Shown: piece by piece, positions 1 to 21,512 of the stretch
Position numbering within the stretch: position 1 is the first letter of the stretch
Layout: the number at the start of each line of letters is the position of its first letter
From: a virus
Lineage: Duplodnaviria; Heunggongvirae; Uroviricota; Caudoviricetes
Strand: one strand, 5' to 3'
DNA: 21,512 nt
IMG/VR virus record: IMGVR_UViG_2778261296_000007
Notes under the pieces: model-generated
Told to the model about the DNA's origin: nothing
Database searches by the model: none
Seen by the model: the letters and a program-made list of their open reading frames with translations, nothing else
Program-made: the position numbers and the translations under genes

Positions 1-900
1 GGCAAAAGAGGCCATGTCCGGTATCTGATTTTCCCCTGTCCCCACATCCCGTTTTGCCGCTTCTCCCAAACCAAGGTATGCGAGAAGACCAGCTACATCC
101 TTTCCACTCAAATGAGTCAGCGTCTCATCCAGTGGCTGCTTACCTGACAGCGCATTGTTAATGGTGGTACTGAATTTCGGGTCATTGTTAATGGCTGCGG
201 CAATTTCTTTCAGTGTGTCCAGCGTGGCTGGCGCACCGTTAATCAGAGCGGTAATAGCGGCCTGAACAAACGCAGTGGTCGCAATCCGCGTGGTGTTATT
301 TCCTGCGGCAGGCGTCGGCGCTTTTGGTTCTCCGGTAAATGTCGGATTATGTTTCTGTGCATACTGGGTATGAGGATCCTGTGCGGCAATGTGGTTTCTC
401 ATCTGGTCATCCACATACAGCCTTAATTCCAGGACTTCATCATCCACGTATTTACGGGTCGCCAGTACCACCGACGGGTCGATTTTCAGCGTGATGGCTT
501 CGGTATTCGTGACAACCAGAATCATGCGGATAGTCTGGGTACGACCACTGCCTTCCTGTAACTGCGGTTTGTACGTTTCCGGGCAGTTCGCCACCGCAAT
601 GAGTACGCCTTCATCATCATAAAGCCCAATCTCACGGATCCAGAATCCGCCCTCGTTCTCAGGGATGATTTGCTCCGCAATAATCTGGCTCTGGTTATTC
701 GGGTCAACACTCAGAAGATTCAGCGGCGCGATGCGTTTCTGGTTAATCAGTTTTGTCTGTGCCGGGTCTGGTGTCGGCAAGACACCATTCGCATCACCAA
801 CGGCCATTTGCGTCAGATTCAGCTTACTGCCGAGCATCGTCGCGTTAGCCAGCCGTGCTGCGCCCTGATTAGTCAGAATGGCGTAGTATTTCACTGTCAT
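1..900 (-). CDS. H: Tail fibre protein H, N-terminal 300 codons only; 3' end lies beyond window start
   Basis: ATG at 900 overlaps the I stop (ATGA). Translation begins MTVKYYAILTNQGAARLANA..., resembling the conserved N-terminus of P2-type tail fibres. Open frame reaches position 1 with no stop. Not in the ORF track because it is edge-truncated. Confidence 0.7.
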   Translation of the reverse strand, partial: MTVKYYAILTNQGAARLANATMLGSKLNLTQMAVGDANGVLPTPDPAQTKLINQKRIAPLNLLSVDPNNQSQIIAEQIIPENEGGFWIREIGLYDDEGVLIAVANCPETYKPQLQEGSGRTQTIRMILVVTNTEAITLKIDPSVVLATRKYVDDEVLELRLYVDDQMRNHIAAQDPHTQYAQKHNPTFTGEPKAPTPAAGNNTTRIATTAFVQAAITALINGAPATLDTLKEIAAAINNDPKFSTTINNALSGKQPLDETLTHLSGKDVAGLLAYLGLGEAAKRDVGTGENQIPDMASFA

Positions 901-1508
901 GCGTTTACTCTCAGGTTATCAATTAAATGAATGGCCGAGGCCGGGAAATAATCCCCTCTGACAATAATGGCCTCCGGGGTGTAGGGATAAACCGTCAGGG
1001 CGTCGCCGTGATAGCATCCCGCCCCGGCAAAAATGTTGCCGGTTGTACTTAAACTGATAGCCAGTCCCGTCAGATGGCGGCTTGCCGGTTTTGCATCAGC
1101 AACGAGGCGCTCCAGCTCCTGATACATTTCCTCGGTAATACCCTGCTCAAGCACGCCAACAACGATACGGAACGTCCCCGGCTCCTCGTTGAGCTGCCAC
1201 CACTCCCTCACCTCAATCAGATAGCCGAGCGGCTCCACCACACGGCGAATCGCACCAATAGTGCCCTTATGGCAGTGAATGAAATACGCATCGCGGATAA
1301 CAGCGCGTTTTGTCGCTTCCGGCCACTTATCATCCCAGCGGTCAACCGAAAATGACCACGCCAGCCACGGCAGCAGATTTGCCGGACAGGTATCCGGGTT
1401 CCACAGCTCACGAATACTGACCGGCGTTTTTTCAATTTCCGCACAGGCTTTTGCGGCGGCAACTTCAAGCGGTGATGAGCCGGTCGGCAGCAGGCGCGAA
1501 TCACTCAT
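897..1508 (-). CDS. I: Baseplate assembly protein I
   Basis: 203-aa ORF (MSDSRLLPTGSSPLEVAAAK...) in the P2 gpI position, 8-nt overlap with J upstream. Confidence 0.85.
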   Translation of the reverse strand: MSDSRLLPTGSSPLEVAAAKACAEIEKTPVSIRELWNPDTCPANLLPWLAWSFSVDRWDDKWPEATKRAVIRDAYFIHCHKGTIGAIRRVVEPLGYLIEVREWWQLNEEPGTFRIVVGVLEQGITEEMYQELERLVADAKPASRHLTGLAISLSTTGNIFAGAGCYHGDALTVYPYTPEAIIVRGDYFPASAIHLIDNLRVNA

Positions 1509-2409
1509 CCGAGCCTCCGGTCACGACGCTGTATTCGGTGCAGAAAGACGCCTGCGTACTGTTGAGCACAATGTCGGCCAGTGGTGCGGCCAGCTCGACA
1601 CGCTGCACGCCTTCCACATGCAAAGCGGCATAAATGGCAGACAGACGGATGTCGCGCCCCAGCCGGTGCTGTGCCGTGATGTACGCTTCCAGTTTTTTCA
1701 CGGCAGCAGCGCGGATGGGTTCGCTTTCGGGACCTGGGTAAAGGTAAAGCGTGGCGTTTATCTGGTATTCAACGATGGCGGCAGACTGCACGGTCACGCG
1801 GTCGGCCACCGGTCTGACGTCCTCGCCATTAAGGGCGTTACGCACCATAGCCAGCAGGTCTTCGGATGCGACACCGTTATTTTCACGTGACAGCACAGAG
1901 ATAGTGACGCAGGCCGGAGACGGACTGGTGACAGAGATATCCGCGACACGCCCGTCGGCACTGCGGCCATGATACTGATAGGCACCCACCGACCCGGCGA
2001 CGCTTAAACCTTCAAACGCCTGCTGAATACGCAGACGATAATCAGTGTCAGATTCCATTACTGCCGCTGTCGGCGGGATGGTCGAATCATCTGCCGGGGT
2101 GATAATCAGGCGCGTGGTGTTGTAATTGGCACCAATCACATCAAGGTCATTACCGGCGGCACAGGCCAGCATTACCGCCCGTGCGGCCTCATTCACACGC
2201 TGACGCCAGATAAGCTCACGATAAGCATTTTCCTCCAGCAGTTTGACGAGAGGCTCGGATTCCAGCGTCAGGGTACGGGCAACCGCCTCCTGCTGGTCTT
2301 CCGGGTAAAGGGAAATCAGTGTCGCCTTGCGTTCGGCAAGAATGGTTTCAAAGTCCAGCTCCTCGACCACATCCGGTGCAGGTAGCTGGTTCAGGTCGAT
2401 AATCGGCAT
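1501..2409 (-). CDS. J: Baseplate assembly protein J
   Basis: 302-aa ORF (MPIIDLNQLPAPDVVEELDFETILAERK...), the length I recall for P2 gpJ, in the expected position. Confidence 0.9.
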   Translation of the reverse strand: MPIIDLNQLPAPDVVEELDFETILAERKATLISLYPEDQQEAVARTLTLESEPLVKLLEENAYRELIWRQRVNEAARAVMLACAAGNDLDVIGANYNTTRLIITPADDSTIPPTAAVMESDTDYRLRIQQAFEGLSVAGSVGAYQYHGRSADGRVADISVTSPSPACVTISVLSRENNGVASEDLLAMVRNALNGEDVRPVADRVTVQSAAIVEYQINATLYLYPGPESEPIRAAAVKKLEAYITAQHRLGRDIRLSAIYAALHVEGVQRVELAAPLADIVLNSTQASFCTEYSVVTGGSDE

Positions 2410-2413
2410 GGTT

Positions 2414-2761
2414 TCAACTCACAGGGATGGTTAACGAAAGTGGCTGGCCGGTGTCGTTGTGCTGGCCGGTTAACGTAACTGTCATTCGCCCGTCAAAACT
2501 GCGCTCAGTGGTGACGGATGACAGGGTGACGCGGGGTTCCCATTTCAGCACCGCCATGTAACAGGCGACCTTAATCTGCAACTCAAGCGCCGGGGTCTGC
2601 GGCTGGTCAATCATTGACGCCAGCAACGAGCCGTAATCACGACACATCACCCGTGAGCCGACCGGTGTGCGCAGGATATCGCCGATACTCTGGCTGATAT
2701 GCTCAAGGTCAGTGACAGTCAGGCCATCACAGCGATTCATTCCGAGATAACGCGCAGTCAT
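2414..2761 (-). CDS. W: Baseplate wedge protein W (gp25-like)
   Basis: 115-aa ORF in the P2 gpW position, overlapping the V stop by 4 nt. Confidence 0.9.
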   Translation of the reverse strand: MTARYLGMNRCDGLTVTDLEHISQSIGDILRTPVGSRVMCRDYGSLLASMIDQPQTPALELQIKVACYMAVLKWEPRVTLSSVTTERSFDGRMTVTLTGQHNDTGQPLSLTIPVS

Positions 2762-3393
2762 AGAGGTCCCCCTGTTGTGCCGCCGCTGTCGCCGGGGTGT
2801 TTATGGGTATGCAGTACCTTACCGTTTGATGAGAGTTCACCGCCGGTGTGTTCAATGTTGCCGCGCATCGTCCCGCCCTTCTGCACTTCCAGCGTGCCGG
2901 TAATCAGCCTGTTGGTGCAGACCACCTCCGGTGTGTCCAGGGTGACGCGGGTTGATGCTTTCACCATGACCACCGGCACCGTGGCAGTAACAGAATCAGA
3001 AGCCGTCACGCTGGCTGTTTTAATTCCGCTTACCGTCAGTGCACTGGTTTCAGGTTCATACTCAATCACCGCCCCGTCAGGGAAACGGATATGCAGGGCA
3101 TCCGCCGACGCAGACGGCGCGGGGTTATCGCCGGAATAAATCCCCGGCAGAACGAACGCAGTGTCGAGTTCACCGCCCACGGCCAGAATCAGCACCTGTT
3201 CCCCCACGGAAGGTGCCCACCATGTGCGCGAACGACCGGCACGACAGGTCAGCCACTGAAGCCAGTCGGTGCACATGCCGCCGGTCTGCACACGGCAGCG
3301 ACCGGCTTTAAGGTTGGTTTCGACGACAAGGCCGGTGCGGATCATGTTGCGCAGTGCGCGCGCGAGTTCCTGGATATTTGCGAGAGTGTTCAT
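2758..3393 (-). CDS. V: Baseplate spike protein V
   Basis: 211-aa ORF (MNTLANIQELARALRNMIRTGLVVE...), matching recalled P2 gpV length and position. Confidence 0.9.
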   Translation of the reverse strand: MNTLANIQELARALRNMIRTGLVVETNLKAGRCRVQTGGMCTDWLQWLTCRAGRSRTWWAPSVGEQVLILAVGGELDTAFVLPGIYSGDNPAPSASADALHIRFPDGAVIEYEPETSALTVSGIKTASVTASDSVTATVPVVMVKASTRVTLDTPEVVCTNRLITGTLEVQKGGTMRGNIEHTGGELSSNGKVLHTHKHPGDSGGTTGGPL

Positions 3394-3459
3394 AACGGGA
3401 AGGATGCCGCCGGGTCATACCGGCGGCAATGTAACGATGAGGTGTCGGGAATGGCACAA

Positions 3460-3912
3460 CTAACGGTCGAGGTGAGCCAGGATAATCTCTTCAATCATCT
3501 GTACATCCTCACCGGTAAAGCCGAGCAGGGGACGCGCCGGATAATCAATTTTCTTACCGTCTTTCCGGGTTTCTTCCGACAGACCGAACTGATGCACATT
3601 GGCTATTTTCGGTGACTTCCCGCCGTAAAACTCCATTGATGCCTGTTCAGGGCTGGCGCGGATATGCAAAAAACGACTGGTGATAAGTTTCGCAAACATT
3701 TTTCGCTTAACGCGACCGGTCTTTTTTCTGGCGCTCTGCTGCTGGCGTGGTGCGTAGGGTGTGCCGTCCGGGGCTTTCTGTGCCATCACCCGACGCTGCT
3801 GACTCTGACGCAGACGTTTCGCCAGTTCGGCGCTCAGTCGCCGACGCCCTGACGGTGACAGCGACTCAATAAGTCCGGTCAGCCTGTCTTCAAAACGCTT
3901 AAACTCATTCAT
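3460..3912 (-). CDS. S: Tail completion protein S
   Basis: 150-aa ORF (MNEFKRFEDRLTGLIESLSP...) in the P2 gpS position, overlapping R. Confidence 0.88.
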   Translation of the reverse strand: MNEFKRFEDRLTGLIESLSPSGRRRLSAELAKRLRQSQQRRVMAQKAPDGTPYAPRQQQSARKKTGRVKRKMFAKLITSRFLHIRASPEQASMEFYGGKSPKIANVHQFGLSEETRKDGKKIDYPARPLLGFTGEDVQMIEEIILAHLDR

Positions 3913-4372
3913 CCCACTTACTCACCAGTTCGCCATTGATATAAAGCTCCATCGGGCGGGTGACCGGCTCCGGCGGCGGAGGTTCCGGGATATTCTTCAC
4001 ATGCAGCGCACCGTCAACCTCACTGACCAGCGTGCGCTCGGTCAGCATCAGGCTGATACTGATATCAAAGCTGCTGTCATTGTTGATGTCTGCATAAAAC
4101 GTGAAGCCCTTTTTCTGGCCTTCGTCGGTGGTCATGATGTCGGGCTGATTTTCCCGCAGCCACGCCAGCACCGGCACGATGAGCAGGTCAAAATCACCGG
4201 TAAAGTCGGTCACAATCACATTGAGCGTGTAACGCTTTTCGAATGACAGCGACGTCGCCAGTGTGGAGGCAATACTCCCGTTATCCACGAATATCCGCAG
4301 CATCTCGGGACTGGTTTTCAGCACCGTGACGGCATCAGTCAGCGCCCTGCGCAGGCTGTCGGGTTTGAGCAT
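3905..4372 (-). CDS. R: Tail completion protein R
   Basis: 155-aa ORF (MLKPDSLRRALTDAVTVLKTSPEML...) in the P2 gpR position. Confidence 0.88.
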   Translation of the reverse strand: MLKPDSLRRALTDAVTVLKTSPEMLRIFVDNGSIASTLATSLSFEKRYTLNVIVTDFTGDFDLLIVPVLAWLRENQPDIMTTDEGQKKGFTFYADINNDSSFDISISLMLTERTLVSEVDGALHVKNIPEPPPPEPVTRPMELYINGELVSKWDE

Positions 4373-4625
4373 CGTTTTCGTCCTGACAGTGTTTAATCAT
4401 TTTTACCTGGCTGGCACAGCGTGCCAGCGCGTTCTCAAGCTGCCGGATATCGGCACTTAAATCGCCGTTCGTCTGCGGGTCACTGCCCGGCATCGGGCAA
4501 AGGCTCACTTTCGGGCAGGCGTTGGCGACAATCACTGGCGTCAGTGCAGGCCGGACGCTGGTGCAACCGGCGCACAGCATCAGGCAGGTCAGCGCCATAC
4601 CAGCGGCGAAAATCCTCGTTTTCAT
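4335..4625 (-). CDS. lysC: LysC, Rz1-like outer-membrane lipoprotein spanin, nested out of frame in the 3' part of lysB
   Basis: Internal start MKTRIFAAGMALTCLMLCAGC gives a 96-aa product with a lipobox-like LCAGC after a signal peptide. Embedded in a different frame of lysB, as in the P2 LysB/LysC arrangement. The track's 135-aa ORF (4335..4742) is the upstream extension of this frame. Confidence 0.75.
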   Translation of the reverse strand: MKTRIFAAGMALTCLMLCAGCTSVRPALTPVIVANACPKVSLCPMPGSDPQTNGDLSADIRQLENALARCASQVKMIKHCQDENDAQTRQPAQGAD

Positions 4626-4905
4626 TGAGTAACCTCGTGATAGTTTTCTCGCGCTGTGCTTCACGCTTCGCGGCGTTCTCCAGTTCCTGACGCAGTGCCA
4701 CCTGCGCCAGCTCGTTTTTGTCTGCCCTGGTGATGGCAACATGAAGCTGATTTTTCAGCATAGAGATAGTCGCCTGCTGTTCACTGGCGACGTTGCTCGC
4801 CCTGTCCAGTGAGGTGCGCAGGCTGGCGTTTTCATGCTTCGCCAGAAACAGACCGACCACCGCCAGTGATAACAACACAACCAGCACAATCATCAGCTTT
4901 GACAT
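4480..4905 (-). CDS. lysB: LysB, Rz-like inner-membrane spanin
   Basis: 141-aa ORF with an N-terminal transmembrane segment (MSKLMIVLVVLLSLAVVGLFLA) and a charged, coiled-coil-like remainder, in the P2 lysB position. Confidence 0.85.
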   Translation of the reverse strand: MSKLMIVLVVLLSLAVVGLFLAKHENASLRTSLDRASNVASEQQATISMLKNQLHVAITRADKNELAQVALRQELENAAKREAQREKTITRLLNENEDFRRWYGADLPDAVRRLHQRPACTDASDCRQRLPESEPLPDAGQ

Positions 4906-5318
4906 AGTTCCCGCCCCTCAAGACGCTGACGACAGGCTTTACGTATCAGCCGGAAAAACAGCGACGCCACAAGATAAATCAGCGCGGTAAAAATCCACCC
5001 GGCAGCGACCAGCGAGATAAACGTCGCCACCATCACCACCAGAGCCGCCGCCCGTCTGCGCCACGGCACCGGCTGCAAAAACAGCGCCGTGACAATCTTC
5101 ACGGCCAGCGATTCCGGCGGCAGCTCCCGCCCGTAGCGTTCCAGTACATACTCTGTGGCATACACGCCGACACCGCCGGCAACCACACAGATAACCGTCG
5201 CCAGAATCGCCCAGGCGGCGACAAAACTGACGGCCACGCTCTGAGGGTAAATCAGGGACAGTGCCAGCATCAGCGCCAGCGACACGTTCAGCATCAGTGA
5301 AAGGGATAATTTCTTCAT
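4893..5318 (-). CDS. lysA: LysA, membrane protein of the lysis cassette (lysis timing)
   Basis: 141-aa hydrophobic multi-TM ORF (MKKLSLSLMLNVSLALMLALSLIYP...) directly downstream of K, as in P2. Confidence 0.85.
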   Translation of the reverse strand: MKKLSLSLMLNVSLALMLALSLIYPQSVAVSFVAAWAILATVICVVAGGVGVYATEYVLERYGRELPPESLAVKIVTALFLQPVPWRRRAAALVVMVATFISLVAAGWIFTALIYLVASLFFRLIRKACRQRLEGRELCQS

Positions 5319-5332
5319 GGTGTTTACTCCGT

Positions 5333-5830
5333 TTAAGCCGGTACGCCGCCAGCGGTACGCCAGACGGTGACCAGTTTTTCCAGTGAATGCTCACGCTGAC
5401 CGTAACCGGCACCCGGCAGGGACGCCCAGATATTGCGACAGCGTGAAATGGCGCGCTCAATACGTCCCGCCCGGATGTCATCCAGTGCACCGCGTTCGCG
5501 GATCAACTGAATGGCAAGTCTGTCCTGTGACAACGGACTGAAATCCGGCAGGGCAAGCTGTTTGCGGTAATGCGGCCAGAACAGGTAAAGCTGCTGATAG
5601 CGACCGGAGGCCGTGGATTTTTCACCGCGACGGTTAAACACCTTCGCCGGTCGGCCATGCGCGAACGGGTGGTCACTGTAGTCGGTGAAAATTTCCGGCT
5701 TTCCGTCCAGTCCGGTGACTATCACGTCATAGCCCCGGTTTTTCGTCAGCGGATGATTCGCCGTCCCTTCGGACACGGCCAGCATGTCGAGAAAGGCGGC
5801 GATATTCTGATGCGTGTTAATTACCGGCAT
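5333..5830 (-). CDS. K: Endolysin K
   Basis: 165-aa ORF (MPVINTHQNIAAFLDMLAVSEGTANHPLTKNRGYDVIV...), typical of P2 gpK, with its start overlapping the Y stop. Confidence 0.9.
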   Translation of the reverse strand: MPVINTHQNIAAFLDMLAVSEGTANHPLTKNRGYDVIVTGLDGKPEIFTDYSDHPFAHGRPAKVFNRRGEKSTASGRYQQLYLFWPHYRKQLALPDFSPLSQDRLAIQLIRERGALDDIRAGRIERAISRCRNIWASLPGAGYGQREHSLEKLVTVWRTAGGVPA

Positions 5831-6111
5831 TACTGTTTCCCCCTGCCCTTAAAACGGCGCTGAATGGCAATCTCAATCACCTGATAACCGGCGATACCCA
5901 GCATGGAGCCGATGCCGCACACCGCAGGCAGCGACAGGTCAGGAAACTGCACCAGAACAACACCGGCAACCATCGAGACAAAACCACCGAGCAACATGCG
6001 CCCGATAAACAGACGCGGGGTGATGGGTTCACCACCGGCAAGCACCTTGCCGACAACAATCAGCACCCCAATCATGAAAAGCGACAGGACGCTTTTTTCT
6101 TCTGCTGTCAT
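5830..6111 (-). CDS. Y: Holin Y
   Basis: 93-aa ORF with hydrophobic TM segments and a basic C-terminus (RRFKGRGKQ), between X and K. Confidence 0.9.
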   Translation of the reverse strand: MTAEEKSVLSLFMIGVLIVVGKVLAGGEPITPRLFIGRMLLGGFVSMVAGVVLVQFPDLSLPAVCGIGSMLGIAGYQVIEIAIQRRFKGRGKQ

Positions 6112-6114
6112 GCG

Positions 6115-6318
6115 TTACTCCCACAGATTGACAGTTTCAGCCACGGGCGCGGTCTGAACGTCGGGCAGTTCGACGGCGGTGCCGTGTGGCAGCACCGCCC
6201 CCAGTTCAGCCAGTCCCGGATTTGCGGCGAGCACGGCCTCGACCACGCCCTCAGTGCGCCCGTAATATCGGACACAAATGGCGTCGAGCGTGTCGCCCTG
6301 TAGCGCAAAGGTCTTCAT
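6115..6318 (-). CDS. X: Tail protein X
   Basis: 67-aa product from internal start MKTFALQGDTLDAICVRYYGRTEG...; ATG at 6316-6318 overlaps the L stop. The track's longer 90-aa ORF (to 6387) runs back into L. Confidence 0.8.
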   Translation of the reverse strand: MKTFALQGDTLDAICVRYYGRTEGVVEAVLAANPGLAELGAVLPHGTAVELPDVQTAPVAETVNLWE

Positions 6319-6827
6319 CAGATTTGACTCACGATGCAGCGCGGCTTGTCCTGGATGCGCGCCACTGCCCAGCGCATATCCCGCCACAGCTCATCAATGG
6401 TGCTGTCTATGCTGTCGGCCTTTTTGTCGCCTTTCGCACTGGCATCCACACCGCGATAACGCTCATAAAGCGACGCGGTCGCCATCGCACACACGGCGCG
6501 CTCGTAGTAAAAAACTTTGATGCTTTCACCGTCGATGTCGTCCGCAGGGACGTCCGCCAGACGCGTAAAACCGGCGGCAATTTTCTGTTCGCGGTACTCG
6601 TACAGCTCCGCATTCGTCTCCGCCATGCCTGACTTGATGGCCTCACGCAGACGGGCGGGGGCGACGGTCTGCTCAAGGCGCATACGTTCCCGGACGCGCT
6701 TCGGGTCGATATCGGGAAAAAAGAACGTGTTTTTAATCACCGGCTCGTCGCCTGCCGGTTGCGGGATGACCACCGTACCCTCACCGGACACGGGAGCCTC
6801 CTTTCGCGGAATAATCAGCGTCATCAT
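6318..6827 (-). CDS. L: Head completion/stabilisation protein L
   Basis: 169-aa product from MMTLIIPRKEAPVSGEG..., matching the recalled P2 gpL length. The track ORF extends 20 codons further upstream (to 6887). Confidence 0.8.
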   Translation of the reverse strand: MMTLIIPRKEAPVSGEGTVVIPQPAGDEPVIKNTFFFPDIDPKRVRERMRLEQTVAPARLREAIKSGMAETNAELYEYREQKIAAGFTRLADVPADDIDGESIKVFYYERAVCAMATASLYERYRGVDASAKGDKKADSIDSTIDELWRDMRWAVARIQDKPRCIVSQI

Positions 6828-6926
6828 GACTACCTCTGAAAAGTCGGGCGGTGGACGCCGGTGCAGTGTCAGGTGATTCACCCTCACTGACCGGCGTGCC
6901 GCCCTGGCGCGGGGCGCATTCGGTTG

Positions 6927-7670
6927 TTAACTGGCTTTCTTTTTCGGGCGTCCACGTTTTGCCGGTGTCACGCTCCGGGTCTTACGCGTGGCACGGGTGG
7001 CCGCTTTGGGTTGCGGCTCCTGCTTCGGTTTCAGCTCCCGCTCCAGTCGTTCAATCTCTTTTTTGACGCCTGCCTGACAGTCGAGCTGTGTCGCACGTTG
7101 CAGGTGAGCCAGCGCACCGGCGGCATCACCACCGTCACGCAGAAACAGACCGGTGATTTTGTGCAGCTTTGCGCGCACTTCATCAGGCATGTCAGCAGCG
7201 GCAGTCAGTTCAAGGGTCTCCGTCAGCAGGCGGGGATCCACAGACTCACCGGCCGCGTGAGCGCGCATGGCCGCGAGCGCGACCTCCTCGGTGAACATGT
7301 ACGGCGGGGTGCGGCGGTGTTTACCCGGCATGGTCAGACCGTATTTCAGGGCATAACGGGCAATCTCCAGCGCACCGGCAATATCGCCGGTATCCAGACG
7401 CCACAGCATGACCGTCATCAGAATGTCATCCTGTGCGCCTTTGCCCTGCTCCAGCACGCCGTTCACCCACGGCAACCAGAACGGCAGCAGTTCGCGCTTT
7501 TTCGCGGCCTTCAGCTCTTTTGAATAAATCGCTTTCAGTGTGCGCTGGTCTGCGGCGAGCTTAACCAGCATCTGCTCATAGACAGTTGCATGTCGCAGCG
7601 GGGCGGCGTCCCGCTGCGCGGTCATCGCTGCCGAGACCCGCATCATGTGGCGCTGTGCGGGACTCGTCAT
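6927..7670 (-). CDS. M: Terminase small/endonuclease subunit M
   Basis: 247-aa ORF with a basic C-terminal tail (…TPAKRGRPKKKAS), matching recalled P2 gpM length and position next to N. Confidence 0.9.
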   Translation of the reverse strand: MTSPAQRHMMRVSAAMTAQRDAAPLRHATVYEQMLVKLAADQRTLKAIYSKELKAAKKRELLPFWLPWVNGVLEQGKGAQDDILMTVMLWRLDTGDIAGALEIARYALKYGLTMPGKHRRTPPYMFTEEVALAAMRAHAAGESVDPRLLTETLELTAAADMPDEVRAKLHKITGLFLRDGGDAAGALAHLQRATQLDCQAGVKKEIERLERELKPKQEPQPKAATRATRKTRSVTPAKRGRPKKKAS

Positions 7671-7673
7671 CGG

Positions 7674-8747
7674 TTACGCTCCCGGCTCTGCGGTCGCTTT
7701 AGCCGGTGTGGAGAAATCACCGACCTTAATTTTTTCCACCAGACAACCGGCGGCGTAGTCTTCCACCACGTAATCAATGTTCATTGACTCGTAGTTCTCC
7801 ACGCGGTCGAGTTTCGGGTTTTCCTCAATCACGCGGCGATGGCTGTCATCCATGTAGTAGATGGACAGGTTTTCCAGCTTCGTGATGAGCATCGCATCCG
7901 CCGGGAAGTACGGGACGCGTACCGCTGGCAGGTTGCCGATGCGTTTCTGGCTGATGATGACGTCAGCGGCCAGCATCTCGCTGTTGTCCTGCTCCTTGTT
8001 AACGATGGGGAAATACTTGTCCGCCAGTAGCTGACGCCCCACAATCACCACAAGGTCAGGGTCTTCCTGATACCACGGTTCAATCAGGTTGTTGGTCGCA
8101 TCCATCACCAGTGCGTCAAGGCTGGCATAATCACCGCCCTTACCCACGCGGATAACCTCAGAGGTGGTGTGCCCTTCCTCGTCAGTGACCTTGCTCATCA
8201 CACGCGCCGGGGCTTCATTGCGGTATTTCTGCAGCCAGCCGACCGCCACATCCTGCAGCATCGGATTACTGCTGCGGTCAGAGGTTTCGGCACGCTTCAC
8301 GCCGTTAAAACCGGCCATGATGAAATCAAGGGACTGGCGTTTGATAATGGCGTTACGGATACGGAGCTGGAAATCCTGATAACGCGCCCACAGGTCCAGC
8401 GTTTTGTAGCGGATATAAAAATCGAAGTTAATCTGGTCGCATTCGTACTTGTTGGACGCCAGCTTCGAGAAGTCCTTCGGCTGACGCTCGGTGCCACCGG
8501 CGGTGTCGGTGGTGCTGGCGATGGAGCCGGTGACGCCGATGCCAATTTTTTCCCCTTTCATTTCGCTGACCGGCACAATGTTGATGCGGGTCAGAAAGTC
8601 AGAGGACTCCTGCATGGTGTTCATCAGGGTCTGGGTGACCGACGGTTCAACGGTGAATTTTTTCGACACATCACCGGCGTCGATGCCGTTCAGTTCGGCA
8701 ACACGGGACAGGTAAGCATTAAATTTAAAGCGGGTTTCCTGGCGCAT
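7674..8747 (-). CDS. N: Major capsid protein N
   Basis: 357-aa ORF (MRQETRFKFNAYLSRVAELNGIDAGDVSKKFTVEPSVTQT...), matching recalled P2 gpN length and N-terminus. Confidence 0.95.
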   Translation of the reverse strand: MRQETRFKFNAYLSRVAELNGIDAGDVSKKFTVEPSVTQTLMNTMQESSDFLTRINIVPVSEMKGEKIGIGVTGSIASTTDTAGGTERQPKDFSKLASNKYECDQINFDFYIRYKTLDLWARYQDFQLRIRNAIIKRQSLDFIMAGFNGVKRAETSDRSSNPMLQDVAVGWLQKYRNEAPARVMSKVTDEEGHTTSEVIRVGKGGDYASLDALVMDATNNLIEPWYQEDPDLVVIVGRQLLADKYFPIVNKEQDNSEMLAADVIISQKRIGNLPAVRVPYFPADAMLITKLENLSIYYMDDSHRRVIEENPKLDRVENYESMNIDYVVEDYAAGCLVEKIKVGDFSTPAKATAEPGA

Positions 8748-8805
8748 AGTTTTTCCTGAAATTAAGGGTTAATCGTGAAGGTTTTCCCGGACTGACTGAC
8801 GCCGG

Positions 8806-9660
8806 TCAGCAGTTCGTCATCAGGGCGTCACCGCCACCGCCGGTGGCCTTGCTGCGACGCTGCTGGGTCAGACTTTCGGTGTGGTCGAGACTGTTTTTCA
8901 GGCGGGTGAATGCCTGACTGGTTTCATCCGCCCTGTCAGTCACCTCCTGCTTAAGAGCGGAAAAGGCTGTTTCCATCTCAGCGAGGCGCTGCTCAGTGGC
9001 GCTCAGTTTTTCCTGCACATGTTCAGCAACAGCGGTCACCGCTTCATGCACGTCATTCAGACGGGCATCATCGCTGGCCTGTTTGCGGCCAAAAATGGAC
9101 TTCACCTTTTCGGTCAGGGCGGTGAACACGGTTTCAGGCAGGTCTTCAAATTCCAGCTCAACAGGCGTTGCCACTGAAATCAGGTTTTCAGGGCTTAATT
9201 TGAAGCGGTTCAGGGGGTTGTGTTTTGCCGTGCGGCAGAATTCCAGGTATTCCGTGCCGAGGCTTGCCGGGTCATCGGTGACGGCCAGACCCACCAGATA
9301 ACATTTGCCGGTGTTGGCAAAGTTCGGCTGAATTTCCATTGAGGTGTAGACCTTCTGCGCGGCCTTGTTCATCGCGATAAGGTCATCGGTCGGGGTGATT
9401 TTCGCAAACAGCGCCCATTTGCCTTTCAGCGCCGAATCATCGTCAATCTTTTCGGCCTTCAGTTCGGCCACATCGCCATAACGCTTAAAAATACCGTCAG
9501 GCAGGATGCCGCGCAGATGTTCCAGGTTAATGCGGCAACCATAGACACGCGGGTCAAAGGTTTCGGCCATTTCCTGAATATCCTGCGCACTGATGACACG
9601 CCCGTCACAGGTGTCACCCTCAACGCCGATACGAAAGAATTTTGAGACTTTTTTTGCCAT
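8806..9660 (-). CDS. O: Capsid scaffolding protein O
   Basis: 284-aa product from MAKKVSKFFRIGVEGDTCDGRVISAQDIQEMAETFDP..., matching recalled P2 gpO. The track ORF extends 22 codons upstream (to 9726). Confidence 0.88.
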   Translation of the reverse strand: MAKKVSKFFRIGVEGDTCDGRVISAQDIQEMAETFDPRVYGCRINLEHLRGILPDGIFKRYGDVAELKAEKIDDDSALKGKWALFAKITPTDDLIAMNKAAQKVYTSMEIQPNFANTGKCYLVGLAVTDDPASLGTEYLEFCRTAKHNPLNRFKLSPENLISVATPVELEFEDLPETVFTALTEKVKSIFGRKQASDDARLNDVHEAVTAVAEHVQEKLSATEQRLAEMETAFSALKQEVTDRADETSQAFTRLKNSLDHTESLTQQRRSKATGGGGDALMTNC

Positions 9661-9833
9661 TGTCAGGAGTCCTGAATAGTGATTAGAGGAGTCACATGTC
9701 GGCATCAGTTTCCCGACGATGCGCATCCTCCGCCATCAGTCCCGGATGGCTTATCACTGACACAACAGCACCTTAGCGAATCGCGGGGCGCGACTCAGTA
9801 GCCTTGCCGTGTATTCATCACGGCGAGGTATTC
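9661..9833. promoter_or_regulatory. Divergent late-promoter region between O (leftward) and P (rightward)
   Basis: 173-bp gap between divergently oriented O and P starts. In P2 this interval holds the Ogr-activated late promoters. I found no perfect TGT-N12-ACA activator site by eye, so this call is positional. Confidence 0.45.
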
Positions 9834-11606
9834 ATGACCATCACCACAGACACCACTCTTTTACACGACCCGCGTCGTCAGGCGGCGCTGCTGTACTGGC
9901 AGGGGTTTTCCGTGCCGCAGATTGCCGCCATGTTGCAGATGAAACGCCCGACGGTGCAGAGCTGGAAACAGCGCGACAGCTGGGACAGCGTTGCCCCCAT
10001 CAGCCGTGTCGAAATGAGTCTGGAAGCGCGGCTGACCCAGCTCATCATCAAACCGCAGAAAACAGGCGGTGACTTCAAGGAAATTGACCTGCTGGGACGC
10101 CAGATTGAACGACTGGCACGGGTCAAACGCTACAGCCAGACAGGCAACGAGGCAGACCTTAATCCGAACGTCGCTAACCGCAACAAAAGCGGGCGGCGCA
10201 AACCGAAAAAGAATTTTTTCAGTGACGAGGCCATCGAAAAGCTGGAGCAGATTTTCTTTGAGCAGTCTTTCGAATATCAGTTGCACTGGTATCGCGCCGG
10301 GCTTGAGCACCGCATCCGCGATATCCTGAAATCCCGCCAGATTGGCGCGACGTTTTATTTTTCCCGCGAGGCGCTGCTGCGCGCCCTGAAAACCGGTCAT
10401 AACCAGATTTTTCTGTCGGCCAGTAAAACGCAGGCGTATGTGTTCCGCGAATACATCATCGCCTTTGCCCGTCTGGTTGACGTTGACCTGACCGGTGACC
10501 CGATTGTCCTTGGCAATAACGGCGCAAAACTGATTTTTCTTGGCACCAACTCCAACACCGCGCAGAGCCATAACGGCGACCTGTACGTCGACGAGATTTT
10601 CTGGATCCCGAATTTTCAGGTACTGCGTAAGGTGGCATCAGGTATGGCCTCACAGAGTCACCTGCGCTCGACCTATTTCTCCACCCCGTCCACGCTGGCG
10701 CACGACGCCTATCCGTTCTGGTCGGGTGAACTGTTTAACCGGGGACGCGCCAGTGCCGCCGAACGCGTGGAAATCGACGTCAGTCATAACGCACTTGCCG
10801 GAGGTCTTCTCTGTGCGGACGGCCAGTGGCGGCAGATTGTCACCATTGAGGACGCCCTGAAAGGCGGCTGCACACTGTTCGACATTGAGCAGCTCAAACG
10901 CGAAAACAGCGCCGACGATTTTAAAAACCTGTTCATGTGTGAATTTGTTGACGACAAGGCATCGGTGTTCCCGTTCGAGGAGCTGCAACGCTGCATGGTC
11001 GACACGCTGGAAGAATGGGAAGACTATGCACCATTTGCCGCCAATCCGTTCGGCTCCCGCCCGGTATGGATTGGTTACGACCCGTCACACCGTGGCGACA
11101 GCGCCGGATGCGTGGTGCTGGCACCGCCGGTGGTGGCCGGTGGCAAATTCAGAATACTTGAGCGTCACCAGTGGAAAGGCATGGACTTTGCCACCCAGGC
11201 GGAATCCATCCGCAAACTCACCGAAAGATATAACGTTGAATACATCGGTATTGATGCCACCGGCCTCGGTGTCGGCGTGTTCCAGCTCGTGCGCTCGTTC
11301 TATCCCGCCGCGCGCGACATCCGCTACACGCCGGAAATGAAAACCGCAATGGTGCTCAAGGCAAAAGACGTTATCCGCCGTGGCTGTCTGGAATATGACG
11401 TCAGCGCCACCGACATCACCAGCTCGTTTATGGCTATCCGCAAGACCATGACCAGCAGCGGACGCAGCGCCACCTATGAGGCCAGCCGCAGCGAGGAAGC
11501 CAGTCACGCCGACCTCGCCTGGGCAACCATGCACGCCCTGTTAAATGAGCCACTCACCGCCGGTATCAGCACTCCGCTGACATCCACCATTCTGGAGTTT
11601 TACTGA
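9834..11606 (+). CDS. P: Terminase large (ATPase) subunit P
   Basis: 590-aa product from MTITTDTTLLHDPRRQAALLYWQGFSVPQIAAM..., preceded by GAGG. The track ORF begins 10 codons earlier at 9804. Stop TGA overlaps the Q ATG (TGATG). Confidence 0.9.
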   Translation: MTITTDTTLLHDPRRQAALLYWQGFSVPQIAAMLQMKRPTVQSWKQRDSWDSVAPISRVEMSLEARLTQLIIKPQKTGGDFKEIDLLGRQIERLARVKRYSQTGNEADLNPNVANRNKSGRRKPKKNFFSDEAIEKLEQIFFEQSFEYQLHWYRAGLEHRIRDILKSRQIGATFYFSREALLRALKTGHNQIFLSASKTQAYVFREYIIAFARLVDVDLTGDPIVLGNNGAKLIFLGTNSNTAQSHNGDLYVDEIFWIPNFQVLRKVASGMASQSHLRSTYFSTPSTLAHDAYPFWSGELFNRGRASAAERVEIDVSHNALAGGLLCADGQWRQIVTIEDALKGGCTLFDIEQLKRENSADDFKNLFMCEFVDDKASVFPFEELQRCMVDTLEEWEDYAPFAANPFGSRPVWIGYDPSHRGDSAGCVVLAPPVVAGGKFRILERHQWKGMDFATQAESIRKLTERYNVEYIGIDATGLGVGVFQLVRSFYPAARDIRYTPEMKTAMVLKAKDVIRRGCLEYDVSATDITSSFMAIRKTMTSSGRSATYEASRSEEASHADLAWATMHALLNEPLTAGISTPLTSTILEFY

Positions 11607-12640
11607 TGAGCAAGAAAAAAGGGGAAACACCGCAACCTGCGGCAAAAAAAATGACCGCCAGCGCCCCGAAAATGGAGGCATTCACCTTTGGTGAGCCGGT
11701 ACCGGTACTCGACCGCCGTGACATTCTGGATTACGTCGAATGCATCAGTAACGGCAGATGGTATGAGCCACCAATCAGCTTTACCGGTCTGGCAAAAAGC
11801 CTGCGTGCTGCCGTGCATCACAGCTCACCGATTTACGTCAAACGTAATATTCTGGCTTCAACGTTTATCCCGCACCCGTGGCTGTCCCAGCAGGATTTCA
11901 GCCGCTTTGTGCTGGATTTTCTGGTGTTCGGTAATGCGTTTCTGGAAAAGCGCTACAGCACCACCGGTAAGGTCATCAGACTGGAAACCTCACCGGCAAA
12001 ATATACCCGCCGTGGTGTTGAGGAGGATGTTTACTGGTGGGTGCCGTCCTTCAACGAGCCGACAGCCTTCGCGCCCGGCTCCGTGTTTCACCTGCTGGAG
12101 CCGGATATTAATCAGGAGCTGTACGGCCTGCCGGAATATCTCAGCGCCCTTAATTCTGCCTGGCTGAATGAGTCGGCCACGCTGTTCCGCCGCAAGTATT
12201 ACGAAAACGGCGCACATGCCGGATACATCATGTACGTCACCGATGCCGTGCAGGATCGCAACGATATCGAAATGCTTCGCGAAAACATGGTTAAGTCGAA
12301 AGGCCGCAATAACTTTAAAAATCTGTTTCTCTATGCCCCGCAGGGGAAAGCCGACGGCATTAAAATTATCCCCCTCAGTGAAGTGGCGACGAAGGACGAT
12401 TTTTTTAATATCAAAAAAGCCAGCGCCGCTGACCTGCTGGACGCGCACCGCATCCCCTTTCAGTTGATGGGGGGCAAGCCGGAAAACGTCGGGTCGCTGG
12501 GTGATATTGAGAAAGTGGCAAAGGTCTTTGTCCGCAATGAGCTTATCCCGCTACAGGACAGGATCCGCGAGATAAACGGCTGGCTCGGTCAGGAGGTCAT
12601 CCGCTTTAAAAACTACTCACTGGACACTGACAACGGCTGA
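11606..12640 (+). CDS. Q: Portal (capsid vertex) protein Q
   Basis: 344-aa ORF (MSKKKGETPQPAAKKMTASAPKMEAFTFGEPVPVLDRRDILDYVE...), matching recalled P2 gpQ length. Confidence 0.95.
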   Translation: MSKKKGETPQPAAKKMTASAPKMEAFTFGEPVPVLDRRDILDYVECISNGRWYEPPISFTGLAKSLRAAVHHSSPIYVKRNILASTFIPHPWLSQQDFSRFVLDFLVFGNAFLEKRYSTTGKVIRLETSPAKYTRRGVEEDVYWWVPSFNEPTAFAPGSVFHLLEPDINQELYGLPEYLSALNSAWLNESATLFRRKYYENGAHAGYIMYVTDAVQDRNDIEMLRENMVKSKGRNNFKNLFLYAPQGKADGIKIIPLSEVATKDDFFNIKKASAADLLDAHRIPFQLMGGKPENVGSLGDIEKVAKVFVRNELIPLQDRIREINGWLGQEVIRFKNYSLDTDNG

Positions 12641-12645
12641 ACATC

Positions 12646-12667
12646 GCCGCCTGCGGGCGGCTTTTTT
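12646..12667 (+). terminator. Intrinsic terminator downstream of Q
   Basis: GCCGCC-TGCG-GGCGGC hairpin (12646..12661) followed by TTTTTT (12662..12667), 6 nt after the Q stop. Confidence 0.7.
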
Positions 12668-12809
12668 ACACCCCGTCATCACGCCCTCACACGCTCACCA
12701 CCGCACAAAACACCCCGCAGACACACCAACGCCTCAACGGGCAGACTAAGCGCCTTCACGACGCGCTCAGACGCTGAAAAAATAAAATCAGCACCACCGC
12801 CAGCGCGCA

Positions 12810-12828
12810 GTGCTTTCCCCGCCTCGCC
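12810..12828. other. cos cohesive-end sequence (P2-type 19-mer)
   Basis: gtgctttccccgcctcgcc is the reverse complement of GGCGAGGCGGGGAAAGCAC, which I recall as the P2 19-nt cohesive end. It sits between Q and the right-end accessory region, as expected in a prophage. Confidence 0.6.
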
Positions 12829-12921
12829 CGCCCGCTTCATGGGGCGGTTTTGATGCAACCTCGTATTAAAGGGGACACCATAGCCCATCAAACCTCAGAC
12901 TTCGCCCCTAGCTAACGTTTA

Positions 12922-12950
12922 TGAATGCAATGTAATGCAACTTAATGCAA
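12922..12950 (+). repeat. Three 10-bp-phased direct repeats of AATGCAA upstream of the cargo gene
   Basis: tgAATGCAA / tgtAATGCAA / cttAATGCAA at 12924-12930, 12934-12940 and 12944-12950, about 60-90 bp upstream of the 13012 ATG. Confidence 0.6.
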
Positions 12951-13011
12951 GTTATGGTAATGATAATTCTGCGTTAACAATTAAACTAATGTACCTGTAA
13001 GAGGATAAAAA

Positions 13012-15495
13012 ATGTCTGGTTTTTTCCTTGATTTAACCAAGCTTTCGCCCAGTGTAAATAGCGACACAGCGATTCCACCGCGAGATATATTTACAGCTCT
13101 ACCGAGCAAAGACACCAAATTTCAATACCCTCGAGATGTGCAATCAGAGGTCTGGGAAAAATGGTATGAAGCAAGGAGAAGCCCAACCAATGTAATAAAA
13201 ATGAATACCGGAAGCGGTAAAACTTCAGTTGGGTTAATCATTCTTAAAAGCTGTATAAATGAAGGAGAAGGTCCCGCTGTATATGTTGTTCCTGACAACT
13301 ATCTAGTTGAGCAAGTGGTTTTGGAGGCTAATCAACTTGGTATACCTGTAACTCAAGATGAGAGGTCCCCCAAATTTATTGCAGGTAAAGAAATTTTAGT
13401 TACAAATATATTCAAAGTGGTTAATGGACGTTCTGCATTTGGCGTTGGAGATGATGGACAAAAAATACCAATAGGTTCTATAATAATTGACGATGCTCAC
13501 GCTTGCCTTTCTTCAATTGAAGAACAATTCTCCATTAGCATTCAAAAAAATAACCCTGCCTATGATAAATTATTCAGAATTTTTGAAAATTCACTAATGA
13601 CACAAGCTGGTGCAAAAACACTAGAGATAAAATCCGGCGATAGAAATGCTTATGTGAGAGTTCCATTTTGGAAATGGCAAGAAAGCATAAATGATATAAT
13701 GACAATCTTGTTAGAAAATAAAGACCATGATGACTTGAGTTTCAAATGGCCATTAATAAAAGACAATCTAATATTATCGAAATGCGTTGTAAGTGCTTCC
13801 AAAATAGAGATATCACCTCATTGCATACCAATCCAAATGATCCCAAGCCTATCAAACGCAAGAAGAAAAATATTCATGACAGCTACTCTTGTCGATGAAT
13901 CCATTCTAGCGAGCCACTTCGGAATAACGGATGAATCACTCTCTAATCCGATAACACCAAAAACAATTGGTGATATTGGTGATAGAATGATACTAATGCC
14001 TCAGGTTATAAACCCTAGTCTTTCTGATGTAGATATCAAAGCTATGTGCAAGGAGATATCCTCCAAACATAATGTTGTTGTAATTGTACCATCCGATTAC
14101 AGAACTAGATTTTGGCAAGATGTTGCAGACAGAATATTAGATAAAAATACAATTTATCAAGGTGTACAAGAATTAAGGACACAACATGTTGGCTTAGTAG
14201 TCCTAGTTAATAGATATGATGGTATTGATTTACCAAATACCGCATGTCGTCTATTAGTAATAGATGGACTTCCTGACGTTCGTAGACTAATAGATAAAGT
14301 CTCACAAAGCTTATTGCTTGGAAGCGAAAAAACCAAAGATGAAATTATCCAGAAAATTGAACAAGGAATGGGGCGAGGAGTGAGATCAAGCGACGACTTC
14401 TGCGGAGTGATCTTACTTGGCAAAGCATTAAATGGCGCTGTTTTCCTTGGCTCCTCCTTAGAAAGGTTTTCTCCAGCAACGAAAGCACAAATTCAACTTT
14501 CACAGCAATTGGTATCGATACTGCCGGATACAACTATTGATTCAATCAAAGGTGCTCTTGATTATTGTCTGTTACGCAATTCTGACTGGGTCTCAAAAAG
14601 CAAAGGTATATTGACTGGCTTAACATTGGAAAATAAGCAGATTGACCAGCATACTATAAACAAAAGATTGGCATATGACTTAGCATCACGAAATATGTTT
14701 CAACAAGCCGCTTTAACTCTAAAAAATGATAGTAGCACAGCTGACAAAGTTTATAAGGGTTATCTAAAAGAACATGCTGCGGAATATGTAAACTTATATG
14801 ACAAATCTGAAGCTCAGATATTGCTTCAGTCTGCATCAAACGATAACTATCGGGTATTAAAACCACTAATCGGCGTAACATATAATAGACTTAATGGTGC
14901 GGCACTTGAACAGGCCAGGGAATGTAGCTCCTATCTCAGAAGTAATTTTGAATCGGCGAATCAAGTCGTTGTGCATACTAATTCAATAATAGAAAACCTT
15001 ATTTTCTCCGAGGGCACATCGAATCCCTTCGAAGATGCTATCGAAAAAGTTGCATATTTGGTCGGTTTTCGTAGCCAACGGCCAGAAAATGATACAGGTA
15101 AAGGACCTGACAATTTATGGGCAATGGGAGAAAACAATTATCTAGTAATTGAATGCAAAAATGGAGCAACCGCAGAAAGAATAAGTAAGCATGACTGCAA
15201 TCAGTTAAATGGGTCGGGTGCATGGTTCAGAAACATGTATGATCAAACTGCTACCGCCACACCTATAATGATACATCACTCTAATATGCCTGAATATGCC
15301 GCAACACTAAACGAAGGGTCTCGAATAATGACCATAAATGATCTTGAACGTTTTAAAGCATCTATCCTCAGTTTTATCACGGCCATTTGTACAAGTGATA
15401 AACGACACGATGAGATATTTATAAGAGAACAATTGATCACATGTAAATTACGTGCATCAGACATAGTTGAAACCTATACGCGAAACCCTCGTTAA
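13012..15495 (+). CDS. Cargo protein: SF2 (DEAD/DEAH-like) helicase fused to a C-terminal PD-(D/E)xK nuclease-like domain; candidate anti-phage defence protein
   Basis: 827-aa ORF with RBS AAGAGGA 6 nt upstream. Walker A NTGSGKTS (aa 65-72), motif Ia VPDNYLVEQ, motif II IIIDDAH (aa 158-163), motif III TAT (aa 290-292), motif V-like RYDGIDLP (aa 401-408), motif VI QGMGRGVR (aa 451-458). C-terminal E675...GPD700...IE714-C-K716 fits the PD-(D/E)xK pattern. AT-rich, unlike flanking phage genes. Confidence 0.85.
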   Translation: MSGFFLDLTKLSPSVNSDTAIPPRDIFTALPSKDTKFQYPRDVQSEVWEKWYEARRSPTNVIKMNTGSGKTSVGLIILKSCINEGEGPAVYVVPDNYLVEQVVLEANQLGIPVTQDERSPKFIAGKEILVTNIFKVVNGRSAFGVGDDGQKIPIGSIIIDDAHACLSSIEEQFSISIQKNNPAYDKLFRIFENSLMTQAGAKTLEIKSGDRNAYVRVPFWKWQESINDIMTILLENKDHDDLSFKWPLIKDNLILSKCVVSASKIEISPHCIPIQMIPSLSNARRKIFMTATLVDESILASHFGITDESLSNPITPKTIGDIGDRMILMPQVINPSLSDVDIKAMCKEISSKHNVVVIVPSDYRTRFWQDVADRILDKNTIYQGVQELRTQHVGLVVLVNRYDGIDLPNTACRLLVIDGLPDVRRLIDKVSQSLLLGSEKTKDEIIQKIEQGMGRGVRSSDDFCGVILLGKALNGAVFLGSSLERFSPATKAQIQLSQQLVSILPDTTIDSIKGALDYCLLRNSDWVSKSKGILTGLTLENKQIDQHTINKRLAYDLASRNMFQQAALTLKNDSSTADKVYKGYLKEHAAEYVNLYDKSEAQILLQSASNDNYRVLKPLIGVTYNRLNGAALEQARECSSYLRSNFESANQVVVHTNSIIENLIFSEGTSNPFEDAIEKVAYLVGFRSQRPENDTGKGPDNLWAMGENNYLVIECKNGATAERISKHDCNQLNGSGAWFRNMYDQTATATPIMIHHSNMPEYAATLNEGSRIMTINDLERFKASILSFITAICTSDKRHDEIFIREQLITCKLRASDIVETYTRNPR

Positions 15496-15504
15496 ACAGT
15501 AAAA

Positions 15505-15527
15505 GACCACCTCCTAAGGAGGTGGTC
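15505..15527. terminator. Hairpin between the convergent cargo gene and gene A; candidate bidirectional terminator
   Basis: GACCACCTCC-taa-GGAGGTGGTC, a perfect 10-bp stem with 3-nt loop, 10 nt after the cargo stop. A/T-rich flanks on both sides (aaacagtaaaa / cttgtataataaaaag). Confidence 0.6.
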
Positions 15528-15734
15528 CTTGTATAATAAAAAGAACCAGTTTTTATTGTTAATAATACAATTCTCGAATTTCAACATAGACTTATTGTAC
15601 CACCAGTAAAATCATCAATATTAATATATAGAAAAAAAGAAATGTCGATTATTTGTACGTAGCGTAATCATATTAACATATACAGATAAACAGCAACCTT
15701 ACCATTATGCAACCAATCTAAAACATTATGTTTA

Positions 15735-18056
15735 TTACTCTGAATAACCAGAAAACCCACTCCACTCATCTACACTAGGATATGAAAATTGCTTTTCATT
15801 GTAATTGACGATCGCACCGCGTACTAACGCCTCAAGCTCCCATCGCTGCGGCCTGATACCGTTTTGAGCAAGGTCAACACGGATACGGGTGATTTGCAAT
15901 CGTTCAGACCGGGTCAGTCTGGCCGATGGTGCAATTTCATGTGGTTTTAACGGGCTTCCGTTTCTTTGCTGACGACCTGGCGTTCTCCGACCGTGTTTTA
16001 ATGCACCCCTGAGCGCCCTCACGACCTCCGGGTCATTCCATTCGATAACACCGTCATCAACCAGATTTAGCACTGCTGCGGCGTGCTCAGAAGGTGTGGG
16101 AGCCGGTAACGAAGTATCACCACCGGTGAGCTTTCCACAGTTATTGACAGGACTCCGAGGCGCGGCGATGCCGCTTTTTAAAGTCAAAGGCTCAACGACC
16201 GGAACTTTCGGCACAATGCGCCAGTCCGTCGTTCTGGTGATATGAATATGACGCGCGCCGAGATGCGGCGCGTAAATGCCGACCACTCTCTCGACTTCTT
16301 CCTCGTATTCGTTAACGTCATCCGACGGGCTACGGGCGACCCTGACAGTCTGACAATCGCGCGGGACATTTGCCCCGCCCTGCGCGCTGATATACAGCGC
16401 AAAATCGCCACTGTCTGCGGCGGCGCGTGCAGCCTCCACGCGTTCGTCAAATTCATCAGCAATGCTGACGCCGCGAGGCAATTTACGTAGCTCACGGTAA
16501 GCTCCCATTGTCGGCAGGCCAACCGTTTTAAATTGCGGGATGCGCCACGTTGACGCCCATGCGGTAACAGCCGCCGCAGTATCTTTCAGCGGTCTGCCGG
16601 TATCGTTATCGAGCTGACCATCCAGTGCATAGCCGTCGATATTTTTTGAAATGTATTTCGCGATATATCCCGCAGCACCGCCCCGGTTAAGGTGTTTTGC
16701 CTGAAAACGGTTTCGCGCGGCTCCTCTTTCGTCGCCATCCTCTTTGAGCGCATAGCGATGCATGATTTCGATAATCTGGTTACGCTGGCGTGGATTACAA
16801 AAAAGCATCATATGCCAGTGCGGCGTTCCGTCGTGGTGTGGCTCGACGACTCGCAAACCGTAGACCTGTAAATCATTATCCTTGAATGCCGTGCGCATCA
16901 GGCTCCAGATACGGCAGAGATAACGCTGCGCATCCTTCGGATTAAATGCCTCATCATTCCAGCCGTGATTAAGCTGGACGGTTTTACTTTCGCCTTTTCC
17001 GACCTGACGTGTCGGGTGATACTTTGACGGCGCGGTCAGCGTGATAAACATCCCCACATCACCCTCTGCGGCGGCGTAACGCTCAATACCGGCAATGGTG
17101 TTCATCAGCTCCATCCGGCGAATTTCAGGATTAGAAATACTGCCCATCACCTTACTGATAAGGTCGATGCGCTCGCCGGTTTCCCTGTTTTCAAGGTCAC
17201 ACGATTTAAGAAATTCCAGATTTGCCTGGCGACGCGCACGCACATCACGAATGGCGTGTTTACTGGCATAAGGAGAACGGTCTTTATTGACCTCCCCGAC
17301 AGCTATCAGTAACGCTTCATGCCAGCGCATACGCTGGCCTTTAAGCTGATGAGTCCACCACTCATCGTTAAACAGACGGGCAATGGCAGAATATGCCTGC
17401 CTCGTGGTCATCTGCCCTTTACGGTATTTTTTCCAGTAGAGAGGGGAAATATTGAAAGCACGTGCAGCGCCAGCAACATGACCATACAGGTGAGCCTGCG
17501 CCTCATCCGTAAACAGTGATTCTTTTTCGCCATGCGCATCCACCCAGGCATCGCTGAGTTCCTCATACATCATGAAAAGCTGCGATGAGATACGGGCGGC
17601 AAACTTTTTCAGCTCCTTGTCATTCATTCCCGGCAGGCGCGCATAGTGGTCACGCTCTGCCAGAAACAGCAACGACGCGTCGGTGTTCATTTCATGGCGC
17701 TGATTCACACGCTCAATGCGCGGCCATAAACGACGCTGAAAAGTGGATGTGAGGAAATAAAACCCGTGTACCGGGCTTTTATTGCGCCGGATGTAGTCAT
17801 AGCGTGAAGTAAACAGCGAGCGCAAAAAGTAAGGCAGGCGGTTAATCGTGGATAAAACACCTTGCACCTGACGCATCTCGTCACGTGTAAGGGGTCTTTC
17901 GCGCCCGACAGCCTCGCGTGGCGCGTTCCATGCATAAGCACCGGTAAACGCCTTACCGGTGCCTGCGGCAAATGCTGACGGAGGGACAAAACGCCCGGAG
18001 GCTTTAACGGCCATATGAGCCAAAAGCCTCTGAACAACGCCTGCTGAGTTGCTCAA
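15735..18056 (-). CDS. A: Replication initiation protein A (HUH rolling-circle endonuclease)
   Basis: 773-aa ORF. Contains an HUH motif (TPHWHMMLF) and a Y-x3-Y active-site motif (GYIAKYISK). The likely true start is MAVKASGRF at 18014 (759 aa), as I recall for P2 gpA. Confidence 0.9.
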   Translation of the reverse strand: MSNSAGVVQRLLAHMAVKASGRFVPPSAFAAGTGKAFTGAYAWNAPREAVGRERPLTRDEMRQVQGVLSTINRLPYFLRSLFTSRYDYIRRNKSPVHGFYFLTSTFQRRLWPRIERVNQRHEMNTDASLLFLAERDHYARLPGMNDKELKKFAARISSQLFMMYEELSDAWVDAHGEKESLFTDEAQAHLYGHVAGAARAFNISPLYWKKYRKGQMTTRQAYSAIARLFNDEWWTHQLKGQRMRWHEALLIAVGEVNKDRSPYASKHAIRDVRARRQANLEFLKSCDLENRETGERIDLISKVMGSISNPEIRRMELMNTIAGIERYAAAEGDVGMFITLTAPSKYHPTRQVGKGESKTVQLNHGWNDEAFNPKDAQRYLCRIWSLMRTAFKDNDLQVYGLRVVEPHHDGTPHWHMMLFCNPRQRNQIIEIMHRYALKEDGDERGAARNRFQAKHLNRGGAAGYIAKYISKNIDGYALDGQLDNDTGRPLKDTAAAVTAWASTWRIPQFKTVGLPTMGAYRELRKLPRGVSIADEFDERVEAARAAADSGDFALYISAQGGANVPRDCQTVRVARSPSDDVNEYEEEVERVVGIYAPHLGARHIHITRTTDWRIVPKVPVVEPLTLKSGIAAPRSPVNNCGKLTGGDTSLPAPTPSEHAAAVLNLVDDGVIEWNDPEVVRALRGALKHGRRTPGRQQRNGSPLKPHEIAPSARLTRSERLQITRIRVDLAQNGIRPQRWELEALVRGAIVNYNEKQFSYPSVDEWSGFSGYSE

Positions 18057-18279
18057 CCTGCGCGTTTAAATCAGCAAAAGACTTTGCGCTTCCGGTCAGA
18101 ATATCGTGATGCATCAGGCCGGAAACGAGCTGGCTTAATTTCGGGTAATAACCAACCACCGCCAGCCATTCCTGACCGGCGTTTTTACCGCTTTCCGCTC
18201 TCTTTTTCTCGTGGAGAATAAACTGAAAGCTGTCACTGGTAACGACATAACGTTCGCCAATTTCAATACGAATACTCAT
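18004..18279 (-). CDS. Small early-operon protein (P2 orf83 position), unknown function
   Basis: 91-aa ORF directly upstream of A, overlapping the neighbour's stop (ATGA) at 18276-18279. Confidence 0.6.
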   Translation of the reverse strand: MSIRIEIGERYVVTSDSFQFILHEKKRAESGKNAGQEWLAVVGYYPKLSQLVSGLMHHDILTGSAKSFADLNAQVEQLSRRCSEAFGSYGR

Positions 18280-18500
18280 GCCGTTCTCCGGTAATGTTTG
18301 TTTTTTGCTTCAAAGACTGACTGGCAGGAAACACAACGCGTGGCTGACGGATAAGCTGCACGACGGGCAGCAGGTATTGGCGCGTCACACTCTTCGCAAA
18401 CCAGCGCAGAAGCACCGCAATGTTTTACCCTTGCCGCGTTAATCTGGCGCTCCAGTAATTCAGCCTGTTGTTCCTGAATAAAATCTACGTTGTCCGGCAT
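18276..18500 (-). CDS. TraR/DksA-family C4 zinc-finger protein (P2 orf82 position)
   Basis: 74-aa ORF with CEEC-x17-CVSC cysteine pairs (…LVCEECDAPIPAARRAAYPSATRCVSCQ…), typical of phage TraR/DksA-like zinc-finger proteins. Confidence 0.7.
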   Translation of the reverse strand: MPDNVDFIQEQQAELLERQINAARVKHCGASALVCEECDAPIPAARRAAYPSATRCVSCQSVFEAKNKHYRRTA

Positions 18501-18805
18501 TACCAGTTCCTTTTGTCGTTAAGTTTCCTGAATACATCAGCGCAATAACTGGCAAGTTCTGTCGTTAATTTTGTCAGTTCATCCACGGAGGAAATTTGCT
18601 TGTGGAATACAGCGCGTTTAACAAGTAAATTGACCACATCAGACAGGAGGTTTAATTCATTCTGATAAATCGCGATAACAGATTCAGTTATGTCGCGTTT
18701 TTCTTTATCAAGACAAAGTTGAATAAGAGACAAATCACCATTTTCCATAACGGCGATTTTTAAGGCGTTATTCAGTAATACAACTGAATGAAAACAGGAC
18801 ATCAA
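18500..18805 (-). CDS. Small early-operon protein (P2 orf81 position), unknown function
   Basis: 101-aa ORF, translationally coupled to its neighbours in the cox-B-A operon. AT-richer than its surroundings. Confidence 0.6.
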
Positions 18806-19026
18806 AGCACCTCCCCGCGAGACAATCCGATATTGTGAAATTTTTCCGACTCCTGACTGAGCAGCTCGACTATCTCCACGCGGGATAACTCCGCCTTTGT
18901 TATGTGGCGAATCATGGCGTCAAGATGAGAAGAAAAACGCGTCGCAGCGTCGGCCTGTGCTTCGGTTCTGGCCTGTTGCAGCAGTAATGCGTATTTACCG
19001 CACTGATTTTCAGAAACTGTATGCAT
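18802..19026 (-). CDS. Small early-operon protein (P2 orf80 position), unknown function
   Basis: 74-aa ORF between B and the orf81-like gene, same strand, overlapping stop/start. Confidence 0.6.
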
Positions 19027-19089
19027 GACTTTCTCCAGGCAAAAAGAAGCCCCGCACGATTAAGTGCGTTAAAAACTCTGGTTAATTAT

Positions 19090-19590
19090 TTAATGCAAAT
19101 ATTGCTCTGGTTTTACCGACGTCAGAATTGTCGGTGCATACTCAAACAGACTGAATAGTTCACGTAATGCACGGAATAAAGCATCACGCCAGTAACATGA
19201 CTCTTCATTAATTCGCCAGTATGGCTGATTGAATTCTTTTTCAGTCAATCCGGCATGCATAAATAAAGTACGACGCTGACTGACTGTTAAAAAACTAATA
19301 TATGCATACTCACTTGCGCCAACCTGACGGCGTTTTGAGAATGCCCCACGCAATTCATCAATTGCACAAACCAGCCGTTCACGTTCGACGTCGTTCATTT
19401 CTTCAAAACGCATCGTTGCGTGACGTTGTTTTAACTGCGCATGAAAGCAAACTGTTAGCCGTTCGCGCTCCATCATCTGATTATAATAATCACATGTATC
19501 CTGCCAGCGAGGGACGGCAAGATGCTTACCAATTATCCGGCGCATAGCTGCTGGCTGTTTTTCGACGAGATTGAGCGTCATCACTGTCAT
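19090..19590 (-). CDS. B: Replication protein B (helicase-loader-like)
   Basis: 166-aa ORF (MTVMTLNLVEKQPAAMRRIIGKHLAVPRWQDT...), matching recalled P2 gpB length, in the cox-B-A operon. Confidence 0.85.
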   Translation of the reverse strand: MTVMTLNLVEKQPAAMRRIIGKHLAVPRWQDTCDYYNQMMERERLTVCFHAQLKQRHATMRFEEMNDVERERLVCAIDELRGAFSKRRQVGASEYAYISFLTVSQRRTLFMHAGLTEKEFNQPYWRINEESCYWRDALFRALRELFSLFEYAPTILTSVKPEQYLH

Positions 19591-19784
19591 TTCCAGACCC
19601 TCCGGCTTTTCAGAAAGGTCAGAGCCTTTTTTAACGGACTCTGTTTTTTGGTGCGGATAATGATTCCCTTGCGACCCTTCCCGTGGGTGATGGTGAAGTC
19701 AATCGCCCTGGGGCTTTCGTTACGCAATAACTGAGCAATACAACGCGGCTCATTCATAATCACAACCCCATCCACAAAAGCCAT
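19587..19784 (-). CDS. Small protein between cox and B (P2 orf78 position)
   Basis: 65-aa ORF whose stop overlaps the B start (ATGA). Its 5' end overlaps the cox 3' end by 25 nt, so the true start may be the internal Met at 19757. Confidence 0.5.
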   Translation of the reverse strand: MAFVDGVVIMNEPRCIAQLLRNESPRAIDFTITHGKGRKGIIIRTKKQSPLKKALTFLKSRRVWK

Positions 19785-20047
19785 GCATCACGCTGTTCAA
19801 CCGGTCGGTTATAAAACGCCTCACGTACAGCGCGATTAAACTCAGGAATGAAAACCCATTTTTCACCGGCACGAGCCTTCGGTTTGCAAGGATCACGCAA
19901 TTCAATAATTGGTAATTTATTTGCCTTCACCATTTCACTGACGGCTGTCTTTGGCTTCCCTAATAAATCAGCAAATTTATCCACATGAACCGCATCAAGC
20001 GGATACTGAATCACATAATTTTCAGCGTCCATATATGGTACCCTCAT
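19760..20047 (-). CDS. cox: Cox (excisionase / repressor of Pc)
   Basis: 95-aa ORF (…MDAENYVIQYPLDAVHVDKFADLLGKPKTAVSEMVKANKLPIIELRDP…), the first gene of the leftward early operon opposite C. Start could be the second Met at 20032. Confidence 0.8.
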   Translation of the reverse strand: MRVPYMDAENYVIQYPLDAVHVDKFADLLGKPKTAVSEMVKANKLPIIELRDPCKPKARAGEKWVFIPEFNRAVREAFYNRPVEQRDAWLLWMGL

Positions 20048-20168
20048 AGGATCCAGCCCTTTCTAAACCACTCAAAACCGTTTAGACGCTGGTTTATTCT
20101 CAAATCAATGGAACCTATATAGGTTCCAGTTTTGAGGGAATTTAGTCCCTATATAGGCACCATGTCAA
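20048..20168. promoter_or_regulatory. Pe/Pc divergent promoter-operator region (lysis-lysogeny switch)
   Basis: 121-bp interval between divergent cox and C. Contains palindrome GGAACCTATATAGGTTCC (20110..20127), a second CCTATATAGG copy (20148..20157) and an inverted repeat TCTAAAC-N11-GTTTAGA (20062..20086). Confidence 0.6.
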
Positions 20169-20462
20169 ATGAAATTAAGCGAAAAGATTAAGGCCTTGCG
20201 TGAGGCTGAAGGGCTAAGCCAATCAAAATTCTGTGAAATCATAGAGTTACCGCTAAGCACACTTAAAAAATATGAAGGAGGAAACTTTGAACCCGGTGGC
20301 ACAGCTTTGCTAAAAATCACTATGCATCCCACATTCCAAAAATATGCTCTATGGCTTATGACAGATAAAACCGCGCCGGACGCAGGACAAATCGCACCGG
20401 CTCTCGCGCACATTGGGCCAGAGTCAACAGAGTCCAACCACTCCGCGAAAAGGATTGGCTAA
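20169..20462 (+). CDS. C: Immunity repressor C
   Basis: 97-aa ORF with an N-terminal HTH-like segment (LSQSKFCEIIELPLSTLKKYEGG) and a C-terminal block (…QIAPALAHIGPE…) close to what I recall of P2 C. Located between the switch region and int. Confidence 0.85.
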   Translation: MKLSEKIKALREAEGLSQSKFCEIIELPLSTLKKYEGGNFEPGGTALLKITMHPTFQKYALWLMTDKTAPDAGQIAPALAHIGPESTESNHSAKRIG

Positions 20463-20501
20463 CTCTATATAAAGATTACATTTTCACCATTTGCTACCAA
20501 G

Positions 20502-21512
20502 ATGGTGAATACAGCGCCGGAGGGCTTTCTTATGGCAATTAAGAAGCTCGATGATGGTCGCTATGAAGTGGACATTAGACCTCGCGGTCGCGACGGAAAA
20601 CGCATCCGCAGGAAATTCGAAAGAAAAGCTGAAGCACTAGCATTTGAGCGATACACAATCGCCAATGCCAGTCAGAAAGAATGGGGAGGCCAGCGAGCAG
20701 ACCGCCGGACTTTGAGTGAGTTGCTGGACATCTGGTGGAAATATCACGGGCAAAACCACGAGCATGGAACAAAAGAGTTTAATCATCTACTCAAAACCAT
20801 CAGCGGCATAGGTGATATACCAGTGAGCAGGATGAGCAAAAGGGCTTTGATGGATTATCGTTCCATGCGACTACGTGATGGTATCAGTGCCGCAACGATA
20901 AACCGTGACATGTACCGATTATCCGGCATGTTCACAAAATTAATTCAATTGGATGAATTCTCCGGGCAACACCCAATTCACGGACTGCCGCCACTGGCGG
21001 AGGCCAACCCTGAAATGACGTTCCTGGAAAAAGCAGAAATCGAAAAACTGTTAAATGTTTTGGCTGGTGATGACTTACTTGTCGCGCTTTTATGTCTGAG
21101 CACTGGAGGAAGATGGACGGAAGTTGCCACGCTAAAACCAGCACAGATTACAAATTGCAGGGTTACCTTCCTGAAAACCAAAAACGGTAAAAAGCGAACC
21201 GTGCCGATTTCTGAGGAACTGGAGAAAAAAGTTAAAGAGGAGGCCAGCGCCAAATTATTCAAAGTTGATTATGAGAAATTTTGCGGGATTTTACGCAGAG
21301 TGAAACCTGATATACCACCCAATCAGGCAACCCACATCCTGCGGCATACATTCGCAAGCCATTTCATGATGAATGGGGGCAATATAATCGCACTGCAACA
21401 GATTCTGGGACATGCGAGCATTCAGCAGACGATGGCCTATGCGCACCTTGCGCCTGACTATCTGCAAAATGCCGTCGCTCTGAATCCACTAAAAGGCGGA
21501 GTGACGTTATAA
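20502..21512 (+). CDS. int: Tyrosine integrase
   Basis: ORF ends exactly at the window end (TAA 21510-21512). The likely true start is MAIKKLDDGRYEVDIRP at 20532, preceded by GGAGGG. C-terminal catalytic region …HILRHTFASHFMMNGGNIIALQQILGHASIQQTMAYAHL… carries the R/H-x-x-R/H…Y signature. Confidence 0.9.
   Translation: MVNTAPEGFLMAIKKLDDGRYEVDIRPRGRDGKRIRRKFERKAEALAFERYTIANASQKEWGGQRADRRTLSELLDIWWKYHGQNHEHGTKEFNHLLKTISGIGDIPVSRMSKRALMDYRSMRLRDGISAATINRDMYRLSGMFTKLIQLDEFSGQHPIHGLPPLAEANPEMTFLEKAEIEKLLNVLAGDDLLVALLCLSTGGRWTEVATLKPAQITNCRVTFLKTKNGKKRTVPISEELEKKVKEEASAKLFKVDYEKFCGILRRVKPDIPPNQATHILRHTFASHFMMNGGNIIALQQILGHASIQQTMAYAHLAPDYLQNAVALNPLKGGVTL

What the first reader, a model, noticed from the sequence alone, without database searches (positions are those of the whole stretch)
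12890..15810. AT-rich compositional island whose right junction lies inside the 3' end of gene A
The sequence from just right of cos through the cargo gene and intergenic DNA is visibly AT-rich, in contrast to the GC-rich phage backbone on either side (by eye, not computed). The AT-rich tract continues into roughly the last 25 codons of A (15738..about 15810) before composition returns to backbone-like. This suggests the cargo was exchanged by recombination with one breakpoint inside the A 3' end, which would create A C-terminal variants linked to different cargo.
Basis: inference. Interest (0 to 1): 0.5.

Follow-up and report, generated by a model that had tools for sequence, protein, structure and literature searches.

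The report
P2 defence hotspot reaching into gene A
The AT-rich island is the well-known swappable defence-gene slot of a P2-like prophage, here holding an Hna anti-phage gene, and its right edge really does lie inside replication gene A, whose last 30 codons are an old, diverged version of the normal A tail that is inherited together with the cargo.

Summary
Observation confirmed. GC is 0.367 over window 12860-15826, against 0.565 to the left and 0.538 in the rest of gene A. GC change-points fall at 12913 and 15807.

The island is the known cos-proximal gpA-gpQ hotspot of P2-like phages. Its single gene (13012-15495) is an Hna-family helicase-nuclease defence gene.

Homology to phage P2 breaks at 15827/15828, 30 codons before the A stop. 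Those 30 codons are not foreign filler. They keep the conserved gpA tail motif, but against the canonical tail they are saturated at synonymous sites and use cargo-like, AT-rich codons (GC3 0.33).

The tail and the cargo co-occur in 70 of 5,426 E. coli genomes and in the same 7 IMG/VR contigs. In those contigs, ~12803/12811 to ~15863/15878 is nearly identical while both flanks diverge, and the right-hand crossover point varies. This fits cassette exchange by homologous recombination.

The pattern is general: 25 of 34 cargo types on the E. coli backbone have their junction inside the A tail. Linkage is not absolute, since P2's canonical tail goes with at least 8 cargo types.

The hotspot and the cargo family are known. 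The sub-gene junction map is a modest addition.

The parts
11606..12640 (+). gpQ portal gene, the conserved left flank of the hotspot
   Evidence: Pfam Phage_portal. 98-100% aa identity to Q in most related loci.
12799..12858 (.). Conserved cos block, with the 19-nt cohesive-end sequence at 12810-12828
   Evidence: The 19-mer equals P2 cosR as annotated. Diversity across 55 cargo types is 0.02-0.26 here and 0.4-0.7 on both sides. The near-identical cassette block begins at 12803-12811.
12859..12923 (.). Cos-side spacer that varies in sequence but keeps its length (left 'homology decay' zone)
   Evidence: Diversity is 0.4-0.7, yet the next element keeps a fixed offset of +114 from cos in about 45 of 56 cargo types.
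12924..12950 (+). Three AATGCAA heptamers with a 10-nt period, upstream of the cargo gene
   Evidence: Copies at 12924, 12934 and 12944. Similar heptamers sit at +114/+124 from cos in most loci, including P2. In P2 the old-tin mRNA starts lie about 30 nt downstream of one. L081 has a fourth copy.
13012..15495 (+). Cargo: Hna-family SF2 helicase-like / PD-(D/E)xK nuclease gene (827 aa), GC 0.374, GC3 0.29
   Evidence: PADLOC PDC-S28, E=0. Pfam ResIII/DEAD/Helicase_C_2. PDB 9YHN/9YKJ/10UJ (Hna), E 5.8e-121 over residues 60-792, with Walker A, Walker B and the D...ExK triad conserved.
15496..15734 (.). Very AT-rich convergent spacer (GC 0.285) with a 14-bp-arm terminator-like hairpin at 15502-15530
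   Evidence: Not shared with the diverged cargo copy in L053.
15738..15826 (-). Diverged, AT-shifted allele of the gpA C-terminal tail (last 30 codons, LVRGAIVNYNEKQFSYPSVDEWSGFSGYSE), co-inherited with the cargo
   Evidence: Homology to P2 ends at 15827/15828. GC3 is 0.33, against 0.52 expected from A-core codon usage. pS >1 and pN 0.19 against the canonical tail. Found only with this cargo.
15815..15845 (-). Conserved nucleotide patch encoding RWELEALARGA, the last stretch well conserved between divergent P2-like lineages. The junction falls inside it.
   Evidence: Between-lineage identity is 0.82-0.86 here and 0.4-0.7 in the preceding ~130 nt.
15735..18014 (-). Gene A (rolling-circle replication initiator). 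The mechanical ORF runs to 18056 from a TTG; the probable start is the ATG at 18014.
   Evidence: PF05840, E 2.5e-123. phrog_91 match starts at residue 15. N-terminal sequence.
16146..16166 (.). P2 ori nick-site sequence (GCGCC/TCGGAGTCCTGTCAA), about 330 nt from the junction
   Evidence: P2 record annotates the nick at 29892. The sequence is identical in the window and aligns to ~16156.

Best explanation
The island is the cos-proximal accessory-gene slot of a P2-like (Peduovirus) prophage, lying between the cos site next to portal gene Q and replication gene A. Here it holds one Hna-family abortive-infection gene.

The variable unit is not bounded by the genes. It runs from about 30 nt right of the cohesive-end sequence (12859) to 30 codons inside A (15826).

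The last 30 codons of A are an old allele of the normal gpA tail. The tail starts with a structured beta-hairpin and carries a Y..F.Y...DEW.GF motif. This allele has sat next to AT-rich cargo long enough, or came from a distant enough P2-like donor, to be saturated at silent sites and shifted to cargo-like codon usage.

The whole block, from cos to tail, moves between P2-like backbones by homologous recombination. One crossover falls in conserved A sequence just upstream of the tail. The other falls at or left of cos. Because crossovers need homology, they become rarer toward the cargo. The tail therefore stays linked to the neighbouring cargo DNA and gpA becomes chimeric at its C-terminus.

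Shown: the composition, the junctions, the linkage, the mosaic pattern and the tail's conservation.
Inferred: the recombination pathway, its timing, and the age or source of the tail allele.
For: Composition and change-points.

Identity of the locus: gpP, gpQ and gpA by Pfam. The P2 reference has A-orf91-tin-old-cosR in the same arrangement.

Junction: the window is ~97% identical to P2 up to CTTGAGGCG, and identity collapses at 15827.

Population picture:
- Diversity per codon is ~0.05 in A. It rises from codon 6-7 and is random after codon 31, with aromatic anchor residues conserved.
- 25 of 34 cargo types break inside the tail.

Codon usage and divergence:
- Tail GC3 is 0.33, cargo 0.29, A core 0.55.
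- pS >1 and pN 0.19 against the canonical tail.
- Tail divergence against GC3: rho -0.79, p 4e-8.

Linkage: 70/70/70 E. coli genomes, 7/7 IMG/VR contigs, and the permutation test.

Cassette exchange:
- In seven loci, ~12803/12811 to ~15863/15878 has 0-1 mismatch per 200 nt.
- The Q side differs by 2-5% or ~20%.
- The A side becomes divergent from 15864, 15879, 15977, 16308 or ~17200 in different loci.

Other support:
- A conserved patch lies at the junction.
- The tail motif persists down to 47% identity.
- AF2 gives pLDDT ~90 for residues 157-199 of the 214-aa fragment.
- A Rouxiella P2-like prophage with a 70%-identical cargo also has its AT-rich tract running into A.
- Rousset et al. 2022 (PMC9122126) describe the gpA-gpQ hotspot and proposed cos ends plus homologous recombination.
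Against: - The seven mosaic loci and the 70 genomes may represent few independent events, because all cargo copies are at least 99% identical.
- No donor lineage with this tail on a different A core was found. Import from a distant phage cannot be told apart from long in-place divergence.
- Diverged copies of the same cargo family sit behind other tails, and the canonical tail serves many cargos. So the tail is not an obligate part of the cassette.
- Part of the low GC comes from amino-acid composition.
- The codon-usage test on this single tail rests on 30 codons (binomial p 0.03).
- No recombination was observed directly.
Confidence: 0.75

Rival explanations
1. There was no exchange inside A. 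The AT-rich 3' end only reflects the amino-acid make-up of the gpA tail (N, Y, K, F, D, E), which needs AT-rich codons in every P2-like phage.
For: Canonical tails are also below the A average: GC is 0.45-0.51 in the last 75 nt against ~0.55 upstream. The window tail's amino acids with A-core codon usage would give GC 0.47.
Against: Observed GC is 0.40 and GC3 is 0.33, against an expected 0.52. Compared with the consensus there are 18 GC-to-AT changes and 7 AT-to-GC. Nucleotide identity to P2 falls from ~97% to about 60% exactly at 15827. In P2 itself the AT-rich tract starts only after orf91.
Confidence: 0.04
2. The gpA tail is hypervariable because the tail itself is under diversifying selection, for example to escape defence systems or satellites that recognise gpA. 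Its association with cargo is only a by-product of proximity.
For: pN/pS is higher in the tail (0.37) than upstream (0.15). Several tail positions vary equally at all three codon positions. The region after 'GF' varies freely in length and sequence.
Against: pN/pS stays well below 1. Silent sites are saturated, which selection on the protein does not explain. Tail divergence tracks a shift to cargo-like GC3. Junctions continue smoothly into non-coding DNA. The cos-side flank, which is non-coding, shows the same graded divergence.
Confidence: 0.1
3. The cargo entered by illegitimate or site-specific insertion (transposon, integrase, or end-joining at cos ends). This replaced the end of A with unrelated DNA that happens to keep the frame open.
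For: The same cargo family sits in unrelated elements: a lambdoid prophage and an integrase island. So some non-homologous step must have brought it into a P2-like phage at some time. Rousset et al. 2022 suggested that cos ends act as recombination substrates.
Against: The tail keeps the conserved gpA motif and length, so it is homologous to other tails and not unrelated DNA. The island holds no recombinase gene and has no flanking repeats beyond chance. Junction positions are scattered over codons 6-36 and beyond, not fixed at one site.
Confidence: 0.08

Closest known systems
P2-like phage gpA-gpQ (cos-proximal, 'old/tin') defence hotspot: Rousset et al. 2022 (PMC9122126); Moura de Sousa et al. 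2026 (PMC13586616). From memory, also the 'TO region' of Odegrip et al. 2006, which I could not read.
   Same: Same position between replication gene A and portal gene Q, next to cos. Content is hypervariable and AT-rich among otherwise ~95% identical phages, and a defence gene is the cargo. In P2 the slot holds orf91, tin and old.
   Different: The papers I could read define the slot gene by gene, and one reports almost no linkage between defence genes and any whole core gene, GpA included (Spearman at most 0.2). Here the border is mapped at nucleotide level inside A. Linkage is strong, but only over the last ~30 codons. In P2 itself the junction lies outside A, after orf91.
Hna, single-gene helicase-nuclease abortive-infection system of Sinorhizobium meliloti (structures 9YHN/9YKJ; bioRxiv 10.1101/2025.11.12.688083)
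   Same: One protein of ~830-845 aa. It aligns over residues 60-792 at E 5.8e-121. Walker A (GSGKT), Walker B (DDAH) and the nuclease D...ExK are conserved, including the lysine that aligns with the essential K729.
   Different: It is a diverged orthologue on a prophage rather than a chromosomal rhizobial gene. Its activity, its trigger (phage SSB in S. meliloti) and its phage range were not tested here. PADLOC v2 still lists the family only as candidate PDC-S28.
Divergent flanks around variable cassette loci exchanged by homologous recombination, such as capsule or O-antigen loci and hsdS regions (general knowledge, not tested here)
   Same: A variable cassette lies between conserved genes. 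Divergence rises steeply toward the cassette, the flanks are mosaic, and crossover points vary.
   Different: Here one decay zone lies inside an essential phage replication gene and yields chimeric proteins. The other includes the packaging site.

Membership tests
P2-like gpA-gpQ cos-proximal hotspot | Lies between replication gene A and portal gene Q of a P2-like phage | tested here: met
   PF05840 GPA and Phage_portal flank the island, and the terminase gene lies beyond Q. The early region has int, C, cox and B-like genes. 93-96% nucleotide identity to Peduovirus records.
P2-like gpA-gpQ cos-proximal hotspot | [quoted passage not shown] | tested here: met
   The 19-nt sequence identical to annotated P2 cosR is at 12810-12828. 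Cargo-specific sequence starts at ~12859.
P2-like gpA-gpQ cos-proximal hotspot | Content unrelated between otherwise closely related phages | tested here: met
   56 cargo clusters among 73 loci. 34 cargo types sit on a backbone at least 89% identical in A. Annotated cargos in relatives include Fic, a retron, DUF4238 and HNH.
P2-like gpA-gpQ cos-proximal hotspot | AT-rich relative to the phage backbone | tested here: met
   GC 0.367 against 0.565 and 0.538. Cargo GC is 0.34-0.48 in nearly all related loci. P2 tin/old is ~0.27-0.40.
Hna defence system | Single ~830-845-aa protein with N-terminal SF2 ATPase motifs (Q, Walker A, Walker B) | tested here: met
   827 aa. GSGKT at residue 67 and DDAH at 160 align with Hna K72/T73 and D162/D163. 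An R..Q sequence at residues 41-44 is a plausible Q motif.
Hna defence system | C-terminal PD-(D/E)xK nuclease with catalytic lysine | tested here: met
   PDNLW (699) and ECK (714) align with Hna D713 and E727-x-K729. K729 is essential according to bioRxiv 10.1101/2025.11.12.688083.
Hna defence system | Confers phage resistance by abortive infection and is activated by a phage SSB | not testable with these tools
   Needs plaque assays and co-expression experiments.
Site-specific or transposable cassette (integron, transposon, integrase island) | A recombinase gene and/or defined repeats at both borders | tested here: not met
   The only long ORF in the island is the cargo. There are no terminal inverted or direct repeats beyond chance. 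Junction positions differ between cargo types.
gpA rolling-circle initiator (PF05840) | GPA domain and the P2 ori nick sequence inside the gene | tested here: met
   PF05840 over residues 147-476, E 2.5e-123. The nick-site sequence is identical to P2 at ~16156.

The most novel reading that the evidence does not exclude
The slot is a hotspot because it lies between the two programmed DNA breaks of the P2 life cycle. One is the terminase cut at cos (12810-12828). The other is the gpA nick at ori (~16156, only ~330 nt from the junction). Breaks at these sites would drive recombination that swaps the intervening end segment. Chimeric gpA C-termini would be a tolerated by-product, or even a tuned partner of the linked defence gene.
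Probability: 0.12. Interest if true: 0.55.

Novelty: new member of a known kind. Interest (0 to 1): 0.3.

Why it matters
The island itself is ordinary: a known hotspot holding a member of a known defence family. The sub-gene picture has some practical value.

1. Tools that delimit P2 hotspots by gene borders will misplace the right junction in about three quarters of cargo types. They will also treat gpA as uniform when it is C-terminally chimeric.
2. The finding reconciles 'no linkage between defence and core genes' at gene level with very tight linkage over the last ~90 nt of A.
3. The graded divergence on both flanks, with functional motifs retained, is a readable record of how cassette exchange by homologous recombination works in a small phage genome.
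4. It gives defined constructs (tail swaps, truncations after W27 or GF) for asking what the conserved gpA C-terminal hairpin does.

Tried and rejected
- A protein search with only the last 60 aa of A returned 24 short fragments and no donor lineage.
- The cargo protein and the tail DNA were not found in the one-genome-per-species collection, so the tail's source could not be traced.
The accepted alignment gave a model that is confident only for residues ~95-200.
- The Foldseek search of PDB with that model gave nothing below E 3. The idea that the last two helices plus the hairpin form a winged-helix-like unit is therefore untested.
- Rfam found nothing in the window.
- The promoter scan found no convincing cargo promoter in 12860-13011.
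- A 13-nt direct repeat (12725-12737 and 15823-15835) touches the junction. About three such pairs are expected by chance in 3.3 kb, and the left copy lies outside the exchanged block, so I rejected it as a recombination site.
- Odegrip et al. 2006 (PMC1367236) is not held, and Nilsson et al. 2004 is not in the library. I cannot exclude that they already noted the junction inside A.
- Three literature searches for the TO region or the gpA C-terminus returned nothing specific.
- Functional coupling of tail and cargo was considered and judged unlikely. The canonical tail works with many cargos, and diverged Hna copies have other tails.
Full report

Yes.

- A 300-nt sliding profile drops from 0.55-0.62 to 0.31-0.41 between about 12900 and 15900.
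It is 0.565 for 1-12859 and 0.538 for the rest of gene A.
- The island lies 21.8 binomial SD below the left backbone. It is the lowest-GC stretch of its size in the window, and nothing outside it falls below 0.446.
- Maximum-likelihood change-points are 12913 (support 12846-12929) and 15807 (support 15800-15818).

**2. What the locus is**

The window is a P2-like (Peduovirus) prophage.

- Terminase gpP is at 9804-11606 and portal gpQ at 11606-12640.
- The GPA replication protein is at 15735-18056 on the minus strand (PF05840, E 2.5e-123).
- Beyond A lie B-like, cox, C and int genes.
- The 19-nt cohesive-end sequence is at 12810-12828 and is identical to the annotated cosR of P2.

In phage P2 the same interval holds orf91, tin and old. 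This is the cos-proximal gpA-gpQ hotspot of anti-phage genes described by Rousset et al. 2022 (PMC9122126) and surveyed again by Moura de Sousa et al. 2026 (PMC13586616).

**3. The cargo**

The only substantial ORF is 13012-15495 on the plus strand (827 aa).

- It matches the PADLOC candidate PDC-S28 with E=0.
- It has an SF2 ATPase N-terminus.
- It matches the solved structure of Hna (9YHN, 9YKJ, 10UJ) at E 5.8e-121 over residues 60-792.
- Walker A (GSGKT), Walker B (DDAH) and the nuclease triad (PDNLW...ECK) are conserved. The lysine aligns with K729, which is essential in Hna (bioRxiv 10.1101/2025.11.12.688083).

Hna is a single-gene abortive-infection system. It is a 3'-5' ssDNA exonuclease held inactive as an ATP-bound dimer and released by a phage SSB. 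I therefore file the cargo as an Hna-family member by sequence. Its activity was not tested.

The family is very widespread, with 52-56% identity in cyanobacteria, Pseudomonas and Legionella. Enterobacterial copies sit in several kinds of element:
- a P2-like prophage of Rouxiella;
- a lambdoid prophage of Cronobacter, next to the lambda-P-like gene;
- an integrase island of Pectobacterium.

**4. Where homology breaks on the A side**

The window is about 97% identical to P2 through the ori nick sequence and on to CTTGAGGCG (codons L-E-A of ...RWELEA). Identity collapses from 15827 downward. So the last 30 codons (15738-15826) belong to the variable unit. The 20-nt offset from the GC change-point arises because codons 6-10 (L-V-R-G-A) need GC-rich codons.

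In P2 itself the tail is the canonical ...ARGATVNYDGKKFTYPVADEWPGFSTVMEWT, and the AT-rich tract starts only after orf91. A junction inside A is therefore a property of this variant, not of every P2-like phage.

**5. Is the tail foreign?**

No. It is a diverged allele of the same tail.

I fetched 80 IMG/VR loci with the A C-terminus and anchored them on the R codon of RWEL (window 15845-15843).

Diversity pattern, among 47 non-identical loci on the E. coli-type backbone:
- Diversity per codon is about 0.05 in A.
- It steps up at codon 6-7 (window ~15825) and is 0.2-0.46 through codons 11-30.
- It reaches the random level (~0.65) from codon 31 (window 15752 and below).
- Inside this zone Y14, F19, Y21, D25, E26, W27, G29 and F30 stay conserved.
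- The motif ...RGA.V.Y....F.YP..DEW.GF persists in gpA fragments down to 47% identity (Serratia, Hafnia, Ewingella).

Structure: an AlphaFold2 model of the last 214 residues is confident (pLDDT 80-91) for two helices (157-172 and 179-186, the second being RWELEALV) and a beta-hairpin (190-199, IVNY-NE-KQFS). It is weaker for YPSVDEWSGF and disordered at the last five residues. So the first half of the variable tail is predicted to be a structured part of gpA.

Divergence from a canonical tail:
- The window's tail has pS above 1 (saturated) and pN 0.19.
- The 206 codons upstream have pS 0.11 and pN 0.006.
- Across tails, pN/pS is 0.37, against 0.15 upstream. Constraint is relaxed but still purifying.

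**6. Composition of the tail**

- GC3 is 0.33 in the tail, 0.29 in the cargo and 0.55 in the A core.
- The tail's own amino acids would give GC3 0.52 (GC 0.47) with A-core codon usage, and GC3 0.30 (GC 0.39) with cargo usage. Observed GC is 0.40.
- Compared with the consensus tail there are 28 differences in 75 nt: 18 GC-to-AT and 7 AT-to-GC.
- Canonical tails have backbone-like GC3 (0.52-0.64).
- Across 34 distinct tails, divergence from the consensus correlates with low GC3 (Spearman -0.79, p 4e-8).

Roughly a third of the GC drop in the window's tail is explained by amino-acid content. The rest is a cargo-like codon shift. For this one tail the test rests on 30 codons (binomial p 0.03). The trend across loci carries the weight.

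**7. Linkage of tail and cargo**

- In 5,426 complete E. coli genomes, the tail (15738-15830), the cargo gene and the whole 12300-16600 segment are each found in 70 genomes. All copies are at least 99% identical. 2,196 genomes have some P2-like match.
- In IMG/VR, a 30-nt tail probe hits exactly the seven contigs that carry the 100%-identical cargo.
- Across 71 non-identical loci, 14 of 19 same-cargo pairs share a tail cluster. In 2,000 permutations the mean was 0.6 and the maximum 4.

Linkage is not absolute:
- P2's canonical tail occurs with 8 cargo clusters and a second common tail with 5.
- In most of those pairs identity continues 600-1000 nt beyond the A stop. The tail is therefore linked to whatever lies next to it, and cassettes are nested mosaics.
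- Copies of the Hna gene at 89-90% aa identity, on backbones with 76-78% identical A, have other tails. In L053 homology to the window starts only at the cargo stop codon.
- L026 and L031 share a cargo but have tails that differ upstream of a common end, so crossovers inside the tail also occur.

**8. Evidence for cassette exchange**

I compared the seven loci carrying the identical cargo with the window.

- The block from 12803/12811 to 15863/15878 has 0-1 mismatch per 200 nt.
- The Q side differs by 2-5% in four loci and by about 20% in two (Q protein 80% identical). One locus has an extra 2.3 kb between the Q 3' end and cos.
- On the A side, backbone-level divergence resumes at 15864 (two loci), 15879 (two), 15977, 16308 and about 17200.

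A young block inside older, different flanks, with varying crossover points in conserved sequence, is the signature of homologous recombination. The whole tail was inside the block every time.

The junction at 15827 lies within the only patch near the end of A that is well conserved between divergent P2-like lineages. Between-lineage identity is 0.82-0.86 over 15845-15815 and 0.4-0.7 in the preceding ~130 nt. This fits a crossover between distant relatives at that patch. That step is inference.

**9. How general is it?**

- Using P2 as reference, 25 of 34 cargo types on the E. coli backbone depart from P2 inside the tail, and 6 of them before codon 20.
- The window's junction (codon 6) is the deepest seen. 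Nine depart at or after the stop, six of these at +335 to +337, after orf91.
- A distant P2-like prophage of Rouxiella silvae, with a 70%-identical cargo, also has its AT-rich tract running about 120-170 nt into A.

**10. The cos side mirrors this**

- Across 55 cargo types the conserved block is 12799-12858. Sequence is variable beyond it.
- Even so, an AATGCAA-like heptamer keeps a fixed offset of +114 from cos in about 45 of 56 cargo types, including P2.
- So 12859-12923 is a spacer that varies in sequence but keeps its length. The GC change-point (12913) falls inside it.

Both flanks therefore show graded divergence with functional elements retained.

**11. Rivals**

- *Pure amino-acid composition.* It cannot explain the homology break, the silent-site saturation or the GC3 shift.
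- *Diversifying selection on the tail.* pN/pS is below 1, and the non-coding cos flank shows the same pattern.
- *Site-specific or transposon-like insertion.* The island has no recombinase gene, flanking repeats do not exceed chance, and junctions are scattered. However, some illegitimate step must once have brought Hna into a P2-like phage, because the family also sits in unrelated elements.

**12. Comparison with what is known, and novelty**

The hotspot, its AT-richness (from memory of Nilsson 2004 and Odegrip 2006, which I could not read) and the cargo family are all known. Rousset et al. already proposed cos ends plus a homologous crossover.

The papers I could read treat the slot gene by gene. 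Moura de Sousa et al. report almost no linkage between defence genes and any whole core gene. The addition here is at sub-gene level:
- the junction usually lies inside A;
- gpA has a motif-constrained but highly polymorphic C-terminal tail;
- linkage with cargo is tight over only ~90 nt.

That is a useful refinement, not a surprise for a specialist. Interest 0.3.

**13. What remains open**

- The source and age of the tail allele. No donor was found.
- The number of independent exchange events.
- The function of the gpA C-terminal hairpin.
- Whether the nearby ori nick (~16156) or the cos cut stimulates the exchange.

Noticed in passing
window 12924-12950; also P2 (L097) and most of L001-L080: Three exact AATGCAA heptamers with a 10-nt period lie upstream of the cargo gene. 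A similar heptamer sits at a fixed +114 (often also +124) from the first base of the cos 19-mer in about 45 of 56 cargo types, although the sequence in between varies. One more copy lies at +42 inside the conserved cos block. L081 has a fourth copy. These could be terminase or packaging sites, or part of the cargo promoter: in P2 the old-tin mRNA starts about 30 nt downstream of one.
   Followed up: partly
L083 1475-3792 (between window 12564 and 12803): One Hna-carrying relative has about 2.3 kb of extra DNA between the 3' end of Q (homology stops 76 nt before the Q stop) and cos. This suggests a second variable site on the other side of cos whose junction may also lie inside a core gene.
   Followed up: no
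window ~16146-16166: The P2 ori nick-site sequence is perfectly conserved and lies only about 330 nt from the cargo junction. The hotspot is therefore bracketed by the two programmed DNA breaks of the phage, the ori nick and the cos cut.
   Followed up: partly
L094/L095 (Cronobacter), L092/L093 (Pectobacterium), L091: Hna homologues at 77-82% aa identity sit in a lambdoid prophage between the lambda-P-like gene and the RusA/Q region, in an integrase-associated island, and next to a lone portal gene without A (a decayed P2-like element). The same defence gene thus occupies slots of unrelated mobile elements.
   Followed up: partly
L096 6730-6900 (Rouxiella silvae): A distant P2-like prophage with a 70%-identical Hna gene has an AT-rich tract (GC 0.29-0.37) running about 120-170 nt into its A gene. 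That A gene has a quite different C-terminus (...GNECFRGYSDGEIYSFLAPKNSLVKCIRLKRK).
   Followed up: partly
L054, L055, L056 (A 3' region); L013, L065: Three loci have in-frame stops or frameshifts in the last ~40 codons of A, so A is probably a pseudogene there. In two others A ends right after ...DEW, which suggests that residues beyond W27 of the tail are dispensable.
   Followed up: no
window 12725-12737 and 15823-15835: A 13-nt direct repeat (ACCAACGCCTCAA / ACTAACGCCTCAA) has its right copy straddling the A junction. About three such pairs are expected by chance in the region, and the left copy lies outside the exchanged block, so it is probably coincidence.
   Followed up: yes
window 12679-12891 (-): A 70-aa ORF that spans the cos site matches phrog_17350 (unknown function, E 1e-40). 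It is probably an ORF called across cos in many phage annotations rather than a real gene.
   Followed up: no
window 18014-18056: The mechanical ORF for A starts at a TTG (773 aa). Family matches start at residue 15 and there is an ATG at 18014, giving about 759 aa (P2 gpA is 761 aa).
   Followed up: partly
window 18450-19500 and 19950-20400: There are further, milder low-GC stretches (0.38-0.44) in the early region around the small orf80-83-like genes, the B-like gene and the cox/C switch. They were not examined for variability.
   Followed up: no

Follow-up and report, generated by a model that had tools for sequence, protein, structure and literature searches.

A phased AATGCAA triplet beside a prophage cargo gene is part of the right flank of P2/P4-type cos sites and a putative terminase recognition array

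Introduction

In phage lambda, the cosB segment carries the R3-I1-R2-R1 sites, with binding of the small terminase gpNu1 and a bend introduced by IHF, and termination of packaging depends on cosQ, an element located upstream of cosN. For full function of the P2 cos site about 125 bp are reportedly needed. A deletion study of the P2/P4 cos was reportedly carried out by Ziermann and Calendar in 1990 and is said to have arrived at a 55-bp core.

The cos of P2/P4 is given in published accounts as this 55-bp core (PMC5694545, PMC9594776), and the cos region is the only one that P4 and P2 share (PMC9122126). Longer flanks around the core increased cosmid transduction 11,597- to 50,828-fold, a gain that concerns whole short vs. 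long packaging signals and not any boxes specifically; the cause of these gains of more than 10,000-fold was not known to that study (PMC9594776). An accessory hotspot has been defined between gpA and gpQ (PMC9122126).

Here we describe a stretch of 21,512 nucleotides of viral DNA (IMG/VR record IMGVR_UViG_2778261296_000007), referred to below as the window. Its 19-nt cohesive end and the core around it are those of the P2/P4 cos, and like that site they lie between gpQ and the old/tin hotspot. The cos of the papers cited above is the 55-bp core, whereas an array of three AATGCAA boxes in the window lies 40-65 bp outside of it. A first-pass annotation had described these boxes as a regulatory element of the neighbouring cargo gene; our comparative analysis relates them to cos instead.

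Results

Layout of the window and the cos core

The window is a P2-like prophage in reverse orientation, and is called P2-like because a P2-type cohesive end (12810-12828) is found between the portal gene gpQ and gpA. The features used in this work are as follows.

6927-7670, minus strand: small terminase gpM (Pfam Phage_term_smal, E = 2e-47)
9804-11606, plus strand: large terminase gpP (Pfam Terminase_5, HTH_23, Terminase_6N and Terminase_6C), with an N-terminal HTH at residues 22-79
11606-12640, plus strand: portal gpQ, 3′ end toward cos (Pfam Phage_portal; phage record annotation)
12803-12857, no strand: conserved cos core of about 55 bp, with GCGC, the cohesive end, an inverted repeat followed by a T-run, and the proximal box
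12810-12828, no strand: 19-nt cohesive end (cosN) of P2 type, GTGCTTTCCCCGCCTCGCC, by direct sequence reading
12853-12858, plus strand: proximal ATGCAA box, starting at the 25th base past the cohesive end
12859-12923, no strand: spacer from the proximal box to the array, fixed in length and free in sequence
12924-12950, plus strand: distal array of three direct AATGCAA boxes, its position conserved in P2/P4-type cos sites
12962-12967, plus strand: GATAAT, the best -10-like hexamer (putative cargo promoter), by sequence reading
13012-15495, plus strand: cargo gene, AT-rich, for an 827-AA SF2 helicase-family protein (PADLOC PDC-S28; Pfam ResIII, DEAD and Helicase_C_2)
15735-18056, minus strand: replication endonuclease gpA, far edge of the cos-proximal cargo hotspot (Pfam Phage_GPA, E = 2.5e-123)

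The GC-rich cohesive end GTGCTTTCCCCGCCTCGCC is the reverse complement of the P2 end and matches the cohesive ends of P2, P4 and 186. The annotated cosL terminus of the P2 record AF063097 aligns at window position 12828, with 96% identity over the flank, and the order portal gpQ - cos - cargo - gpA fits the location of cos in the P2 family. The core (12803-12857), which includes the inverted repeat CCGCCC...GGGCGG at 12828-12847, is kept across 112 phage records and the IMG/VR sample described below; its mean information content is 1.34 bits, as compared to 0.09 bits for the spacer (47 thinned loci). BLAST homology with other P2-like phages runs to 12857 and then ends. As homology stops at this point and the spacer is not conserved, the array is taken for cargo-specific DNA in BLAST comparisons.

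The inverted repeat of the core (12828-12847, CCGCCCGCTTCATGGGGCGG TTTT) also has an intrinsic-terminator-like score on the strand reading out of the portal gene. Besides this one, a second terminator-like hairpin is present at 12646-12661, at the equivalent of an annotated terminator.

The AATGCAA triplet in the window

Direct reading of the plus strand confirmed exact AATGCAA copies at 12924-12930, 12934-12940 and 12944-12950. The 10-bp phasing that had been pointed out for them was recovered by Tandem Repeats Finder (period 10, 2.7 copies, 12924-12950), and the array lies 62-88 bp from the cargo ATG (13012), in agreement with the earlier estimate of 60-90 bp. The word itself is not enriched, with 5 copies in the 21.5-kb window vs. 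5.8 expected. Its arrangement is rare: this is the sole triple 7-mer of the window for periods of 8-30, a phased triplet at period 10 occurred in 0 of 2000 first-order Markov simulations, and one at any period between 8 and 30 in 2 of 300.

Two features had not been noticed in the first-pass annotation. One is the P2-type cohesive end, past which the array spans nt 97-122; the ATGCAA starts within the array (12925, 12935 and 12945) are the 97th, 107th and 117th base past this end. The other is a fourth ATGCAA copy (12853-12858), which lies within the conserved cos core. We also observed that a near-identical prophage (L094, IMG/VR 2698536401_000016) has four AATGCAA units at 2924-2959, the equivalent of window 12924-12950; this expansion by an exact 10-bp unit indicates that slippage can alter the copy number.

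The array is found at the same distance from cos in P2-type phages and P4-type satellites

A scan of IMG/VR with the bare pattern ATGCAA-N4-ATGCAA-N4-ATGCAA recovered more P2-like contigs, with the triplet beside the portal gene and with cargo unrelated to PDC-S28. Neighbours of the array include Old/Tin in P2, Septu PtuA/PtuB (L140), PADLOC Hp1/Hp2 (L093) and PDC-S28, and in two loci (L095 and L189) an AbiL-like gene pair converges on it. With neighbours as unrelated as these at one and the same offset, the repeat goes with the position near cos and not with the cargo gene.

To have a sample unselected for the repeat, 120 viral contigs were collected with the cos-core pattern CCCCGCCNCGCCNGCNCNCTT, which does not contain it, and gave 108 distinct right flanks. 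Positions were counted from the first C of CCCCGCC (window 12817), so that +108, +118 and +128 correspond to window 12925, 12935 and 12945, i.e., the three array copies. ATGCA piled up at +36, the offset of the proximal box in the window, in 104 of the 108 flanks, at +107 to +109 in 53, at +117 to +119 in 76 and at +127 to +131 in 85. All three slots of the array were filled by ATGCR in 78/108 flanks and at least two in 98/108, as compared to a background of 0.013 per slot; about 10 flanks had one box or none. Among the loci with mutually unrelated downstream 60 bp, 66 of 89 had two or three slots filled. The IMG/VR sample behind these counts is phylogenetically structured, and the result survives thinning. 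All three boxes were present in each of the clear P4-like satellites (9/9).

The same arrangement was seen in reference elements. Starts of ATGCR, given as the nth base past the cohesive end, are listed below in the order proximal box, then array boxes.

Window: 25, 97, 107, 117
P2: 25, 97, 107, 119
186: 25, 97, 107, 120
PSP3: 25, 97, 107, 116
Wphi: 25, 96, 106
Satellite P4: 25, 97, 107, 120

The window thus conforms to a definition of the array as three direct ATGCR boxes at about nt 97, 107 and 116-120 together with a proximal one at nt 25. In 186 the array is placed between the p95 transcript terminator and cos, and in P4 the 3′ end of psu comes next; in neither setting is there a gene for the array to drive. 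The sequence records of P2, 186, PSP3 and P4 carry no annotated feature for these boxes, and a literature search, with the 1990 primary cos paper lying outside it, returned no cosR or terminase-binding repeats for P2-like phages. The array is conserved and fixed in position on the right side of cos in P2/P4-type elements, and it is independent of the cargo.

The spacer is fixed in length and free in sequence

The proximal box and the first array box were 71, 72 or 73 bp apart in 29 of 29 ATGCA-type loci, which had been thinned to unrelated spacers (mean pairwise identity of 0.28, about random). A spacer that is fixed in length and free in sequence points to a structural constraint tying the array to the cos core, and its roughly seven helical turns would suit looping or wrapping of the DNA. 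Ungapped information content anchored on the core was tried as a statistic for the array and found to be weak (0.15 bits for the array vs. 0.09 bits for the spacer), because box positions jitter by 1 bp and the word types are mixed; this element is better described by slot occupancy and by the distribution of distances.

The spacer of many P2-like and P4-like cos sites (L211, L214 and P4, L327, among others) contains a GC-rich inverted repeat such as GCCCGCCAG-N4-CTGGCGGGC; in P4 it reads CCGCGCC-GGGAAT-GGCGCGG. No such repeat is present in the window (12859-12923), P2 and Wphi. It might terminate transcription that converges on cos, or have a structural role.

Box words and the candidate reader

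Distinct cos loci were compared by a phased-word test, in which a 5-mer recurring at 9-13 bp was searched for at +98 to +142 and the same word then looked for in a proximal window at +28 to +56. A phased 5-mer was present in 113 of 129 distinct cos loci, and in 101 of these 113, a set dominated by related ATGCA-type loci to which a divergent GC-rich clade had been added, the distal word recurred in the proximal window; the counts in control windows were 1 for the spacer and 7 each for the DNA past the array and to the left of cos. The proximal word changes together with that of the array in loci of the GTCGG type (3/3) and the GTGCR type (3/4). Exact identity of the two words was seen in only one of six loci of the TGACG type, and GATCC-type arrays retain an ATGCA proximal box (0/3 co-variation). 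The GATCC type is represented by three IMG/VR contigs (L215, L310 and L314), which carry three or four phased GATCC(T) boxes at +100 to +145 from the cos core. The co-variation of proximal and distal words is thus real but partial, and as a pattern in sequences it favours a phage-encoded, co-evolving reader.

We also compared the protein identities of gpM, gpP-N, gpP-C and the portal with the array word type. None of them tracked it: the non-ATGCA clades are all about equally distant in the gpM/gpP comparison, and the ATGCA word is kept down to about 40% gpP-N and 37% gpM-N identity. Such a comparison does not discriminate between gpM and gpP as the reader of the boxes and was given up for this purpose.

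The cargo gene and its relatives

The PADLOC PDC-S28 profile matches the cargo protein with E = 0 and 1055.5 bits over residues 6-825 of 827, and by this full-length match the gene is a candidate defence system PDC-S28. Two sets of genomes were considered for a comparison of its upstream DNA and dropped. The region was found in 70 of 5426 E. coli genomes, all with at least 99% identity, and these carriers are too clonal for a conservation test; species-representative genomes yielded only cargo homologues of at most 56% identity. Graded relatives of the cargo protein were retrieved instead, and their loci were obtained by exact-protein look-up.

Two P2-type prophages among these, L084 (90% protein identity) and L085 (82%), have kept three ATGCAA boxes at period 10, although the bases between and around the boxes differ from those of the window. 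Boxes are invariant between lineages at 82-90% protein identity while spacers and flanks differ, a pattern that points to selection on the boxes. The array and its flanks are conserved in all four PDC-S28-carrying P2 lineages and the spacer has diverged. Outside of P2 phages, no array was found upstream of the PDC-S28 homologues of L086 (81%) and L087-L089 (80%), whose upstream DNA is entirely unlike that of the window. The expectation that the repeat would be conserved upstream of homologous cargo genes thus fails, as it is absent both from the tra region of L086 and from the islands of L087-L089.

The homologue in L086, an ENA metagenome scaffold, lies at 4001-6490 in a conjugative tra cluster, between TraU and TraC, and those in L087-L089, from Pectobacterium, lie at 4001-6490 in tyrosine-integrase islands (identities of 80-81%, L086 included). 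From its occurrence in tra, integrase-island and phage contexts, this single-gene candidate system moves among phages, conjugative elements and integrative elements. In L084 (Logan SRR1814406 contig) PDC-S28 is followed, at 6548-7631, by SocA_Panacea-domain and DUF2975-like genes, both of which the window lacks.

Minor variants were observed upstream of the gene. In E. coli strain 219 (L001, NZ_CP020514.1) a copy of the IS21-family element ISEc12 (istA/istB) is inserted at the window equivalent of about 12990/12991, between the box array and the ribosome-binding site of the cargo, and the array stays beside cos; PDC-S28 is thereby cut off from any promoter near the array. In E. coli 6EVA and CB7286 (L002 and L003) the run between the Shine-Dalgarno sequence and the ATG (window 13006-13011) is A7 instead of A6, a 1-bp change of the SD-start spacing for the cargo.

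Candidate promoter sequences upstream of the cargo

Terminator-like hairpins follow the portal gene and are present in the cos core, and a promoter of the cargo must therefore lie between cos and 13012. A sigma-70 promoter scan of 12500-13200 returned 0 sites at the scan threshold. Two candidates picked by hand, GATAAT (12962-12967) and ATGATA-16-TAAACT (12960-12987), were both below this threshold. The old-tin starts of P2 would map to about 12977-12979 in the window, downstream of GATAAT. A possible Fur box overlapping GGTAATGATAAT at 12956-12967 was rejected, since at least 13/19 matches were reached in 398 of 500 shuffles and the site is not among the window's best.

Discussion

A proposed role in packaging

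In our reading, the AATGCAA triplet is probably the distal box array of a P2-family cos, putatively used in terminase recognition, and is not specific to the cargo. The cos site would then be bipartite, with a core of about 55 bp that includes the proximal ATGCA box and three ATGCR boxes 71-73 bp further on. The boxes may be recognition sites of the terminase, with gpM and/or the N-terminal HTH of gpP as candidate readers. The fixed spacer would let protomers bound at the two sites, proximal box and array, cooperate by looping or wrapping of the DNA, and the cooperating protomers could position or stabilise the terminase at the nick sites. P4-type satellites are packaged by the terminase of their helper, and this would be why they retain the array. 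Support for a terminase role is indirect and comes from the sharing of the array by helper and satellite, its fixed geometry, the partial co-variation of the words and the effect of flank length on cosmid transduction (PMC9594776). Since the cargo hotspot begins just past the array, the promoter of the first cargo gene is probably adjacent to the last box or shares bases with it, as Pold of P2 does.

A further-reaching version of this proposal is speculative and, in our judgement, has less than an even chance of being right. It holds that efficient packaging requires the distal array, that one terminase domain recognises both this array and the proximal box, that the box word (ATGCA, GTCGG, GTGCR, TGACG and others) sets packaging specificity and thereby the satellites open to mobilisation by a helper, that the last box doubles as the -35 element of the first cargo gene, and that terminase bound late in infection could occlude the promoter of the defence gene.

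Alternative readings

The first-pass annotation had taken the repeats for a cooperative regulator-binding array, or a UP-like or curved promoter element, that may control the defence gene. On this regulatory interpretation, a transcription factor binding to the phased boxes, or a UP-like or curved-DNA effect of the boxes themselves, would set the expression of the first hotspot gene, here PDC-S28, from the prophage. The array does lie 62-88 bp upstream of the cargo ATG with GATAAT following it, the hairpins at 12646-12661 and 12828-12847 separate transcription of the cargo from that of the portal, and the four PDC-S28-carrying P2 lineages keep both array and flanks. Moreover, in P2 the third box is overlapped by a -35-like TTGAAT, well placed for Pold, and is followed after 25-27 nt by the annotated starts of the old-tin transcript. 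Nevertheless, PDC-S28 homologues of similar divergence in the tra region and the integrase islands have no array, while arrays at the same offset are found where there is no outward transcription: in L095/L189 the neighbouring genes converge on the array, in 186 it lies behind a terminator, and in P4 it adjoins the psu 3′ end. The position of the array is also fixed to cos and not to start codons: the distance from the first box to the first cargo start codon is 87 nt in the window, 136 nt in L093 and 208 nt in L140, and a promoter has no reason to be in register with the cos nick. A promoter role cannot be the conserved function of the array, and we regard the regulatory interpretation as quite unlikely, with a secondary overlap of array and cargo promoter, as at P2 Pold, being possible. 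The part of the earlier proposal that stands is that of a phased protein-binding array, which is very probable given that boxes are kept and spacers and flanks drift; the regulator or UP-like role does not stand with it. Control of the defence gene is unsupported as a primary function, the array being absent at non-P2 PDC-S28 homologues and present beside unrelated or convergent genes, and the sigma-70 scan of 12500-13200 having returned no site.

Alternatively, the boxes could be a cis element shared by P2 and P4 for some other DNA transaction at the right end, not terminase recognition. For example, a host nucleoid protein or a bending protein might bind there, the end that is packaged last might be held at the portal or tail, or the ends might be protected or circularised after injection. 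The presence of the array on the right-end side, in helper and satellite alike and at a fixed distance from the end, would suit such an element, and the combination of a GATCC-type array with an ATGCA proximal box would be consistent with two separate readers. On the other hand, the proximal copy lies inside the cos core, beside the nick sites, the several box words across phage clades are easier to reconcile with a co-evolving phage-encoded reader than with a conserved host protein, and the terminase is the only protein known to be functionally common to P2 and P4 at cos (PMC9122126). We consider a right-end element of this kind unlikely. Replication slippage in the AT-rich cargo DNA could have left a tandem repeat without function, and would account for a copy number that varies, as in the four units of L094. 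It would not account for boxes that are kept though the bases between them differ, for a position conserved within 1 bp across phages with unrelated flanks, or for three slots filled in 78/108 loci against a background of 0.013 per slot; the comparative data effectively refute slippage as the explanation, and we give it almost no weight. Recognition by the terminase is the reading followed below.

Comparison with known systems and significance

As judged from its sequence and position, the array is an accessory repeat array of the cos site, for which lambda cosB seems to be the nearest functional analogue. Both consist of several short repeated boxes within about 100 bp of the nick site, in an arrangement that, by analogy, would suit cooperative binding with bending. 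They have no sequence similarity, however, and the P2-family element is made of three tight direct repeats plus a proximal copy at a fixed spacer; no IHF-like site or conserved motif was found in the spacer (0.09 bits), which sets the element apart from cosB of lambda proper. The array is located on the right-end side of the P2 cos, which we take to be the last to be packaged; lambda cosB lies on the side that is packaged first. Given this presumed polarity, the array would be more cosQ-like (termination) than cosB-like (initiation), and a termination role is equally possible by analogy. If P2 is packaged from left to right, as we assume, the array shares with lambda cosQ the side of the nick site that the terminase reaches first at the end of packaging. 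It differs in being a phased array about 100 bp away, as cosQ consists of one short element near cosN. UP elements and phased regulator arrays, e.g., the tandem Cox boxes of P2, likewise place short direct repeats, spaced by about one turn of the helix, ahead of a gene, but the P2-family boxes are unlike the A/T-tract UP consensus or the Cox-box word and track cos, not promoters.

For the annotation of P2-like prophages, the first 125 nt or so past the cohesive end should be assigned to cos, and neither to the cargo nor to its promoter. Boundaries of the hotspot and regulatory motifs called within this stretch are otherwise misread, as happened with the AATGCAA triplet. Should packaging require the array, the P2/P4 signal would be more than twice as long as the usual 55-bp core, and the variable box word could determine the specificity between helper and satellite. 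P2/P4 cosmids and transducing particles use cos fragments of arbitrary length, and the array is a candidate cause of the flank effect noted in the Introduction.

Finally, two loci bear on how cargo modules are exchanged next to cos. In L099 and L180 the cargo and 154 bp upstream of it match the window at 99.8-100% identity, as against only about 77% for the portal-cos region, and the switch in identity falls within the 19-nt cohesive end. From these sequences the cos core appears to be the left recombination anchor for exchange of hotspot modules, which would explain why the array looked cargo-specific. With an anchor at this place, the array would travel with the cargo module, though functionally it probably belongs to cos.

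Follow-up and report, generated by a model that had tools for sequence, protein, structure and literature searches.

The right end of the window, by which we mean the whole stretch of 21,512 nucleotides that was analysed, is a P2-type lysis/lysogeny switch made up of cox, C and int. The gene C (20169..20462, plus strand, with its start ATG at 20169) encodes an immunity repressor of 97 aa with a helix-turn-helix, to which the Pfam family HTH_3 is assigned, and its residues 3-97 match the solved P2 C protein (2XCJ/2L49) with E = 1.9e-21 (phmmer). The gene cox (19760..20032, minus strand) encodes the Pc repressor and excisionase, a protein of 90 aa when read from the ATG at 20032, and its product matches Pfam Phage_Cox with E = 1e-23. 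The cox start is ambiguous, as an in-frame alternative at 20047 would give 95 aa; this upstream ATG is used in the L-413C record, the start at 20032 (MDAENYV...) is favoured by RefSeq (in the 273-nt version) and by homology to WPhi, and a Pc placed by homology would overlap the codons of the upstream start. With int on the plus strand from 20502, the reading frames run cox (minus), C (plus), int (plus), which is the gene order of P2, of WPhi and of the L-413C annotation.

Over the 703 bp of the cox-C segment, identity to ten distinct phage isolates is 99.3-100%, and among these are Yersinia phage L-413C, R18C, P24B2 and the 'P2' from strain T22; identity to WPhi is about 70%. At the protein level, C shows 100% identity with L-413C gpC, 56% with WPhi C and 43% with P2 C; for Cox the figures are 80.7% with WPhi and 45% with P2. 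The spacer between cox and C was found in 420 of the 5,426 complete E. coli genomes searched, as one chromosomal copy in each. The immunity type of the window is a common one, of which phages have already been sequenced; L-413C was listed beside representative P2-like phages in a 2011 study of P2-like regulatory genes, with its immunity class unstated, and its attP core is the same as that of WPhi (PMC3448106). Only 81-86% of the window has a counterpart in the closest phage genomes. An 827-aa helicase-like reading frame (13012-15495, plus strand; Pfam ResIII, DEAD and Helicase_C_2) is placed between replication gene A and the late genes, in what we take to be the P2 tin/old cargo slot, and it aligns full-length with PDC-S28, a candidate defence protein in PADLOC, at 1055 bits. 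Some relatives carry one or more extra small reading frames between the switch spacer and cox (loci L055 and L061, ~850-1050; SEN5, L008, 471-1266), so that cox is not always the first early gene; in relatives with an inserted reading frame, cox was located by tblastn.

In a consensus scan of 19900-20300, the sole sigma-70-like site was TTGACA-18-TAAATT on the minus strand (20168-20139), the predicted early promoter Pe. Its -35 hexamer TTGACA (20163..20168, minus strand) adjoins the C start codon and is followed, across an 18-nt spacer, by the -10 hexamer TAAATT (20139..20144, minus strand), from which we infer a transcription start near 20132-20133. The annotated Pe of P2 and of WPhi has this location too, its -35 lying at the C start codon; all C classes examined keep the TGTCAA(A)TG motif, and the -10 of the window is homologous to the TATATT hexamer within the annotated Pe of the WPhi record AJ245959. 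For Pc, no site in 19900-20300 reached the threshold of the promoter scan, and Pc is placed near 20012-20049 solely by alignment to the annotation of AJ245959. Some variation was seen at Pe itself: 79 of the 420 prophages have at least two spacer mismatches, and all four of those sampled (L078-L081) carry A20139G, which turns the -10 from TAAATT into TAAATC with loss of the last T of the hexamer. Prophages with this change may have a weakened early promoter and be poorly inducible.

The spacer holds two exact copies of a 10-bp core, CCTATATAGG, each within a larger dyad. Box 1 (20110..20127), the proposed operator O1, is the perfect 18-bp palindrome GGAACCTATATAGGTTCC, inside which lie the 16-bp dyad GAACCTATATAGGTTC (20111-20126) and the core (20114-20123), and it spans about +6 to +23 of the predicted Pe transcript. 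Box 2 (20145..20160), the proposed operator O2, comprises 16 bp, GTCCCTATATAGGCAC, that are nearly palindromic and enclose the second core copy (20148-20157). From centre to centre (20118.5 and 20152.5) the cores are 34 bp apart, and 11 nt separate the end of the second from the C start codon. A sequence-only reading of this DNA had described the same perfect palindrome at 20110..20127, a second core copy at 20148..20157, 34 bp away from centre to centre and ending about 10 bp before the C start, and an inverted repeat TCTAAAC-N11-GTTTAGA at 20062..20086; both boxes were found at exactly those coordinates, and the arms of the repeat are perfect. That reading had offered all of these as candidate operators for C and/or Cox, a proposal that holds once it is divided, with the boxes going to C and, as a much weaker assignment, the 7-bp repeat to a Cox/Pc-side module. 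Symmetry within the pair is 8/8 in O1 and 7/8 in O2, and the consensus of all four half-sites is G-W-N-C-C-T-A-T.

It is extremely improbable that the boxes repeat by chance. An AT-rich spacer and the frequent occurrence of TATATA-like sequences near promoters would favour such a coincidence, but 0.15 copies of CCTATATAGG with at most one mismatch would be expected in the 21.5-kb window and two were observed, exact, 34 bp apart and both in the spacer; the conservation of the boxes, their co-variation with C and their mutation in lytic derivatives, set out below, effectively refute a chance origin. A third copy was absent from the window at up to two mismatches, at which 3.8 would be expected. 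Phage 186 has additional distant C sites; extra sites of this style were sought in the window and rejected, none appearing even at up to two mismatches. An IHF site at box 1, judged by eye, was likewise rejected, AATCAA at 20103-20108 being without TTR at the needed spacing. The boxes differ from the P2 half-site GTTTAGAT (ATCTAAAC in the orientation of the window) and from the WPhi half-site GTCACCAATA.

An unbiased scan for repeated 10-mers, anchored on the conserved -35, recovers the P2 operator as ATCTAAAC, direct and 22 bp apart, and the WPhi operator as GTCACCAATA, direct and 34 bp apart at -51 and -17 (407-416 and 441-450 of the WPhi record, L002); in the window the same scan returns CCTATATAGG at -50 and -16, again 34 bp apart. 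Box 1 therefore falls within 1 bp of the promoter-distal WPhi half-site, and box 2 is the positional equivalent of the other. Box 2 lies between the -35 and -10 of Pe, box 1 a short way past the predicted start, so that the Pe -10 is bracketed. The WPhi half-sites have been described as 10-bp elements at a distance of 34 bp, one on either side of the Pe -10, an arrangement about the -10 that the P2 operators share (PMC1904268). Because they bracket the Pe -10, are equivalent in place to WPhi O1 and O2, follow the type of C and are mutated in two lytic derivatives, we assign the boxes to C, and predict from sequence comparison that the CCTATATAGG pair very probably constitutes O1 and O2 of the L-413C immunity class. 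The sequence-only reading had also suggested a distinct immunity specificity, and this stands, with boxes unlike the P2 and WPhi half-sites and a C that is 43% and 56% identical to theirs; the specificity is not new, being that of L-413C.

Co-variation was followed across 64 loci from viral contigs encoding C relatives, 59-100% identical. Each C class has its own repeat pair at the box position. A relative with an 86% identical C carries GGAACCCATATAGG and CCTATATGGGTTCC in the same place, as an inverted pair over 15 nt; relatives with a C that is 64-77% identical carry CCTAWWTAGG-type pairs, for example CCTATATAGG/CCTAAATAGG and CCCATATAGG/CCTAATTAGG; and more distant C classes have unrelated repeats there. 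The boxes of related classes are likewise near-palindromes. These loci also bear on the possibility that the boxes are sites for Cox, serving repression or autoregulation, and not for C. P2 Cox is reported to spread towards Pe at high concentration (PMC3936717), but we consider Cox sites very unlikely, since unrelated boxes occur in phages whose Cox is 96-100% identical (L047, L069, L060, L066), where they vary in step with the DNA-reading N-terminal half of C, which is 38-46% identical across box types and 86% identical within a type. The relative with the 86% identical C, for its part, retains the box type despite a 57% identical Cox and an unrelated Pc-side spacer, and WPhi Cox (81% identical) recognises a 12-nt repeat near Pc (PMC5009727). 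Judged by these alignments, box sequence tracks the C repressor type and not Cox, and it is the Pc-side module that tracks Cox.

The assignment to C draws further on isolates that may be regarded as natural mutants. Over the 703 bp compared (19760-20462; lesions elsewhere in the two genomes are possible), R18C differs from the window at 2/703 nt, G20123A in O1 and C20149A in O2, and L-413C differs at four, G19881A, G20111T (O1), A20140G and G20157T (O2); the C protein of both is identical to that of the window. R18C has been published as a virulent, lytic P2-like phage (PMC6823313), and L-413C is a lytic, clear-plaque mutant of the temperate L-413 (PMC2893161, PMC3448106). All four box changes fall at positions common to the four half-sites (G1, C4, C5), and the chance of random substitutions striking both 16-bp operators is P ~0.001 for two substitutions and ~0.006 for four. 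A20140G is also present in a prophage and therefore probably does not account for the L-413C phenotype. In WPhi, single half-site mutations leave repression in place and double mutations abolish it (PMC1904268), and one lesion per box beside an intact C, as read from the L-413C and R18C sequences, is the pattern expected of an operator-virulent phage. Yersinia phage HQ103 (L005) shows a different route to the lytic phenotype within the same immunity class, as its boxes are intact and a 7-bp deletion in C (window 20325-20331) cuts the repressor to 61 aa.

In lysogens, box 1 (20111-20127) is unchanged in 420/420 E. coli prophages, as judged by an exact 28-mer across the 39-nt box-1 segment, and 407 of the 420 match 20141-20180 exactly. 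In each of the 13 that do not, a single mismatch falls within 20153-20168, a range that includes the right half of the O2 core; in the two of them that were sampled, the mismatch is at 20162 and at 20165, in the -35 area and outside the core. Further prophage polymorphisms, at 20087, 20129, 20139 and 20140, are all outside the boxes. Among 36 IMG/VR contigs with a C at least 99% identical, the boxes are changed in the R18C genome only. We read the conservation of the boxes in lysogens as probable purifying selection.

Taken together, these observations allow a mechanism to be proposed. The genes cox (leftward) and C-int (rightward) are divergent, and their promoters would face each other, Pe firing towards cox and Pc, which is at the cox start in WPhi, firing towards C. 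One symmetric C dimer would occupy each 16-bp dyad, and the two dimers, 34 bp or about three helical turns apart, would cooperate across the -10 region and exclude or trap RNA polymerase at Pe. The shut-off of Pe would in turn maintain lysogeny as well as immunity to phages of the same class, and escape from repression would need damage to both sites. The crystal structure of P2 C is that of a symmetric dimer set for two consecutive major grooves, like proteins that bind palindromes (PMC2995052), a geometry that fits the 16-bp dyad. The model of one dimer per dyad differs from that published for P2, where each dimer uses only a single helix to read the 8-bp repeat.

Box 1 is also the centre of a loose 23+23-nt dyad (20096..20141; outer arms CTCAAA and TTTGAG), which is predicted to form a stem-loop at the 5' end of the Pe transcript and is present in the Pc leader as well. 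In nearly every C class an 8-12-bp inverted repeat of class-specific sequence is centred 42-46 nt from the -35 anchor, and the stem-loop is present at the same offset in relatives L045-L069; when the first 43 nt of the predicted early transcript were folded, a stem beginning 0-5 nt from the 5' end was found in most classes. In an RNAalifold consensus of 13 classes, 8 pairs form and 6 of these show compensatory changes, and the Pe and Pc leaders of the window fold better than shuffles (z = -2.5 and -3.8, respectively). The WPhi inverted repeat encloses O1, as TCAAAAGGT-N12-ACCTTTTGA (L002 400-429), and that of the window merges with O1. Because the stem-loop overlaps O1, box 1 would be a perfect 18-bp palindrome and box 2 not, the full symmetry of box 1 being owed in part to this overlap. 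Two of the changes in lytic derivatives, G20111T and G20123A in O1, would also weaken the hairpin. We found no description of the O1 stem-loop in the literature examined.

A class-specific stem-loop in almost every C class, compensatory changes in six of eight pairs, leaders that fold better than their shuffles and a terminator-like flag on the minus strand could together be taken to mean that the 18-bp palindrome acts at the RNA level only, either stabilising or attenuating the early transcript from its 5' end or shaping the Pc leader, with the second CCTATATAGG incidental and C bound elsewhere. We hold this to be improbable, as box 2 is without a long hairpin and is yet an exact copy, conserved with box 1 in relatives and also changed in both lytic derivatives, and as the arms of the WPhi hairpin flank the half-site, whereas mutagenesis implicates the half-site itself (PMC1904268). 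A dual role at O1, as operator and as stem-loop, is favoured. The minus-strand intrinsic terminator flagged by the scan was judged unlikely, with the stem beginning within a few nucleotides of the predicted Pe start, and is further disfavoured by the stems of relatives, which have no U-tract following them. For the stem of the dual-role reading, our best guess is that it stabilises the 5' end as a stem-loop or gives structure to the leaders where they overlap in antisense.

The inverted repeat TCTAAAC-N11-GTTTAGA (20062..20086) has its arms at 20062-20068 and 20080-20086 and can be extended to CCAGC...GCTGG over 20053-20092; with Pc placed by homology, it would span about +14 to +38 of the Pc transcript. 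Alone, it is not significant: the 7-mer arm count in the window is at chance (2 found, 1.78 expected), and when 121-nt spacers are shuffled, about 8% of them hold perfect 7-bp inverted arms around a loop of 3-15 nt. In the Pe-Pc region of WPhi, Cox recognises an imperfect direct repeat of 12 nt (PMC5009727), just downstream of Pc; its copies, CCAGTCCCTTCTAGG and CCTGTCCTTTCTAGG, lie at 353-364 and 373-384 of L002, 20 bp from start to start. The window segment 20053-20092 is in the homologous place, its first element CCCTTTCTAAAC resembles WPhi TCCCTTCTAGGT, and the outer CCAGC/GCTGG dyad is common to both, the WPhi version being a compensatory CCAGT/ACTGG. Unlike in WPhi, the second element of the window is a degenerate direct copy (5/8) that reads as an inverted one; as direct copies the elements are TTCTAAAC and GTTTAGAC, a weak match 19 bp apart, and GTTTAGAC reads as an inverted copy because TYTARA, of which TCTAAA and TTTAGA are both instances, is self-complementary. 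Most relatives have there, in place of GTTTAGAC, a direct copy of TTCTA at a distance of 20 bp. Many phages with a WPhi-type Cox have the module GATCCAGCCCTTTCTAAACC...GCTGG in common, whatever their C class, and it is absent where Cox is of another type.

On these alignments, the repeat would not be a C site and would belong to a Pc-proximal module. It is a candidate part of the Cox operator, to which we give slightly less than an even chance; that it is fortuitous is a lesser possibility, and that it is an RNA stem is rather unlikely; it may also be operator part and stem at once. Whether it has any operator role at all seems evenly poised, since it might instead form a stem in the leaders where these overlap, or have arisen fortuitously from a degenerate Cox repeat. 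Besides its frequency in shuffled spacers and the chance count of its 7-mer, two changes in a direct TYTARA copy create an inverted copy, direct TTCTA repeats 20 bp apart stand at the same place in relatives, and the arms are predicted to pair in both leaders, extended by CCAGC/GCTGG, for which the WPhi CCAGT/ACTGG is compensatory. Against this, the region is positionally homologous to the WPhi Cox repeats, the module follows the type of Cox, and arm substitutions were seen in none of the sampled prophages or isolates. In P2, the cox-box array comprises at least six 9-bp copies of TTAAA(G/C)NC(A/C) at 10-11 bp spacing over Pc. Cox-boxes are not bound by Cox of the WPhi type (PMC5009727).

The arms of the repeat agree with the P2 C half-site GTTTAGAT at 7/8 positions (PMC1904263), and the right arm (20080-20087) agrees at 8/8 in the common C20087T allele, which is carried by HQ103, FSLSP004 and several prophages. 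The remark in the sequence-only reading that nothing here matches the P2 operators is thus right for the boxes and wrong for the arms. Cross-recognition of the arms by P2 C was considered and judged improbable, the arms being inverted and 18 bp apart; P2 C, unable to bind a lone half-site, requires a direct pair at a distance of 22 bp (PMC1904263). The likeness is a curiosity.

The type of switch is ordinary and already classified, and operators of this class are predicted by the logic of P2 and WPhi; what goes beyond the routine is that the sites are palindromic and that two well-known lytic derivatives carry double-operator lesions. As of PMC1904268, C operators of P2-like phages had been located only for P2, P2 Hy dis and WPhi, and the present analysis assigns predicted operators to one of the commonest P2-like immunity types, found in ~8% of complete E. 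coli genomes. The plague-diagnostic L-413C and R18C would be double-operator (vir-type) mutants, which would explain why they are lytic despite an intact repressor; this reading bears on phage typing and on the safety of phage therapy, as a single reversion would not restore lysogeny. The boxes would also be a natural palindromic counterpart to direct-repeat recognition by P2 C and could help to settle how a symmetric dimer reads DNA. A bolder view, tentative and on balance doubtful, is that C dimers of the CCTAWWTAGG branch, to which the L-413C class belongs, bind two full palindromes and that a conserved RNA-level stem-loop accompanies O1 across nearly all P2-like classes. If this were true, the family's rule of asymmetric direct-repeat binding would not be followed in that branch, and a hitherto unrecognised RNA-level element, for 5' mRNA stabilisation or as a structure of the overlapping leaders, would be added to a switch described as consisting of two proteins.

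Among known systems, the C operators O1 and O2 of WPhi were reportedly described by Liu and Haggard-Ljungquist in 1999. They resemble the boxes in being two 10-bp elements 34 bp apart, one in the promoter spacer and one past the start, with positions that agree within 1 bp when counted from the -35 and the C start codon; the promoters of the window are predicted to face each other as in WPhi, Cox is 81% identical, and the attP core is as in L-413C (PMC3448106). However, the sequences are unrelated (GTCACCAATA in WPhi, CCTATATAGG in the window), and the WPhi sites are non-palindromic direct repeats, whereas those of the window are 16-18-bp dyads; C is only 56% identical to WPhi C, and the two are therefore heteroimmune. 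The P2 C operators, said to have been described by Ljungquist in 1984, serve a repressor of the same family and are likewise two sites that bracket the Pe -10, both of them needed for repression. They are, however, direct repeats of 8 bp without palindromic symmetry (GTTTAGAT), set 22 bp apart; the two C proteins share 43% identity, and the P2 half-site sequence recurs in the window as the arms of the Pc-side repeat and not at Pe. Non-palindromic direct repeats have been stressed as a hallmark of P2 C (PMC2995052). The boxes of the window are not of that kind, which leaves the two-site architecture unaffected; the window does have a P2 C homologue of ~100 aa, a divergent Cox with int downstream of C, and two elements in the 8-10-bp range, 22-34 bp apart, that span Pe.

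The P2 Hy dis C operator, reportedly described by Renberg-Eriksson in 2001, belongs to the same family and shares the two-site logic. Compared by description, its repeats are 8 bp long and 26 bp apart and, unlike the boxes, flank the -35 and not the -10 (PMC1904268). No P2 Hy dis sequence record was among the matches. Beyond the P2-like phages, the helix-turn-helix repressors of P22 (c2), 434 and lambda have palindromic operators. As proposed for the boxes, a dyad of 14-18 bp is there read by a symmetric dimer, and the P2 C dimer superimposes on the P22 c2-DNA complex (PMC2995052). The arrangement around the sites is unlike, as the promoters of those phages stand back to back and there are three sites, whereas in the window the promoters would be face to face, the sites are two, and Cox would have no share in the boxes.
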